Shown: piece after piece, positions 1-64,000 of the stretch
How the letters are laid out: each line of letters starts with the position of its first letter
How positions within the stretch are numbered: the stretch's first letter is position 1
Virus record (IMG/VR): IMGVR_UViG_3300037631_006232
Span: 32,001-96,000 of that record
Direction: 5' to 3' (one strand)
Source: a virus
Taxonomy: Duplodnaviria; Caudoviricetes
Length of the DNA stretch: 64,000 nt
The notes under the pieces: model-generated
What the model was told of the DNA's origin: nothing
Databases searched by the model: none
The model's input: only the letters and a program-made list of their open reading frames with translations
Program-made: the position numbers and the translations under genes

Positions 1-2
1 AT

Positions 3-605
3 ATATCTAATAACAGTACTTATAGCAGTACTAGTGAACTCAATAATATACACGGGGCCCCTATAGAGTATTACGATACCAATGTTGCAGACTCTTCTAA
101 ATCTTACAAAGTAGATTTAAGAAGTGAACTGCCTATACCAAAAGGTAAAGTAACTCTTGGTAAGAGATCTGCTATAGTAGCCGACAAGCTAAGATGTGAC
201 TTTTCTAGAGATCCGCAACTTCTAAGACTTTTAGAATTTAATAAAGGAGCTACCTTAAACCTACTAGAGATAAGAGTGACTGTACTTAAACAAGTTACTA
301 CAGCTTCTTCGGCTGCCAGCTTTAGAGTAGGTAATTATGTTAAAGCAAAGAATAATAGCAACACTGTTGTTAATAATTTATTCTTCGGGGATACTAACGC
401 TGTGTCTTATGTAACTATACCTAGTGATTCTCTTACTACGGCTTTAAATGAGCTTAGCGTTACTTCTGTCTTAGGAACAGCCTTCAATGTGCTTTCTTCA
501 GCTTTAGTAACCAGTAAAACTGATTGCGTAATAGAGATTTCTGAAACAGGAGGTATTGTAATAGATCAAGGTGAGGTTTACGTAGAACTAGACCTTCTTA
601 TTTAA
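3..605 (+). CDS. 5'-truncated hypothetical protein, probably structural
   Basis: The frame of the 276..605 ORF is open back to position 3 (ISNNSTYSSTSELNNIHG...). Ser/Thr/Val-rich. Confidence 0.6.
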   Translation: MSNNSTYSSTSELNNIHGAPIEYYDTNVADSSKSYKVDLRSELPIPKGKVTLGKRSAIVADKLRCDFSRDPQLLRLLEFNKGATLNLLEIRVTVLKQVTTASSAASFRVGNYVKAKNNSNTVVNNLFFGDTNAVSYVTIPSDSLTTALNELSVTSVLGTAFNVLSSALVTSKTDCVIEISETGGIVIDQGEVYVELDLLI

Positions 606-1130
606 GACCATCTGTATATCCTTAGAGTTCTTATCCCCTACCCGCTTACGAACTTCAAGAGCAGATCTAGTAACTACAGTGGGCTGAAGTAATAAATCTC
701 TACACAGCAGGGCTGCGGCCCAGCTATCGCATATATCCGAGTTGGTAGAAGGGCAACCCCATTTGCCCGCAGCAGAAATCATCTCTTCTTTAGAGGCTGT
801 ACCTTTGCCCGCTAGAAAAAGCTTTAACTGAGTAGGAGGTACGGAAACACTAAATATACCTAGCTCTATTAAAGTTAGTTTAAGTACTCCCAATACTTCT
901 CCTAATATAAACTCTTTATGAGTGGAACCGTAGGAAGGAGCTTCCATTACTCCCATGAAAATTAACTTACCTTCTAAAAAACTCTTTAACTCGCTATGTA
1001 TATATTGTAGTCTCTCAGCATCCCTTCTCTTACCTGGTCTTATATGTAGGGTTTCAGAAGAGATGTTACTGATTAAACTAACTCCAGTACCTGTTGCACT
1101 AGGGTCTATTCCGAGAAAGAAGGTGTCCAT
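588..1130 (-). CDS. ruvC: RuvC-like Holliday junction resolvase
   Basis: FLGIDPSATGTG (first catalytic Asp), MEAPSYG, PPTQLK..AGKGTASKEEM, DICDSWAAA. The ATG at 1130 is the likely start (track gives 1142). Confidence 0.9.
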   Translation of the reverse strand: MDTFFLGIDPSATGTGVSLISNISSETLHIRPGKRRDAERLQYIHSELKSFLEGKLIFMGVMEAPSYGSTHKEFILGEVLGVLKLTLIELGIFSVSVPPTQLKLFLAGKGTASKEEMISAAGKWGCPSTNSDICDSWAAALLCRDLLLQPTVVTRSALEVRKRVGDKNSKDIQMVLNKKV

Positions 1131-1520
1131 TTGAGCTCCCAAGTTTCTGCTGATCTATATTTTAACACAGAAGTTAGTTCTTCTGGAGAGTACAGTATAA
1201 CTATGGAAATAGTTAATCCTAACAAAATACAAAAAGAACTATTTGTTGTTACTAGAAAAGATCCTATGAGTAAAGACGTAAGTTTTAGAAGGGTTGCGTC
1301 TATACACGACCTTTTGAACCTAAAAAAAACAGGCGTATCTGAAAGTACCACTTACTTATCTGATAGAGTAACCATTAAAACTAATAGCATTTCTTTAGTC
1401 AAGGATTATAGGGACACTGTACCAAAAGTTTTACAGGATCTAATCAATGATATTGGTAACAATGCTATTACCCTTATAGGTAAACAAGAAACCATATCTG
1501 TGGAGTATTCTGATGAGTAA
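1131..1520 (+). CDS. hypothetical protein
   Basis: 129 aa ORF overlapping the next plus-strand gene. FRRVASIHDL resembles FDHYATIADL in 2229..3275. Confidence 0.6.
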   Translation: MSSQVSADLYFNTEVSSSGEYSITMEIVNPNKIQKELFVVTRKDPMSKDVSFRRVASIHDLLNLKKTGVSESTTYLSDRVTIKTNSISLVKDYRDTVPKVLQDLINDIGNNAITLIGKQETISVEYSDE

Positions 1521-2232
1521 CTTATACAATGTAACTAAAGCCATTGTTTTCACCGAACTCAGTAGTGACAATTTCTATTGGACACTTACGGTAACTATCA
1601 ATTCTAGTGTTAATGTATCGAACAAACCTTTCTTACTTGAGTCTTTTGTAGATTCTAATGTAGACATAGCGGAGTTTTCTGGAGAGCAGAGGTTTATACG
1701 TACGCTACTAAACTCAGAAATTGGAAAATACCCACCTAAGGCGGACATAACAACCACTACTATAGCAAGATGGGTAACCTACAGAACAAATACTTTTACT
1801 AATAAATTCTACACGTACAAGGCCTTACAATCGGCTCTACAGTCTATAGAAACTGTTTTAAAAGCAAACACAGGTTCGTATTCTCCAGAAGACATTAAAC
1901 CTTTTAAAGCAGCTATTAAGAATATAACGTATAGCAGCTTAGGTAAAGATTCTTCTGATAGGACTAAGCTATATGAGGGAGATACTTTGGCCATCAGTTT
2001 TTCAGGAGGCAGTGGAGAGGTATCAATTACTTGCGCCGGGGTTTCCCTTATTAATCTACAGCCCAGCAACCACCTCAAAGCTAACTCTAGGTTGTATAGG
2101 ATACCTTTAGTTAGTGGAGCTACCTTTTCTAATATAGTTGTTACTGATAGTAACGCAAACTCAGTAGTGACTTTCCCCATAAGCATTTTAAAGCCAGATA
2201 ATTATGGCTCTACAACAGAGGATATACTATGA
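1513..2232 (+). CDS. hypothetical protein, possibly virion-associated
   Basis: 239 aa, GGAG RBS, Ser/Thr-rich, coupled to neighbours. Confidence 0.65.
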   Translation: MSNLYNVTKAIVFTELSSDNFYWTLTVTINSSVNVSNKPFLLESFVDSNVDIAEFSGEQRFIRTLLNSEIGKYPPKADITTTTIARWVTYRTNTFTNKFYTYKALQSALQSIETVLKANTGSYSPEDIKPFKAAIKNITYSSLGKDSSDRTKLYEGDTLAISFSGGSGEVSITCAGVSLINLQPSNHLKANSRLYRIPLVSGATFSNIVVTDSNANSVVTFPISILKPDNYGSTTEDIL

Positions 2233-3275
2233 GCACGACTAAACCGGTCTATGTTACCCAAGCTAGAGGAGGAGTGGCGGATACAGCTTCTGTAACAGGA
2301 GTAGCCTATCAGGTAAGAACTGTAGTGCACAAAAATAATGCGTATACAGGGGATAACCAAGATAAAGATTATCTATTAAACTTATTTGTATACAGTATCG
2401 TAGACTCTTCTGATGCAGCTCAAGATACTTTTGACCATTATGCTACTATAGCGGATTTGGATCTAATACCAACTGCTAGAGATCAGGCCGTAACGAGAGG
2501 ATTATCTCAGTATAGAGATAACGTAAACCTCGTAAAGTTTGATAATTTAAGTGTCGCTACTACAGCTGCACAAGTAATTAGAGACACTCTTAATAACGTT
2601 GTCAGCACTTATTTGAAAGTAAAGTCCGAGTTTACCGGATCTTCTACGCACTACTTCCCTTATAACGTAGAAATAGCTACTCTTAGAACAGAGTACATAG
2701 AGGCGTACACTACGGCAAGGGACGCAAGAGCCTTGGCTGAGCAGTCTCAAGATATTTCTCAAAATTCTTATGATTCGTTGCAAAAAGATAATACCACCCT
2801 AGCAGATTCTAAGACTAAAATATGCGAGCTGTATGAGTACACCTCCAAGCTTCAGACTTTATCTTCTGTGGTATCTAGCAAGTACAAAGAGACACTTAAG
2901 GGTCTTGTACAGGAATTTAGAGAGGATACAGATGACTACAATGCGGCTTACAATGCAGCTATGACTGCTTTAGAAGACTACATAGACGATTCCTCAAACT
3001 ACGTATTCGACTCTAACTGGGCTAATACTATTACAGCTACAAACGCCGGTTCAGGGCTATCTTTACTAGGCCTTATTATACAAACAAATGCGTTGGCTCA
3101 AACTTATTGCTCCAACTATGGAAACCTAGTTGCAGCTTCGGACCTAAATAAAAGCGCCGCACTAGAGGACCTTAACGAGAAGCAGGCTTCCAAAGAAGCT
3201 GCCGCTACGATCGAACAAGATGCTTTGGCTACTCTTTCTGTTTACTGCCCTAATCTTGATCCTGCAACTCTTTAA
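2229..3275 (+). CDS. hypothetical protein with helical/coiled-coil C-terminal half
   Basis: 348 aa, ATGA overlap with the upstream gene, Ala/Gln/Asp-rich helical region. Confidence 0.7.
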   Translation: MSTTKPVYVTQARGGVADTASVTGVAYQVRTVVHKNNAYTGDNQDKDYLLNLFVYSIVDSSDAAQDTFDHYATIADLDLIPTARDQAVTRGLSQYRDNVNLVKFDNLSVATTAAQVIRDTLNNVVSTYLKVKSEFTGSSTHYFPYNVEIATLRTEYIEAYTTARDARALAEQSQDISQNSYDSLQKDNTTLADSKTKICELYEYTSKLQTLSSVVSSKYKETLKGLVQEFREDTDDYNAAYNAAMTALEDYIDDSSNYVFDSNWANTITATNAGSGLSLLGLIIQTNALAQTYCSNYGNLVAASDLNKSAALEDLNEKQASKEAAATIEQDALATLSVYCPNLDPATL

Positions 3276-5502
3276 GAGATTCCAAGTAGAAGTTAAGTCT
3301 AGAAATAGTGCCTAATAGGTAGTGCCTACTTCGGTAATCTACGTCTGAATCTATAAGACCATTTAGCATGGTTTCTAAGATAGTTACCAGCCTTATGGCC
3401 GAACCATACTCTTCTAGAACTTCGCACATTTTAAGAAACTGCCCCATCCTGATAGTAATATTATAGTTATTATTTAGAGTACAGTTCACATGGAGTCTAA
3501 GAGCATCAGTAACGTAACTAAACAATTTTAAATGCTTAGGCACTCTAGAACTGCTAAATATACTAAGGCTCTTCATTCTAGATTTTTCGGCCTCGCCAAG
3601 ATCCAGTATTTTCATAGCTTCTATAGTATTATCAGGAGCTTTTAGTACCAATTCTATATTACCAAAATTCTCTAACCACACTGATTCTTTGGTATTTTGA
3701 AGCATTGTTACCTCTGTATATAATAATCTAAGGCCTCTCATGTACAAGCTTTTTAAATCCATAGGAGCCTTAGCAGCACTGCAAGCAATTAGAGTGGTAT
3801 CTACATTAGGCCAATTATCCGGTAACACGCTCCTTCCACTATTAAAATCAGCCTTTACTACCTCTATAGCGGATTTATCTAAGTTTCCTACATACAAGGT
3901 AGTAGTATCAATTAGACTTATTTGGTTAAAGATATTACTATGGAACTTAGGTCTACTTGCTATAAACAGGGGATTAAACAAAGCATCAAACGCCCTACCA
4001 TTCTGTAGACCCAAATCATAAAGCATTTCTTTCCTAAACATAAAAGCTTCGTTTAGAATATGGTATAGGCCAGTAGACATCAATTTCCTGAATTTTACAA
4101 TATTTAGAGTTTTACTAAAATTTAATATATCGTAGAACTCCTTAGAAGCCATAGTACGTTTGGGGTACTCAGAGGCTAGGGGAAAATGTAAACAATCTCT
4201 ACTAATTTTGTACAACCAAGTAGAAGAGCTACTTATGTAGCTAGATAGTTTTTGTCTAGTATACCTAAGATAAGCAGTCTTTGACTCTTTAACTAAAGCT
4301 TTTAAAGTAGACATACATGTAGGAGGGCTAGCTAATGGGTTACTTCCTACTATAGATACATATAGGTCAGCACCTCCATCTATAAGAACCTTGTTTGTTA
4401 GGGTATCGACCCTAACCTTCGGAAACATACCTCCTACAGGATCTACTCTAAGCCTCTTTCTGCTTACTATGTTCGAAGACTCCTCATCTATTTCTTCCGT
4501 AAAAGCATAATTTTCGGACTCCTCTAAATATATATAATCTTCACCAAAATTACGGAAGGCTACTACACTAGCTTCTTTAAGGAATGCGTGTAGTGCATGC
4601 ATATCGTAAGGACAAGCAAGCGTAGAATTCTTGCCTAGGCGCGCTGATTTGTACAACCACGATCGATACATATGGGCTTTATAGACAGGTAAATCTGGGT
4701 CCAAAGGATCTACGCTGGCGTAGCCGCCCGATTCCAGACTAGCTAGAGGCAGCCACCATTCCAACTTAGAGTTCATAAGATGGTATATAGCGTTTACCAC
4801 TTGGGCATAACAAGATCTCTCCAAAGCACCTGCATGCTCGTTAGAAAATCTAAGGTACAAGTAGTCCTCTACAGAGGCGCACTCTAGAACAATAAAAGGC
4901 ACCGGAGCATCTATAGTAGCCTCATCGTATAAGATATTAAACATATCTCCTACTAGTCTGCGTAGGCCATGCATGCCGGAACCCAGTAACTTAGACCAAA
5001 TAGTAGCAGCCTCTTCACCTATAACATAACAATTAACAGCCGCAGGATTATTTGCTAGTATATGGAATATTTTTAGGTTCTGGTTTGAGATACCTGCAGG
5101 GATTTTTGTTTTAAGATTTAGGAACAAATTGCCTATAGTTCGAACACCTCGCCTAGAATAATTAGAGTACCCCAAGAATTTAGTTTTTAACCGAAGATGT
5201 TTAGAACTCTCGGGGTCCGGCTCTAAAAACTGGTGTAGGTTTTTAAACATTTCTTTGTAGGCATTATCACTAGTAATACACACTTCTTCAAAAGAACAGT
5301 ACTTAGCTAGTCTTCTAATATCTATGAAATTGTCTTCGAAAGTATCGTTTCTACTAAAGTTCAAACCCTTTAGAGGGGTATCTAGAGCTATAATCAGTAA
5401 ACTATCGTAGTTCGTGTAACCCTCTACTAGTGTAATATTTCCTTCAGAATCTAAGCCTAAGGCTAATACAGTATCTTCTAGATAGGTTATATCTATATGC
5501 AC
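3250..5502 (-). CDS. large hypothetical protein, last gene of the RT-containing run
   Basis: 750 aa uninterrupted ORF, no motif recognised. Confidence 0.75.
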   Translation of the reverse strand: MHIDITYLEDTVLALGLDSEGNITLVEGYTNYDSLLIIALDTPLKGLNFSRNDTFEDNFIDIRRLAKYCSFEEVCITSDNAYKEMFKNLHQFLEPDPESSKHLRLKTKFLGYSNYSRRGVRTIGNLFLNLKTKIPAGISNQNLKIFHILANNPAAVNCYVIGEEAATIWSKLLGSGMHGLRRLVGDMFNILYDEATIDAPVPFIVLECASVEDYLYLRFSNEHAGALERSCYAQVVNAIYHLMNSKLEWWLPLASLESGGYASVDPLDPDLPVYKAHMYRSWLYKSARLGKNSTLACPYDMHALHAFLKEASVVAFRNFGEDYIYLEESENYAFTEEIDEESSNIVSRKRLRVDPVGGMFPKVRVDTLTNKVLIDGGADLYVSIVGSNPLASPPTCMSTLKALVKESKTAYLRYTRQKLSSYISSSSTWLYKISRDCLHFPLASEYPKRTMASKEFYDILNFSKTLNIVKFRKLMSTGLYHILNEAFMFRKEMLYDLGLQNGRAFDALFNPLFIASRPKFHSNIFNQISLIDTTTLYVGNLDKSAIEVVKADFNSGRSVLPDNWPNVDTTLIACSAAKAPMDLKSLYMRGLRLLYTEVTMLQNTKESVWLENFGNIELVLKAPDNTIEAMKILDLGEAEKSRMKSLSIFSSSRVPKHLKLFSYVTDALRLHVNCTLNNNYNITIRMGQFLKMCEVLEEYGSAIRLVTILETMLNGLIDSDVDYRSRHYLLGTISRLNFYLESLKELQDQD

Positions 5503-5750
5503 TACTTAAGCCTACGCCTAGTGTTGCCGGATACCTTAGTAATATCGAATAGGCTTAGAAGTTCTTTATTACTTAACTGCAAAGGTATCTGAAGTGCTAG
5601 AAGTTCTTGGCTGACTTCCTCTTTACCTACCAGCAATACCGCTTCGATGTTTACTAGGCCCGTAGCCTCATGTAAAGATAGGTCTATATTAGTTATCTCT
5701 ACGTGAGCACTAGGTACTTTTGTTACTAGCTGTGAAAGTTTAATTTTCAT
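5502..5750 (-). CDS. small hypothetical protein
   Basis: 82 aa, overlaps both neighbours. Confidence 0.6.
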   Translation of the reverse strand: MKIKLSQLVTKVPSAHVEITNIDLSLHEATGLVNIEAVLLVGKEEVSQELLALQIPLQLSNKELLSLFDITKVSGNTRRRLK

Positions 5751-7710
5751 AATAGTCCGTCTCTATGGGAAAGGCATTAAGAACTACACGTACGGGCCAT
5801 CCAACAGCTGAGGCGTACGAAACATAAGTGTTTATGTAGTTGGTTAGTAGGTCTATAGTATTTGTAGACTTTGAAAGTTCTTTTAGATACTTATTACTAG
5901 GCAGGCTTATGTGTACGTTAGCCAAGGGCATAACGCTTTTATTAATCCCAAAACTACCCGAACTAACTATTGTTCTTGGCATAGTAATATCTATAAATGC
6001 TTGTACTAAGTACAAAATTCTATGAGATATGTCCGTCATCCAACTACTAGAATAGACTCTAGAGCCGGCTAGATCTCCGTAAGTAAGCATAAACTCTTCT
6101 GCAGTTATGGAGATATACCAAGGGGCATCTGAGCTGGTAAACTCTTCTTCACAGTTATAAGCCGAGTACTTATGTGTGGGTAGCAAAATAGACCACTTGG
6201 ACGATTTTTCATTAGAAAATTTCTCTAGCCCGCCTATACCCGTATGTATTCGTGAGGTGTGATTACCAATGAACTTCCCACGATTTAGCTCTGTGCCCCA
6301 ATCATGAAATAAGGTATCGCAAGCTTTACTATCCATGGCGAACTCCATAAAGTCCACCATACAGGATGGCAATACTATAGCTCCGTAAAAGAATTTACTA
6401 TTAGAAGTAAGTATGCCCATAGCTTTTTTTACTGAAGTAGATAGTTCTATTGAACTAAACCGGGTATAAAGAAGCGAGGTAAAAGCACTAGCTATACCCC
6501 CCTTATCTTCTGATACATATAGATGCATGCTAGCAGCTATTCTTAGTAAAGTAGTGTCTACTCTATAAATTTCTCTAGTTACCGCCCCCCTACAAGCTTT
6601 TGAAACATCTATAAATCGATAAGCTGTCGCTGTATTTAACTTAACAGAGCTACAACTATCCGCCAGAAGGCATCTAGAACATTCTTTTTCCCTAAACGCC
6701 TTAATAGTAGTTCTTCTAAGAGCGTCTTCAAAATGGGCCGTAATTCCAGATACTATAGTACTCTCTTCTTTATTGGTCTTGGTTAGTAGTATCTGATCTG
6801 TACTTCTAGGAGTACCACTTCTTTCGACGTAGCTACTATTAAGTAGCCTAAAGGTACTTTCTCTAATCGTCCTATGAGCACCCATAGGGGCATACTGTAG
6901 AGAGTTACTGTCTGATAGTCTCCTAACTACTTTGTCCATCTGCTTAGTAGTTAATCTAAACCCATAGCTAACCTGTTGCTCTGTTAACTCAGGTAAGCAG
7001 TTGTGGTTTTTAGAACAACTCAAACATCCTGCCATGTACAAACTAGCCAGTTGGTCACATGCGTCTGAAAACTCATCAACTAGGTTTACTGAGCATACTT
7101 GATCTCCTAGTTGGTAGTACAAGTGCAGTTTATTGCTTATTTTACTGTAGAAATTTAACATTAAACTTTCAGGTACGTAAGGGCTTAGTAAGGTAAACTC
7201 ACTAAAAGCGTCTTCCCGCAACAGTTCTAGATAGTTTGAATATTTGTGGCTACGTTCTAAAGCAGACTCTAAAGCATCTGGGTCTTGGTCGAAGAGTTTG
7301 GCTAAGTGAAAATTTTCAATGAAAGAGGCCTCCCACGCATTCTTATGCCTAGTAAGCGTTAGAGGGCTTTCTACCGCACACATGAGTAGTTTTGAATACA
7401 CCGCATACGAAGGACCATCTAGTACATAAACCTCCGGCCAAACTTCTAAAAGATTATCTACCACTTCCTGAATTGCTACAGGGTCTTTTGTAGTTACAGC
7501 TATACACGCAGATTCGTCTCCCCCTGTTAGTACGGGCACCGCAGTACTCCCTCTCCAACTATAACCTTTTTCACTTTCTTTTTTAGCTGCACCTACCCAG
7601 TTTTTTGGGTCTTTTCTGAATTCATACCATATAGGATCAGGAAAGCCTTCGTTCTTATAGTAGGTAGGCTCGCTTAGCCTCGTAGTAAAAATATAAATAG
7701 GCCTAGACAT
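5740..7710 (-). CDS. hypothetical protein with Cys clusters, immediately downstream of the RT
   Basis: 656 aa. CLSCSKNHNC and CSRCLLADSC are CxxC-x5-C clusters. Start overlaps the RT 3' end. Confidence 0.75.
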   Translation of the reverse strand: MSRPIYIFTTRLSEPTYYKNEGFPDPIWYEFRKDPKNWVGAAKKESEKGYSWRGSTAVPVLTGGDESACIAVTTKDPVAIQEVVDNLLEVWPEVYVLDGPSYAVYSKLLMCAVESPLTLTRHKNAWEASFIENFHLAKLFDQDPDALESALERSHKYSNYLELLREDAFSEFTLLSPYVPESLMLNFYSKISNKLHLYYQLGDQVCSVNLVDEFSDACDQLASLYMAGCLSCSKNHNCLPELTEQQVSYGFRLTTKQMDKVVRRLSDSNSLQYAPMGAHRTIRESTFRLLNSSYVERSGTPRSTDQILLTKTNKEESTIVSGITAHFEDALRRTTIKAFREKECSRCLLADSCSSVKLNTATAYRFIDVSKACRGAVTREIYRVDTTLLRIAASMHLYVSEDKGGIASAFTSLLYTRFSSIELSTSVKKAMGILTSNSKFFYGAIVLPSCMVDFMEFAMDSKACDTLFHDWGTELNRGKFIGNHTSRIHTGIGGLEKFSNEKSSKWSILLPTHKYSAYNCEEEFTSSDAPWYISITAEEFMLTYGDLAGSRVYSSSWMTDISHRILYLVQAFIDITMPRTIVSSGSFGINKSVMPLANVHISLPSNKYLKELSKSTNTIDLLTNYINTYVSYASAVGWPVRVVLNAFPIETDYYEN

Positions 7711-8659
7711 ATATCTCCTTAAGTTTAAGTAAATAGCTCTCTACTAGAGTAGCTCTAGTACTAGCAAGGTAAGGTTTCCAGTAGTTGGCCCTACCTTCAA
7801 TGGAGGGTAGCAAAGATGCTTCTTCCTCTAATTTAAAGAAGTCCCTAGCCCTTTTCTCTTGGGTAGGCCTTTCTATTTCCGAGCAGGTTGTTAGGTTATG
7901 TAAGATAGCTTTAAACCGTAACCATTTCTTTTTAGGAATATTTGGCTTTGTATTACACACAAATCCAAGAGCTTTTTGCTTTCTGTAGTAAGGAAGGATT
8001 TTCTTTTTGTGGCTTTTCCATCCTAGTGTTGAAGCTATCTCCTCTAATTTAGCCACCACATCTTTACCGCTTATTTTGTTATCGCTAAATCCTAAGTACA
8101 GATTATCACTGTATCTTGTGTAGGTAGCTGCCGGGAACTCCTTCAATACCTTAGGATCCAATAAGAATTCACTGACTTTATTGCTTAGCAGAGGGCTTAC
8201 TACAGATCCTTGGGGTAAGAAGCTTTTCCCCGAAGCATTTTTTACACAACAAAGTCTAGAAATTAGATAAGCCACTCTATCTGTAAAACCATGGTGCATG
8301 AGCATGGACTTTACTTGTTTTAGCTTTATAGAGTGGAAATGATTTACAAAATCTACCGTAACTAATAGCGGGTGGCCGATGAGTCGTTTAGCTGCAGCAT
8401 CTATCCCTACTCCTGGGACATAAGCATAAGAGTACCCGTTCGAGGGTAACATTTCTTCTAGGTACTCCTTTAAAGCTTTATGCACTTTTTTTAGAGCAGG
8501 AGACACTTTGTACACCTGGCGAGTCTTCCTTCCTTTAGGTATTCTAATAGATGTAAAATGACTAGTAAATTCCTCAGGCCTGTAATTACATTTAGATAGC
8601 CAAATCAATACCTTATATTCTATATTTAGCCTATTAGCTAGTAATCTAGGTGTTATCAT
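7703..8659 (-). CDS. retron-type reverse transcriptase with variant catalytic motif YSDN
   Basis: IRIPKGRKTRQVYKVSPALKKVHK, SYAYVPGVGI, VTVDFVNHFHSIK, LPQGSVVSPLLSN, YTRYSDNLYL, and QKALGFVCN at the retron VTG-region position. 318 aa, no maturase or endonuclease extension. Confidence 0.88.
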   Translation of the reverse strand: MITPRLLANRLNIEYKVLIWLSKCNYRPEEFTSHFTSIRIPKGRKTRQVYKVSPALKKVHKALKEYLEEMLPSNGYSYAYVPGVGIDAAAKRLIGHPLLVTVDFVNHFHSIKLKQVKSMLMHHGFTDRVAYLISRLCCVKNASGKSFLPQGSVVSPLLSNKVSEFLLDPKVLKEFPAATYTRYSDNLYLGFSDNKISGKDVVAKLEEIASTLGWKSHKKKILPYYRKQKALGFVCNTKPNIPKKKWLRFKAILHNLTTCSEIERPTQEKRARDFFKLEEEASLLPSIEGRANYWKPYLASTRATLVESYLLKLKEIYV

Positions 8660-9296
8660 AACCTACCCCTTCCTTACAAAAAGCGCACCCTAAAGCGCAC
8701 TCTTTGGACACGTACATGAGTTGGTACGCACAGGATTCTAGAACTTTATCTAGTGAGAATATCTTCTCAGAATCTTCTAGTTCGTAGGTTAGTATTTGAG
8801 TAGTCTCGCATTTGAACAGAAAGGTATAGGTAGCTCCGCCCAGCTTAACCGAATCCATACTAACTTCTTTGTCTTCAATATGTAGGGCTTCAAAAATTTC
8901 ATAGGAACTGTTTAATTCTGTACTTAGTGCTTGTAATCCATAAGGCTTCTGACAGGCCAGCGCTACGTACGATTCCGAGTAGCTTAAAGGAACTTCGGAG
9001 ATAGTAGATATACTGTTTAAGAAACTAGGTTCTTGTATAAGGTAATCTAGTAGCTCATAGGAAGTTCGAGCATACTTATCTACTATAAAATAATTCCCAT
9101 AATTAGCCAACTCTTCTAGCATACGCTGCTCATTCTCGAATAGTATAAAAGAGCTAACAGTAGATCTAGTCTTACTACCCGGAATTATTACCCTATACTC
9201 GGGCCTATTAATAAACTCAAAAGATACTGCTCCTTTACTTAGTTTAAAAGGGCTGATTATTAGATCTTGTATAGGCTTAGAGGAATACCTAAACAT
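8646..9296 (-). CDS. hypothetical protein upstream of the RT
   Basis: 216 aa, overlaps both the vWA and RT genes. C-terminal CALGCAFC. Confidence 0.65.
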   Translation of the reverse strand: MFRYSSKPIQDLIISPFKLSKGAVSFEFINRPEYRVIIPGSKTRSTVSSFILFENEQRMLEELANYGNYFIVDKYARTSYELLDYLIQEPSFLNSISTISEVPLSYSESYVALACQKPYGLQALSTELNSSYEIFEALHIEDKEVSMDSVKLGGATYTFLFKCETTQILTYELEDSEKIFSLDKVLESCAYQLMYVSKECALGCAFCKEGVGYDNT

Positions 9297-10941
9297 TTTT
9301 TAGATGTATGAAGTTACCATAGGAAGTAGTGCCGTATATTTCTGTGGGCCTATCAAAATACCCCCAATTATCCGAAGGTATTCTACCTCTAGAAGAGAGT
9401 AGCCACAGAACTTTAGATTCCGGTATTCGCAACTGTGGAGGAGGCAAAGTACACTCGCCGTCAGTAGCATAGATAAGAAGATCTACGCTTCTAGGAGGTC
9501 TTACTGTTTTAGCACGGTCGTCGTACCATACTTTATCTCCACGTACCCAAGCAAATACAGGGTCAAAAGATGTGCCTCCTCTACCACGTAGATCTCTATC
9601 AATTTCAGAAGATTTACTCATCTCATAGATTTTAACTATACGAGTATCGCACTCTACCACAGTAACTTCTAATCCTGGATTAGATCGAATAATACCTTCT
9701 AGCTCAGTAAATATCTCTTGGATCTCTCCATTAGACACACTTCCGCTAGTATCTATAGCAAATACTATAGAGTACGTAGGATTTTTAATCCTACCTGGAA
9801 AAGGTGATGTCCTGAATCCCTTAATTCTAGTGTAATTCCGTTTAGGTCTGCTCATGCTTCTCTTGCGCAAGTTGGGGTTAGCGCTAGTGGTATATCTTTT
9901 GAGAACATCTCGCCAATTTATCTCAGGGTCTTTAGTAAGCTCCTCAACCCAGGCTTTGATGTTACCTCCTACAGTACCTCTGCTCTTCTCTCCTAGATTA
10001 TTAGAAGCAGTTACCATAGCGCGTTTAAATTTTCTATTAAGAGCCTCTGTTATCTCTTCGATAGATTTATCAGAGTCTCCTATAGCTTCGTCTAACTCAG
10101 ATAGTATGTGTTCTTCGGATAGACCAGAACCTCCCAAGAGCTCTTGTAATTGCTCCGCAGTAATCGCTTCCAAGGCTTTACTGACGCTAGTAGGCTTGCC
10201 TTCCCCTTCTTCAGATTCGCCGGATCCATCAGGGGAGTTTACAGGCGAACCCTTACCAGGGTATTTCTCATCCTCCGAACTCCCGTTTCCGTTTGTAGGG
10301 GGTTTAAGCATAGGCGCATCTCCACCTGCTCTTTTTAAAAGCTCTTGAGTATACCACTCCATGGACTTTAGAGGAGGAAGCCCTGCATCGCTAGGATGAA
10401 TACCAGCGTATTCACCCATAGGCTCCCCCTCAAACTTTTGGTCTTCAGTAGGTTCTTCTAGTGGTGTGCCTACGGAGCATTTTAGCTCTCTAAGCGTAAA
10501 GATTTTAAACTGGTCTATAAGCCAGCTATTTAGCGCGTAGTCGGCAGCTACATGCATAACCGCCGAAATTTTAATTAGTTTATCCCTGTCCTCTTTGTAT
10601 ATATCCCTAGCTTGTAGCATACGTGCTGTATGCGACAGTGCTGCATGGCCTAGCTCATGTGCTATTACAATGCCTGCACCTAACTCATCAAGCTGCTCTA
10701 CCATAGTAGGGGAGTACCGCATGACATAATGACCATTTTCAACAGCCATGCTAAAAGTAGGAGTAGTAGAACACTCTATAGTGCGCATACCGGATAGTAT
10801 ATCTACAAAGAATGCAAACCTACCTAGGTTAGAATTTCTTACCATGAGCCTAGCTAGGTAGTTGTTTAGGTTCTTTTCTAATTTTATAATTTCAGGAGTA
10901 CCGGTTTTTTTACTCCCAATAATAGATCTTCTTCGTCTCAT
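9289..10941 (-). CDS. metallopeptidase-like (HExxH) plus vWA domain protein, DUF2201-like
   Basis: IAHELGHAAL, HVAADYALN, acidic/Gly linker, MIDAS motif IDTSGS, GRGGTSFDPVF, IYATDGEC. A GGAGG RBS favours the ATG at 10941 over 10989. Confidence 0.88.
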   Translation of the reverse strand: MRRRRSIIGSKKTGTPEIIKLEKNLNNYLARLMVRNSNLGRFAFFVDILSGMRTIECSTTPTFSMAVENGHYVMRYSPTMVEQLDELGAGIVIAHELGHAALSHTARMLQARDIYKEDRDKLIKISAVMHVAADYALNSWLIDQFKIFTLRELKCSVGTPLEEPTEDQKFEGEPMGEYAGIHPSDAGLPPLKSMEWYTQELLKRAGGDAPMLKPPTNGNGSSEDEKYPGKGSPVNSPDGSGESEEGEGKPTSVSKALEAITAEQLQELLGGSGLSEEHILSELDEAIGDSDKSIEEITEALNRKFKRAMVTASNNLGEKSRGTVGGNIKAWVEELTKDPEINWRDVLKRYTTSANPNLRKRSMSRPKRNYTRIKGFRTSPFPGRIKNPTYSIVFAIDTSGSVSNGEIQEIFTELEGIIRSNPGLEVTVVECDTRIVKIYEMSKSSEIDRDLRGRGGTSFDPVFAWVRGDKVWYDDRAKTVRPPRSVDLLIYATDGECTLPPPQLRIPESKVLWLLSSRGRIPSDNWGYFDRPTEIYGTTSYGNFIHLKNV

Positions 10942-10953
10942 AAAGGACCTCCA

Positions 10954-11934
10954 ATGATCGATCAAAATAGTGACGTGACATTTAGCCACTTAAAAATAAT
11001 TCTAGAAGACATGCCTCAAATACAGGAGCATATTAAAGAGGCTCATGTAGGCGAAGAAGTCCGTGAAAAAACTAGCGAAAGTGCGTTTGCGGACATCTAC
11101 AATCGTAGGTTCCCAATAGCCTCAAAAGCAGACGCAATACTATCAAAGGCTTATGCCACAAAAGTAGCAAATCTTGCGCCCGAAGTAATGTCAAAAATAG
11201 ACGTGGCTCTTAAGATATACGATGTTCCTAGCACTATATTTGAGACACAAAAAATAGCGTATTCTTCTGCGGAACCAGACTACCTGTTAGAGTCTCAGAA
11301 AAAACTACCGCTAACTAAAACTACCTTAACTAAAACAGCAGAGAAGTATTTATATAATAATGCTTTTAAGCTTAGACCAGCCACCTTATCTAAGGCGGCA
11401 GTTAAACTGGTGAAACACGCCTCTTCTAGAGGGGAAGAAGTATCTACTGAAACTCTTAAATACGCAGGGCTAGTACAAGCCAACTTAACAGAAGCGTCTA
11501 ATTGGATAGAAGCCCGTTCCTATAAAACTAAGGATAGTACCCATGCTAAAGCATACACTAAGTTAGCTAACGTGGTTAGTAACTTAGGTAAAGGCACTAG
11601 TAGGGATCAGCTGATTAAAATAGCGAATACTTTAGAAAACTTAGATTCACTAAGTGGGTTAGATGTTCATTACCATAAAAACCTACCGGACTCTATTAGC
11701 ACTATTTTTAACACCAAACTAGCTATGGCACCTTCTGTAGAGATGGCAGGTAAAGATATTGGTCTAGAAAAACTACTAGCCATAGACCCTTACGTATATG
11801 GAGATATTCTTGGGTCTGATGTAGTAGAAGAGATTACTGAAAACGGAGAATTAGATAGTCAAAAACTTATTGAAGTATTCGAAACTCTTCCTTCGGATAT
11901 GAAAACTTTATTAGTGGAGAAGTTATCTCTATGA
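10954..11934 (+). CDS. probable head-associated protein with many K-x-A motifs
   Basis: SAFAD..RRFPI motif. KEAH, KVAN, KIAY, KTAE, KHAS, KIAN, KLAM as in the head-gene cluster. Confidence 0.6.
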   Translation: MIDQNSDVTFSHLKIILEDMPQIQEHIKEAHVGEEVREKTSESAFADIYNRRFPIASKADAILSKAYATKVANLAPEVMSKIDVALKIYDVPSTIFETQKIAYSSAEPDYLLESQKKLPLTKTTLTKTAEKYLYNNAFKLRPATLSKAAVKLVKHASSRGEEVSTETLKYAGLVQANLTEASNWIEARSYKTKDSTHAKAYTKLANVVSNLGKGTSRDQLIKIANTLENLDSLSGLDVHYHKNLPDSISTIFNTKLAMAPSVEMAGKDIGLEKLLAIDPYVYGDILGSDVVEEITENGELDSQKLIEVFETLPSDMKTLLVEKLSL

Positions 11935-12575
11935 TAGGATCTGTAAAAGATACTTATAGCAACGAACCTAAGGCTAAAGAATTACTTTCCAGCAACAAGT
12001 TTATACCTGCCACAGCTCTGGTAATTGCTGCCGATATAGTAACTAGTGGTAATTTTTTTGCTTGGGAATTAGAGACTACTTTTGACTTCTTAGAGGACGC
12101 TGGGTGCTTGCCCGAGCCTAAAAACCGAGATCGGTTGATGGGAGCAATGTCCATACTACTAAACCCTGCGTTTTTGTGGGATGCTGGAGCGTTTATGGCA
12201 GTTAGTCAAACCTTTAATGGTGTATTAGCGGTGCCGGAGATATGGGAGCCTCTGACGCCTGCTAACGTAGCGTATACCTTAGATGAAATAGATTCGGTGT
12301 ATAAAGTTTACAATAACACCAAAAAACTAGAGCCTTTGTACGCAGAAGAACCTAGGATATTTATAGCCGCTTGCTGTAAGGAGAATGGCGTATCTGTACT
12401 ACCCAAAGAGCTAACTTTATGTAAGGATCAATTTCATAGAGTATACGATTTACCTGAGGATATGCAGGATATTATTAGCAATCCGGTACTAGAACGTAAG
12501 TTAAAAGAGATTACTACCTACATACAGAAGCTATCTCAGCTAAGGGCGAATTTAGTCTCAGAGCTAAAAAAATAG
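11931..12575 (+). CDS. hypothetical protein
   Basis: 214 aa, ATGA overlap with the upstream gene. Confidence 0.7.
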   Translation: MIGSVKDTYSNEPKAKELLSSNKFIPATALVIAADIVTSGNFFAWELETTFDFLEDAGCLPEPKNRDRLMGAMSILLNPAFLWDAGAFMAVSQTFNGVLAVPEIWEPLTPANVAYTLDEIDSVYKVYNNTKKLEPLYAEEPRIFIAACCKENGVSVLPKELTLCKDQFHRVYDLPEDMQDIISNPVLERKLKEITTYIQKLSQLRANLVSELKK

Positions 12576-12606
12576 GTATCAAGGCTCCTAGTATCATGTA
12601 CCTATT
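12571..12606. terminator. hairpin between convergent genes, possible terminator
   Basis: AATAGGTA (12571-12578) / TACCTATT (12599-12606) inverted repeat. Confidence 0.35.
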
Positions 12607-12630
12607 CCTTATCCTAGTAGCGTAGTGGGG

Positions 12631-13788
12631 CTAGCCTTTAATTATACTTTTAATTTCTGGGAAGATCTTAGTCTTCCAGATCTCTGTTTTGCTCATAACA
12701 CCCATGAGTAGGCGATAGTAGTTCCCATCGGTGTTGGCTTTATACTTATTCAATTCCATCATAAATTTCATCTTGTGTTCCGCTCCAAGCTCTGACCAGA
12801 ACTTAACCATATTAGTAGCAGTAGTTTCTGAATCAGGTTGGTTGTCCATTACGTACATAGCGACCGATGTAGTTAGTCGTGACACTAGATCCGCACGACC
12901 TTCCTTCTCCATCTTCTCTATGACAGGCTTAGCTTTTCTAGTGTAGGAAGTAACGACTACCTTGGGGGGTAGTTTGAATTCGCTATCTTCTGTGAAAGAC
13001 ACAAAGTCACTAGCCATATCGTAATTGATATAGCCGGCGAGTATGCTAGCATCTAGTAGACCTCCATTAGCATGGAGAAAATTACTAACCTCATGCCATA
13101 CCGCAGGGTTGCCGTAGATCTTTCCTGCGTTACGGGCTTTTTCATCCATAAGGGCATCTACGTTAGATTCGATGTACTCAATTACATACTTGTGCATGGC
13201 TACTTCTCTGGCATACTTTAGCCATCCGCTCACAGAATGGACGGCATAATAGTGCTTGAGACGGCGTCGCCAAGCAAAGTCGCTCATGATATCCTTAACG
13301 GCATAGTCCCCATTGTCTGGGTTACAAGCGGCCATTAGGTAGCAATTATCTGGTAGCTTGTGGCCATGAATCCGACGTTCAGTTAAGATGTTGAACATAA
13401 TGGTAGATACGGCTTCCGAGGCTCGGGTTACCTCGTCAAGAAAGAGAACCGAAGGTAAGCCTAGTTTACCTGCTTCGAAGATGGGCTTAAGCCAATCAGG
13501 TAGTTTAAACGAAAAGTAGTTAGGATCTTCATCATCTGCGAAGGGTATTCCTAGATCTTCTGGTTGGCACTCAGACATGGTCTTAGCAACGAAGGCGTGT
13601 GCTTTTAGCTTTTGTGCTATTTGATGGCAAATAGCAGTCTTTCCAATTCCAGAGTCGCCGTGTAGGCACGGAACTCCTCCGCTCATACAAACTCGTATAA
13701 TGGTGTTTGCGGCTGAACTAATAGGGACGGTTGTAATCCCCAGTTTGTTGGTGTACTTTACAATAGTAGAATCTGTTTGATTTGTCAT
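12631..13788 (-). CDS. MoxR-type AAA+ ATPase
   Basis: Walker A GDSGIGKT, PEDLGIP, Walker B LFLDE, sensor AACNP, AWRRR. A GAGGAG RBS favours the ATG at 13788. Confidence 0.9.
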   Translation of the reverse strand: MTNQTDSTIVKYTNKLGITTVPISSAANTIIRVCMSGGVPCLHGDSGIGKTAICHQIAQKLKAHAFVAKTMSECQPEDLGIPFADDEDPNYFSFKLPDWLKPIFEAGKLGLPSVLFLDEVTRASEAVSTIMFNILTERRIHGHKLPDNCYLMAACNPDNGDYAVKDIMSDFAWRRRLKHYYAVHSVSGWLKYAREVAMHKYVIEYIESNVDALMDEKARNAGKIYGNPAVWHEVSNFLHANGGLLDASILAGYINYDMASDFVSFTEDSEFKLPPKVVVTSYTRKAKPVIEKMEKEGRADLVSRLTTSVAMYVMDNQPDSETTATNMVKFWSELGAEHKMKFMMELNKYKANTDGNYYRLLMGVMSKTEIWKTKIFPEIKSIIKG

Positions 13789-13798
13789 AGGACTCCTC

Positions 13799-15313
13799 AT
13801 GTTAATGATTAATAGAAAACAATTAGCTGAAGCTAGTTTAGAATTAGATGGAGATAAGTTCTCCTTAGATGACTACCCGTTTTACCATGCTTTATATAAG
13901 GGCGAGTGGCCTAGTACTTTGCTTATGTGTGGTAGGCAAGTAGGTAAGTCCGTTAGTGCCGCCGCTTTTAGTGTTTGTGAGAGTGTAGCTATGCCACACT
14001 TCAAAACACTTTACATAGCGCCCACTCTTAAACAAACTAGTACGTTTAGTAATACTCGTGTTAGTAAATTGGTACGTCATAGTCCCGGTATAAAAGCCCT
14101 TATGGGCTCTGTAACCTCGGACAATGTTTTTCTCAAAGTCTTAGGTAATGGTAGCGAGCTAATATTTAACTACGCCTCCGATGATCCTGATAGGGTTCGG
14201 GGAATCTCTGCAGATCGTGTTATATACGATGAAGTGCAGGATATTGACTATGACGCTGTAGTACCTGTAGTTAACGAATGCTTAGCCAATTCTAAGTATG
14301 GCTTCGTTAGCTACATGGGTACACCTAAAACACAAGAAAATACTATACAATTCCTTTGGGACAACTCATCCCAGAGTGAGTGGTGTGTTAAGTGTGGTTC
14401 TTGCGGTAAGTACTCTTTTTATAGAACCGTAGATGGCATAGGGAAAACAGGCCCTATATGTTTGCACTGTAAAAGTAAGGTAAATCCTCGTAACGGTATG
14501 TGGGTTGACATGAAAAAAGAGTACTATACTAAGGCATTTCATGTACCTCAGATAATACTACCCGCCAATGCTGAACAAGAAAACCGTTGGGATCGGGTTC
14601 TAAATAAGTTAGACACTTACTCTGATACCAAGTTTAAGAACGAGGTTTTGGGAGTAAGCGATAGCGTAGGATCTAGGCTAATCTCCTTAGAGGAGTTACA
14701 TAGAGCTTGCAAACCCCGACAGACTTCCTCCGGGTTTGTATGCGGAGGCGTTGACTGGTCAGGAGGCGGGTCTAAAGGCCTAAGCAGGACTGTATCTTGG
14801 GTCTTTTCTAGGAACCCGGGAGGTAAATTCATTTGCCATCATTACCAGATCTACCGAGACGTTAATCCAGTAGATGCAGTAGATCGCATAGCCCAAACTT
14901 TTTCCCAGCACCAAGTCACCTTGGTGATGGGAGACGCTGGCGAAGGGGCATTAGCTAATAGTCTACTGACTAAGAAGCTAATGGGAACCCCTGTGTACCA
15001 ATGCCAATACGGCTCTAGCTCCAAACCTCTTAGGTGGAATGGTGTAGATCGTTATATGGTTGATCGAACTACTCTCATAGATTGCTTCTTTCTCGATATC
15101 AAGCAAGGTAGGATACAATTCTTATCTCAACCTGAGATGAAAGATGCTTTCGATGATTTTCTAGCTTTGTATGAAGAGGTTATGCCTTCGGGAAAGAAAG
15201 TGTGGCGGCATTCTCCTAATAATCCCGACGACTGTCTTCATGCAGCTGTATTCTCATGGGCCGCTTGTAAGATACTGACCCATGACTTAGCGTTTTACCA
15301 CAAGGATGCTTAG
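13799..15313 (+). CDS. terL: terminase large subunit (lambda GpA-like)
   Basis: CGRQVGKS, VRGISAD..IYDEVQD, GTPK, CxxC...CxxC zinc ribbon, nuclease GGVDW, NPDDCLHA. Confidence 0.9.
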   Translation: MLMINRKQLAEASLELDGDKFSLDDYPFYHALYKGEWPSTLLMCGRQVGKSVSAAAFSVCESVAMPHFKTLYIAPTLKQTSTFSNTRVSKLVRHSPGIKALMGSVTSDNVFLKVLGNGSELIFNYASDDPDRVRGISADRVIYDEVQDIDYDAVVPVVNECLANSKYGFVSYMGTPKTQENTIQFLWDNSSQSEWCVKCGSCGKYSFYRTVDGIGKTGPICLHCKSKVNPRNGMWVDMKKEYYTKAFHVPQIILPANAEQENRWDRVLNKLDTYSDTKFKNEVLGVSDSVGSRLISLEELHRACKPRQTSSGFVCGGVDWSGGGSKGLSRTVSWVFSRNPGGKFICHHYQIYRDVNPVDAVDRIAQTFSQHQVTLVMGDAGEGALANSLLTKKLMGTPVYQCQYGSSSKPLRWNGVDRYMVDRTTLIDCFFLDIKQGRIQFLSQPEMKDAFDDFLALYEEVMPSGKKVWRHSPNNPDDCLHAAVFSWAACKILTHDLAFYHKDA

Positions 15314-15428
15314 TCCAAGAAGCTCTTTCGAGCGCCGACGGAGGGTGGTATGCGAAGCATACCTCTTCCGGTCGTAAAAGCTTGGCGTTAGATGTAGCTT
15401 CTAACCGCTTTTACTTTAGCGACTAAGC
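15308..15428 (-). ncRNA. retron msr-msd-like unit 1 (last transcribed)
   Basis: Plus-strand reading: GCTTAGTC|CAAGA...TTAGC|GACTAAGC (8 bp). Hairpin 15374-15414 with TAG loop. GGTATGC-GAA-GCATACC at 15347-15363. Confidence 0.65.
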
Positions 15429-15429
15429 T

Positions 15430-15571
15430 AACTTTTACTAGTCCAAGATATCATCCTGGTTGCGAGGCGAGCGGTTCCCGTAGCGTAGCGAAGGGATTAG
15501 GCTGCCTGGCATTAGCCCGAGGTAGAGAAGGTAGCCTTCTCTGGGCTAATTAGTAGCGACTAGTAAAAGTT
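15430..15571 (-). ncRNA. retron msr-msd-like unit 2
   Basis: AACTTTTACTAGTC|CAAGA...GTAGC|GACTAGTAAAAGTT (14 bp perfect). ATTAGCCC..AGAGAAGG-TAG-CCTTCTCT-GGGCTAAT at 15511-15550. Confidence 0.7.
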
Positions 15572-15678
15572 CCTAGACCAAGAAAGCGCGCTGGCGCCGA
15601 TGTCGCAGCCCCAGTTCTACTGGGGAGGGAAATAGTAGGGGTTAGTAACTAACCCTAATTCCCCTAGTAGCGTCTAGG
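15572..15678 (-). ncRNA. retron msr-msd-like unit 3
   Basis: CCTAGAC|CAAGA...GTAGC|GTCTAGG. GGGTTAG-TAA-CTAACCC at 15639-15655. CCCCAGT-TCT-ACTGGGG at 15609-15625. Confidence 0.68.
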
Positions 15679-15685
15679 TTCTGTA

Positions 15686-15781
15686 CACAAACCAAGAAGG
15701 CGAGACCTGCAGCTCAGGACTCAGTCCACATCTTGGATGCAGTAGTAACTACTGCGTATGCTTAACACATAAGCGTTTGTG
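15686..15781 (-). ncRNA. retron msr-msd-like unit 4
   Basis: CACAAAC|CAAGA...TAAGC|GTTTGTG, extendable by a G.U pair only on the minus strand. GCAGTAG-TAA-CTACTGC at 15739-15755. Confidence 0.65.
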
Positions 15782-15792
15782 CTAAACCCCCG

Positions 15793-15908
15793 TACCTTTG
15801 CTAATACAAATAGAGACCAATGGCGTAGTGAATCTCTTTTTAACCTTTGTAGGTCTTTGTAGATAAGAATTAAATTCTTATTAATAGACGAAGCTATTAG
15901 CATAGGTA
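15793..15908 (-). ncRNA. retron msr-msd-like unit 5 (first transcribed)
   Basis: TACCTTTGCTAATA|CAAAT...GAAGC|TATTAGCATAGGTA (13 of 14 bp). ATAAGAAT-TAA-ATTCTTAT at 15863-15881. Confidence 0.62.
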
Positions 15909-15918
15909 TAGGAGCAAG

Positions 15919-15930
15919 TACTTATACCAT
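15919..15930 (-). promoter_or_regulatory. extended -10-like promoter for the ncRNA array
   Basis: ATGGTATAAGTA (TG-n-TATAAG) on the minus strand, identical 12-mer at 28620-28631. Predicted start near 15914, just before unit 5. Confidence 0.6.
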
Positions 15931-15933
15931 GTT

Positions 15934-18900
15934 TTAGTTACTTTTTGCGCAATAAGCCTCTATGCTATATTTAGCTTCTCCGTAACTAGGGCCTACCTCT
16001 ACATCGTAGGGCAAAGCTACTGGAACTACAGGGAATTCTTGTTTTATAAAGTCTCTGACAGCCGATTCTAAAAACGCAGGTAACTCTTCTAACCTAGTAA
16101 CAGGCATCTCAAATACTATGCTATCATGTACTGTTAATAATAACCTACCATTTAGCTCAGGTAAACGTGCGTGCAGGTTTATTAGAGTTCTACATACTAT
16201 TTCTGAAGTAAACCCCTGCACTAAATAGTTAACACCCTGACGTTGGCAGCTGCTGCCTACACTGCCGCCCATAAAAGCTAAAGGAAATCTTCTAGCCCTA
16301 CCTGTAGGAGTCCTTAAAATACCTTCACGCTTTACCTTCCTTTTAGTACCTGAAATGTACTCTTCTACTTTAGGGAATCTAGCGAAAAACATATTCATTA
16401 AACCAGTAGCCTCATCAGGAGTAATCCCTAGCTGCATAGATAATTTGTTTGGTCCAATACAAAATATAAGGCCAAATACTATAGCTTTAGCCTGCTGGCG
16501 AAGCCTAACTAACTTCTTATCCGAGTCTGTCTGCACCACCTTATCTTTCTGCCGGGAAGTATTAATAGCATCATAGTCTTGTTGAAAAACTATACTAGCT
16601 ATCCAAGAATGCATATCCAAGCCTTTATTCAGAGCGTCTAGTAATCCAGGGTCTCTAGCATATACCGTTAACCCCCTAACCTCTGCTCCCGCAAAGTCGA
16701 GATCCACCACACACAACTCTTCACCTACCGACCAACCGTACTTAGCACAAAGCTGCTTCTCTACTTCACTAGCGGTAGGTCTAGTGTCTGTAGGTACAAA
16801 AGCTTTCTTAATAGGTACCCCTGCTATTGTTGGGGGCTGGTTTTGTAGGTTAGGGCTACTAGAGGATAGCCTTCCAGTAGCCGTGCCGTTTGCATTAGTA
16901 TTTCCATGAACCCTACCATCATAACTACTTAGTAGTAGCAGGTTGTCCAGATAGGTAGCCCTACCTTTGGCCGCAGATCTATAATCTAATATTGTTTGAG
17001 CTATAGGATTTGTCTTAGCCCACTCAGCTAGTACCTCATTGCTACAGCTATGTGCTCCAGTCTCTGTTTTCTTTAAACTAGGCATGCCGTAGCCAGCAAT
17101 CATTATATTAGCTAGGTCTGAAGGGTTATTAAGAACAATGCTATCTCTGGGTCTATGTAGATCAGTACTTATGCGATCTAACAAGTCTTCCTTTAGTAGC
17201 AATTCTCGGTCTTTTAGAATAGCACTCTGAGTTATAAGGTATTCTCTGTCTAATCTAACACCTTCCACCTGCATATCGCTAAGTACTTCTGTTAGTGGGA
17301 TATAGTGCTTTGACATTAAACTCATCATAAAATCCCTACCCTCAGCAATGGCCTTGGATTTAGGATCTTCTTTCCAAGCCTTAATCCTCTGCATTGTGCT
17401 GAGACGGTAAGTTAGGTCTGCGTCTATAGCGGCGTAAGGTATCATTATAGCAGGGTCCACCATTTCAAAGGTTACTTTTTCATGGTAAGGGTCTATTCTA
17501 CTTCTACCTGACAGGTTAGAAAATTCTGTTCTAAGAATTTTGGATACCGAACTTCTTACTTGCTTTACGTACTTAGCCCTATTGGCTAGCATATCAATAG
17601 TAGCCGATATGGTTACTTTTTGATTAGCAGGGGTAGATTTAAGTCTGTTCATCCTTTTTAGCTTCTTAGAAGTCTCTTTGATATCCTCTAATTCTGATTC
17701 TAAGTCTTTAGAGCCTAGGGGACTAAGAACCATTCTGTTACCCGTAGAGTTGCTCATAGATTTACTTAGTAACTTTGTTTCCATATCGCTAGTTAGGTTA
17801 CTAAGCTGCTCTACTAAAGGCTCTTCGTATTTGGCTAGGGAAGGGTAGTGCTCTAGCACTACTTTCTTTAGACTATATAAACCCTTCTTATCTTCGTCTA
17901 GCATATGCTCTGCTAGCATCCCATCCCACTTAGTATTGTTTACTGGGTTAGCGAAAATCTCTTCTACAGGCTTCCCAACCACCTTTTCTATATTAGCCTT
18001 AAGCCGGGAGTGGCAGGCCATAGCCAACTTGGTTTGCCTTACTAAGATATGCTTGGCTATACCATAGTCAAACTTATAGTTCCACCAAGTCTTGGCGTGA
18101 GGTGATTGTAGTAGCTTCCAGATATAGGGAATTATGCCACTAAAGCTATACGGAGCTAGTTTGTGAAAAACATACAGAGATAGGGCCTTACCTTCTGCCA
18201 CGCAAGCAGATATGGCTATTACTCTACCGTCTGAATTCCATGGAAATAAGGTGGTAGTTTCAAAATCCAAGGACATCATCGTGTTTGCTACAGTTTTTCC
18301 TGGAGCCGAGTAGTCACAATACTCATTAATTAATGCAATAGCATCTTCTAGGTCCTTAGGTCTTGGCTTATAGGGCGTCAGAGGAGGAACTATGTCGTAG
18401 TTATCCAGTAAGCTTGGTACATCGATATTATCTAAAGGATACCCAAAAGCCACTTTTGCAGCTTTAGCGATATCGCCACAAGCCACTTCAACTACCCCCA
18501 CAGATTCAAACATCTTGCTTAATCCGAAGGTAGGTAACACCTTAAAAACTTTCTTCCCTATAGTTACCTCTATAACGGTACCACGTACATTACTATGCAG
18601 AGATTTTACTCCTAGGAAACTAAGGGCTTTGGGTCCAAAAGCTAATATGGTACTAGCACCTGAGCTCAGTATCTGGCTATACCCTACATTACTTGCACAG
18701 GTTTTTAAAAGTTTTACACTGCTGGTTAAGTTAGAAGCACAAGATACTGAGTACATATAGAAGCAACTAGCTTTTAGCTTTTTTGATAATCCGGTAGGGT
18801 CTACCTTAGCTGCTCTGGTAAGAAGGGATTTCATCATCTCTCCATCCCTGCCCGCCAAAGGAACATTGGCCCAAGGAGGCGGAGAGTCCATTAGTACCAC

Positions 18901-18990
18901 TACTGAAGCAGGCTTAGACCCCATTCCAGGTACTAGTATATTTTTATACAGAGGGCATGTTGTGCAAGATATTGGCTTTATTACACTCAT
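15934..18990 (-). CDS. polA: DNA polymerase family A with N-terminal UDG-like domain and 3'-5' exonuclease
   Basis: CTTCPLY..VPGMG (family-4 UDG-like start), LDFETT, NYKFD, YAAIDAD, TATGRLSSSSPNLQN, DFAGAEVR, RQQAKAIVFG, NYLVQG, TVHDSIV. Confidence 0.95.
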   Translation of the reverse strand: MSVIKPISCTTCPLYKNILVPGMGSKPASVVVLMDSPPPWANVPLAGRDGEMMKSLLTRAAKVDPTGLSKKLKASCFYMYSVSCASNLTSSVKLLKTCASNVGYSQILSSGASTILAFGPKALSFLGVKSLHSNVRGTVIEVTIGKKVFKVLPTFGLSKMFESVGVVEVACGDIAKAAKVAFGYPLDNIDVPSLLDNYDIVPPLTPYKPRPKDLEDAIALINEYCDYSAPGKTVANTMMSLDFETTTLFPWNSDGRVIAISACVAEGKALSLYVFHKLAPYSFSGIIPYIWKLLQSPHAKTWWNYKFDYGIAKHILVRQTKLAMACHSRLKANIEKVVGKPVEEIFANPVNNTKWDGMLAEHMLDEDKKGLYSLKKVVLEHYPSLAKYEEPLVEQLSNLTSDMETKLLSKSMSNSTGNRMVLSPLGSKDLESELEDIKETSKKLKRMNRLKSTPANQKVTISATIDMLANRAKYVKQVRSSVSKILRTEFSNLSGRSRIDPYHEKVTFEMVDPAIMIPYAAIDADLTYRLSTMQRIKAWKEDPKSKAIAEGRDFMMSLMSKHYIPLTEVLSDMQVEGVRLDREYLITQSAILKDRELLLKEDLLDRISTDLHRPRDSIVLNNPSDLANIMIAGYGMPSLKKTETGAHSCSNEVLAEWAKTNPIAQTILDYRSAAKGRATYLDNLLLLSSYDGRVHGNTNANGTATGRLSSSSPNLQNQPPTIAGVPIKKAFVPTDTRPTASEVEKQLCAKYGWSVGEELCVVDLDFAGAEVRGLTVYARDPGLLDALNKGLDMHSWIASIVFQQDYDAINTSRQKDKVVQTDSDKKLVRLRQQAKAIVFGLIFCIGPNKLSMQLGITPDEATGLMNMFFARFPKVEEYISGTKRKVKREGILRTPTGRARRFPLAFMGGSVGSSCQRQGVNYLVQGFTSEIVCRTLINLHARLPELNGRLLLTVHDSIVFEMPVTRLEELPAFLESAVRDFIKQEFPVVPVALPYDVEVGPSYGEAKYSIEAYCAKSN

Positions 18991-21900
18991 ATAGAACTGG
19001 CCATTTCCCAGTTTTGAATAACTGCGGTGACATCGAAGATAGTTACATCAGTAGAGCTAATCCCTGGTTTTAAAAGCTTTTTGAGGTTAGGGAGGTATTT
19101 AGAAACGTCTCTATATGTCCTAGAGTTTTTATAAGTACCGGCCACACCTTGAAGTCTCTTAGGGGTATCCTGCTTAAACCTATCTCCGGGTTTAAATAAG
19201 CTAGATAGAACTTCCGACCATAGCACAATAAGCACGTGCTTCGGTTTTCCATTTTTAGTGTAAGTGGCGTAAGACAAGCCACACTCTAGTTCTTGTAGTT
19301 TGTACCTCTCTGCAGGATCGCCAAGTAGAGATCTAATCGAAGTATACCTGTTAGGACTGCCTGGAGGGGTGTACTCTACTCTGGCAGAAAGAATACTCTC
19401 AAATAAGGATTCGGATTGTGTAGAGTTAGTTATGTTAGTTATTAGTTTAATCTTCTTCTTAACAACCCTTTTAATGTAGCTATGAGGGTCTAGACCTACT
19501 AGCTTTATTATAGACGAAGTTACTACTACCGAGTCTAGGAATCTAGAAGGTACTGCAGCTACTCCCGCATAAGCAGCTAAATTGTCTTTTACTGTAGCCG
19601 AGTTGTAATGAAATCTTAACTCATCGATGTACTTCCTAACTTTCTTAGCCCTAGAAAACATCCCAATAGTAAGGTTCCTTCTAAAATGTTGTAGAGTAGC
19701 GTAGCCGAATACATCTTTTAGAACTGTGTGGGGGTCGGGCTTATCCTCTACACGAATACTTTCTAATTGCATGAATCTGGAGATGTCTGCCTCTTCCCTC
19801 AAGCGATTTATAGCACAGGCCCATATCTGGCACTTAAGTACATAATTAGTAGCCTCAGGATTTTCTACGTTTCCTCTAGACACTGTGGATTGAGCGCTTG
19901 AAGTAAGAGCCCTAACATCTCTAAGTATGTCCCTAACAGCCCTGCTATGCCTATCTTGACCTTTGTCTTCGAACTCGTCTAAAGCAAGACCTAAACTACT
20001 ACGGTTGGCTGTTTTACGAGCACTTGCCGGAGTGTAGCTGGTCATTACTCCGTTAACGCATTCTAGAAGCCTGAGTCTAGGGTTCTCTCCAGCTATTAAG
20101 TCAAGAAGTTTAGATTTACCAGAACCTCGCTCTCCGTTTAATATGGTGTATAGCTGCCTGGGCAGTATGCCTGAAATGGCGTTTAACATTATAGCTGCTG
20201 CTAAGTACTGGCAATCTTCTACACCTCCTTCCATCTGCCAACCTAGGTTAATAGCACTTACTAAGAAATCATAAGTCTCCTCTACGTCTACAGCCTTACC
20301 CATATTAAGATCCTCACAAGAGTTTATCTCGGAGCTCCAAGCTGATTTGTTTATATTTAGTATGTAATCTCCGATTCTAGGACCTTCTAATAAAGACCAT
20401 TCCAACTCCTCTCCTTGGTACTTACCTAAGTAAACGGAGTTACCGTTTACCAGAACCCAGACCCCTTCCGTAGTGTCTCCTTTCTTTAGTTCTACGTAGT
20501 GTGCTCCTGATTTTAATTCTTCTAGAGAAGTAACTACAGGTATTTCTTTACATAGATTTTCCATAGCAATTTCTATGTACTTTTTCATTTTAACGTTTAG
20601 TTCTGTTAGAGTAAGAGGCTTCATAGATTTACCTACACTTTTGAAAGCAAGTGATCTAGGTATTCCAACAGAGGTCTTCAGCCAATCTACGGCATTTCCT
20701 AAATCTATAGCTAACCTGCCAAATAGCTCACTTGCGTGGGATATTCGTAAATCTCTAGGTTCTCTCTTTCTCTTATTCCATGCTTTTATAATACTCTCAG
20801 ATCTCTTAGAACTATCAATACCTACAAAGTAGAACTCTTCTTTTAAGGCTTGTATTATGCGGAGGACGAACCCTTCTTCACTATCATCCTGACCTACAAC
20901 TAGCTCTAATATAGTACCTAGAGATAATGTAACAAACTTACTCACTTCTACACAGTACATTCGCTGGTAGCTATAGTCCCGTAAGCAAGCCCCATTAGAA
21001 GCTATTATCCTCTTAATCTCAGAGATATCATCTTGAGGAATCTTTTTAACCGCTTCATAGGTCACATCAGTAAGCCACCTGTATGCGGCTGTGAAATTAT
21101 TTCTAATAGTGATATTGCCTACTAAGGAATTTCTAGTTATGCACTCTAGCCAAGTTTGCCACCCATACTTAGCAATAGCTTCCGCAGGGTCCTTAGCTTT
21201 AATTTCATCAGGCCAGTCGAATACAGCACAAGTTAGGTTAGTCCTACTTAAAATAGCTTTAGCTATAGTTATACCACCATGCTCTGGGTGATCTGCCAGT
21301 ATGAAAACCTTTCTAATATTACAGGTGTCTTGTAATACATTAGCTGACGTACTAGCGGAACCTCCTACTCCCAGTACTACATCGTAAGTAATCCCTTTAG
21401 CATAGTTTGCTAAATGTGCTAAAGCATCAAACTCCCCCTCTACTAATATAGCTGTCCTAGTATCTTTGCTAGAACCTAGTAAACCATGATAATTGGCTAA
21501 GCCAAAGAACCCCATAACAGGTTCACTATCATCGCTTATAAACATTTCACTTTTACCTTCAGAATTAGGTCTCATAAAGTCAGTCCTGACTTTAAATCTA
21601 CTAAACTCTGTAGGGTTTTTATGGTAGAAAAATACTAGTCCACCTATATTTTCGGGCCGCAAAACAGGTTCTGCGAATAAGTATACTTCCTTAGCTAATT
21701 TACCTGCGTACTTGTTCATAACTACCTGAGGGGCTAGAACTCCGATAGGTAAAGAAGGTATGACCTCTCTAGAAATACCTCTAGATTCTAGGTAAGTTAT
21801 GCACTGCCTAGCGTACATATATTCTTGACTCTTATTAGTAGTGTCTTGTGTAGCGGCTACCAGTATATTATGGGTAGCGTGTGCGAAGGCATTTTTTATC

Positions 21901-22259
21901 TCATTACGAGTTTCTGAGTCTCGCAGGGTTTTTCGTAGGGTTTTAGGCAGGCTTTTAGCACCATTATTATTTAGTATTATAGCGGCTTCTGACCACGATA
22001 TATTTCCTACTGTAGCCACGAATTTAAGCGGGTTAACTTCGTATTGCCCACAACTAAAACATTTTACAACTCCTTTTGCAGGAGTAACGTGGCAGCTAGG
22101 GCGTGAATCTACGTGACCTGGGAAAGGGCAATGGCCTTTTAAACTATTACCTTTCATTTCCCAAGAGCCCTTACCTAGTTCAGCGAGAATATCTCGCCAT
22201 TTTGCAAGAGGTATATCCTCCCATATATCTCTGTAGGAAATCTTAGGCATTTTTTGCAT
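18987..22259 (-). CDS. primase-helicase (CHC2 zinc finger, TOPRIM, C-terminal P-loop ATPase)
   Basis: CPFPGHVDSRPS..CFSC, LVEGEFDAL, ILADHP, KDPAE, GERGSGKS, LALDEFE. Confidence 0.88.
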   Translation of the reverse strand: MQKMPKISYRDIWEDIPLAKWRDILAELGKGSWEMKGNSLKGHCPFPGHVDSRPSCHVTPAKGVVKCFSCGQYEVNPLKFVATVGNISWSEAAIILNNNGAKSLPKTLRKTLRDSETRNEIKNAFAHATHNILVAATQDTTNKSQEYMYARQCITYLESRGISREVIPSLPIGVLAPQVVMNKYAGKLAKEVYLFAEPVLRPENIGGLVFFYHKNPTEFSRFKVRTDFMRPNSEGKSEMFISDDSEPVMGFFGLANYHGLLGSSKDTRTAILVEGEFDALAHLANYAKGITYDVVLGVGGSASTSANVLQDTCNIRKVFILADHPEHGGITIAKAILSRTNLTCAVFDWPDEIKAKDPAEAIAKYGWQTWLECITRNSLVGNITIRNNFTAAYRWLTDVTYEAVKKIPQDDISEIKRIIASNGACLRDYSYQRMYCVEVSKFVTLSLGTILELVVGQDDSEEGFVLRIIQALKEEFYFVGIDSSKRSESIIKAWNKRKREPRDLRISHASELFGRLAIDLGNAVDWLKTSVGIPRSLAFKSVGKSMKPLTLTELNVKMKKYIEIAMENLCKEIPVVTSLEELKSGAHYVELKKGDTTEGVWVLVNGNSVYLGKYQGEELEWSLLEGPRIGDYILNINKSAWSSEINSCEDLNMGKAVDVEETYDFLVSAINLGWQMEGGVEDCQYLAAAIMLNAISGILPRQLYTILNGERGSGKSKLLDLIAGENPRLRLLECVNGVMTSYTPASARKTANRSSLGLALDEFEDKGQDRHSRAVRDILRDVRALTSSAQSTVSRGNVENPEATNYVLKCQIWACAINRLREEADISRFMQLESIRVEDKPDPHTVLKDVFGYATLQHFRRNLTIGMFSRAKKVRKYIDELRFHYNSATVKDNLAAYAGVAAVPSRFLDSVVVTSSIIKLVGLDPHSYIKRVVKKKIKLITNITNSTQSESLFESILSARVEYTPPGSPNRYTSIRSLLGDPAERYKLQELECGLSYATYTKNGKPKHVLIVLWSEVLSSLFKPGDRFKQDTPKRLQGVAGTYKNSRTYRDVSKYLPNLKKLLKPGISSTDVTIFDVTAVIQNWEMASSI

Positions 22260-22264
22260 TAGCT

Positions 22265-23056
22265 CTAATTTTCTTTCTCGCAGATGTTCTTAAACTTGCA
22301 CCAAGAACAATGCCTTCCTTTCGACTTAGTAACTTCGTCTCTAAGTGTATCAGCCAAAGCATTTACCTGCAGCATAACTGGGTTATCGGGCGTTAGATCA
22401 GCTTTGGTTATCTTTCTAGGATACCATTCTAGTTCTCCTGAAGTGGTAGAATAGATGGCAGGTTGCACAGATACTATATCATACTGAGCATGAAGTAGAA
22501 TACCATAGCTTTCTAACTGGATTTTGTAAGAATCTATACTCTTACATTTGCCTGTTTTTAAGTCAATAGCAATAGCGTGCTTTGCACCATTTTTTTCTAC
22601 TATTATTACTCTGTCTACAACACCTCTAAGTATTGAATTTCTATCCCAAAAATCAGTTTTTCGTAAAGTAGGTAGGACGCCTAAACGCAACTCAGAGGCG
22701 TCTGAAATAACATTGTTCTTATTTTTAAACGAGAGTAATCTCTCTTCAAACGAGTCTACTTTTTTAACTAAAGTTTTAATTTTTAGTTTATTAGTTCTAG
22801 TTTTAGGTATTTCACCAAAAGCATATGTTTGAGCAGAAAATTTCTCTTGCTGAGATTGTAGTAATTCTGCGTACTTATGCGTAGCAGAACCTAGTACTAA
22901 CGCAGTATTATCCTCTACTACTTTAAGTTCTTCAGGTATGTAAGGCTTGTCTACGTATTGCCATACAAATTTTTGAGAGCAACTTTCTAGTACGCCCATC
23001 TTACTAGGGCTCCAAGGTCCAAACTCCTTAGCTAGTGAGCTAAAAAAAACAGGCAT
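22265..23056 (-). CDS. PD-(D/E)XK RecB/Cas4-like exonuclease
   Basis: WSPSK..LESC, GSATH, RGVVDRV, IDLKTG, QLESYG, CSWCKFKNIC. Confidence 0.88.
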   Translation of the reverse strand: MPVFFSSLAKEFGPWSPSKMGVLESCSQKFVWQYVDKPYIPEELKVVEDNTALVLGSATHKYAELLQSQQEKFSAQTYAFGEIPKTRTNKLKIKTLVKKVDSFEERLLSFKNKNNVISDASELRLGVLPTLRKTDFWDRNSILRGVVDRVIIVEKNGAKHAIAIDLKTGKCKSIDSYKIQLESYGILLHAQYDIVSVQPAIYSTTSGELEWYPRKITKADLTPDNPVMLQVNALADTLRDEVTKSKGRHCSWCKFKNICEKEN

Positions 23057-23108
23057 AACCTGCCTCCTTTCTTTTTAAGGTTTAATTCTAGCTGAGTAGG
23101 GTTATAGC

Positions 23109-23669
23109 TTAGACGTCGAAGTCTGGTAGATCTTCTACTTCTACCTCTACCTCTTCTTTAGCACTACTAGTGGCTGTGTCTACTACTGTAGTGCTTGCCG
23201 CAGAGGCTTCAATCTCAAAATCTTCCGGTTTAGCATAGCTGAAAGATACATAGTCTTTACCGTTTTTAGAAGTTTGATTAGTGGCGATTACTTTTAAGTA
23301 ACTACCTACTAACGAGGACTCAGGTCCTCCTGTTAGAGCGGCCTCTAGTTGGCTACCATCAGGAGCTGCGATGCCGATACAAGCATTAATCATAGCTTTA
23401 AGAAGCCCTAAATTCTGATTTATTCTCCATTGCAGATCATTAGAGATTGCAAATATCTGCTTTACATACTCTCCCTGTACATGGGCCCCAGTAGAGGAAA
23501 TGATCTTAGATTCAATTATACAAATTTCCTTACCTGCTTGAGTCTCTCTAGTTACTACACCTTCTATTAGTACTACATGGTTACCTGTTTTTAGGTATTC
23601 ACGTTCAATTCTTTTCATCTCTACTTGGTCCATTTTACTGGACAGGTTTTCAAAATTAGGCATTTGCAA
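23109..23669 (-). CDS. probable single-stranded DNA-binding protein
   Basis: Sits in the replication cluster, beta-rich core, acidic tail ending EDLPDFDV. Confidence 0.55.
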   Translation of the reverse strand: MQMPNFENLSSKMDQVEMKRIEREYLKTGNHVVLIEGVVTRETQAGKEICIIESKIISSTGAHVQGEYVKQIFAISNDLQWRINQNLGLLKAMINACIGIAAPDGSQLEAALTGGPESSLVGSYLKVIATNQTSKNGKDYVSFSYAKPEDFEIEASAASTTVVDTATSSAKEEVEVEVEDLPDFDV

Positions 23670-23683
23670 TTTCCCTTTCGTTA

Positions 23684-24175
23684 TTAGCAGTTAGCAGTTT
23701 GCCGTTTATCTAGTTCACTAGTAAATTCCTTACTAGGTATTGTAGGACTAACAGAGAAGTCTATCTTAGTCAAGCTCTTAATACTTGCTGTAATAATTCT
23801 TTTTGACCCTCGGTTTTTTTTGGTCTGGATACTTTCCAGAACCCTAGCTAGAGCCTCTATCTGAGGCACTAATTCATTGCGTAGTTCCATTGTATATAGT
23901 TGTACAGGACTATCTGGTAACGTAAATAACAAGGTATAGTTGTCTTCACAGTGATTTAATTCGCCTCGAAGAAAATTGAACTTGCAGTCTAAGCAGTTAC
24001 CGTGCATGCTACCAACCTGTAGGTCCTTGGAGTAGCATCCACTATCTAGATGGGACCTATTCCTAGTTATGTCTAGTATGACAAGGCTAATCTCCTTTCC
24101 GAGATACTTACTGTCTTGGTAGAATCCCAAACTCCTTGAAAGAGGTTGAGCAATGGATAGTGATTTTATAGACAT
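23684..24175 (-). CDS. hypothetical Cys-containing protein in the replication cluster
   Basis: 163 aa, CYSKD..G...GNCLDC...C. Confidence 0.6.
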   Translation of the reverse strand: MSIKSLSIAQPLSRSLGFYQDSKYLGKEISLVILDITRNRSHLDSGCYSKDLQVGSMHGNCLDCKFNFLRGELNHCEDNYTLLFTLPDSPVQLYTMELRNELVPQIEALARVLESIQTKKNRGSKRIITASIKSLTKIDFSVSPTIPSKEFTSELDKRQTANC

Positions 24176-24821
24176 CTATTATAATGATCTTTCTCGAGTT
24201 ACTATACTCGATAAAGTGGAAGAGAAGAAATTACTACTTGCGTATAATGAGCCTAGCACCTCCGAGGAGGTAAAGCACTCTATAAAATGTAAAGTAATTG
24301 AATCTAACCTTAGACTTGTATTTGGTATGGCTAAAGGTATGTGGGATAAGAAAGATCCTGATAAACTTCAGGAGCTTATCGCCAACGGTAACCTAGGTCT
24401 AATACAAGCCTTGGGTAAGTTTGATCCTTCCTACGGGGTTAGATTCTGTACTTACGCAGGACATTGGGTATTGATGAGCATGCGCAAAACATTCCTGTCT
24501 GTAGTAAAAACCCCTTTAGACCGTTCACAGCCAGTATACGAAGAAGAATCCTATGCTCCTGAAGAACCTTATCTAGTTGATTATGATCAGGGGATACAAG
24601 AATTACAAAGAACCGCTTACATAAACTTATGGCTAAGATTTCTTAGCGACAGGGAACGGTTCATTATTAGAGAAAGTTTTCTAAGGCCCGATCATACAAC
24701 TCGCAGTCTAAGGGAGATGGCTCAGGATTTAAAACTATCTTCTGAGAGGGTTAGGCAACTAAAAGCTACAGCTATAGCAAAGCTTAGTCTGTGGTTGAGT
24801 TACCATTACTCAGAGTCTTAA
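24153..24821 (+). CDS. sigma-70 family RNA polymerase sigma factor
   Basis: ESNLRLV, ELIANGNLGLIQALGKFDPSYGVRFCTYAGHWV (region 2), LSDRERFII..SLREMAQDLKLSSERVRQLKATAIAKL (region 4). Confidence 0.93.
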   Translation: MDSDFIDIYYNDLSRVTILDKVEEKKLLLAYNEPSTSEEVKHSIKCKVIESNLRLVFGMAKGMWDKKDPDKLQELIANGNLGLIQALGKFDPSYGVRFCTYAGHWVLMSMRKTFLSVVKTPLDRSQPVYEEESYAPEEPYLVDYDQGIQELQRTAYINLWLRFLSDRERFIIRESFLRPDHTTRSLREMAQDLKLSSERVRQLKATAIAKLSLWLSYHYSES

Positions 24822-25969
24822 GACTCTGATTGCCCTAGGATGATATCTTCTAAGCTGTTATTATCGTCTGGAGTGATAACCCATTGGAGTACTTTGATGG
24901 CTACTCCAAGATCCATGCTGGCGTTTATAGAGAGATCATCATCCTCGTCAGCTCCTAACGCCACTCTAGTGGTCGAGATATCTGAGATTACCTCTAATAT
25001 AGCCTCAGCGCTGCGCACTGGTTTCCTAATTACTTTAGGTTTTGCTGTAGCTGTAGCGGCAGTAGGAGTCTTAGGCGTCCGTTTTTTGCGGTCCTGAGCT
25101 TTTATACCCTCTCCTCCTGCGTCTACTGATTCTTGATGTTTAGCATCAATGATCTCTTTTACTTCGCTGGTAGAAGGCTTAGCCTCTTCGTCTCTACCTT
25201 TGGCCACTTCTAGAATCTCTGCACGAGCAGAAGAATCCTTCACATTAGATAATAGCTTCCCAACTGAGAATCCTATTTCCTGGTTATCCACAGCGGCGAT
25301 AACCTCAGGCATCTCGTCTTCTTTAGACAGTAGGGCTAGGCGAGCGTTGATAGTGTTCTCCGCTAGGCCGAATTGCTTACACAATTCAGACATAGGGGTC
25401 CCACCCTCTAGTTGAGCCTGGATCTGTCTAGCCATCTCAATAGGAGACCAGTTCAATCGTTGGGTGTTACGGATGAGAGCATCCTGACCCATTTCTAGCA
25501 TTACTTGCTTACGCACATACTCTCGGCATTGCTCTTGTAGTTCATCACTAGCGTCTGCGTTAAGCGAATGCCAGTCGCCGAAGATATCTTCTACGATGTT
25601 CATTACACTAGGACGTACTTCGCACTTGAGCTTAGATAGAGCCTTGCCGTTAGCTGTCGCTGTTTCGCCTTCTGCGATTAGTAGGGAAACAATGTAGCAC
25701 CGACGGTTACCTTCTAGAACTCTATAGTTTTCACCGTCATCAGTTTCCATGACGATGGGAGATTCTAGCACGCCCTTACTAAGCACGCTCTGCCTCATAC
25801 TTGAGATTTGAGCGTCATCTCCATAGTACTCTCTAGACTGAAGAATATCAGTGTCTCCAGGAGATTTGAAGATAAGTTTGGAGAAATCAATTAGCTTATA
25901 GCTGGATCTAACAGCCGAGCTGTCGACCGTTGGGAAGTTATCTTGCATGTTTACCTCTGCATTTATCAA
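24818..25969 (-). CDS. ParB/Spo0J-like protein
   Basis: SVLSKGVLESPIV, YRVLEGNRR (GxRR box), NTQRLNWSPIEMAR followed by an HTH. Confidence 0.85.
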   Translation of the reverse strand: MINAEVNMQDNFPTVDSSAVRSSYKLIDFSKLIFKSPGDTDILQSREYYGDDAQISSMRQSVLSKGVLESPIVMETDDGENYRVLEGNRRCYIVSLLIAEGETATANGKALSKLKCEVRPSVMNIVEDIFGDWHSLNADASDELQEQCREYVRKQVMLEMGQDALIRNTQRLNWSPIEMARQIQAQLEGGTPMSELCKQFGLAENTINARLALLSKEDEMPEVIAAVDNQEIGFSVGKLLSNVKDSSARAEILEVAKGRDEEAKPSTSEVKEIIDAKHQESVDAGGEGIKAQDRKKRTPKTPTAATATAKPKVIRKPVRSAEAILEVISDISTTRVALGADEDDDLSINASMDLGVAIKVLQWVITPDDNNSLEDIILGQSES

Positions 25970-26693
25970 AGTGTGCGCACCACTTAGTGGTGCACAGCCA
26001 AGAGTCTGGACTAGTCATAGGGAAATTGCCTCTACTTATGTTAGTAGCGACCTCTCCTATTAAGTCCGTAAAATAATCTAGCTCGCTTTTAGCGAACGAA
26101 TATCTAGCTATTCCTACCTTAGGTATTTTGGTTTTACACACGGTGTCGAACCTAACATCCGGAATATTTTCTACTATAGCGTACATAGCTAACTGTACGC
26201 TGTTTCTACAGTCGGCTTCAGACTTGGATCTCTTAGCAACTTTTAAATCGCAGATCTCCATCTTACCCGTACTATTATCTAGGTAGTCCACATACCCTCT
26301 AACAGGTACATCTCCAACTAAACTATCAAACCCAAACTCGGATTTTACCGGCATAATGGAGTTACCTACTCCCTTATACCAGGTTTTATACAGAATTTGT
26401 GAATAAGTAGTCCAGTAATCTATATCCTCGCCTTCATAGTCACATCCTACTAACATCTCCGATAGAGACTCGTGTTTAAGTATTTCGGACTCTTCCATAA
26501 ATACTCCATCTATCTGGGATTGCAGGTTTAACTCTACCATCTTATGTACGGTAGAACCTATTCCCAAAGCCACTGCTCTTGGTCTCTCAGGCCTCTGGTT
26601 TAGTACGTACTCTAGTTCGTACTGTTTTGGGCAATTTAAGTATTTTGTAACTTGGCTAGCTGATAAGTAGTTTCTAGGTAAGTCGTAACCCAT
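25938..26693 (-). CDS. second PD-(D/E)XK RecB/Cas4-like nuclease
   Basis: YLSASQV..YLNCPKQY, GSTVH, RGYVDY, ICDLK, QLAMY, CTTKWCAHFDKC. Confidence 0.88.
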   Translation of the reverse strand: MGYDLPRNYLSASQVTKYLNCPKQYELEYVLNQRPERPRAVALGIGSTVHKMVELNLQSQIDGVFMEESEILKHESLSEMLVGCDYEGEDIDYWTTYSQILYKTWYKGVGNSIMPVKSEFGFDSLVGDVPVRGYVDYLDNSTGKMEICDLKVAKRSKSEADCRNSVQLAMYAIVENIPDVRFDTVCKTKIPKVGIARYSFAKSELDYFTDLIGEVATNISRGNFPMTSPDSWLCTTKWCAHFDKCRGKHAR

Positions 26694-26702
26694 GGGGCCT
26701 CC

Positions 26703-28580
26703 TTAAATTCTACACACATTAAGTGCAGTTTTTGAAATATCACTATTACTCACCACACATCCGGTGTCAAAAGGTTTTATGTTTTTATCTAGGCAATCTA
26801 ATACATGTGGACACGTTACACACTCTATTTGTTTACTCATAAGAGTGCTTACGTTTATCTTGCTATCTAGCAGTCGCATTATGTTATGGTTAACGCTATT
26901 CCTCATAACCACTACTTGTACAAGTAGTTTTTTAAACCCCTTAGCACGAATACCATAGTTACGATCTAGGCTTTGTAACCAGTGATCTAGAGACCAGCTA
27001 ACTTCAGCGTATATCATAGTAGGGGCTTTAAAAGTAACTCCTATACCCATAGATATTTGCGCTACTATTATAGCACTATCGCAAGTATTGAAATCCTCTT
27101 CTACCTCTGAATGGTTTTTAGTAGTAGAATCGTAGCGCAAAGTTTTACCTAACTTAGAGCATTTATTAAATAATTCCTGTATAACCCATTGATGTTTACC
27201 CCACACGATAATCTTTTTAGTTCCTGACGCTAAGTGCGATTGCACTAACTCAAGTACAGCGTCTAGGACAACAGTATTACCTACTTCACCGATTAATCGC
27301 CCAGGGTCTTTAGAAACAACAGAACAGGCTGTTGTGTAAGGCTGGATACCTGCGTCCACACATTGCTGAACTAACGGGCAGGTGTCACATATCTTAGGGT
27401 CTTTCTGAGACTTGTAGCAGAATCCCATACTTAACTGAGCTAACCTAGTCATTGCTGTTAAATGGTTATCAGGAACTTCTAGCGAAACAGCCCCTACCTC
27501 TATACTACTCAAAGCCACAGTAGCGTTATACAGCTTTCTAGCTTTAGAGTCGGGGCTAATTTCTATTACTTGTATAGTCCTATCGGGTAGATCTAGGCAC
27601 TCTTCAGCTGTTTTACGAATACTCATCGAAGTTACTAGCTCGTTAACCTCATCTATATTTTTCCAACCTGTTATAATGTGCTTATTAAAAGCGCTACGTA
27701 TAGCATGCCTATTTTGAAACTGCCAAGACCCAGGTACCACGAAGTCGCCCAAAGCTTTTAGCTGCCCCCACAGGTGCATCGGAGAGCCTAGCGAAGGAGT
27801 GCCACTCAGTAGTACCCTACGAGTAACAGGCTTAGCCTCTACTAGCTCTAAAACCCCCTTAGTACGTCCTGATCTAGGAGATCTTAAGGAGTGAGATTCG
27901 TCTAGTATTACGTCCGTGTAAGGTACTATTTGCTTAAGCAAGTCCTTAGCTACTCTACAAGTGTCGTAGGTTACTACGATACCACAGGTTTTAGAATCTT
28001 CTAAAGCAGCTAGAATCTTCTTTCTCCTAGTTTTACCTGTAACAACTATAGGCTCTAAGTTCCATTCTCCTTGGGAGTGGAACTGCATTTCTTTCTTCCA
28101 GGTAAACTGATTTACCTTTAAGGCTACTATTAGCCAAAAAGATCTAGGTCGTTGCTTTTTAGTATACATTATTAAATCACAGCCTATTTTAGTTTTTCCT
28201 AGTCCTGGATCTAAGAACAGGCCTAACCTCGGCATGTGTATAGCTAAGGAAAGGCTCTCTACTTGGTGATCATAGGGTTTTATTTTAGGTACAAAAGTAT
28301 CCGTATCCCCTTCTTGGATGCGGTCTACAGATTCTTTGAGTTCCTGCTCTAGTTCGATAACTTTTTTGCTAAGTTCGAAATTAGCTATGTTAGCGTACTC
28401 TCTAATATCTTCTAGTACATATAGTCCAAAAGGTAGGTAGCCGGGAGCAAACCAAATGTTTTTCTTGGAATGCTTGCTCATACCGTATACACTCCTGAGA
28501 ACTGCTACCTCAGCAGGCTTTACGTCAGTAATATATATGACTGGTAATCCCGAACTAGCTAATGTTGTGTTAACCTTCAT
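26703..28580 (-). CDS. SNF2-family (SF2) helicase
   Basis: PYDHQ, DPGLGKT, ILDESH, LSGTP, QSLDRNY. Cys-rich insertions. GGAGG RBS. Confidence 0.92.
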   Translation of the reverse strand: MKVNTTLASSGLPVIYITDVKPAEVAVLRSVYGMSKHSKKNIWFAPGYLPFGLYVLEDIREYANIANFELSKKVIELEQELKESVDRIQEGDTDTFVPKIKPYDHQVESLSLAIHMPRLGLFLDPGLGKTKIGCDLIMYTKKQRPRSFWLIVALKVNQFTWKKEMQFHSQGEWNLEPIVVTGKTRRKKILAALEDSKTCGIVVTYDTCRVAKDLLKQIVPYTDVILDESHSLRSPRSGRTKGVLELVEAKPVTRRVLLSGTPSLGSPMHLWGQLKALGDFVVPGSWQFQNRHAIRSAFNKHIITGWKNIDEVNELVTSMSIRKTAEECLDLPDRTIQVIEISPDSKARKLYNATVALSSIEVGAVSLEVPDNHLTAMTRLAQLSMGFCYKSQKDPKICDTCPLVQQCVDAGIQPYTTACSVVSKDPGRLIGEVGNTVVLDAVLELVQSHLASGTKKIIVWGKHQWVIQELFNKCSKLGKTLRYDSTTKNHSEVEEDFNTCDSAIIVAQISMGIGVTFKAPTMIYAEVSWSLDHWLQSLDRNYGIRAKGFKKLLVQVVVMRNSVNHNIMRLLDSKINVSTLMSKQIECVTCPHVLDCLDKNIKPFDTGCVVSNSDISKTALNVCRI

Positions 28581-28619
28581 TTTACCTCCAAGGTTTAAGA
28601 CAAGGATGCCAGGTGCGTA

Positions 28620-28631
28620 TACTTATACCAT
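28620..28631 (-). promoter_or_regulatory. extended -10-like promoter for the replication operon
   Basis: ATGGTATAAGTA about 40 nt upstream of the helicase start. Same 12-mer at 15919-15930. Confidence 0.6.
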
Positions 28632-28647
28632 ATAACCTTTAATTTTT

Positions 28648-30387
28648 ATGGAGCTTTTTATGCTAGGAGATCTACCCAATATGACCTCTCCCGGGAAGAA
28701 TGGGACCTACTCAGATCCTATGCGACTGTGGGCCCACTCTTTCTCTCCTAGAAATCTAAAACAGCTTTTTAGATGGACTGAGTACCTATACTACAACTCT
28801 GCCCAAATATTTGCTGGAGTAAGAAAATATGCCGAGTACCCTATTACAGAAATAGAGTACCTAACTGATAGTGATAAACTCACAAGCTTATATAGGAGAC
28901 TACTGGAGGAAACTGTAGGTATAAAACAAGCTTTAATAAAAAGTTCTATCGATCTGCAAGTTTACGGAAACTCTTTTACTTCTGTACATTTACCTTTCAA
29001 GAGAAGCCTTAGATGTGGTAAGTGCAATTTTACGGAAAAAGCTACTGAAGTGGAATTTAAATACAACCCACACAAGGCTATATTTAAGCATACTTGTTCC
29101 GATTGTGGTCATGTAGGCGAGTCCAAGGTGGTTGATAAACTAGAGCTGTCTCCTGAAAAAATAAATATTGTTAGATGGGACCCTAAGCTTATACAGATTA
29201 ACTATAATACTGTTACCAGTGAAAGTGAGTATTTTTTAAGTGTGCCAAGCACTATGAAATCTAAGGTAACCTCAGGTGACCGGCATTTAATACTCACACT
29301 TCCTATGGCTATATTAGACACTATTGCTAGCGGAGATCTATTTAAATTTAATAAGTCCGAGCTTATGCATCTAAAGTCTCACGCACCTGCGGGGGTTGAG
29401 AGCGGGTGGGGGTATCCACCTTTGGTAGCATGCATGCCTCTTTTCTACCACGCTAGTGTATTAAGAAAAGCTAATGAAGCTATAGCTCTAGAGAGAATAG
29501 TCCCTATGAGAGTTATGCACCCTCAAGCAATAAGCGGTAATGCTGATCCTATACTTAGCTTATCTATGAGCAAATTTATGGGGGAGGTAGAAGACAACCT
29601 CAAAAAATGGAGGAGAGACCCCAACCATATCATGATGAGCCCTGTAGCTATCGGAGTATCTCAAGTAGGTGGGGAAGGTCGTGCTCTTATGGTTAACGCA
29701 GAGATACAACAAGCGGAGGATAACATAATAAACGCTATGGGATTTCCTAAGGAGTTTGTATACGGAGGGCTTAGTTATACAGGTAGTAGCGTTACTCTAC
29801 GTATGTTAGAAAACCAATTAGAGTCTTCCGTATTTCAAATAAACAAATTACTTACTTGGTTAACTAATAAGATGGGAGGCTACCTAGGTTGGGAGAAATG
29901 TAAGGTTAAGCTTGGGGATTTTAGGATGATAGACGATGTGCAACAGAAGCAGCTAGTAATGCAGCTATTTCAAATGGGTATGGTCTCTAAGACCACGATG
30001 GCAGAGGCTCATGGTATAAATATACAAGATGAGCGAGATAAGATAAAGCAGGAGAACCTAACCGACGCTAGATTCCAAAAAGAGTTGGAACTTGATATGA
30101 TGGACCTTCAAAAAGACCTTAGCCAACAAGCTAGGCAGATGTCGGCCCAACAGCAAGGTGCGGGAGGTTTATCTTACGACCAGCAGGCTGTAATATCTGA
30201 AGCAGAGAACTTAGCTATGCAGTTACTACAAACAGACCCAAGTACCCGAAAATCTCAACTGGCTAGTTTACAGTCGGAAGATTATGTGATGTACTCAGTA
30301 GTAATCCAACGTATGGAGCAATTACAACTCGACCAAAAGAATCAAGCTATGCAACAAGCTATGGGTGGCGGCCAGCCCCCTATGTAG
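28648..30387 (+). CDS. portal protein (probable)
   Basis: 579 aa, first gene of the head region. DLQVYGNSF, ELMHLK..GWGYP, IINAMGFPKEF, Zn-ribbon insert, Gln/Met-rich tail. Confidence 0.75.
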   Translation: MELFMLGDLPNMTSPGKNGTYSDPMRLWAHSFSPRNLKQLFRWTEYLYYNSAQIFAGVRKYAEYPITEIEYLTDSDKLTSLYRRLLEETVGIKQALIKSSIDLQVYGNSFTSVHLPFKRSLRCGKCNFTEKATEVEFKYNPHKAIFKHTCSDCGHVGESKVVDKLELSPEKINIVRWDPKLIQINYNTVTSESEYFLSVPSTMKSKVTSGDRHLILTLPMAILDTIASGDLFKFNKSELMHLKSHAPAGVESGWGYPPLVACMPLFYHASVLRKANEAIALERIVPMRVMHPQAISGNADPILSLSMSKFMGEVEDNLKKWRRDPNHIMMSPVAIGVSQVGGEGRALMVNAEIQQAEDNIINAMGFPKEFVYGGLSYTGSSVTLRMLENQLESSVFQINKLLTWLTNKMGGYLGWEKCKVKLGDFRMIDDVQQKQLVMQLFQMGMVSKTTMAEAHGINIQDERDKIKQENLTDARFQKELELDMMDLQKDLSQQARQMSAQQQGAGGLSYDQQAVISEAENLAMQLLQTDPSTRKSQLASLQSEDYVMYSVVIQRMEQLQLDQKNQAMQQAMGGGQPPM

Positions 30388-30394
30388 AGGAATT

Positions 30395-30763
30395 ATGAGT
30401 AACGATAACGACTTTATTAGTACTATATCACAGTTAGCAGGTAATCAGGAAGGGCCTCAATTACCAGACCCTTTCCCTAGTATACCGAACCCTCCTGAGG
30501 GTTTTGACCCTGAAGGATCCCCTATAAGAACAGATTCACCTAGCCCAGAACCTCCTTCTTGGGCTAAAAAAAAGCCTAAGCAATCTTACTTACCTCGCGC
30601 TAGGGTTTTCTTCATTAACGATGAAGGTAATCCAGAGTACGACAATATTCTTAGGCAAGGAGCTAATGGTGAAATTATACTAGCTAAAAAAGAGATTGCA
30701 GATTTAAAAGGGTCTAGTGGATTCAAAGTATATCTTGAATGGTTAGAGCCCTTAGAGACCTAG
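30395..30763 (+). CDS. hypothetical protein with Pro-rich N-terminus
   Basis: GAGG RBS before the ATG at 30395 (track start 30365). Confidence 0.65.
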   Translation: MSNDNDFISTISQLAGNQEGPQLPDPFPSIPNPPEGFDPEGSPIRTDSPSPEPPSWAKKKPKQSYLPRARVFFINDEGNPEYDNILRQGANGEIILAKKEIADLKGSSGFKVYLEWLEPLET

Positions 30764-30776
30764 AGATCTAGAAAGT

Positions 30777-30812
30777 ACCTACTATTTTTTAGGGGTAGGT
30801 GGGATATTCCGT
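30777..30812. terminator. hairpin region between convergent genes
   Basis: ACCTAC...GTAGGT inverted repeat, followed by GGGAT...ATCCC. Confidence 0.3.
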
Positions 30813-30840
30813 AGAAAATCCCAGATGAAGATCAACATAT

Positions 30841-31329
30841 TTATCTTCTTCCTTTCCTTTTTCGATAGCCCTCTCGGTTATGGGCTTTTTTAAACTGAGC
30901 TAGTACGCTAGGCTTTACCCAACCTCTGGTTAGATCTACATAGGGATGAGCATCCGTACCTAAGTACTCTGGTCCTAATAGATCTAAAGAGTCTGGGTCG
31001 TGCCAGTTACTATTTACTTTCAATACACCTTGGTCGGTGATTCCTCCAAAGGTACCTGAGTAGTTACGTTTGTGTGTAGGACAAACTTTTACTCGCTCAC
31101 CTACGGAAGGAATCATAGAGCCTGTGTATAAGTAGGATAGACCTACCCCTAGGAAACCGCCTATCAGGAACGCAGTGAACAAACTAGATAAGGCTATCTC
31201 CCTATCTAAGTCTGCTCCCCACCCGCAAGAGTATGCGGTTCCACTGGCAATGGCAACTAGGTGTGGATCTACCCTAACAAGAGTGGAGTGGTACCTGTAG
31301 TTGGCTTTTGAGATGTATGACCTCCTCAA
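30841..31329 (-). CDS. hypothetical protein with one hydrophobic segment
   Basis: 162 aa, start uncertain, basic C-terminus. Confidence 0.45.
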   Translation of the reverse strand: MRRSYISKANYRYHSTLVRVDPHLVAIASGTAYSCGWGADLDREIALSSLFTAFLIGGFLGVGLSYLYTGSMIPSVGERVKVCPTHKRNYSGTFGGITDQGVLKVNSNWHDPDSLDLLGPEYLGTDAHPYVDLTRGWVKPSVLAQFKKAHNREGYRKRKGRR

Positions 31330-32554
31330 GATTTTGGTCTATGGTTGGTAGATCCAGAAATCTTTTAAAAGATTTCAGAGTTGAGAATTCCTCTAATTTA
31401 GGTAGTTTCTCCGTGAAAGATATACCCATAGATGTCTCGTGGTAGCCAAAGTTACCTGAGAATAGGGTGGCTAGGTTCTCATCTTGTAGTTTCGTGTCTA
31501 CAAGCTTTCTAATCATCGGGCGGGAAATATCCTTAAGGTTGTTATTTACAATGATATCTACTAGTACGCTATAAATTTCAATACCTACCGATTTGTACAC
31601 AGTAGACATCGTTTCAGTAGTTGCATCTTTCCTCATTAGGGAAAGAAATAAGGAGTCTACATCTGAGGTATCTCCTACTGCTTCGGCGTAGTTGAGACAT
31701 ATCTTGTCCCAGGTTTCTGTGTAGTCGGCTTTTGAGGAGATCCACTCCTGTTCGAGTCGGAGTTGTAGTTCGGCTTTTTCTCTTTCTCTTTCTGCTCTTA
31801 CGGGAGCCATGAAAGCCTCCGTAAGGGCCTCTTTCTCTTTCTGCTCCGCAGCTACTCGGGCTACATCTGCAGCTTCCTTAATACGAGCCGCCTTCTCGTC
31901 CGAACTTTCGGATAGCAGCTTCTCGTATTTCCAGCTAGTGAGACCAGTGACCGCTTGGTACAGTGACACTGTACCGCGGATAGCACCACGTACTTTTACT
32001 TTTACGAAACTCGTCGTTAAGATACTGCCCAGAAAAGTAGGGGAATAAATAGGATCTGAGCCCGTACCTTCCAAGGTAAGCTTATCACCTTCTTCTATAA
32101 AGCCGAAGAAGTCTCTGGCTGATTTCTGTTTATCAGCTGAGATAGCGGAGGCTTTTACTTTTCTAAAACTTACGGGTAGTATAGGCAAGGAGGTGTCCGT
32201 ACGCTCTCGTGTGTGTAAGATCATACCTACGGTTTCTCTCAGGAATACATCCCGCATCTCAAACGTCTCTCGCTTACTAATAGGAGCAGATGCTAGGATT
32301 TCTAACATCAGGTTCTCTAGGTCTAATCTATTCTGGTGACCTTTAATAGAGGCTTCCGATAGTTCTAGCACGGGGTTGTCTAGGTGCTTATTCGCATATA
32401 GTAGATCTGCAAATAACGGGTAGTTTCGGTAGGTCTCTGCAAACTCAGTTTTAGGTGAGTCGCTTTGAAACTTACGGGGCAATTCTAGTTGCGGGTTTTG
32501 AGCCTCGCTGGGCTTTCTATTTCTTTTTGCCATGACAAACTCCTTCATAGGCAA
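31274..32554 (-). CDS. hypothetical protein with central coiled coil, probably early
   Basis: 426 aa, E/K/R/A-rich middle. True start probably MAKRNR after AAGGAG. Confidence 0.7.
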   Translation of the reverse strand: MPMKEFVMAKRNRKPSEAQNPQLELPRKFQSDSPKTEFAETYRNYPLFADLLYANKHLDNPVLELSEASIKGHQNRLDLENLMLEILASAPISKRETFEMRDVFLRETVGMILHTRERTDTSLPILPVSFRKVKASAISADKQKSARDFFGFIEEGDKLTLEGTGSDPIYSPTFLGSILTTSFVKVKVRGAIRGTVSLYQAVTGLTSWKYEKLLSESSDEKAARIKEAADVARVAAEQKEKEALTEAFMAPVRAEREREKAELQLRLEQEWISSKADYTETWDKICLNYAEAVGDTSDVDSLFLSLMRKDATTETMSTVYKSVGIEIYSVLVDIIVNNNLKDISRPMIRKLVDTKLQDENLATLFSGNFGYHETSMGISFTEKLPKLEEFSTLKSFKRFLDLPTIDQNLEEVIHLKSQLQVPLHSC

Positions 32555-32623
32555 GTAAAGGGGAGTGTAACCCCATATCTAGCGCTACCACACAGACCTT
32601 GAAATCAGGGTGTGTAGTGCATA

Positions 32624-32635
32624 TACTTATGACAC
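32624..32635 (-). promoter_or_regulatory. variant of the minus-strand promoter motif
   Basis: GTGTCATAAGTA (TG-n-CATAAG-TA), followed by a leader hairpin at 32582-32620. Confidence 0.45.
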
Positions 32636-32663
32636 ATACAGAGTAAATTTTGTGAGTTTTACT

Positions 32664-35600
32664 ATGGCAAAAAGTACAAGATATCTTAATGCTTCTCCTG
32701 AGGAGAGGCAGAGACAGCTGCGTCAAAAAACCCTAGAAGGTGTGCAGAGTTTATTTCCTATAATAGGAACTCACCATACCATAGAAGCGGACAATTTTGA
32801 GGTTCAAGAAAAAGAAGTTAACTATAGTGATCATAAAAAAGCTTTGTTTAAAGGAGGGTCTATATATGAGCCTATAAAGGCTACGGTTGTTATAAAAGAC
32901 AAAGCCGGTAATGTCGTATCTAAGAGGAACAAACATACGGTTATGCACCTGCCTAGAGTGACTCATCATAATACTTTTATAGTCAACGGTAACGAGTACG
33001 CACTTAAACACCAGCTTAGAACCAAGCCTGGGGTGTATACTAGAAGAAGAGGTAGTGAAGAATTAGAATCTAGCTTTAACCTGGCTAAAGGAGCTAACTT
33101 TAGGTTAAGCCTAAATCCTACTAGAGGCGGCCTTCAGATGGAGTACGGAAGCTCTAAAATTCCTATGTACCCTATACTAAAACAAATGGGTATTAGCGAT
33201 ACTGACATGTCAAAATATTGGGGCAAAGACCTAGTGCAGCGCAATAGGGACTTGTATGGTAAAACCTCCGATAAAGCAGTAGCTAAGCTTTTTTCTAAAA
33301 TAGTGCCTAAGTCGGAACAGTCCTTATACGAGAGTGTACAGGATAAATCACAAGCTATATTGAGAGCTTACGAAAACACTATCTTAGATCCAGAGACTAC
33401 TAAAACAACCTTAAAAAAATCTTTTGATAAAGTAACCCCAGAGGCCTTGTTAGTAGCTAGCAAGAAGCTTGTATCTGTGTATAATGATGAAGATTCAGAG
33501 GACGAGCGAGATAGCTTACAGTTTCAAAAGGTTGTAGGTCCCGAGGACATATTTAAAGAACGTTTGGAGTTGAAGGCTAGGGAACTTAAGTGGAAAATTA
33601 AGAATAAGTTAGACCTTAGTCCGAATGTTAGCGTTGCTAAAGTAATGCCTAGTACTTCGACTAATGGGGAACTTAAAAAGTTTTTGAGTACGGCCCAACT
33701 AGCTAGCTTACCTTCTCAAATAAACCCTGTAGAAATGCTGGATAGCTCCCTAGCGGTAACTCGCTTAGGGGAAGGTGGTATATCTAACGAAAGAGCAGTT
33801 CCTGCTTCTGCTCGTAAATTACACTCATCTACATTAGGTATTATAGATCCTTTTAGGACACCAGAATCAGGTAATGTCGGAATAGATCAAAGATTTACTT
33901 TAGGTGCTCGGAGGGACGATGCGGGAAATCTATACGCCTCTATGGTAGATGCTAAAACAGGAAAGGCGGTAGCCATAGCTGCTAAAGATATGGCCAACAA
34001 AGTTATAGCCTTCCCAAATCAAGACACCAAAACTGGTAGTGTAGACGCCATGATACGAGGTAAAGTAGGTAAAGTAAAACCCAGAGAGGTTGACTATCTT
34101 ATAGCCAATGCTCCTAAGATGTACACTACTAATACTAATCTAGTGCCTCTGCTTGATAGTACTCAAGGTAATAGAATTATTATGGGTTCAAAAATGGTAG
34201 GGCAAGCTATGCCTTTAGTTAATAGAGAGAAACCTCTAGTAATGAGTTCTTTTGTTAGCGACGGGGATGATGAGTCTAAATCTATAGAAAGGGTTGTAGG
34301 CTTATCTACAACTCCCGGAGTTGGGGCAGAAGACGATGGGGTCGTTGAAGAGGTTTCAGACACCCATATAAAAATTAAATACAAGACTAAGGGAGACGTA
34401 TCCTACGAGATACCCAAAAATATGCCTTTAGCCTCCAAGACTTTCTTAGACGGGGTGGTTAGGGCTAAAAAAGGGGACCGTGTTAAAGTAGGAGATACTT
34501 TAATGGATACTAACTTTACTAAAGACGGTACCTTAGCTTTAGGTCGTAATTTAAAAGTAGGTTATTTAGCCTACCACGGTTTAAATTCAAACGACGCAGT
34601 AGTTATGAGCAAGCAAGCCACAGAGAAAATGGCTTCTATAAACATGACTAAATTTGTAATAGAGACTGATAGAGATACTTTGATAGATAGGAATAAGCAC
34701 TCTGCAAACTTCCCCAGACAATTTACTAAAGACCAGTACTCTAAGATGGATAAGGGAGTTATACAGGTAGGGCAGAAACTCAGGTCAGGAGATCCTATAG
34801 CGGCAGTTCTTAGAAAAAAAACACCCAGTATAGAGAACCAAATACTAGGTAAAATACATAAATCTCTTAGGCAGGAGTACTCTGACGCCGCAGAGACTTG
34901 GGATAAAGAATCCGAAGGAGAAGTAGTGGCCGTAGAAAAAGAGGGTAAAAGAACTACTGTTGTAGTTCGGAGTGTTGAGAAATTAAAAATAGGGGACAAG
35001 GTAAGTAATAGGTATGGAGGTAAAGGGGTTATTAGTAAGATAATACCTGATGAGGATATGGTGCAAGATGAGTCGGGTAAACCTATAGATATACTCTGGA
35101 GCTCTTTAGGGGTTGTTAGCCGTATCAATCCTTCGCAAGTAATTGAAACTGCCGCCGCAAAAGTTGCTGAGAAGATGGGTAGATCTATTGCTATACCTTC
35201 TTTTAAAAAACGTAATAATGTTGAGTGGGTGCGAGGCTTGATGAAAAAGCATGGGGTAAAAGATAAGGAGACTGTGTTTGACCCTATAACAGGTAAAAAG
35301 ATACCCAACATAATGGTAGGGCCTCAGTACACCTATAAGTTATTTAAAAGTTCAGACACTAACTATGCCGCTAGAGGCCTTAATGGAGGGTATGACATTA
35401 ATGAGCTGCCTAGTAAAGGAGGGGTTACAGGAGCAAAGGGCACTGGTATAATGGAAATCAATGCTCTTCTAGCGCATGATGCTAGAGATATTATTAAAGA
35501 AAATGCTATTATTAAAGGCACTCGCAATACTGAGTTTTGGAGAGCCTTCCAACTAGGCAGGCCCTTGCCTCCTCCCAAGTCTAGCTTCGCATTTGATAAG

Positions 35601-37025
35601 TTTAAAGGTATGCTTGCAGGGGCTGGTATACGGTTTAAAAAGGAAGGGAATCATATGTCGTTGGTGCCTATGACAGATTCTGAAGTTAGAGGCATGTCTA
35701 ATGGGGAAATAGAGAATGGGAGAATGGTTTTGGCTAAGAATTTAAAAAGTGAAAAAGGAGGGCTATTTGATATAGGTAAAACAGGAGGTATAGTAGGTAC
35801 TAAGTGGACGCATGTAGAACTGCCCGAGCCTATAGTTAACCCCTTATTTAAAGACGCTAGTAGGCGATTACTAGGGCTGACAGATAAACAACTAGATGAG
35901 CAGACCTTTTCTAAAGGTGGGGATTTTGTTAAAAAAGAGCTCAACTCTATAGATATAGATTCCCGATTAACCTCCCTTAAGAAAGCACTGCCTACTTCTA
36001 AAGGTGCTGATAAAGATAATGCTTATAAGCAGATAAAGGCTCTAAATGCTTTAAAAACTAACAATATTAAACCCGGTGATGCTTATACTATGAAAGCTTT
36101 CCCGGTGCTACCTCCAAAACTAAGACCCGTAGTTCCTGGTGCTAAAGGCGATCTTTTGATATCCGATGTTAATCATGTATACAAAGATCTTATACTAGCC
36201 AAGCAAAAGCTTAAAGAAGCCCAAGATCTAGGCTTACCAGATGAAGATGTTGCTAGTATGCGTAAGCATGTTTCTGAAGCTGCAGGAGCTGTTATTGGTA
36301 CTAGAGAACCTGTGTCTTCAAAGCTGGCGGCTAAGCAGGTTAAAGGTCTTGTTAATACTATTACAGGTACTAAAACAGGCTTCTTTAATGGTAAAGTTTT
36401 AGCTAGGAGACTAGACTTTACAGGTAGAGGTACAGCTGCACCGGACCCTAGCCTAGGTATGGATGAGGTGGGTCTTCCAGAATCTATGATGTGGGATATG
36501 TACGCTCCTTTCGTTATGAAAAACTTATCCAGAGGAGGGTACTCTGCCCTACAGGCTAAAAAAATGGTGGAAGATAAATCAAGTCGAGCTAGAGAAGAGC
36601 TTATGATAGAATCTAACAGACGTCCTGTTATACTTAATAGAGCACCTTCTTTACACAGATTTAATGTTATTGCTTTTAAGCCCAAACCAGTTAGCGGTAC
36701 TACTATACAAGTTAACCCTTTTATGGAGGATGGTATGAACTTAGATTATGATGGAGACGCTCTACAAGTACATGTCCCTGTTACTGACGGAGCGGTCACT
36801 GATGCTAAAAAACTGTACCTATCTAATAATGTACTAGGCGATAGAAATAGAGGCACTTTACTAGCTTACCCTAAGCAGGAAGCTATGGCAGGTATTTTTA
36901 AAGCTACTTCAGCTAGTAAATCCTCAGGCCCTATTAAAAAATTTAAAACAAGTAAAGAAGCTATGTCTGCTTACCGGCGGGGAGACGTTTCTAGTACAGA
37001 CATGGTGGAGATAGAAGATGACTAG
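32664..37025 (+). CDS. multisubunit RNA polymerase chain 1: beta fused to the N-terminal/catalytic half of beta'
   Basis: Beta motifs FIVNGNE, RLGEGGIS, DPFRTPESGNVG, NRIIMGSKMVGQAMPL, GDKVSNRYGGKGVIS, SRIN, GPQYTYKL. Beta' motifs HVELPEP, PVLPPKLRP, RRLDFTGR, LNRAPSLHR, NLDYDGD. ATG at 32664 (track start 32610 is GTG). Confidence 0.95.
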   Translation: MAKSTRYLNASPEERQRQLRQKTLEGVQSLFPIIGTHHTIEADNFEVQEKEVNYSDHKKALFKGGSIYEPIKATVVIKDKAGNVVSKRNKHTVMHLPRVTHHNTFIVNGNEYALKHQLRTKPGVYTRRRGSEELESSFNLAKGANFRLSLNPTRGGLQMEYGSSKIPMYPILKQMGISDTDMSKYWGKDLVQRNRDLYGKTSDKAVAKLFSKIVPKSEQSLYESVQDKSQAILRAYENTILDPETTKTTLKKSFDKVTPEALLVASKKLVSVYNDEDSEDERDSLQFQKVVGPEDIFKERLELKARELKWKIKNKLDLSPNVSVAKVMPSTSTNGELKKFLSTAQLASLPSQINPVEMLDSSLAVTRLGEGGISNERAVPASARKLHSSTLGIIDPFRTPESGNVGIDQRFTLGARRDDAGNLYASMVDAKTGKAVAIAAKDMANKVIAFPNQDTKTGSVDAMIRGKVGKVKPREVDYLIANAPKMYTTNTNLVPLLDSTQGNRIIMGSKMVGQAMPLVNREKPLVMSSFVSDGDDESKSIERVVGLSTTPGVGAEDDGVVEEVSDTHIKIKYKTKGDVSYEIPKNMPLASKTFLDGVVRAKKGDRVKVGDTLMDTNFTKDGTLALGRNLKVGYLAYHGLNSNDAVVMSKQATEKMASINMTKFVIETDRDTLIDRNKHSANFPRQFTKDQYSKMDKGVIQVGQKLRSGDPIAAVLRKKTPSIENQILGKIHKSLRQEYSDAAETWDKESEGEVVAVEKEGKRTTVVVRSVEKLKIGDKVSNRYGGKGVISKIIPDEDMVQDESGKPIDILWSSLGVVSRINPSQVIETAAAKVAEKMGRSIAIPSFKKRNNVEWVRGLMKKHGVKDKETVFDPITGKKIPNIMVGPQYTYKLFKSSDTNYAARGLNGGYDINELPSKGGVTGAKGTGIMEINALLAHDARDIIKENAIIKGTRNTEFWRAFQLGRPLPPPKSSFAFDKFKGMLAGAGIRFKKEGNHMSLVPMTDSEVRGMSNGEIENGRMVLAKNLKSEKGGLFDIGKTGGIVGTKWTHVELPEPIVNPLFKDASRRLLGLTDKQLDEQTFSKGGDFVKKELNSIDIDSRLTSLKKALPTSKGADKDNAYKQIKALNALKTNNIKPGDAYTMKAFPVLPPKLRPVVPGAKGDLLISDVNHVYKDLILAKQKLKEAQDLGLPDEDVASMRKHVSEAAGAVIGTREPVSSKLAAKQVKGLVNTITGTKTGFFNGKVLARRLDFTGRGTAAPDPSLGMDEVGLPESMMWDMYAPFVMKNLSRGGYSALQAKKMVEDKSSRAREELMIESNRRPVILNRAPSLHRFNVIAFKPKPVSGTTIQVNPFMEDGMNLDYDGDALQVHVPVTDGAVTDAKKLYLSNNVLGDRNRGTLLAYPKQEAMAGIFKATSASKSSGPIKKFKTSKEAMSAYRRGDVSSTDMVEIEDD

Positions 37026-37266
37026 AATGCAGTTAGCCTATATTGCCGGAGTCAAATTAGCTTATGCTGTTAAGTTGTCTGACGAAAGCCCTGATGTTAT
37101 CAAATCAGAAGAACAATTACGTTCTCTTTTAAAAATTATAGGCGGGGATTCTCCTAAAAGCTCTCCTAATAAAGTAGTTATTAACTCTGAAGATAAGCAA
37201 TCTAAGGCCTCTTGGGGAGATAAAATTGAGCTAGAAGCAGGTAGCTCTACCGGCATAGAGGTTTAG
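37018..37266 (+). CDS. small head-cluster protein
   Basis: N-terminal AYIAGVKLA motif shared with neighbours. Confidence 0.65.
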   Translation: MTRMQLAYIAGVKLAYAVKLSDESPDVIKSEEQLRSLLKIIGGDSPKSSPNKVVINSEDKQSKASWGDKIELEAGSSTGIEV

Positions 37267-37272
37267 AAGAAT

Positions 37273-38118
37273 ATGGATTCTAATGATATTACGAAGGCTT
37301 ACGAAGCAGGTAAGCAACTAGCTTACGAAGGTAGAGAGAAGAGTGCTTTCTTATCCTCAGTTTTAAAAGGCGGAAAGTTCTTATTTACTGGAGGGCACTT
37401 AGGCAAGCCAGGGTCTCTTATATCTAAATTAAGCCCACATCATATAGGGGCTCCTTTAGGAGGGGGTGCTATGGGGGCTTACTTTGCTGAAGACGGTGAA
37501 AAATCTAAAGGGTTTATTAAAGGTTTTGCCGGAGGTCTTTTATTCAATGCTGCTATGCCTCTAGGTTCTAGTATAGGTAAAAGGATACTGGCCCCCGGGT
37601 TCTCTGGAGCAGGGTCTGCTAAGATAATGAAAGGTATTGGTTTCTCCGATGAGGCTACCGCAGCTATGAAAGCTTCTCAGAATATAAATAAGGCTCTTAA
37701 TACTAGACAAGGAGTATTTAGAGGAGTTACAGAACGTGCCTTATCCTCCGGTAATTTCAAAGGCTCAGCCAAACTAACCCAATCTATAGATGATGTATTA
37801 AAAAATCAGGGTAAAATGTTACCTGATGCTGTAAAAACTAGGCTAACTAACTTACAATCCCAACTATCAGCGGGCTTATCTCCAACCAACCAGAAAAAAT
37901 TCCTTGAAGAATTGCAAGATGTAAGCAGCACCTTGTACCGAACTGGTTATGCTACAGGTACTAAAGGACAGCAGTTTGCCCTTAAAGGTACTAGATTCGC
38001 AAAAGGAGTAGGCATGATAGGTGGTGGTATGGGGTTAGGTATGGCTTTAACAGGGCCTATGGAAAGATCTTTGGACTCTACTCCCTCTTCTTACTTTAAC
38101 TCTACGGGAGGACACTAA
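37273..38118 (+). CDS. Gly-rich, glycine-zipper-like putative internal virion/ejection protein
   Basis: AYEAGKQLA..EKSAF leader, then GxxxG-rich hydrophobic segments (GAPLGGGAMGA, GVGMIGGGMGLG). Confidence 0.55.
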   Translation: MDSNDITKAYEAGKQLAYEGREKSAFLSSVLKGGKFLFTGGHLGKPGSLISKLSPHHIGAPLGGGAMGAYFAEDGEKSKGFIKGFAGGLLFNAAMPLGSSIGKRILAPGFSGAGSAKIMKGIGFSDEATAAMKASQNINKALNTRQGVFRGVTERALSSGNFKGSAKLTQSIDDVLKNQGKMLPDAVKTRLTNLQSQLSAGLSPTNQKKFLEELQDVSSTLYRTGYATGTKGQQFALKGTRFAKGVGMIGGGMGLGMALTGPMERSLDSTPSSYFNSTGGH

Positions 38119-39893
38119 TGGTCCGTGGTAAATTTGCCGATGTCATTTTAAATAATTCTTTGCCCAAGGACTACAGGATAGAAGGGGAGATGGATACTAA
38201 AAAGTTAAAAGCAAGTATGTTACGTATGGCTAAAACTAGCCCAGAAACTTATAAGGTAGTTATCCCTAAGATTAAAAAATTAGGGGACGAGTTTTCTACC
38301 TTCGAAGGTATTTCTGTAGGGCTAGAAGATATAGAGCCGGAGTATAGTAAAAGAAATCCTATACTAAATAACGCCAAACGAAAATTACGTATGGTAGGTA
38401 CAGATGCTAAAAAGAAAATGGCTATATTACTTGATACCCAATCTAAATTGCGGGATATAACAACTAACCACCCTGGGGATATGGGTATGATGGCTAGATC
38501 AGGTAGTAGGGGTAATATGAATCAACTAATGAAAATGGTAGCTAGCCCAGGGATTGTAGGAGATTGGGACGGTGCCCCTATACCTTTCTTAATAGAGAGG
38601 GGGTACTCTGAAGGCTTGTCTCCAGCAGAAGCTTGGATAGCCGGAGATGAGAGTAGGGCTCAAGTTATTAAGGGTCAGTTAGGTACTGCAGAACCCGGGG
38701 AGATGCAGAAAGTTTTGGCATCAGTGATGACTGAAGAAGTGATTGCTTCTAATGATTGCGGTACCAGTAATGGAATATTACTGGAAGCGTCGGACCCTTC
38801 AGTAGAAGGTAGGTACCTAACCACGGGGTCTTTAGCTACGGCTTCTGTAGCCGCTACTCTAGCAAGGAAAGGTAATAAAGTTAGGGTACGCTCTCCTATG
38901 ACGTGCGAATTAGACTCAGGGGTTTGTCAAAAATGTATGGGAACAAGTAACTCCGGTAAGAACTACTCAATAGGGATTAATGTAGGTATACGCTCCGCAC
39001 AAACGCTAAGCGAACCTCTAACCCAAATGGCTCTTAGCGCTAAACACGGGGTGTCTTTAGTAGAAGGTGATCATAAAACTCCTAAAGGGTTAGCTGCCTT
39101 CAAGCAATTTGTGGAAGTCCCTAAAAACTTTTTTCAAAGAGCTCCAGTATCCGATATTGATGGGAGGGTGGAGTCTGTCGCTAAAGCACCTCAAGGAGGG
39201 TTTGATTTAGTCATTGAAGGCTCCCAGCATTACATACCTCCTAATAGAGATTTAAAAATAAAAGTGGGATCTAAAGTGCGTGCGGGAGATGTGTTAGCTT
39301 CAGGTATACCCGCTCCGGATGATGTTATTAAATATAAAGGTCTGGGTGCTGGTAGAGATTACTTAATGAAATCTCTTAGAAAGGTTTACTCTGAGTCAGG
39401 TAAAGAAGTTGATCCTAGACACTTGGAGTTATTAGCTAAGTCTCAATTAAACTATGTACGAATAGATGGAGGCTCCAAAGAATTCTTACCAAACGATATA
39501 GTATCCATTTCTAAAATTAGGAGTTCATTTAAAGATAAAGGGCAGGCAGTACCTTTAAACCAAAGTGTAGGCAAAGTGCTAACTAAGTCTGTAGGAGCTC
39601 ACCTACCGGGCACTAAAATAACTTCCGTAGTTAGGGATGAGTTAGGAAAAGAGGGCGTAGGTACCGTCTATGCTGTTGATTCTAATATAAAAATCACACC
39701 TATAATGGCCGCCGCTACCAGAACACCCTTACTAAACCCTAATTGGATGCAACGTCTAGGTTACAGATACCAAAAACAAACCCTTATAAACGCCGCGACT
39801 TTTGGAGAAAAGTCGGATTTGCACAGCCATAACCCCGTACCCGCTCTAGCTGTAGGTAGTGAGCTTAGAAGAGATGCGAAAGGTAGATACTAA
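38118..39893 (+). CDS. multisubunit RNA polymerase chain 2: C-terminal half of beta'
   Basis: MARSGSRGN, YSEGLS, bridge helix TAEPGEMQKVL, DCGT, VRSPMTC..GVCQKCMG, trigger loop AQTLSEPLTQMALSAKH, RHLELL. Confidence 0.95.
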   Translation: MVRGKFADVILNNSLPKDYRIEGEMDTKKLKASMLRMAKTSPETYKVVIPKIKKLGDEFSTFEGISVGLEDIEPEYSKRNPILNNAKRKLRMVGTDAKKKMAILLDTQSKLRDITTNHPGDMGMMARSGSRGNMNQLMKMVASPGIVGDWDGAPIPFLIERGYSEGLSPAEAWIAGDESRAQVIKGQLGTAEPGEMQKVLASVMTEEVIASNDCGTSNGILLEASDPSVEGRYLTTGSLATASVAATLARKGNKVRVRSPMTCELDSGVCQKCMGTSNSGKNYSIGINVGIRSAQTLSEPLTQMALSAKHGVSLVEGDHKTPKGLAAFKQFVEVPKNFFQRAPVSDIDGRVESVAKAPQGGFDLVIEGSQHYIPPNRDLKIKVGSKVRAGDVLASGIPAPDDVIKYKGLGAGRDYLMKSLRKVYSESGKEVDPRHLELLAKSQLNYVRIDGGSKEFLPNDIVSISKIRSSFKDKGQAVPLNQSVGKVLTKSVGAHLPGTKITSVVRDELGKEGVGTVYAVDSNIKITPIMAAATRTPLLNPNWMQRLGYRYQKQTLINAATFGEKSDLHSHNPVPALAVGSELRRDAKGRY

Positions 39894-40600
39894 TGAAGTT
39901 ACCTCCCAACCTAACTAAACTGGTAAGCAAGTTCTTAATCGGCACAGAAAAACTATCCCCTAAAGTAGAATCTAACCTGCGACGGTTAATAACCTCCTCC
40001 GGAAGAGCCTTAGAAACCTCTGCTAATTCCCGAGGATTCTTAATGGATACTCTAATAGGTCGTAAGGGCGGGCTTGATGTTATCAAAGCAAGAGTTCAGC
40101 AAGGCGGCTTACTAGGCCCAGGAGGAGCTATCTTAGGCGATGCTGCCCTAGATCCTAAATTTAAGCAGCTTGTTAGAAACATAGCTAGCTCAAAAGGGGC
40201 TAAGGAAATAGTGAATCCAGATACGGGTAAAGCTATAAGCAGAACTTCTGCTTACGGTAAAGCCTTAGGTATGGGCGCCTTGGAAAGCCTCAACCCTATT
40301 TTTAGTTTAGGTATGCCCGTACTAGATGCTAGAGCCGCTATGCTAAGGCCCGATCACGAAGAAGATGGGGGGTACTCCGGCATATTAAAAGCTCTGGGTT
40401 CCGGAGCGGGTTTCGCTATAGGAGGGCCTCTAGGCCTTATAGGTGGCTCTATAACCGGAGAATTGGGAGGTAGGCTAGGAAAGTCTATAGGAGAAATGTT
40501 TGACCCGACTAATACGGACTTAAAAAATATTAATGTTGCTCTTAAAAAAATTCCCAGTAATTATATACTAGACGAAGCTGTTCCGTCACAATATACTTAA
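39893..40600 (+). CDS. glycine-zipper putative internal virion protein
   Basis: GSGAGFAIGGPLGLIGGSITGELGGRLGKSIG. Confidence 0.55.
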   Translation: MKLPPNLTKLVSKFLIGTEKLSPKVESNLRRLITSSGRALETSANSRGFLMDTLIGRKGGLDVIKARVQQGGLLGPGGAILGDAALDPKFKQLVRNIASSKGAKEIVNPDTGKAISRTSAYGKALGMGALESLNPIFSLGMPVLDARAAMLRPDHEEDGGYSGILKALGSGAGFAIGGPLGLIGGSITGELGGRLGKSIGEMFDPTNTDLKNINVALKKIPSNYILDEAVPSQYT

Positions 40601-40639
40601 CCATGAAACAAATATGTTAAACCTAGTATTGGAGAAATC

Positions 40640-41758
40640 ATGTCTATACTAAAATTTGCTTACGTGCGTGGTGCTCAAAATGCTCTCGTATCCTCAGGAG
40701 CTATCGAGCCTTACCCTAACGAATATAGAGCGGATCTAGCTGTTAAGCTAGCAGCAATGGCTCTTGAAGATGACGCTGCTGAAGATGTTAATGATGATGA
40801 GTTAGCGCAGGCCTTAGCTTCCATGGCAGCTCAGGCCGAAGACGAGCTGAGTCCAGAAGAAGAAGCCATGCTTATGGAAAATAAAGATGAGCTAGAAGAG
40901 GCTATGGATGAAGACGAGAAGAATGCTAGAGCCGTAGTTTCCTACTTGAAACAAGCTGCTGCAGGCCACTTCCAAGGAGGCGTAGCCAACCCTAAACCTG
41001 TAAATCCCGGCGATTTTGAGCAAGATTCTAGAGCTCCTGGTGCTTACCATATGAATGGTAAGAATGGTCCCTTGGTAGGAGACTATAATGCTACCCCAAG
41101 CACTGCTTCTATGCAATCTTTACGTGAAGGCATTACTCCTCAAGTGGCGGGGAAAAAGAAAAACGACCTAGACGCTAAAACTGCAGCCGCAATTTTACGT
41201 AAGCTAGGGGGTACTGCTGCCTTAGGTGGAGATGCTGGAGAACTTCTTAGTCAAGAAGATAAACAAGACGACGGTCGAGCTGAAAACTACGCGGTTAACG
41301 CTACAGTAGGTAATTCTACAGGCAAATCCAATTCGACTCCTGGAAATGCAGAGATGCTCGCACATGATGAGGATACCCCAGCTAACAAATTAGATCATGA
41401 AAATGATTCTAAAACCAAGAGTGCTGCCTACAACTACTTGCTATATAAAACAGCTGAAGAAGTGGGACCTTTCTTACCTTCAGAGCTAACTGAGACTGAT
41501 AAACTAGCAGCTCTTAGAACTATGATAGGGATGACTCAACCTGAAAGAGCCCAATATATCCAACGAATTAAATGGGCTATGGATGATTCTGAAGAAGAGC
41601 GGGACGATGCCGACACTAAAGAAGAGAAAGAGAAAGAAGATAAACAAAAAAAGTTACCTCCAGAGCTTAGAGAGGCTATAGCTAAGAAGGAGAAGGACGA
41701 TGATGATGCTGAAAAAGAAGCTTCTTATATTTTAAGACAGCTAGGGTTGAGGTACTAA
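40640..41758 (+). CDS. acidic scaffold-like head protein
   Basis: Very acidic, AYVRGAQNA start, nine K-x-A motifs, GGAG RBS. Confidence 0.55.
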   Translation: MSILKFAYVRGAQNALVSSGAIEPYPNEYRADLAVKLAAMALEDDAAEDVNDDELAQALASMAAQAEDELSPEEEAMLMENKDELEEAMDEDEKNARAVVSYLKQAAAGHFQGGVANPKPVNPGDFEQDSRAPGAYHMNGKNGPLVGDYNATPSTASMQSLREGITPQVAGKKKNDLDAKTAAAILRKLGGTAALGGDAGELLSQEDKQDDGRAENYAVNATVGNSTGKSNSTPGNAEMLAHDEDTPANKLDHENDSKTKSAAYNYLLYKTAEEVGPFLPSELTETDKLAALRTMIGMTQPERAQYIQRIKWAMDDSEEERDDADTKEEKEKEDKQKKLPPELREAIAKKEKDDDDAEKEASYILRQLGLRY

Positions 41759-41761
41759 GAT

Positions 41762-42133
41762 ATGGACTTACGAACTGCTTACATCGCAGGTATGTCTCAA
41801 GCTTTTACTAATAGCGGTCTTCTACCTTCTATACCTTTAGAAAAGGTAGCCCAAGGAGCCGAGATAGCTGCTCAAGCTACCCCTCAAGAAGCTCAGATGG
41901 TAGGCCAGGCCATAGGCCCGCAAGATCTAGAATCTATGATGAAGATACTAGAGGTACTAAGTATTTTGTTTGAACAATACCAGGCGCAAATGGGTGGCGC
42001 ACCTCAGGGAGCTGGAGCACCTCCTCCTCCAGGCGGTATGCCCCCTCCTCCTCCTCCAGGCGGTATGCCCCCTCCTCCTCCTCCTCCAGGTGGTATGCCT
42101 CCTCCTCCTCCAGGTGGTATGCCCCCCATGTAG
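41762..42133 (+). CDS. small head-cluster protein with poly-Pro tail
   Basis: AYIAGMSQA, EKVAQ, C-terminal (P)nGGM repeats. Confidence 0.65.
   Translation: MDLRTAYIAGMSQAFTNSGLLPSIPLEKVAQGAEIAAQATPQEAQMVGQAIGPQDLESMMKILEVLSILFEQYQAQMGGAPQGAGAPPPPGGMPPPPPPGGMPPPPPPPGGMPPPPPGGMPPM
42019..42130 (+). repeat. coding tandem repeat (CCT)n-CCAGGYGGTATG
   Basis: Four units encoding P4-7GGM. Confidence 0.9.
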
Positions 42134-42180
42134 TGTACTATACTTAACAGAATATACTTTAATCTGTTGAGATAGTAACT

Positions 42181-42789
42181 ATGAAAATAAAAGATCTAGC
42201 GACCTTATCTGGCTCGGAAAGGATAAGACTAGCTTTAGGATTAGATAAAGAGCAAGCTAATAAGATTAAACTTATTGCTAAATCTATGACAGAAGTAAAC
42301 CCTCATATAAAAAATTTACGTGTGGGTAAGTCTAAACCAGGGGTTAGTTTTTTTGATTTTAAAAATAATCAAGTAGGCATTGGACATAAGTCTCCGGATG
42401 TATTAGCCCATGAGTTGGGGCATGCTATATCCTTAGCTAACTCCTCTAAGTTTTATAGGAGTCTTTTAAAAAGCACTAAGAAACTTACTAGCCTCAGCAA
42501 CGCTGCCTCCTTTCCTTTAGCAGGGTTTGCTGCATTAAGCCCAACCATGGCTAAAGATAAGAAGATGCGACTTCTTAACTATGCTACTATAGCCAGCACT
42601 GCTGTTACTATGCCTAACTTATTCGAAGAGCTTAAAGCTACTGCTTTAGCCGCTAAGCATAGTCCTAATAAAATTACCACAGGTATATCTTTGTTACCTG
42701 GGTTAATTAGTCATCTAAGCCATGACCTAACGGCACCCGCAACCTATTTATTAACTAAACAACTACTTGGAGCCAGTACCAATGATTAA
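42181..42789 (+). CDS. putative zinc metallopeptidase (HExxH)
   Basis: VLAHELGHA, downstream EELKAT, two hydrophobic helices. Confidence 0.65.
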   Translation: MKIKDLATLSGSERIRLALGLDKEQANKIKLIAKSMTEVNPHIKNLRVGKSKPGVSFFDFKNNQVGIGHKSPDVLAHELGHAISLANSSKFYRSLLKSTKKLTSLSNAASFPLAGFAALSPTMAKDKKMRLLNYATIASTAVTMPNLFEELKATALAAKHSPNKITTGISLLPGLISHLSHDLTAPATYLLTKQLLGASTND

Positions 42790-44842
42790 ACTATCCGCAA
42801 TCTCTCCAAAGACTATGCTGTCTGGGGAGCAACAAGGAGCGTCTTCTCCTGAGGAATCTCAGCTTAAACAACTATTTTCAGAACTATCTTACGCTATGCT
42901 TGAAGGTAAAATGCCTACTATAGCACCCAATATACTTAGTTTTAAGGTGTTAGAAGTAGACCTAGATAAGCGTAGAGGGGTGGGTGTATTTAAAGCCAAG
43001 GTAGGTCAGAATACGGCTAGTATTCCTATAGTAATGAACGACGGTAAAGTACTAACTCCAGAAGTAATTTACTCCGATAAAAGTAAAACTTACTTACCTC
43101 TTAAAAATAACTGGATGGAAGAGCTTAAAAATCCTTCGGAAAACTACTTAGGTAAGTCCGCTAAAGCCCCTAAAACTCTTAGTTCTGATATGGATGTTAG
43201 AGCTTTAACATTACCTCCTAGTACAGGTAGGTTCGTATATGCTTCTTATGATCGAAGTTCTTTACCTTTTATCATAGATTCAGCCAGCGATTCGGCCAAA
43301 ACAAAATTAGCCAGTGCTTTTAAAAGCTCCCCTAACCTACTAAAAACAGCTGTAAAATACCATGGTAGTAGGATTATTACAGCGCTACAGCCTTCTATTA
43401 AAAAAGAGGCCGAGGCCTCTTCTACCGTTGTAGTACTGGGCCCTGAAGATTCTTTTTCTAGTTTTGAGGATGGTTTTGGGTCTGCTATAAAAGAAGCGTA
43501 CTCTATGGCTTTGCATGAAGGAGTTGTTACTAGAGATCTTAGACCTAGAGCTAAAGTAGCGGTAGATACTACGTCTACTTTAAGCATATCCAAAGACCAA
43601 GAGACTGGCTTGAGCGAACCCAAGTATCCGGGACTATACTCTTTGATGACTTCTTCAGGTAAACAAGAAAAAGTTGTTATTATCCCTAAGCCATTTACGC
43701 AGGTATCTCTAGAAGCGGGTTCTTCCGAGATGGGGTCTAACAAAAGTAGTTACCTAATATTAAGGCCTACAGGTAGGTACACCTTGCATAGAGGGGATCT
43801 ATTGGCTATCTCGGATAATCTCCCTCTACCCGAAGGTTCTAAATTATCTAAGGCCATTCTTAGGAAATCACCTCCTCAGAATGGTGCAAACTTATTTGTA
43901 GGTGTTAATGGGGTGGGTGTTACTAATGCAGTCGTACTAGAAGAGCCTCTAACTAAGGTAACTAAGAATGTATCTGGGTATACCGCGTTTTCAGGTGGGA
44001 CTAAAGTTATAATAACTAGCTCCAAAGGTGTAAGTATCCCTAAACGGGTGGAAGGCGTCTTGTATATACCTTCTAAGTACGTTGCCTTTAAAGGAACTAA
44101 AACAAGCACCTTAGATAATCTAATAACTACTCCGGAAGAGCTTTCTTCGTTAGTTGAGAAAAAATTAACTAACCTATCGGACGATGTGATTAAGGTATCT
44201 TTTGTCAGATCAGGTAACTACTGGGTACTTAATGGTAGTAACTACGACACTAAGAAAGATCTTTTAACTAAAGCCGCTTCTTACAATATAAATGTAGACT
44301 CTCTCAGAAAGAGTTTAGAGCGTATTAAAGAAGCGGGGGCTACTAGGATGTACTTAGTAGACCCTATCCATATAAATAAATTGGCTAGTATTTTTGGACC
44401 AGACCCTTCTACTCCTCCTCCTCCTCCTCCTCCAGGTATGGATCCTAACATGATGCCTCCTCCAGGTATGGGTCCTAACATGATGCCTCCTCCCCCTCCT
44501 CCAGGTGGTATGCCTCCTGAAACTACCCAAACCATGGAGGCTGCTATGGGCACCGGGAGTCAAGAAGCCTTTGATTCGGCAGTAGCTGGTTCGTTATTAC
44601 AAGAAGATCCTTTCAACGAGTCTTTAGCTACTGAGCTACCTAATATAGAGTCTGCTATGGACAGTATTGCTAAGATCCTGGTTACTTTGCAATTACGAAA
44701 TTCTGAACTTAAAGAGCAGATGGGTGAGGAAGATTTTTTCCAACTAGAGACAAATATGCGAAAAGTACTGGGCGGGTTAGGGGACATTATACTTTCTACA
44801 TACAACCAGAAGAGAATGGATTCTCTTCCTCAAGTCATGTAG
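42782..44842 (+). CDS. large head-cluster protein with Pro/Met-rich linker
   Basis: About 686 aa, many K-x-A motifs, PPPPPPGMDPNMM repeats. ATG at 42782 follows GGAG. Confidence 0.7.
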   Translation: MIKLSAISPKTMLSGEQQGASSPEESQLKQLFSELSYAMLEGKMPTIAPNILSFKVLEVDLDKRRGVGVFKAKVGQNTASIPIVMNDGKVLTPEVIYSDKSKTYLPLKNNWMEELKNPSENYLGKSAKAPKTLSSDMDVRALTLPPSTGRFVYASYDRSSLPFIIDSASDSAKTKLASAFKSSPNLLKTAVKYHGSRIITALQPSIKKEAEASSTVVVLGPEDSFSSFEDGFGSAIKEAYSMALHEGVVTRDLRPRAKVAVDTTSTLSISKDQETGLSEPKYPGLYSLMTSSGKQEKVVIIPKPFTQVSLEAGSSEMGSNKSSYLILRPTGRYTLHRGDLLAISDNLPLPEGSKLSKAILRKSPPQNGANLFVGVNGVGVTNAVVLEEPLTKVTKNVSGYTAFSGGTKVIITSSKGVSIPKRVEGVLYIPSKYVAFKGTKTSTLDNLITTPEELSSLVEKKLTNLSDDVIKVSFVRSGNYWVLNGSNYDTKKDLLTKAASYNINVDSLRKSLERIKEAGATRMYLVDPIHINKLASIFGPDPSTPPPPPPPGMDPNMMPPPGMGPNMMPPPPPPGGMPPETTQTMEAAMGTGSQEAFDSAVAGSLLQEDPFNESLATELPNIESAMDSIAKILVTLQLRNSELKEQMGEEDFFQLETNMRKVLGGLGDIILSTYNQKRMDSLPQVM
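44413..44517 (+). repeat. coding Pro/Gly/Met repeat
   Basis: CCTCCTCCAGGTATGG(A/G)TCCTAACATGATG duplicated, with flanking CCT runs. Confidence 0.85.
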
Positions 44843-44860
44843 GCTACTAGGAGGTACATT

Positions 44861-45580
44861 ATGGGCAAGGCCCTACCCAAACCTAAGGTTCTTAGAAGCC
44901 CTTCTTGGAGATTAGAAATGTCCTTGAAAGAGTCTTGCACTGAAGGGCTAGAGGACTCTTACTTACAAGAGGCTTGTAACTTAGTTGGGGGCGAGGTTGT
45001 TTCCACTAGTGTGCAAGAGGCGTATTTACTATACTACTTACCTCAATCTAGAACTATTATGAATAGCCTCATGATAAGCGACGCCCCTCTTAGTGACTTA
45101 GCTATTTCTGTAGGGGCCTCTGAAGAGGTGCTAGTAGCTTATTCTAAGATATTTTTTGATAAGTCTGTATTCCCTAATAGACTAGTTTTAAAAGAGTTTA
45201 TAGATATGTTACCTGAACATACTTCTATAGAAGTTAACTATAAAGCACTTATGCGGGCTAGTTTTTCTTTGGGTTATGAGTATATATTGTGGAAGATGTC
45301 CTTAGATTTAAACACCTCTGCTAACCCTAATTTAGATAAACTAGCTTACGGTATTTTAAAAGATGGCTACTGGCGTTCAAGAGAGCATAAGGGGTTTTCT
45401 ATACAAGATTCTAGGTGTAAAGAATCTAGAAGTTGGATACCCTCAGTACTTAAAACTATGGAGATGACTAAGAATCTATCCTCTAGTGGTGATAGCGATA
45501 TTGAAACACTAAGATTAAAGTTAGTAAAAGCAGATACTACTGTATCTATAGAAGATTTTTCAGATGAAATAAAGGGGTAA
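44861..45580 (+). CDS. hypothetical protein
   Basis: 239 aa, AGGAGG RBS. Confidence 0.7.
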   Translation: MGKALPKPKVLRSPSWRLEMSLKESCTEGLEDSYLQEACNLVGGEVVSTSVQEAYLLYYLPQSRTIMNSLMISDAPLSDLAISVGASEEVLVAYSKIFFDKSVFPNRLVLKEFIDMLPEHTSIEVNYKALMRASFSLGYEYILWKMSLDLNTSANPNLDKLAYGILKDGYWRSREHKGFSIQDSRCKESRSWIPSVLKTMEMTKNLSSSGDSDIETLRLKLVKADTTVSIEDFSDEIKG

Positions 45581-45582
45581 GA

Positions 45583-46401
45583 ATGCCTTCTTTCTCGAGA
45601 CATGATATAGACACTATGGCATCAAGAGCTGTCGATGCATTCAACTCTGGATCCACTTTACACGATAGCGTAGTAAAACTGGCTTCGGAGAACTCTATGA
45701 ACCCAGAACAAATAAAGAGGTTGGTGGAATCTGCTAATACCTCAGCATTCTTAGAGCAGTTTAACTCTAAAACAGGTTCTGATAGGATGGTAGAGTTTAA
45801 GGTAGCCGATCCTTCTAAAGTAATCGAAGAGTCTCTAGGCAGTGGTTCAGGCGACTCTACTTCTCAAAAAATAACTATAACTATAAGTGCGGACCCTTCG
45901 GTAGATTTAAGCGAAGATATTAAAAATGAGTTTACAAGCACTCCCGAAACCAAAGTTGCTTCCTACCAAGAAAGTAACGAAGGGTTCTTTTTAACCAGCG
46001 ATAAAGAATACTATTTGAACGAGTATAGTAGGCACCAAGCTAAAGAATCTTTGCTAACTAAAATTGCTAGTTGTAATTATAATGCCCAGGATCTAGCGGA
46101 TGAGTTGCATATTGATTTCAGAGGTATTTACAATAGTAAAAAGTATGCTTCTTTTGAGCTCGATGCTCTTAGCATACATGGGAATAAAGCTATACCTGGG
46201 TTGCAGATGGTTAGAAATAGGCTAGGAATGCCTAAGTTAGCCCGTTCCTTAAGTGATGGAGAAAGATTTTTCCTAGCGGATAGGCATGTGGTTGACACAA
46301 GTAATTCTGACGCACTTACTAAAATATCAAAAGTAGTAGATATAACTGAATCGTTAACATCTTACGAAACTTCATTAACGTATCTTAATAAGAGTAGGTA
46401 A
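45583..46401 (+). CDS. head-cluster protein with K-x-A motifs
   Basis: KLAS, KVAS, KIAS, KYAS, KLAR. MNPEQIKRLVESAN. Confidence 0.7.
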   Translation: MPSFSRHDIDTMASRAVDAFNSGSTLHDSVVKLASENSMNPEQIKRLVESANTSAFLEQFNSKTGSDRMVEFKVADPSKVIEESLGSGSGDSTSQKITITISADPSVDLSEDIKNEFTSTPETKVASYQESNEGFFLTSDKEYYLNEYSRHQAKESLLTKIASCNYNAQDLADELHIDFRGIYNSKKYASFELDALSIHGNKAIPGLQMVRNRLGMPKLARSLSDGERFFLADRHVVDTSNSDALTKISKVVDITESLTSYETSLTYLNKSR

Positions 46402-46404
46402 CTT

Positions 46405-47037
46405 ATGAACAGTGCTAAAAAAGCTGCTGTAGAATCAGCAGATATTTTTGAAAAAGTAGCTTTTGGGGATGATTTAGCTAGAGCGGTTGTTAAAGCCACT
46501 AAAGAAAAGCCTTTTTTAACTTTAGCTACAGGACTTACTTTAGGTGGTCTGGCAGGCAATGTTGTAGGCGGAGGTTCTAAAGGTATTTCCGCTAGGCCTA
46601 CAGAAACAGCCTCTTATAAAGTGGATCGATTTTTTAATCCTGGAGTGGGCGGAGTAATGGATCGTATTAAATACGATGAGTTGTTAGCTAATAGCCTCAC
46701 TAAGAATGTAGGTGAGCTGGCAAACTCTACTATTAATTCCTACGCAGAGAACTTAAGCAAAGCTTATAAAAAAACTATTAACAAACCCCAACAGCAAGCT
46801 ACTTTGAAAGCCTTGCTAGATTCAGACGATATGATTAGTGTGGCAGATCCTAATCAGGTAGCTAACTTATTTAATACTATGGTAGATATAGCCCCAAGAA
46901 TGACAAAACACAGGGAAGCCGTAAGAAGTTTCCTACGACAAGGATTAGCTCACGAAGGGGGAATAGACCCTGTATTACTAGGTGAGTTAGCTAAAGCAGA
47001 AGCTCGCTTAGGCGGGAGAGGATTAGATGCGTCATGA
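46405..47037 (+). CDS. head-cluster protein with hydrophobic Gly-rich segment
   Basis: EKVAF leader followed by LATGLTLGGLAG. Confidence 0.65.
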   Translation: MNSAKKAAVESADIFEKVAFGDDLARAVVKATKEKPFLTLATGLTLGGLAGNVVGGGSKGISARPTETASYKVDRFFNPGVGGVMDRIKYDELLANSLTKNVGELANSTINSYAENLSKAYKKTINKPQQQATLKALLDSDDMISVADPNQVANLFNTMVDIAPRMTKHREAVRSFLRQGLAHEGGIDPVLLGELAKAEARLGGRGLDAS

Positions 47038-47255
47038 ATGATTTAAATAATCAAATAATAAATAAAATGCCTACAGAAGTTTTTAAACTACTAGAGTCAA
47101 ATAACCTACACAAACTAGCATCTTTGAGAGCAGGCACTGTAGATTTCGGGTTAGATACTGCAGTTGCCCACCTAGGTAAAAAAGCTTATTATCAGAGACA
47201 TGTTAATAAAGCTATCGCCAATGGCATAAATTCTCTTACTTCGTTCGAGGGGTAA
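47034..47255 (+). CDS. small head-cluster protein
   Basis: 73 aa, HKLAS, ATGA coupling. Confidence 0.6.
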   Translation: MNDLNNQIINKMPTEVFKLLESNNLHKLASLRAGTVDFGLDTAVAHLGKKAYYQRHVNKAIANGINSLTSFEG

Positions 47256-47259
47256 TCTT

Positions 47260-47874
47260 ATGCTCCCTATAGTAAAAGCTTTTTTACCGGAAATAGTTAA
47301 GCTGTCTCATGAGAATATGCAGTGGCTACAAGAGCAAGAAGACGCATCTACCCTGCTTAAAAAAGCTTCTATAGCTAGTACTAAGAAAGAGGTATCTGAG
47401 AGGCTAGTAGTAGAAGTTGTTAAAGTAGGGTCTATGCTACTAGATTCTTTAAAATCTAATAACTTGAAAAACTCTTTAAAAAAGTACAGCCCAAGTAAGG
47501 AAGAGGATGAGGTAAAACCTGTAACAAAGGAATCTCAATCTATTTCACCTATGCGAGCCTTAGGCTATGGAGCAATGGCGGCAGTTCCTCTAGGATTGAC
47601 AGCTAATTACGCTATAAACAAAGCTAGTGACGAGATGGATTCTAAAATGTATGCGATTCCAGGATTGGCCGCAGCAACCGTTGGGGCTATATTAGCTATG
47701 CGTAATAAACATAAAATAGATGATTTAGAGAAAGCTAAAGAGTTACAAGATGCTTTATTAGCTAAAGAGGTTATCGGTACGGCCGAAGAGCAGAAAGTAG
47801 GCAGCTACTCTAAGTTAGCCCATATTAATTCAGAGCACATAGCTAACATCATTTCAGATCTTTTAGTGAGGTAA
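47260..47874 (+). CDS. head-cluster protein with two hydrophobic helices
   Basis: ALGYGAMAAVPLGL, AIPGLAAATVGAIL. Confidence 0.65.
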   Translation: MLPIVKAFLPEIVKLSHENMQWLQEQEDASTLLKKASIASTKKEVSERLVVEVVKVGSMLLDSLKSNNLKNSLKKYSPSKEEDEVKPVTKESQSISPMRALGYGAMAAVPLGLTANYAINKASDEMDSKMYAIPGLAAATVGAILAMRNKHKIDDLEKAKELQDALLAKEVIGTAEEQKVGSYSKLAHINSEHIANIISDLLVR

Positions 47875-47878
47875 GGGC

Positions 47879-49348
47879 GTGAGTTTAAATAAAATACTAG
47901 AAGTAGATGACTATTTTAGAGGGTCTAATGGGCTCGAACCTACTGTTCAACTTATAGACTTCAATAGCAAAACTGCTTCTGTTGCGTCTGACTGGGCTAC
48001 TAGGGTTACTCCCGTAACAGGTAAGACTTATATACTAGTTTTAGCTATGGGCGCTAGTGAGTTTTATGGGCCTAATAGGAACGGAGATGCTTTTGAAGAA
48101 AAAGAGTTGAAAGAGCATCACCACACTTTTGAAACCAACGCTCATGTTTTTAAGTCTCACGTCAACAAGGACCCTGCTAAAAGCTTTGGTAAAGTGATTA
48201 AAAGTTTTTACAACGATGATATGCATAGGGTAGAGCTAGTCTTAGAGATAGATAATGGTAAAGCTCCAGACATAGTTACTAAGATTAATTCCGGTAACAG
48301 TGTAGCCGTATCAATGGGGTGTAAGATTAAGTATGATGTTTGTAGTATATGCGGTAACAAAGCACCTACTCGTGCGCAGTACTGTAAACACCTAAAAAAT
48401 GAACTCAATAAAATCTACCCAGATGGAAGGGTAGTGGCTGCGTACAACCCTAAGCCTAATTTTTTCGATATATCTATAGTATGGCGGCCGGCAGATAAAA
48501 CCGGTTATATGCTAAAAAAAGTGGCTAACTCAAGAGAGTTGGGAGCTAGTTCTGCGTGGTTAGCGGAGAAACTAGCCGCTAGAGTAACCTTGTCTAAGTA
48601 CTTAGACAAGGCTGCTGAGATAGAAAAAATGGTTAGTGGCGTAGGTATCGGTATGACTTCCAACAAGGAAGATAGTAATCCTTCTAGCTACTTGAATAAG
48701 CAGTGGCTTAAATCAGTGGTTCCGAAACTTAAAAATTCTTTTATAGAATTGAACGATGAAGATAAAGATTACTTGAGTAAGAAAAACCTACCTAAAGTAC
48801 TTTCTAGTTTAAGTGATATGGGGATATTTCTAGCTACCCCGGAATTTTTAGACTTGGTATATTTGAAGGCTGTGGGTAAAAAAGCTCCTGAAGGTCTAGC
48901 ATCAAATCTTATCTCCTTACAATCAGATATATTTAGCATGGTGGCTAAATACCCAGACTTGGCAGAAGATTTGATATACAGTGATATAGCACCCACGGGT
49001 TCCGAAGTTATTGATCCTGAGGTTCAAGATAAAGTTGCTAAATATATACCGCTTAGATCCTTAGACGAGGCTTGGTTACTATCTAGACCTACTCAATTTT
49101 TAAAAAACTCTAGCGAGAATCTGTGTTCTAGCTCCACCATATTACCAAGAAGCTCTGTTGCTGTGCCAGAATTAGATAAAGTGGCCAGCATTAGTTATGC
49201 TGTGTATATATCTACTATACTGGATACTATTGACAACCCTTCATATACTAAGCTAGCTTCTATTAGGTCTCAAGACACAGAAGGGCTTAGAGATAGTAAG
49301 TCTCGTCCTTGGACCGCCCTAACAGTATTGGCCTTAAACCATATTTAA
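47879..49348 (+). CDS. prohead (capsid maturation) protease with zinc-finger insertion
   Basis: NRNGDAF, FKSHVNKD..FGKV, VSMGC (candidate nucleophile), CSICGN..CKH, FFDISIVWRPAD. Lies upstream of the capsid genes. Confidence 0.75.
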   Translation: MSLNKILEVDDYFRGSNGLEPTVQLIDFNSKTASVASDWATRVTPVTGKTYILVLAMGASEFYGPNRNGDAFEEKELKEHHHTFETNAHVFKSHVNKDPAKSFGKVIKSFYNDDMHRVELVLEIDNGKAPDIVTKINSGNSVAVSMGCKIKYDVCSICGNKAPTRAQYCKHLKNELNKIYPDGRVVAAYNPKPNFFDISIVWRPADKTGYMLKKVANSRELGASSAWLAEKLAARVTLSKYLDKAAEIEKMVSGVGIGMTSNKEDSNPSSYLNKQWLKSVVPKLKNSFIELNDEDKDYLSKKNLPKVLSSLSDMGIFLATPEFLDLVYLKAVGKKAPEGLASNLISLQSDIFSMVAKYPDLAEDLIYSDIAPTGSEVIDPEVQDKVAKYIPLRSLDEAWLLSRPTQFLKNSSENLCSSSTILPRSSVAVPELDKVASISYAVYISTILDTIDNPSYTKLASIRSQDTEGLRDSKSRPWTALTVLALNHI

Positions 49349-49419
49349 TTATTGGTTACGGGCTTTATGTTTATTACTATTTATTATGAAATCTAATTAC
49401 ACCCTAATGGAGTACTGAA

Positions 49420-50031
49420 ATGGAATTATCCTCAATTTTAGACGCCCTTTCTAACGATACTGCTACTACTGAAAAGGTAGCTCACGTATCCGAGTCTCAC
49501 TCTAACAAGCTTGATAGAGCTTTGGAAGAGGCGCTTTCTATGGACAAAACAGCGAGCGTAGCTCAGGCATCTGAACCTTCTGAAGATCTAATAAAGATAG
49601 CCCAACGACTAGCGGATGCCGAGCAATTAGCTTTAGTAAAAGAAGCTGAGATGTACGGAGCAGCGGTCTGCGATGGGTTCTTAGCTAGAATGACTGAACA
49701 TGATGCTAATGGGGTCAAAGTAGCTAGTTTTGGCGGCGCTGTGGACGTGGACGAAGTGTTATTAAAACAAGCTATGGAACTGGGTTACCGAGAGACGACT
49801 AACCAGTTACAAGGTCTTGCTAATGAAGCCTTCGCTACTGGCTATCAAAATGTTTCTGAAAAAACTGCTGGCCATACTCAAGCTGAAGAAGAAGCTGCTA
49901 TGGAAAAAATAGCCTCTGAAGCTATTACAGCAGGTTATCAAGAAGCTAAACAAATGATTAAGGTAGCTGCAGAATCTAGAGCAGAAACAGGATACTCTCA
50001 CGCAATTAATATCTTATCTAATCTGGGATAA
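49420..50031 (+). CDS. scaffold-like helical protein
   Basis: Ala/Glu-rich, nine K-x-A motifs, repeated A-x2-3-G-Y helices. Confidence 0.6.
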   Translation: MELSSILDALSNDTATTEKVAHVSESHSNKLDRALEEALSMDKTASVAQASEPSEDLIKIAQRLADAEQLALVKEAEMYGAAVCDGFLARMTEHDANGVKVASFGGAVDVDEVLLKQAMELGYRETTNQLQGLANEAFATGYQNVSEKTAGHTQAEEEAAMEKIASEAITAGYQEAKQMIKVAAESRAETGYSHAINILSNLG

Positions 50032-50037
50032 CTATAA

Positions 50038-50397
50038 ATGTCTGCTCAAAAACAATACGAACTTTTACTAAGTAAGATATCGGCTACTTCTACTACGGAT
50101 GGAATAGAGGTTTCTTTAGACTATGCTTCTAATAAGACCGCTTCTACTTCTAGCATTCTTTCCGATATAGCATTAGCTACTGCAGTAGGGGCTCCTTTAG
50201 CTTACATGGCGGGCAAGAAATCAGGTAAATCTGATGAAAAAAGAAAGCATCTAAATTACGCTTTAGCTGGCGCGGGCTTAGGAGCTACTGTACCTTACTT
50301 GCTAAAAGCACTGAGCAATCCTAGCGAGGCAGGATTAAGTACCGTGGGCTTTAGCGCAGACGATATTCGTTCCCTTAAACTAGAAGATATTGGATAG
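50038..50397 (+). CDS. small protein with two hydrophobic Gly/Ala helices
   Basis: NKTAS leader, IALATAVGAPLAYMAG, ALAGAGLGA. Confidence 0.65.
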   Translation: MSAQKQYELLLSKISATSTTDGIEVSLDYASNKTASTSSILSDIALATAVGAPLAYMAGKKSGKSDEKRKHLNYALAGAGLGATVPYLLKALSNPSEAGLSTVGFSADDIRSLKLEDIG

Positions 50398-50405
50398 AGG
50401 TAGAA

Positions 50406-50612
50406 ATGGCTACATCAAAATTTGAACAAGCTCTAGCTAACATTATAGAAGAAGCCCATAATGAGCCTATTGAAAAAGTTGCTAGCGTAGATGAGCGGAT
50501 TGAGGCACTGAATGGCGATGTAGCTAAGTCGCTTACTAAAGTCGCTTCTGTCTTGCGAGAAGTTTCTACTGAGCCTACCTATCAAGACATACTTGATTTT
50601 ATAGGAGAGTAG
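50406..50612 (+). CDS. small K-x-A protein
   Basis: EKVAS, TKVAS, GAGG RBS. Confidence 0.65.
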   Translation: MATSKFEQALANIIEEAHNEPIEKVASVDERIEALNGDVAKSLTKVASVLREVSTEPTYQDILDFIGE

Positions 50613-50613
50613 A

Positions 50614-50757
50614 ATGGATACTAAAAAAATTAAAGTAGTTGCTCAACAACTTCGTAAATATGCTCAGGATCTCGAAGCCACTAAGCGAGAGAAGACCGCT
50701 AACTTGGTTGTTGCAGCCACAGGTCTAGAATTACTTAGACGAAAGTTAGAGGATTAA
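50614..50757 (+). CDS. 47-aa protein missed by the ORF track
   Basis: MDTKKIKVVAQQLRKYAQDLEATKREKTANLVVAATGLELLRRKLED. AGGAG RBS, fills the gap exactly, carries KYA and KTA. Confidence 0.7.
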   Translation: MDTKKIKVVAQQLRKYAQDLEATKREKTANLVVAATGLELLRRKLED

Positions 50758-50761
50758 TATT

Positions 50762-51106
50762 ATGAGTAATCACTTTTTAATGAAAGTAGCTGATGTACTT
50801 GACGCTATTGCTGAAGAGAAATCTGAATTAGAGCAAGAGCTAAGTACTATTAAAGAAGCTAAGCGTAAAGAGCAACTAACTCCGGTAGTTGAAAAGCTAA
50901 GCTTTATTACTGGAGATGATCCAGAAGATCTTCAAAGCAAACTAGCTGGTGTAGACGAATCTGTCTTAACTATGCTTAGTGGCTTGGCTGGAGCTGAAGC
51001 TCCTAGCATGGGTGCTTCTGGCACTGTCAAGACTGCTGGTCTAGACGGTAAGGTTAGTTCTTCTAATAGAGCTGATCGTGATTTTGCTAATTGGATTTTA
51101 AGTTAA
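50762..51106 (+). CDS. scaffold-like coiled-coil protein
   Basis: KVAD, KEAK, KLAG, KTAG. Ends in the amphipathic helix ADRDFANWILS. Confidence 0.6.
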   Translation: MSNHFLMKVADVLDAIAEEKSELEQELSTIKEAKRKEQLTPVVEKLSFITGDDPEDLQSKLAGVDESVLTMLSGLAGAEAPSMGASGTVKTAGLDGKVSSSNRADRDFANWILS

Positions 51107-51132
51107 ACAAATAATTTATAGGAGAAAAAGCC

Positions 51133-51687
51133 ATGGTTGCTTTAACATCTAAATTTGATATTCTAAGAGGCTGGCCTAATGGGTCTGCTGTACAAGAAGA
51201 TTTTATTATCGGGGCTTCTGGAAACCAATCCGGATGGACTCACCCACATGCCGCAGGTACCTGGGTAAAACTAGCTAGCACTAATGATGGTACTATGAAA
51301 ACTGACGACGCTGCTGCTTCTAGTGCGTTTGATACTAAGTGCTATCTTGTTATTGAAGGCGCTGATGACTACTCTTCTAGGTTCTCTCATAGAGTTACCT
51401 GCCTTCTCGGCGGTGGATACATGGTTAGAGTACCTCAAAACTACAAAGATGCAGATGGAAACACCGTTGTATGTTTAGCAGCCGCAGCTAGTACTTTTAC
51501 AGTAGGCGATCAGCTAAAAGTTGTTTCTAACCAGCTTTCAGAGTACGTAGCAACCGTAGGTTTCCCAGCCAGTGGTGAAGTTGCTAATGATGTTAATACT
51601 ACTGAAATTACTAATAGATCTGGAATTGTTGCTACTGTTATGGCTGTAAATTCTGCAGATAATACTATTGACGTATACGTACACTAA
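51133..51687 (+). CDS. capsid decoration/cement protein (probable)
   Basis: Beta-rich 184 aa directly before the major capsid gene, AGGAG RBS. Confidence 0.55.
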   Translation: MVALTSKFDILRGWPNGSAVQEDFIIGASGNQSGWTHPHAAGTWVKLASTNDGTMKTDDAAASSAFDTKCYLVIEGADDYSSRFSHRVTCLLGGGYMVRVPQNYKDADGNTVVCLAAAASTFTVGDQLKVVSNQLSEYVATVGFPASGEVANDVNTTEITNRSGIVATVMAVNSADNTIDVYVH

Positions 51688-51711
51688 TAACTCGCACTAA
51701 GGAGAAAACAC

Positions 51712-52860
51712 ATGAATACAGAGCGTGAGCGCCTAAGTGCGCAGTTTATTAATCAAAGCTTTGTCCGTAAATTGGACGAAGGACGAGTAAAAGAAGCAGC
51801 TGACGAAGGTAGTCGGTTCATTAGATCAAAGCTACGCCAAGAAAGCTTTGCACGAGAAATCTTGCAACCTATTGAGCTTAGCCCAGACGAGATCGATCGT
51901 GACGAGCACACAGATCAACCTAAGAAAATCATCGAAAAAGAGCCTGATTCAACAGCTACTTTCGTAACTTTCAAAGGATCTGGACAACGTACTTTCTTCC
52001 GTGGACCTCGTTACTCAGTATTCTTCGGAAAAGTTGAATCACAACATTTCATGAAGAGCAAGTTCGAACTTCTTACTTACCAAAACGACATCCGCAAAAT
52101 CTTAACTGACAACTCAGTTAAAGATATGGCTGACGTAGAAGATCAAAAGTTCATTGAAACTATTGAAGCTGCTTTAGATGATGCAGGATCTACTTTAGAT
52201 AAACGCTCCAGTGACGGAGCTGCTTCTATTGATGGTGATAATGTAACCTCTTTTGGCGGAGTAGAGTTCTTACCTCTTGCAGATTCAGCAGTAGGTGCAA
52301 ATCTAACTGGTAATCTAGGAGCAACTCAGTTTACTGGAGAACAACTTCTCAATGGTAACAACTTTGTGGCTAGGGCTGCAGAACGTGATGCTGGAGGAGC
52401 TACTGAAATTAGTGGTTCTAAGTTCGATCTTGGAGCACAAGCACCTCTTAGCAAAGAACTTATCGCACAGTTGTTCCAAGCTATGACTGCTAAGAAACTT
52501 CCTATCGGTAAAATGCTTATGAGCAAGACTACCTTCATGGAAGCTCTTAAATTTGACTATAACGATGTTGGTAACGACATTGTTTCTCGTCACTATGACA
52601 ACGGTCTTGAAGGCGAAGATAAGCTCTTTGGTGTACCTGTAATTACTACTATCAAGAATGACATTATTCCTGATAACGTAATCTACTTGTTTGCTCCTGA
52701 GAACTACCTCGGTAACTTCTTCCTTCTACAAGACGCTACTCTATTCATTAAGCAAGAAGCTGATATGATTGAGTTCTGGTCTTACTCTTCTCCTGGAATT
52801 GGTATTGGTAACACTAAAGGTGTTATTAAACTTTCTGGATTTAAGAGCGTAGGCGCTTAA
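51712..52860 (+). CDS. major capsid protein
   Basis: 382 aa, follows protease/scaffold/decoration genes, codon usage typical of a highly expressed gene, AAGGAG RBS, downstream terminator. LFGVPVITT fits an HK97-like fold. Confidence 0.8.
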   Translation: MNTERERLSAQFINQSFVRKLDEGRVKEAADEGSRFIRSKLRQESFAREILQPIELSPDEIDRDEHTDQPKKIIEKEPDSTATFVTFKGSGQRTFFRGPRYSVFFGKVESQHFMKSKFELLTYQNDIRKILTDNSVKDMADVEDQKFIETIEAALDDAGSTLDKRSSDGAASIDGDNVTSFGGVEFLPLADSAVGANLTGNLGATQFTGEQLLNGNNFVARAAERDAGGATEISGSKFDLGAQAPLSKELIAQLFQAMTAKKLPIGKMLMSKTTFMEALKFDYNDVGNDIVSRHYDNGLEGEDKLFGVPVITTIKNDIIPDNVIYLFAPENYLGNFFLLQDATLFIKQEADMIEFWSYSSPGIGIGNTKGVIKLSGFKSVGA

Positions 52861-52906
52861 TAGTAGATAGTAATAGTCTCCACCGGTAGGACCTTGGTCT
52901 CACCTT

Positions 52907-52948
52907 AAAAGCCTCGTATACTTTGTTAAGAAGTATTCGAGGTTTTTT
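52907..52948 (+). terminator. intrinsic terminator after the major capsid gene
   Basis: AAAAGCCTCG-T-ATACTT...AAGTAT-T-CGAGGTTTTTT stem with U tract. Confidence 0.7.
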
Positions 52949-52961
52949 ATTGGAGAAACTA

Positions 52962-53498
52962 ATGCAAAAAATTAAACTAACTAATGTTAGAGCTGGTGGC
53001 AGCTTTAAATTACCTGGTGGCCTGAGACTTAAAAAAGGTCAATCCGTATCCGTACCTACATCAATGCTTACTCATAAAAGTGTTCGACATCAAATGAGCC
53101 GTGGCCGCATAGCGGTTACTACTATTGGTGGATCAGTAGAAGTAGTTACCGATAACTTAATAGAAGAAGGCCGTGAGAAACTAGATGATCTTGTAGACAT
53201 GGCTCTAGATGTAGTAGATCCGTTCTTAGATACCACCGCAGCTAGGGCAGTAGTAGATTCAGTACTTACTAAAGTAGAGGATACTATTGAGAATGCCGTA
53301 GATAACGCTATCGATGCTGCAGAAGACGCAGTAGCTGATGTAGTAGAAGATATTACTGAGGCAGTTAGCGACGCTGTAGGTAGCGTGGTAGAAGGCATAG
53401 GCGACATGCTTGGTTTTGGGGATGACGAAGAAGATGTAAAAGAAGAAGCGACTAAGCCAAAACGCAGGCGTACTAGAAAGAAAAAATCTGACTCGTAA
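52962..53498 (+). CDS. acidic protein with basic C-terminal tail
   Basis: ATG after GGAG (the track start 52923 lies in the terminator). D/E/V/A-rich helix, KPKRRRTRKKK. Confidence 0.7.
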   Translation: MQKIKLTNVRAGGSFKLPGGLRLKKGQSVSVPTSMLTHKSVRHQMSRGRIAVTTIGGSVEVVTDNLIEEGREKLDDLVDMALDVVDPFLDTTAARAVVDSVLTKVEDTIENAVDNAIDAAEDAVADVVEDITEAVSDAVGSVVEGIGDMLGFGDDEEDVKEEATKPKRRRTRKKKSDS

Positions 53499-53509
53499 GG
53501 AGCTTTCTT

Positions 53510-53902
53510 ATGGCTAATATACGTATTATCGAAATAGAGCAAAGCGAATTAACCCCGGAACAGTTAGCCATAATTAACGCTGGCGGCGTGGTATTCGACG
53601 AAACCTCTCAATGGAAGTACACTAGTAGCACTTCGGACCTAGTGCCTTCTGCCCAATTAGTAGGTAGGGGTGGCATGTGGACTGCTAGTTTTAATACTAG
53701 CCTAGATCCTGATGATGCGCCTCCTTTCGTAGAGTGGAAGTATATTGATGCCGAAGATGTAGTGGACCTAGGTATAGCTAGTGAAGCTAGCCGAGCTCCT
53801 TTGCGCTCTAGAAACATAGATCTTACTCCCAATCCTTCACAATTCCACCCAGACTCTTTCTGGCAGAGAAACGGTCAAGATATAATACCTAGGAGTTCAT
53901 AA
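53510..53902 (+). CDS. hypothetical virion protein
   Basis: AAGGAG RBS, coupled to the next gene. Confidence 0.65.
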   Translation: MANIRIIEIEQSELTPEQLAIINAGGVVFDETSQWKYTSSTSDLVPSAQLVGRGGMWTASFNTSLDPDDAPPFVEWKYIDAEDVVDLGIASEASRAPLRSRNIDLTPNPSQFHPDSFWQRNGQDIIPRSS

Positions 53903-54489
53903 TGGCTACGCCTAATATAGTCCCACAATCGGAAAATGATGGTAACTTAGGAAGGCACAGTTTACGCTGGGCTAGTACTTATACCTATAGAGTTAGCTCC
54001 CCCGCTATTAGGGTGGTAAGAGACGCTACTGCTAATGCGGAAGTCTTCACTACTATAGCTACGGATAGCAATGGTGATATTACTATTAATAAAGAGGATG
54101 GTAATGGAGCTAAGCCCTTAGCTACTGCTGAGAGTGTTACTACTCTTAGTGGTACCGTCACTACTATAAATAGCTCTTTGCTCACTAGGCCCTCTGTTAC
54201 TGAGATTACTGGTGCTACTACAGTGGCTAATATCTCAGGTACAGAGCAGCACAGAATTTACTATGCTACAGGCGCTGTCGGGGTAACCTTAACCCTCCCT
54301 ACCGCTGCAGGTGTCGCTGGTTTTAAAATAACTGCTAAGAGCCTACTTACAAATAATGCTAACCTAACTACCACTCCTCAAGCAGATCAGAGCGTTGATG
54401 GGGGTGTTAATGGCGCTAGTATTCTTTTGACTAACAACAATACTCAAATAACTTTGGTATCTACTGGTACTAACTGGATTTCTATTTAG
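53902..54489 (+). CDS. fibre-associated virion protein
   Basis: NIVP...NLG..SLRW..Y motif, VTLTLPTAA...ITLVSTGTNWISI C-terminal module. Confidence 0.6.
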   Translation: MATPNIVPQSENDGNLGRHSLRWASTYTYRVSSPAIRVVRDATANAEVFTTIATDSNGDITINKEDGNGAKPLATAESVTTLSGTVTTINSSLLTRPSVTEITGATTVANISGTEQHRIYYATGAVGVTLTLPTAAGVAGFKITAKSLLTNNANLTTTPQADQSVDGGVNGASILLTNNNTQITLVSTGTNWISI

Positions 54490-54499
54490 GAGATAAGCT

Positions 54500-55963
54500 A
54501 TGGCTTTTATTAAAGGTAAACAAATTAAGGACGCTAGTGTTTTAACTACAAAACTTAGCGGTATTTCTAGTACCCCCGATGCTGGCGATATTCTAGTAAC
54601 TGGAGCTAGCGGTGTTCTTGCTGCTGTTACAGTAAGCGGCGATGCTACTTTAGCTGCTAATGGTGCTTTGACTATTGCTAGTGGTGCTATCGAAACCGCA
54701 ATGGTTAATGCTAATGTAATTACTGGTCAGACTGCAGAAGCTACTGTAAATGATGCCGATCTAATTCTTATTTACGATGCCTCTGCTTCCGCGCTCCGTA
54801 AGATGACTCGAGCAAACTTCACCGATGGGTTGGGTGGTGGAGGAGGCAGTAGTGCTGCTGATGATATCACAACAGGGGATGCTGCGGTTACTATAGCGAC
54901 TTCTTCTGGTAATATTACAATCGATGCGCAAGCTAGCGATAGCGATATTATATTTAAAGGAACTGATGGCGGTTCCGACATTACGATGCTGACCTTAGAT
55001 GGATCTGATGCGGGCGCAGCTTCTTTTAATAGCTCTGTCTCTGTAGGTGGGGCTTTAACTGTAACAGGTAATCTCACAGTAAACGGTACCACTACCACAG
55101 TTAATTCTACTACCGTAACTGTAGATGATCCCATCTTTACGTTGGGTGGAGATGCTGCTCCTAGTTCCGATGATAATAAAGACCGTGGTATTGAGTTCCG
55201 ATGGCATAACGGCACTGCTGCTAAGGCAGGTTTCTTTGGGTTTGATGATAGTACTGGTCGCTTCTCATTTATACCTGATGCTACCAACAGCAGTGAAGTA
55301 TTCTCAGGTACCTTAGGTGATATTGATATTAACGCTTTGTATATTGGCGGAACATCAATGGTTACTTCGGACGGTGCTGCTAAGGTACAAAGTGGGGTTG
55401 CTGGGTATGGTATTGCTTACGATTCAGGGGCGTTAAAATTTGCCCCTAGTGAGCTTGGTGCTACCACTGATTGGTTAAGTACCATGTCTTTTGTTTTAGA
55501 TGACGATGGTATCGCTAAACGTATGACTAGGAATACTCTAGCAACTAATATAGTAGGCGGGATTGCTTCTGATGGTTTAGAGTCTAATTCAGGTGCATTA
55601 AAAATTAAGTTAAATGGGTCTAGCCTTGATTTATCTTCGAGCGGTGTAAGAGCTGGCACTTTCCAAAAAGATGATCTAGGCCAAACTGTATCTTCTAATG
55701 TAACTGCTGACAATACCGATACTGGTTTAGACATCACAAACACTCCTAATGCAGACCAAATTGTTCGTGTAGAAGTTAATGGCGTTGCTGTCGAACTAGG
55801 CGATGGTGTTAAAACTAAGACCTGCTACTTTAGTGGGGATAGCGGTTCTAATGCTAGAGCTATGGGAGATATTGCTGCAGGAGATTCTCTGTACTGGAAT
55901 GGATCTAGCGTCTATTCTCTAGAAACAGATGATATCGTAGACTTTATCTATTCGTCTCTATAG
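54500..55963 (+). CDS. fibre/whisker-like virion protein
   Basis: Gly/Thr/Ser/Asp-rich. VTGNLTVNGTTTTVNSTTVTVDDPIFTLG..DRGIEF motif typical of large-phage fibre proteins. Confidence 0.7.
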   Translation: MAFIKGKQIKDASVLTTKLSGISSTPDAGDILVTGASGVLAAVTVSGDATLAANGALTIASGAIETAMVNANVITGQTAEATVNDADLILIYDASASALRKMTRANFTDGLGGGGGSSAADDITTGDAAVTIATSSGNITIDAQASDSDIIFKGTDGGSDITMLTLDGSDAGAASFNSSVSVGGALTVTGNLTVNGTTTTVNSTTVTVDDPIFTLGGDAAPSSDDNKDRGIEFRWHNGTAAKAGFFGFDDSTGRFSFIPDATNSSEVFSGTLGDIDINALYIGGTSMVTSDGAAKVQSGVAGYGIAYDSGALKFAPSELGATTDWLSTMSFVLDDDGIAKRMTRNTLATNIVGGIASDGLESNSGALKIKLNGSSLDLSSSGVRAGTFQKDDLGQTVSSNVTADNTDTGLDITNTPNADQIVRVEVNGVAVELGDGVKTKTCYFSGDSGSNARAMGDIAAGDSLYWNGSSVYSLETDDIVDFIYSSL

Positions 55964-55975
55964 TGTTTCTATAGT

Positions 55976-56050
55976 TAGCTCCTTAAAATTGAAGTAGACT
56001 TAGTAGCATACACACGATAGTATACTAACTGCTTAGATTTTAGGGAGCTA
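55976..56050 (+). promoter_or_regulatory. long hairpin occluding the RBS of the 56054 gene
   Basis: TAGCTCCTTAAAAT / ATTTTAGGGAGCTA (14 bp, one U.G), with inner AAGTAG/CTGCTT and TTAGTA/TACTAA. Confidence 0.6.
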
Positions 56051-56053
56051 CAA

Positions 56054-56533
56054 ATGCAGATAAAACCTAAACAATTAAAGGTTACACAGAATAAATTAGT
56101 GATAGGTAATTCTAGCAATAATGGTGCAGAATTAGCTTACACTATACCTAGTACTGTAGGCACTAGCGGCCACGTACTCACTAGCAACGGTACTAATGTA
56201 GTATTTCAAGCAGTTAGTGGCGGAGGTGGTGGCTCTAGTATTAGCTTTTCTAGAAAATCCGCTAGCTTTTCGGCAGCGGTTAATTACCACTATTCAATAA
56301 CTACAGCCTCCGGTGCCGTTACTGTTACACTACCTGCCTTATCTGGAGCCAGTGATGGGGATACTATACGAATATTCTTTAGAGTCCGAGGTAGTACAAA
56401 TAATGTGGTAGTTAGCAGAGCGACTAGCACTAGTGACTTAATAAATGATGAGACTAGTTTCACCTTAGATGTAGAGCATGACTCTATTACTCTTATAGCT
56501 AACACTACTGATTCTATATGGGAGCTAATATAA
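56054..56533 (+). CDS. fibre-associated virion protein
   Basis: GTSGHVLTSNGT, GGGGG linker, VTVTLPA...ITLI...WELI module. IKxKQ start resembles the 54500 gene. Confidence 0.65.
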   Translation: MQIKPKQLKVTQNKLVIGNSSNNGAELAYTIPSTVGTSGHVLTSNGTNVVFQAVSGGGGGSSISFSRKSASFSAAVNYHYSITTASGAVTVTLPALSGASDGDTIRIFFRVRGSTNNVVVSRATSTSDLINDETSFTLDVEHDSITLIANTTDSIWELI

Positions 56534-56883
56534 TGGCTAAGATAACTCCAAAACTAGAACGACATGTTTATGTATCAGGCACGCTAACCACTTCTTCCGG
56601 AGGAACTCCTTTTTACCCTAGGCAGGCTATGCATATTAAATCAGCCAAAGCTACTCTACAAGTAGCTCCTAGTGGTTCTGGTTCTACGGTGGTAAATCTT
56701 ATAAAGAACGGAGACGCTAGCGATATTGTTTATGCAGCTACTTTCTCTGCAGGTACTACCAGTGTTAGCCTTTCTACAGAAGCCACTGTAACTGCGGATA
56801 CTAAACTAAGTGTTGATGTATCTTCTGTAGCAGGAGGTTCTGCGGGTACTGATTTAATTTTTTCATTCACCTATCACAATTAA
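56533..56883 (+). CDS. small beta-rich virion protein
   Basis: TAATG coupling places the start at 56533. Ser/Thr-rich. Confidence 0.65.
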   Translation: MAKITPKLERHVYVSGTLTTSSGGTPFYPRQAMHIKSAKATLQVAPSGSGSTVVNLIKNGDASDIVYAATFSAGTTSVSLSTEATVTADTKLSVDVSSVAGGSAGTDLIFSFTYHN

Positions 56884-56895
56884 GGATAAACTATA

Positions 56896-57099
56896 ATGCA
56901 AGTAACTGTGCCCGGTAGAGGGACTTACACACTAGCTTTAAATGCTGGTAACTTAGAAGTTAGCCTAAATGGTTCTATTATATTTAAGACACTCGGTAAT
57001 CCTACTAAATTAGGTAATCCCGGCTTTGCCGACCTAAACGAAGCCAACGCTTATTTTCAAACAATCAGTTTATCTCGGACCGTAGTAGAGGAGGAGTAG
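56896..57099 (+). CDS. small hypothetical protein
   Basis: 67 aa, AAGGA RBS. Confidence 0.6.
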   Translation: MQVTVPGRGTYTLALNAGNLEVSLNGSIIFKTLGNPTKLGNPGFADLNEANAYFQTISLSRTVVEEE

Positions 57100-57101
57100 A
57101 A

Positions 57102-59099
57102 ATGGCTCTTTTAAAAACAGTAAAAGCAAAAAGAAGCGGCTCTGCTGATTACGAGCTATCTCATAAAGGTACAGCTGTGGTTATATCTCCTAATGAAGAC
57201 TTAATATTTATTAAGGATGAGGCTTATGATTATGATACTTTGCTACCTCAGTTTGATAAAAAACTAGCAGGGGGGGTAGATGTTTTTGCAGGGTACAAAG
57301 ATATCCCAACGGCCACAGCCTTGCTCTATGATAAGCCTGTAGTATTTTGCAGTCAGAATACTAGGTGGGATGAGTCTCCGGGGTCCAACCAAGGTGCTAC
57401 TTATTTTGCAAGTAATTCTAACTTCTCGTATGATAGAAACTTAGATAAAACAGCTAGGATGAACAATGGGAGTTTGTTGAAATTTTCAGATTCCGGAGGT
57501 AATGTTCACTATATAGCAACACATAACCAAGAGTACAATGCAAGTGGTTACTCTACACTAACACTGATACAGGGTTCTGATATTACCAACCCTACTAACT
57601 ATGTTATTAAAACTGGTATTACCAATCAGCAAGGAGATACAGTCGCTTCTACCAATCATGCTTGGTTATATATACCCATAGGTGTTGATACTACTAATAA
57701 ATTTATTTATTTAACCAGTGATTGTTTTAGGTCTAGTTATGCGTACCATACCCAATCTACAGATATATTCAAAGTAGCTTATACTACGGTGCCTGTAGAC
57801 GGCTCCATAACCTTAGGTACACCTACCCATGTTGATTTAAGTGTTTTTGAGGGTAATGGTAGGTTTTTAGATTCACAGCCTAGTTTTCTTGTAAGTATAG
57901 CCTCAGGCACAGCTTATTTTCTAACTATCGTAGAGAATGAGTACGACTATTGGGGCACTTCTAATAGTTCTAGTAAACAACCCTCTACCGCTGTTAAATC
58001 AGCTCATAAAGGTAGATACCGTTTTACCAGTTATAACCCAGCAACACAGACAGCTACAAGCTTGGCTGATTTAAAAGGTACTGAGGGCTTTGTAGGTAAT
58101 ACGGATAACGCGACAGAAGCAGTGTCTGATCATCTTAGCTTGCAAGCACCTAGCCACTTTGAGACCAGTCCTATAAGCGGCGAGGGTGCTTTTAAGTATG
58201 CTTACTCTGCTGGCTTTAATGCCAGTACGGGAGTGATGAGTCTACTTTCCCATAAGTGGAATACCAGTACTAATGCTTATACTGTTTCTGTATGTAGCGT
58301 AAGTTTTAGTAGCGGGTCTATGACTGATTATATTACTTATGGACAACAGGATGATCCTAAAAACTTACTAACAACACATAGATGCATCCTTACTAAAAAC
58401 GGATCTGACTACTATATTAGTGTCTGCTACACTTACGGTAGCCAAGATAACTTGGGTGCAAATACTGCCGCTACCTTAAGAAATTTAGTTACTTTTTCTA
58501 TATCGAGTACAAACTTTACAAGCTTAACTTATCACTCAAGTACTAGTTTTCCTGCTTTAGCTGTAATAGGTTTAGATTCAGATAATACATCGCTACTTTC
58601 TATTGAGGGCTCTGCTATGAAGCAGTGGTCTTTTGCAGGTAGTGGCTTTACCGAGACTGCTTCTGAATCAGGAAGTTTCGTAGCTGGGACTAAGGATTCT
58701 GATGGCCGTATATTTGGGGTAGCCTATAATCATAGTGACATGGCAAATGTGAGTGATATTACCGTATATGATGGAGGTACTGCTCATAAACCATTTAATA
58801 CCCACCTACACGTGGTTTCTAGTAGCCTGGCTAATGCTGCTACGGTCGAATTCGAGGACGCCACTATTACCTATGCCGGTAGTAATCTTTCTAAGAACGT
58901 TTTGGTTAATGCCTATAACACAAGTAGTGCTCGGGTAGCTAAAAGTGTTAAACTAGTTATTACTAGTGGTAACGCAGTGTTTACAAGTAACTCTTCTACT
59001 ACTTCTACAGTTACTACAAGTACTAGTGCGGATACGACTGTAGGTTTAACTATTAGCGGGGCAGGTATGATTACTATAAGCGCCTCATTTACTCTATAA
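57102..59099 (+). CDS. large beta-rich virion protein, possible receptor-binding protein with C-terminal Ig-like domain
   Basis: 665 aa, Ser/Thr/Tyr-rich, GAGGAG RBS. Confidence 0.6.
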   Translation: MALLKTVKAKRSGSADYELSHKGTAVVISPNEDLIFIKDEAYDYDTLLPQFDKKLAGGVDVFAGYKDIPTATALLYDKPVVFCSQNTRWDESPGSNQGATYFASNSNFSYDRNLDKTARMNNGSLLKFSDSGGNVHYIATHNQEYNASGYSTLTLIQGSDITNPTNYVIKTGITNQQGDTVASTNHAWLYIPIGVDTTNKFIYLTSDCFRSSYAYHTQSTDIFKVAYTTVPVDGSITLGTPTHVDLSVFEGNGRFLDSQPSFLVSIASGTAYFLTIVENEYDYWGTSNSSSKQPSTAVKSAHKGRYRFTSYNPATQTATSLADLKGTEGFVGNTDNATEAVSDHLSLQAPSHFETSPISGEGAFKYAYSAGFNASTGVMSLLSHKWNTSTNAYTVSVCSVSFSSGSMTDYITYGQQDDPKNLLTTHRCILTKNGSDYYISVCYTYGSQDNLGANTAATLRNLVTFSISSTNFTSLTYHSSTSFPALAVIGLDSDNTSLLSIEGSAMKQWSFAGSGFTETASESGSFVAGTKDSDGRIFGVAYNHSDMANVSDITVYDGGTAHKPFNTHLHVVSSSLANAATVEFEDATITYAGSNLSKNVLVNAYNTSSARVAKSVKLVITSGNAVFTSNSSTTSTVTTSTSADTTVGLTISGAGMITISASFTL

Positions 59100-59108
59100 G
59101 GAGTTACT

Positions 59109-59468
59109 ATGATACCTAGTTTTGTAGATGTAGTTAACTCTGTTGTAACCGTGTTAGTTGATGATAAATCCTCCAATAAAACTAAACTAGCTGCAAGCCA
59201 TGCTTATAGTAGGGTTAATCTTACTGTAGCTTCTCCTGACTCTGGTAAAATGTACGTTACACATGCCAGTAAGGTGGTTGCTAATAGTAGCTTTACTAGA
59301 GTAGAAGCTGAGGATTATACTAGCACTTCTGCATCTAAGATGGTATTAAGTACAGGTACTGAGTTCAAGCTAATAGTAAATATAGATAACTCTTCTATGA
59401 AGATAGCTAAGCAAGACTCAGAGGTTCCTACACCTACTGTATTTAATCCTACTACAACTTGGAGCTAA
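59109..59468 (+). CDS. hypothetical protein
   Basis: 119 aa, AAGGAG RBS. Confidence 0.65.
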   Translation: MIPSFVDVVNSVVTVLVDDKSSNKTKLAASHAYSRVNLTVASPDSGKMYVTHASKVVANSSFTRVEAEDYTSTSASKMVLSTGTEFKLIVNIDNSSMKIAKQDSEVPTPTVFNPTTTWS

Positions 59469-59469
59469 C

Positions 59470-59745
59470 ATGGCTGACAAAGACCCTTTTAACTACAAAC
59501 GTACCAAAGAACGCAACTTACCTTTTACCAGGGCCTCTAGATGTTTACTTGCAAACAGTAACATTAAGAAAGTTTTAAATACCTCAGGACTAAGGTTCGT
59601 AGGGGAAAATTTTCTAGAAGACGCTCTAGCAGAAGAGGGTGAAGAGGGGTACTTGGATGCGGAGAATGTTATTATGGTTCTAGTTAGGGAGATTGCTAAG
59701 CTTCATAACAAAGTTACTGAGTTAGAGGTATTACTAAATGGCTAG
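59470..59745 (+). CDS. small protein, possible fibre chaperone
   Basis: Ends in YLD..NVIMVLVREIAKLHNKVTELE, resembling the C-terminal helix of intramolecular chaperone (S74-like) domains. Confidence 0.45.
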   Translation: MADKDPFNYKRTKERNLPFTRASRCLLANSNIKKVLNTSGLRFVGENFLEDALAEEGEEGYLDAENVIMVLVREIAKLHNKVTELEVLLNG

Positions 59746-60052
59746 GAAGCGTATGGACTTTAGAAAGTATACCTTGAACAGAGTTGGGGATACTCAATTT
59801 TCTAAAGGTATAAGAAGAGTAGTGTATCTTATGCCTAGTAACTACATTCTTAGTGCTTCTAATCATATAGTTTTTTTAAATAACTATGTGGCTACCTTGC
59901 CGGATGCCAGTGACCACTCTGGTAGAGAATTTGTCATACATAATTCAGGAGCCCAAGCTAGTACTTTACTTGGAATTACAGGGGTTACCTTACAGCCTGG
60001 AGACACTGCTACTGTAATAAGTGACGGAGCTACTTGGCATCGCTTATATTAG
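59738..60052 (+). CDS. small fibre-module protein
   Basis: ATLPDA...GREFVI..TLQPG..TVISDGATW, the same module as in the 53902 and 56054 genes. Confidence 0.6.
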   Translation: MARKRMDFRKYTLNRVGDTQFSKGIRRVVYLMPSNYILSASNHIVFLNNYVATLPDASDHSGREFVIHNSGAQASTLLGITGVTLQPGDTATVISDGATWHRLY

Positions 60053-60365
60053 CGAGTTCTCGTTGCAAGTACCAAATTGCTTTTTCAAGATCTTCCTTAG
60101 GCGTACCTGCTTTTAACCCGGCCCTACATACGTACTTAACTACGTTTCCTAGGTTGAAGTTTAAACCCCAAGCTTCTATTGCTTCTATTGCTTCCACACC
60201 CGAGCTAGCTCGGTAGTGATTGGGGTGGTCTACGTTACTAGGTTCTTCTACTAAATGCATAGTAGCGTCTAGTAAGTTAGTAATCATAGGTCCTGCTCTT
60301 AAGGTAGTAGGGATAGATTCTGCTATAATTTGTAGAGCGGCTTTGCCAAAGATATCATCGTTCAT
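60030..60365 (-). CDS. DUF3310 protein (T7 gp1.7 nucleotide-kinase-like family)
   Basis: NVDHPNHY..GVEAIEAI..FNLGNVVKYVCRAGLK..EDLEKAIWYL. Confidence 0.9.
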   Translation of the reverse strand: MNDDIFGKAALQIIAESIPTTLRAGPMITNLLDATMHLVEEPSNVDHPNHYRASSGVEAIEAIEAWGLNFNLGNVVKYVCRAGLKAGTPKEDLEKAIWYLQRELANISDAK

Positions 60366-60385
60366 AGTTACTCCGGAGAATATTT

Positions 60386-61315
60386 ATGGGTACCCTAGCA
60401 CATTCCTTAGCCAGAGACACGGGTAATACTGCGTTTGCTTTCCTTACTAGAGAGAGTGATAATGCAGTGTACGATAACACTAATAGTGTTTTTGTAGAAA
60501 ATCAACAATTACATTTAACTAATGACCAAGACACTAGATCGCACTTTAGAATAAGCTACACTGAGATTAAAACGGGGCTGTACCGCTTAGAAATAGATGT
60601 GACTAATTTTTTAGACGGTAATTATACTGTTCAAAGCAGATTTTTAGACTCTAATATAGAGTCCTTGCCTATAGACGTGGTTAGTCTAGTTATATCGGGA
60701 GGAGAAGTGCAGGACGGGGCTATCAATATAGAAGCTACACTTCCAGCAGGTCTAAATATATTTGCTTATATAAAAGATGCTTTTACAGGTACCTACTTAA
60801 AAAGTGATATGAGTGGCTTTTCTGTTTTCTACCCTTTAGATGCTTTAGCAGCTGTTAGAGCTAACTTTAGGCATAGCTTTACAGGAAGTAGTACGCAGTA
60901 TCTCTTGAATAAGAGTTTAGCTACTATAGAAGATACCGTATTAGAAGTTTCTGTATACAATCTAAAAGAGGGTGTGGAGTATAAAGCAGGTTCTCCTGTT
61001 AGGGTGCATGTTTCTAACAATAAGCAGCAGAGGGGCGTCCTGTTCACTACTGTACTGGTAGACCACAACACCCCCTCGCCAGATAATCTTCAGTACTTAG
61101 CAGGTAATGGTGCTTTTATAGAAGGTGCTGATGTATATATATTTAAGCAATCTGAGTATACTTCTGGCGTCTATGATAACGCTGTAGGTAGAACAAAAAC
61201 CGACTCTTATGGTAGGTGGGTGGACTCTCTACCTGTAGAGGCAGGCAATACTTACGTAGTAGTTTTATTTAAACCATATGCTTATGGACCTGATAACACA
61301 CAAATACAACTTTAG
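60386..61315 (+). CDS. virion protein with internally repeated Ig/transthyretin-like domains
   Basis: Internal duplication (FAFL..RSHFRISY / FAYI..RANFRHSF), IEGADVYI..GRTKTDSYGRW. Confidence 0.6.
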   Translation: MGTLAHSLARDTGNTAFAFLTRESDNAVYDNTNSVFVENQQLHLTNDQDTRSHFRISYTEIKTGLYRLEIDVTNFLDGNYTVQSRFLDSNIESLPIDVVSLVISGGEVQDGAINIEATLPAGLNIFAYIKDAFTGTYLKSDMSGFSVFYPLDALAAVRANFRHSFTGSSTQYLLNKSLATIEDTVLEVSVYNLKEGVEYKAGSPVRVHVSNNKQQRGVLFTTVLVDHNTPSPDNLQYLAGNGAFIEGADVYIFKQSEYTSGVYDNAVGRTKTDSYGRWVDSLPVEAGNTYVVVLFKPYAYGPDNTQIQL

Positions 61316-61324
61316 GGAGGCCTC

Positions 61325-61807
61325 ATGGCTATTCAAGGTACCGCTGTAAATATTAATGATGAATACTCTGCTTGGGTTATTAAACCGGATGATGTTCGAG
61401 AGTTTATGCGAGATTTCCCAGATAACAACATATTATTAGATGGGGTGGAGTTTTCAGACCCAGATATAAAGAGGGCTATTACATTTACGCTTTCTATGGG
61501 TAACGTTACTGCTCGCCCTACTAATTACACTATTACGAATTTTCCAAATGCCTACACACTTCTTATGGGGGTATGTAGCTTCCTTCTCAAATCTGAAGGC
61601 TTACGGCAACTTAGAAACGAAGCTATGTATCAAGATGGTAATATACAGCCTGTAGGTATTGATAATAAGCAGCAGGCTTATGCAGCCTTAGCTGCCCAAT
61701 ACCAGCAAGAGTTTATACAAATGCTTACCGCCATTAAAATACAGGATAATTTAAATTCTTTTGGTCAAATGGGCTCTCCTGTAGGGCAAAGTAGATACAT
61801 AAGATGA
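61325..61807 (+). CDS. head-tail adaptor/neck protein (probable)
   Basis: 160 aa, helical, DDVREFMRD.P.NN.LL. Position before neck and sheath genes. Confidence 0.55.
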   Translation: MAIQGTAVNINDEYSAWVIKPDDVREFMRDFPDNNILLDGVEFSDPDIKRAITFTLSMGNVTARPTNYTITNFPNAYTLLMGVCSFLLKSEGLRQLRNEAMYQDGNIQPVGIDNKQQAYAALAAQYQQEFIQMLTAIKIQDNLNSFGQMGSPVGQSRYIR

Positions 61808-62607
61808 TTATCGCTACTATACAGAAAGTTCTACCCGTATACCCTGAGTATATGCATGTACAGTGGACTATCTCCGATCCTAATTCTCAATCTGGTAAGG
61901 TAGATTTGCTTAGAGCGGGATCTCCCGAAGGACCTTTTGAAGTGGTCGCAGAAGGCCTTCCTACAGATACGTTCTTTTATCAGGACTATGAGCTAGCTAA
62001 GTTTGGTCTTAGTCAAAACTTTTGGTACAGGTTACGAGTTACCTCTAAAGTAAAACCTGATGAGGTAGTTCTTAGTGACCCAAGAACTGTAGAGTTTAAT
62101 GCTCAGCCTCATAGATATAGAGTTGTTAGGAAAGCTAGGCGGGACTTATATATAACACTAAGCAAACTGAACGGTAGCATCTATGTTTTACTTAAAAGAA
62201 AACGGTTTGGGCCTAGATGTAGTACTTGTTATAATGAGTTTACCCAAGACGTAGTACTCAGTAATTGTGGGGAGTGTTATGCTACTGGGTACGAAGGTGG
62301 CTACCATGACCCTGTTAGTATTTGGGGTAAGTTAGACCCTACTCTCATACGTCAACAGTTTGGTACACAAGGTATTAGCGAATCCTCTATGTTAGGATTT
62401 GTAACTCTGGATTACCCCCTAATAGATCTAGAAGATATACTTGTGGAGCAACAAACTAATAGACGGTTCTTAGTAAAACAGAAAATACAGACACAGTCTA
62501 GTGGCATTCCTGTACACCAAGACTTGCAAGTCTCGGAGCTTGCTAGGACAGCTGTGGAGTATTCTATCCCTGTGAGGTTAACAGATGGCGCAGTACGAAA
62601 ATACTAA
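61804..62607 (+). CDS. neck/head-closure protein with FN3-like N-terminus and zinc finger
   Basis: VQW..LRAGSPEGPF..YQD..WYRL, RCSTC...CGECYATGYEGGY. Confidence 0.55.
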   Translation: MIIATIQKVLPVYPEYMHVQWTISDPNSQSGKVDLLRAGSPEGPFEVVAEGLPTDTFFYQDYELAKFGLSQNFWYRLRVTSKVKPDEVVLSDPRTVEFNAQPHRYRVVRKARRDLYITLSKLNGSIYVLLKRKRFGPRCSTCYNEFTQDVVLSNCGECYATGYEGGYHDPVSIWGKLDPTLIRQQFGTQGISESSMLGFVTLDYPLIDLEDILVEQQTNRRFLVKQKIQTQSSGIPVHQDLQVSELARTAVEYSIPVRLTDGAVRKY

Positions 62608-63178
62608 TAAGTATGTAGGTGAAAAATTTACTCTTGATATCATAGGTGCTTTTGTTTACGTAGTGAGGGACAGGTTTACTAATCAAAGGTTTAAAGAGTT
62701 TCCATGGAAATACTCAGAGGATTCTAATAAGACCAGGGTATTCATAGAAGCTGGCTCTGTAGATTCTTATGAGCAAAAAGATGCTCGTCCGGGAATATAC
62801 CTAGATAGGTCTAGCATGGTGTTCTCTAAGTTGGCCATTAACAACATGGCTAACTACGATGTTACTACTGGTGTAAAAGACTTTTATTGTCTAGGAGGTG
62901 GTCAGATATCCATAGACTGTATCTCACAAAATAGAGGAGAGTCTACGACATTGGCAGATATAGTGGCTAGCCATGTATTAATGAGTGAGGATGTCTTTAG
63001 ATCTGTACTGAGTTTTAGAGACATGAGTCCTGTTACTTTAGGAGCTACTCAACCTTGGGAAAAGGATGATAGAACTTTTATAACTAGGGTTACTACTGAG
63101 TTTACTTATGACTTATCTTGGAAAATAGACCCTCTGGCTGTAAGATTAGAAAGAATATTTACTTCTGTAAAAACATAG
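62585..63178 (+). CDS. tail completion/terminator-like protein (probable)
   Basis: 197 aa, alpha/beta pattern, directly upstream of the sheath-like gene. Confidence 0.5.
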   Translation: MAQYENTNKYVGEKFTLDIIGAFVYVVRDRFTNQRFKEFPWKYSEDSNKTRVFIEAGSVDSYEQKDARPGIYLDRSSMVFSKLAINNMANYDVTTGVKDFYCLGGGQISIDCISQNRGESTTLADIVASHVLMSEDVFRSVLSFRDMSPVTLGATQPWEKDDRTFITRVTTEFTYDLSWKIDPLAVRLERIFTSVKT

Positions 63179-63251
63179 CCTACTTGTTAAAAACAGCCAG
63201 TCTAAGCATAATTCTTATATACATCTATGTTTATAATTTAGGAGAATGACA

Positions 63252-64000
63252 ATGCCTAGGCCATTGGTAGAAGTGCGTCAGTCCGTACTTAATCCTGTTG
63301 TAACCATAAACGATCCTCAGCAACAGGTTTGTTTAGTCGGTTTACACGTTAAGGATGTTGAAAACAAAATTTTAAAATCTGTAGATCGCATAGCTGATGT
63401 GCCTGCAGGTAATTCCCTATATATAACTGCCCAGTTCGCAGACCATCAGGCAGTGTCGGTCAGTGAGCCTGGAACAGTTATAAATCAGGATATTGATCTA
63501 GGAGATGATGCTTATGATATTGAAGGTGATTTAGAAGTCATCTTTAAAAAAGTTGTGGTAGCTGAGGCCGAACTTACTGCAGGATATTCTAACGCAGTTG
63601 ATGCTACTTTTGTATCAGGTAGCATACTTTTGGCGGACCCCGACCTTCTAGATGCGTATGCAGATAGAGATCTAAGTAAGATGAGTATCGCTTTACAGCC
63701 CGCATCCACTCATTTTAATAAATTGGTGGCCTCCACAAACTCCAGCGTAGATTTTTCCACAGGAATCCTAGGTACAGGAAACTCTGCCGAAGTTAATGAA
63801 TTCTTGCGAGATCTAGCTCCCGGAGGCTCGGTATTTCTGTATGACACTGTTAATACTGCTTTCAGGACTTTTAAGGTTATTAGAAAAACTGCGAGCGCTA
63901 TTTACCTAAGAGGCATTGATGCAGTTTCTCGAGCTATGTTGGTGGAAAACTCTTCAAGCTTTAGTGTCTATTCGACTGCTGCTCTGGCTGATATTATTCC
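63252..64000 (+). CDS. 3'-truncated probable tail sheath protein
   Basis: Absent from the track because no stop falls in the window. Open to the end. AGGAG RBS, MPRPLVEVRQ...P...VCLVG resembles sheath N-termini. Confidence 0.6.
   Translation, partial: MPRPLVEVRQSVLNPVVTINDPQQQVCLVGLHVKDVENKILKSVDRIADVPAGNSLYITAQFADHQAVSVSEPGTVINQDIDLGDDAYDIEGDLEVIFKKVVVAEAELTAGYSNAVDATFVSGSILLADPDLLDAYADRDLSKMSIALQPASTHFNKLVASTNSSVDFSTGILGTGNSAEVNEFLRDLAPGGSVFLYDTVNTAFRTFKVIRKTASAIYLRGIDAVSRAMLVENSSSFSVYSTAALADII

Follow-up and report, generated by a model that had tools for sequence, protein, structure and literature searches.

Two genes of an uncultured phage genome of ~150 kb (record of 147 kb, 87% complete) appear, judged from their sequences, to specify the catalytic core of a multisubunit RNA polymerase that is of bacterial type and carried by the phage. 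The enzyme is divided over two proteins: chain 1 fuses beta to the first half of beta', and chain 2 consists of the remaining half of beta' (Table 1). This beta::beta'N fusion with a separate beta'C had been proposed in the original prediction, and it is borne out by Pfam, by PDB matches and by a profile map to Salmonella rpoB and rpoC. The bacterial type of the enzyme, claimed at the same time, agrees with its domain content and with its residue-level alignment to bacterial beta and beta', to which the two chains are 25 to 33% identical; AF2 models of both chains also resemble bacterial beta and beta'. The catalytic Asp triad, the beta lysines, the four zinc-site cysteines and the trigger-loop histidine are invariant among the relatives compared. 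A megablast search of the polymerase locus against cultured phages gave no match. The genome contains one polymerase set only, and a second, phiKZ-like set was rejected, since none is present in the genome.

Table 1. Features of the polymerase region, with positions counted in the window, i.e., the whole stretch of 64,000 nucleotides that was analyzed
Feature	Position	Strand	Basis or remark
Sigma-70 family factor of 222 aa with regions 2 and 4	24153..24821	+	
Portal protein	28648..30387	+	Upstream of chain 1
Sigma-70-like promoter match TTGAAA-17-TATACT	32599..32627	+	Weak; within the 110-nt gap ahead of chain 1
Chain 1, predicted beta::beta'N, 1453 aa	32664..37025	+	Pfam, PDB matches, profile map, AF2
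Rifampicin-pocket cluster I equivalent	33687..33779	+	Profile alignment
Beta flap-tip helix equivalent ENQILGKIHKSLRQ	34833..34874	+	Aligned with E. coli beta ~891-912
Beta double-psi barrel motif GDKVSNRYGGKG, two catalytic lysines	34992..35027	+	Aligns to E. coli GDKMAGRHGNKG
Fusion junction GIRFKKEGN/HMSLVPMTD	35625..35678	+	Profile map, AF2
Site of deleted beta' zinc-binding domain	35757..35843	+	Profile alignment, Cys count
Beta' clamp helices (coiled coil)	36168..36299	+	Inside alignment to E. coli beta' 178-551
Catalytic motif NLDYDGD	36738..36758	+	Chain 1 residues 1359-1365
orf82, 82 aa	37018..37266	+	ATG overlaps chain 1 stop
orf281, Gly-rich, 281 aa	37273..38118	+	Stop overlaps chain 2 start (TAATG)
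Chain 2, predicted beta' C-terminal part, 591 aa	38118..39893	+	Pfam, PDB matches, profile map, AF2
Bridge helix	38613..38729	+	Alignments; AF2 helices 169-204
Second zinc site (C214, C263, C270, C273)	38754..38936	+	Cys conservation
Trigger loop, invariant His310	38973..39050	+	Alignments, AF2

The ORF of chain 1 spans positions 32610-37025, and its likeliest start is the ATG at 32664. Chain 1 alone matches the Pfam models Rpb2_3 and Rpb2_6 (5e-45) as well as Rpb1_1 and Rpb1_2 (2e-20), and its PDB matches comprise both beta and beta'. It consists of a whole, slimmed beta without the SI1 and SI2 insertions, followed head-to-tail by the equivalent of E. coli beta' ~20-552, and the AF2 model of residues 254-1453 (pLDDT 78) gives structure matches to beta chains. 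As originally predicted, both double-psi barrels lie on this chain, together with the clamp helices and the flap tip. The beta barrel motif GDKVSNRYGGKG, at residue 777, corresponds to E. coli beta 1063-1074 and has the GDK...GxKG pattern, and NLDYDGD contains the metal-binding DxDGD of the beta' barrel, whose three Asp and one Gly are invariant; among 76 relatives, the motif reads NLDYDGD in 41, NADYDGD in 25, NADFDGD in 2 and otherwise in the rest. Chain 1 ends 88 amino acids after this motif, in line with the ~90 first noted, and all chain 1 relatives checked for the motif have their C terminus ~85-95 amino acids past it.

At the fusion junction the end of beta leads directly into beta' residue ~20, with nothing in between: the profile map assigns chain 1 to beta up to ~990 and to beta' 21-63 from ~992, and AF2 models two adjacent strands at this point (pLDDT ~76-91). 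The beta' zinc-binding domain (C70/C72/C85/C88 in E. coli) is absent, with ~75 residues deleted and a short Gly-rich loop in their place; chain 1 contains no cysteine at all. In the profile alignment, E. coli beta residues Q513, D516, H526 and S531 correspond to S, S, S and T, respectively, and from these known resistance positions we infer that the polymerase would be insensitive to rifampicin.

Chain 2 matches Pfam Rpb1_4 and Rpb1_5 and, at 1e-43, solved bacterial beta' chains, which are also retrieved by Foldseek (E 3e-28) with its AF2 model (pLDDT 81). It corresponds to E. coli beta' from ~572 to ~1333+, lacks the SI3 insertion and supplies the funnel, the bridge helix, a second zinc site, the trigger loop and the clamp's C-terminal part. 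The placement of the bridge helix and trigger loop on this chain, part of the original prediction, stands on the alignments, the conserved His310 and the AF2 model. The four cysteines of the zinc site are the only ones in chain 2 and are invariant in 55/55 sequences.

The break between the two chains falls within a loop, near E. coli beta' 552/572. The profile map, for which the unsplit sequence of the relative L085 served as an aid, puts only ~18 loop residues between the chain ends, and no part of beta' is missing across them. We rejected the idea that orf82 and orf281, the two ORFs in the gap, hold a missing piece of beta', because BLAST of these ORFs to Salmonella beta' was empty and the chain ends are ~18 residues apart. 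A split produced by faulty assembly or sequencing, or a decaying gene, has next to no probability and is already refuted by conservation: 65/65 related loci with chain 2, as well as two groups of cultured genomes, have the same break point, and the active-site residues are invariant. It is also highly improbable that split-intein trans-splicing or translational bypass restores a single beta::beta' protein from the two chains. Unsplit relatives do exist, and inteins or LAGLIDADG domains are present in chain 1 of relatives, but here the C terminus of chain 1 and the N terminus of chain 2 are flush with beta' at ~552 and ~572, which leaves no room for intein halves at either broken end. Moreover, 1.1 kb and two good ORFs separate the chains, and for the related Salmonella phage Arash the mass spectrometry (MS) results list two separate proteins (PMC10585845).

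Overlapping stop and start codons connect chain 1 with orf82 and orf281 with chain 2. This translational coupling to both chains would suit a role of orf82 and/or orf281 as extra polymerase subunits replacing alpha or omega, which we nevertheless regard as improbable. Clustering of the gap proteins from 66 loci found orf82 in 9/66 and orf281 in 17/66, close relatives only, whereas in 19 loci this position is taken by LigD-like repair genes and in others by unrelated families. The position is empty in the unsplit forms, and neither ORF has a homologue in Arash or in Vibrio phage D69. orf82 matched no Pfam or PHROG entry. Going by this gene content, the position looks like a variable cargo slot, and conserved subunits were rejected as its contents, given how these vary across the 66 loci.

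The family comprises at least 584 protein clusters and at least 344 IMG/VR loci from several environments, and the same architecture is found in at least 120 protein clusters and 80 loci. Chain 2 is a separate downstream gene in 65/65 related loci holding chain 2, and the portal gene lies upstream of chain 1 in 79/82. Some relatives have a single unsplit beta::beta' chain of 2000-2500 amino acids (2119 in L085 and 2102 in L092). These single-chain forms went unmentioned in the original prediction, as did the two intervening ORFs, two sigma-like genes and the deletion of the beta' zinc-binding domain. In a phylogeny against cellular and phage relatives, a check that the prediction had named, the unsplit forms fall below the split clade (SH-aLRT 99), in a tree obtained by a quick LG+G4 search with 13 bacterial sequences from few groups and with long branches present. 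A single origin of the split was not rejected by the AU test (p 0.45), and the single-chain L117 is placed within the split clade. Given that unsplit relatives branch below split forms, the beta::beta' fusion is probably ancestral in this phage lineage, with the break after the catalytic barrel arising later. The hosts of the lineage include Salmonella, Vibrio and marine bacteria, and its cultured members include Arash on Salmonella Typhimurium and D69 on Vibrio.

The same two-chain layout occurs in Arash (Gp206 and Gp216; OQ632216) and in Vibrio phages D69, D148 and D181, with 34% identity to chain 1 in an alignment covering 98% of it and 31-32% identity to chain 2. These phages share with the genome studied here the upstream portal, the end of chain 1 87-90 amino acids past DxDGD, the four cysteines of chain 2, the presence of sigma genes and the lack of alpha and omega. 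The traits that mark the Arash type, namely, a chain 1 ending ~88 amino acids past DxDGD, a chain 2 downstream on the same strand and a portal upstream, are all found here. The motif differs, reading AADYDGD in Arash and D69 and NLDYDGD here, and the gap between the chains is filled by genes unlike those here. The available part of the Arash genome paper labels the two proteins simply beta and beta' and leaves the fusion and the lack of alpha undescribed; beyond that paper, no published account of this architecture was found in the literature searched (PMC10585845).

Cyanobacterial and plastid enzymes likewise have beta' broken past the catalytic barrel, into RpoC1 (gamma) and RpoC2 (beta'). 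Given that the N terminus of RpoC2 aligns to chain 2 residues ~10-17, the break here lies within ~10-30 residues of the cyanobacterial one. Unlike here, these enzymes have a separate beta, possess alpha and omega, keep the zinc-binding domain and carry a large insertion in RpoC2; cyanobacterial gamma is not among the chain 1 matches listed. The RpoBC proteins of Helicobacter and Wolbachia have the C terminus of beta fused head-to-tail to the N terminus of beta', as in chain 1, and are unsplit (~2900 amino acids) subunits of ordinary cellular enzymes that retain alpha and omega. These fusions are closer to the unsplit phage relatives L085 and L092 than to the two-chain form here.

PhiKZ/AR9-type polymerases are also phage-encoded, lack alpha and omega and have beta' split past the catalytic barrel, and one of their polymerase sets is packaged in the virion (PMC7598289, PMC7824862). 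They differ from the enzyme here in that beta is split as well, in having two paralogous sets and a phage-specific fifth subunit but no sigma and in being far more diverged (PMC7598289, PMC7824862); the polymerase here has an intact beta within a fusion, exists as one set and is accompanied by sigma genes. The original statement that phiKZ-type enzymes are split differently therefore holds for the extra splits in beta but not for the split in beta', which reportedly coincides with the cyanobacterial one (PMC7598289), as does that described here. The polymerases of mReC, the RNAP-encoding Caudovirales of Weinheimer and Aylward (2020), likewise come from uncultured tailed phages; their beta and beta' can be aligned with the enzymes of cells and make up a clade separate from these (PMC7481178). 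The mReC paper, which filtered for NADxDGD and for matches of at least 800 amino acids, describes no fusion or split (PMC7481178). Here, the motif reads NLDYDGD, chain 2 has 591 amino acids, and, unlike mReC capsid proteins, which match Pfam Gp23, the genome and its capsid protein give no match to PF07068. None of nine contig identifiers checked against the mReC supplement was entered there as mReC (PMC7481178). Since 25/76 relatives read NADYDGD, mReC may nonetheless overlap with the Arash-type lineage. Finally, the crAss-like virion polymerase phi14:2 gp66 has both barrels on one chain, as here, and works without alpha; it is packaged in the virion, does not use sigma and is not recognizably related to beta or beta', whereas Pfam E-values here reach 1e-45.

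Pfam models for alpha (PF01000, PF01193 and PF03118) and omega (PF01192) found neither subunit in the whole 147-kb record, which extends the absence first noted for the window. The same searches gave matches in 13-14/14 control genomes but none in five relatives, of which four are complete genomes; Arash, D69 and two that are 100% complete are among the five. With absence defined by these Pfam models, a divergent substitute for alpha and omega, or the host's own subunits, may be in use. The sigma-70 family factor encoded in the window is the likely partner of the polymerase. A second sigma-like gene, located beyond the window at genome positions 24751-25452, is orthologous to that of Gp10, a virion protein of Arash. 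The beta' clamp helices and the beta flap-tip helix are the docking sites of sigma regions 2 and 4, respectively, and both can be aligned in chain 1.

The polymerase genes lie, as claimed at the outset, among head genes, in a same-strand block with the portal upstream (28648) and the major capsid protein downstream (51712). In Arash, MS of virions detected Gp206 with 3516 spectra, Gp216 with 1210 and the sigma factor Gp10 with 100% coverage (PMC10585845). The same paper terms 116/272 proteins "structural," ribonucleotide reductases included, and its authors allow for carry-over of abundant infection proteins (PMC10585845). Through orthologues that are 34% identical, these data lend indirect support to virion packaging of the polymerase in the phage studied here. 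The sigma-70-like promoter match ahead of chain 1 suggests that host polymerase could express the operon, with the count of such matches in the region being no higher than in shuffled sequences. TGnTATAAG has five matches in the window, no more than expected by chance, all on the minus strand and none ahead of the polymerase operon, and the CTATVAG motif occurs at chance level only.

To our knowledge, alpha is required for the assembly of every cellular enzyme; the natural beta-beta' fusions of Helicobacter retain it, and phiKZ-type enzymes have no alpha, yet no fusion. The first two points would fit an enzyme for which the phage gives only the large catalytic chains and borrows alpha2 (and omega) from its host, being made after infection rather than forming a true virion component, and so would the promoter match and the very inclusive list of Arash virion proteins (PMC10585845). 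We consider such a hybrid unlikely, given that PhiKZ/AR9-type polymerases function without alpha or omega (PMC7598289), that the hosts of the lineage are very different (Salmonella, Vibrio and marine bacteria), that the genes sit in the head block adjoining the portal in 79/82 loci and that Gp206 is the most-detected protein of Arash particles (PMC10585845).

We favor, as the probable explanation, a two-chain core that uses a phage sigma factor and neither alpha nor omega, is packaged together with sigma and is insensitive to rifampicin, with the fusion being ancestral and the split later. Chain 1 and chain 2 would associate noncovalently, like cyanobacterial gamma and beta', and would be expressed with orf82, orf281 and the next gene from one translationally coupled operon in the head-gene block. 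The core would bind phage-encoded sigma-70 family factors, work without alpha or omega and, with one sigma, may be loaded into the capsid and then injected, so that phage genes would be transcribed independently of the host polymerase. We are more hesitant, at somewhat below an even chance, about a minimal core in which the covalent tethering of beta and beta' is what allows assembly without alpha and omega and which, with a phage sigma-70 family factor, is packaged and injected. If true, this would be the first virion RNA polymerase to depend on sigma, as well as a naturally occurring minimal core of two chains, or of one chain in relatives.

As far as we know, an alpha-like platform is needed by all cellular multisubunit RNA polymerases, the sole exceptions being the highly diverged phiKZ/AR9 and crAss-type phage enzymes. 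The enzyme described here is still 25-33% identical to its bacterial counterparts and retains the sites for sigma docking, although neither alpha nor omega was detected in its genome. Its one-chain and two-chain relatives form a natural series for defining the minimal bacterial-type core, for learning whether tethering substitutes for alpha and for asking why two phage lineages share the position of the beta' break with cyanobacteria and plastids. Given that the lineage has cultured members (Arash and D69), bench tests of these predictions are feasible. If enzyme and sigma really travel in the virion, they would represent a new route to phage independence from the host polymerase.

The open reading frames (ORFs), Pfam domains and PDB matches bore out the original prediction of a β-β′N fusion (chain 1) and a separate β′C (chain 2), both at the expected positions, although that layout had omitted two small ORFs, orf82 and orf281, located between the chains. 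Chain 1 contains Rpb2 domains 3 and 6 (E value of 5e-45) and Rpb1 domains 1 and 2 (2e-20), chain 2 contains Rpb1 domains 4 and 5, and PHROGs concur with Pfam on the polymerase ORFs. Solved bacterial β chains match chain 1 at residues ∼94 to 1010 and β′ chains at ∼1089 to 1468 (numbered from the GTG at 32610, 18 residues above the ATG numbering used otherwise), while chain 2 matches solved bacterial β′ chains with an E value of 1e-43, in agreement with a bacterial-type enzyme. Chain 1 ends 88 residues after the catalytic motif.

Features of the polymerase locus and its surroundings (window positions unless marked genome)
Feature	Position	Strand	Remarks
σ70 family gene	24153-24821	+	regions 2 and 4
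Second σ-like gene	genome 24751-25452		outside the window; orthologue of Arash Gp10
Helicase gene	26703-28580	-	
TGGTATAAG	28622-28630	-	inside the 67-nt gap upstream of the helicase gene
Portal gene	28648	+	
Chain 1	32610-37025	+	likeliest start ATG 32664 (MAKSTRY...), 1453 aa
Fusion junction	35625-35678		GIRFKKEGN/HMSLVPMTD
Catalytic NLDYDGD	36738-36758		chain 1 residues 1359-1365
orf82	37018-37266	+	tightly packed with neighbors
orf281	37273-38118	+	tightly packed with neighbors
Chain 2	38118-39893	+	591 aa
Major capsid protein gene	51712-52860	+	

Chain 1 stops at approximately β′ residue 552 and chain 2 begins at approximately residue 572; in the alignment, the unsplit polymerase of the related contig L085 joins the positions of both ends through a short loop only, and no β′ portion is lost at the break. 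We ruled out orf82 and orf281 as carriers of a β′ piece, as neither supplies one. Because the N termini of cyanobacterial RpoC2 align at chain 2 residues ∼10 to 17, the break lies within 10 to 30 residues of that between rpoC1 and rpoC2, nearly the same site. Since the phiKZ-type β′ break coincides with the cyanobacterial one (Sokolova review, PMC7598289), the earlier statement that phiKZ-type enzymes are split differently is not right for β′.

A 16-member family profile was aligned to Salmonella rpoB and rpoC (same numbering as E. coli). Chain 1 retains β residues 54 to 222, 422 to 933, 1049 to 1131, and 1177 to 1297, lacks the lineage-specific insertions SI1 and SI2, and passes from the β C terminus directly to β′ residue ∼20 at a junction that AF2 models as two adjacent strands. 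Its β′ part comprises residues 21 to 63 and 178 to 551, separated by a deletion of ∼75 residues within which the four-Cys β′ zinc-binding domain falls; chain 1 has no cysteines at all. The flap-tip helix and the clamp helices can both be aligned, as can the β lysine motif GDKVSNRYGGKG. Chain 2 spans β′ ∼572 to ∼1333 without SI3. The only four cysteines of this chain make up the second zinc site and are conserved without exception (55 of 55 sequences), and the His of the trigger loop is invariant as well. The AF2 models (pLDDT of 81 for chain 2 and 78 for chain 1 residues 254 to 1453) support these assignments, with Foldseek matching modeled chain 2 to bacterial β′ (3e-28) and chain 1 to β (3e-45). 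In the rifampicin pocket, S, S, and T stand opposite E. coli β D516, H526, and S531; given the established resistance positions, the polymerase is predicted to be rifampicin insensitive.

No match to α (PF01000, PF01193, PF03118) or ω (PF01192) was found in the 87%-complete record, extending the predicted absence beyond the window, while control searches gave matches in 13 to 14 of 14 genomes. PF01000 and PF01192 also had no match in Salmonella phage Arash, Vibrio phage D69, the L085 genome, and two 100%-complete relatives. A search for a second polymerase set found only the single one. Two σ-like genes accompany it, the second with a region 3 match exceeding the Pfam cutoff and 33.5% identity to Arash Gp10 (4e-27).

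As predicted, the operon lies among head genes: by orthology to Arash, it is flanked by the portal and major capsid protein genes, between which are homologues of three Arash proteins reannotated as structural by mass spectrometry, all on the plus strand. The major capsid protein, 38 to 44% identical to Arash gp226 with a ∼70-aa insertion, has no Pfam match. TGnTATAAG matches the window five times, always on the minus strand, a number at chance level; the match TGGTATAAG, just ahead of the helicase gene, would suit a promoter of nonstructural genes. According to the Arash genome paper (PMC10585845), the chain 1 orthologue Gp206 was the top-detected protein in purified particles (3,516 spectra), with 1,210 spectra for the chain 2 orthologue Gp216 and 100% coverage of the σ factor Gp10; this “virion” list has 116 proteins, and its authors allow that some may be carried over. 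Coming from a 34%-identical relative, these data suggest but do not prove virion packaging.

Chain 1 matches at least 584 protein clusters, and the 120 matches listed are 42 to 100% identical to it, nearly all ∼1,450 aa long and with Rpb2 and Rpb1 domains. IMG/VR holds 344 loci, and the only cultured members are Arash and Vibrio phages D69, D148, and D181. The portal gene is upstream in 79 of 82 compared loci, and chain 2 was found in 65, always downstream on the same strand. The catalytic motif is NLDYDGD in 41 relatives and NADYDGD in 25, among others, followed by ∼85 to 95 residues in every chain 1 examined for it.

The gap between the chains (0.6 to 5.7 kb in 64 of these 65 loci) is a cargo slot, with no gene family universal to it. 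It holds LigD-like genes at 19 loci, a family without assigned identity at 23, the orf281 family at 17, and the orf82 family at 9; other genes fill it in Arash and D69. The LigD-like proteins (e.g., L024:14341-15924, L022:13040-15061, L033:14326-15759) combine primase-polymerase and 3′-phosphoesterase, with or without ATP ligase, and are unusual companions for a polymerase encoded among head genes. Both orf82 and the Gly-rich orf281 open with a short helix (motif LAY, then Lys-x-Ala-like sites) and may be leader-tagged, possibly capsid-targeted proteins. Overlapping stop and start codons link five window genes from chain 1 onwards, suggesting that they are coexpressed.

In the 65th locus (L085, a 163-kb contig), chain 2 is in frame with chain 1, yielding a 2,119-aa ORF (9989-16348) that carries NADFDGD and the full set of Rpb2 and Rpb1 domains and is directly followed by a LigD-like gene. 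Other unsplit chains occur in L092 (5890-12198; 2,102 aa), L101, L102, L106, L107, L116, and L117, phage chains of this type having 2,000 to 2,500 aa and NADFDGD or NADYDGD. In a quick LG+G4 tree (44 sequences, 1,439 columns), a branch with an SH-aLRT of 100 separated every fused phage enzyme from the 13 bacterial sequences. Single-chain forms were basal, and split forms made one clade (SH-aLRT of 99) including one long-branch single chain; a single origin of the split was not rejected (AU test, P = 0.45). The simplest reading, provisional given the thin bacterial sampling and the long branches, has the fusion precede the split.

Additional single chains (2,000 to 2,500 aa) and split forms came from phage contigs of this lineage inside metagenome-assembled genomes (L098 to L118, 100 to 200 kb), labeled Acidimicrobiaceae, Gemmatimonadaceae, Anaerolineales, Dependentiae, Aenigmatarchaeota, and others. 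This placement is probably misbinning, and such RNAP genes could pass for cellular markers.

Singly, each element is known. Fusions of β and β′ occur in Helicobacter and Wolbachia, and cyanobacteria and plastids share the β′ break with phiKZ-type phages. Polymerases without α occur in phiKZ, AR9, and crAss-like phages, and virion polymerases in N4, phiKZ, and crAss-like phages. We found no description in PMC or bioRxiv of the combination, a fused then resplit core of clearly bacterial sequence with its own σ factors, without α or ω, in a head module. The Arash genes are named β and β′ in their genome paper (PMC10585845). The paper on RNAP-encoding Caudovirales (mReC) does not describe RNAP gene architecture, and the window polymerase does not fit the criteria used there (PMC7481178), although the two lineages may overlap.

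Other relatives vary further. In D181 (L178:3465-8979) and D148, an insert of ∼950 bp that encodes a homing endonuclease breaks chain 1 into 514 and 1,006 aa, D69 being intact, and inteins or LAGLIDADG domains occur in chain 1 proteins P0048, P0098, and P0101; mobile elements are therefore a plausible cause of such breaks. The polymerase of a high-GC relative (L091:5965-12327) is broken inside β rather than β′ (815 and 1,302 aa), possibly by a further natural split or by a frameshift, and a C-terminal addition lengthens one chain 2 to 1,083 aa (L077:15125-18376). About 25 related chain 1 proteins (∼1,600 to 1,740 aa), not including that of the window, carry an inorganic pyrophosphatase domain (InPase, PF18823, 2e-30 to 3e-51) inserted in the β part, e.g., at residues 597 to 718 of P0058 and ∼616 to 840 of P0064, with PF00719 also matching in one. 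An RNA polymerase with such an inbuilt pyrophosphatase would clear its own by-product.
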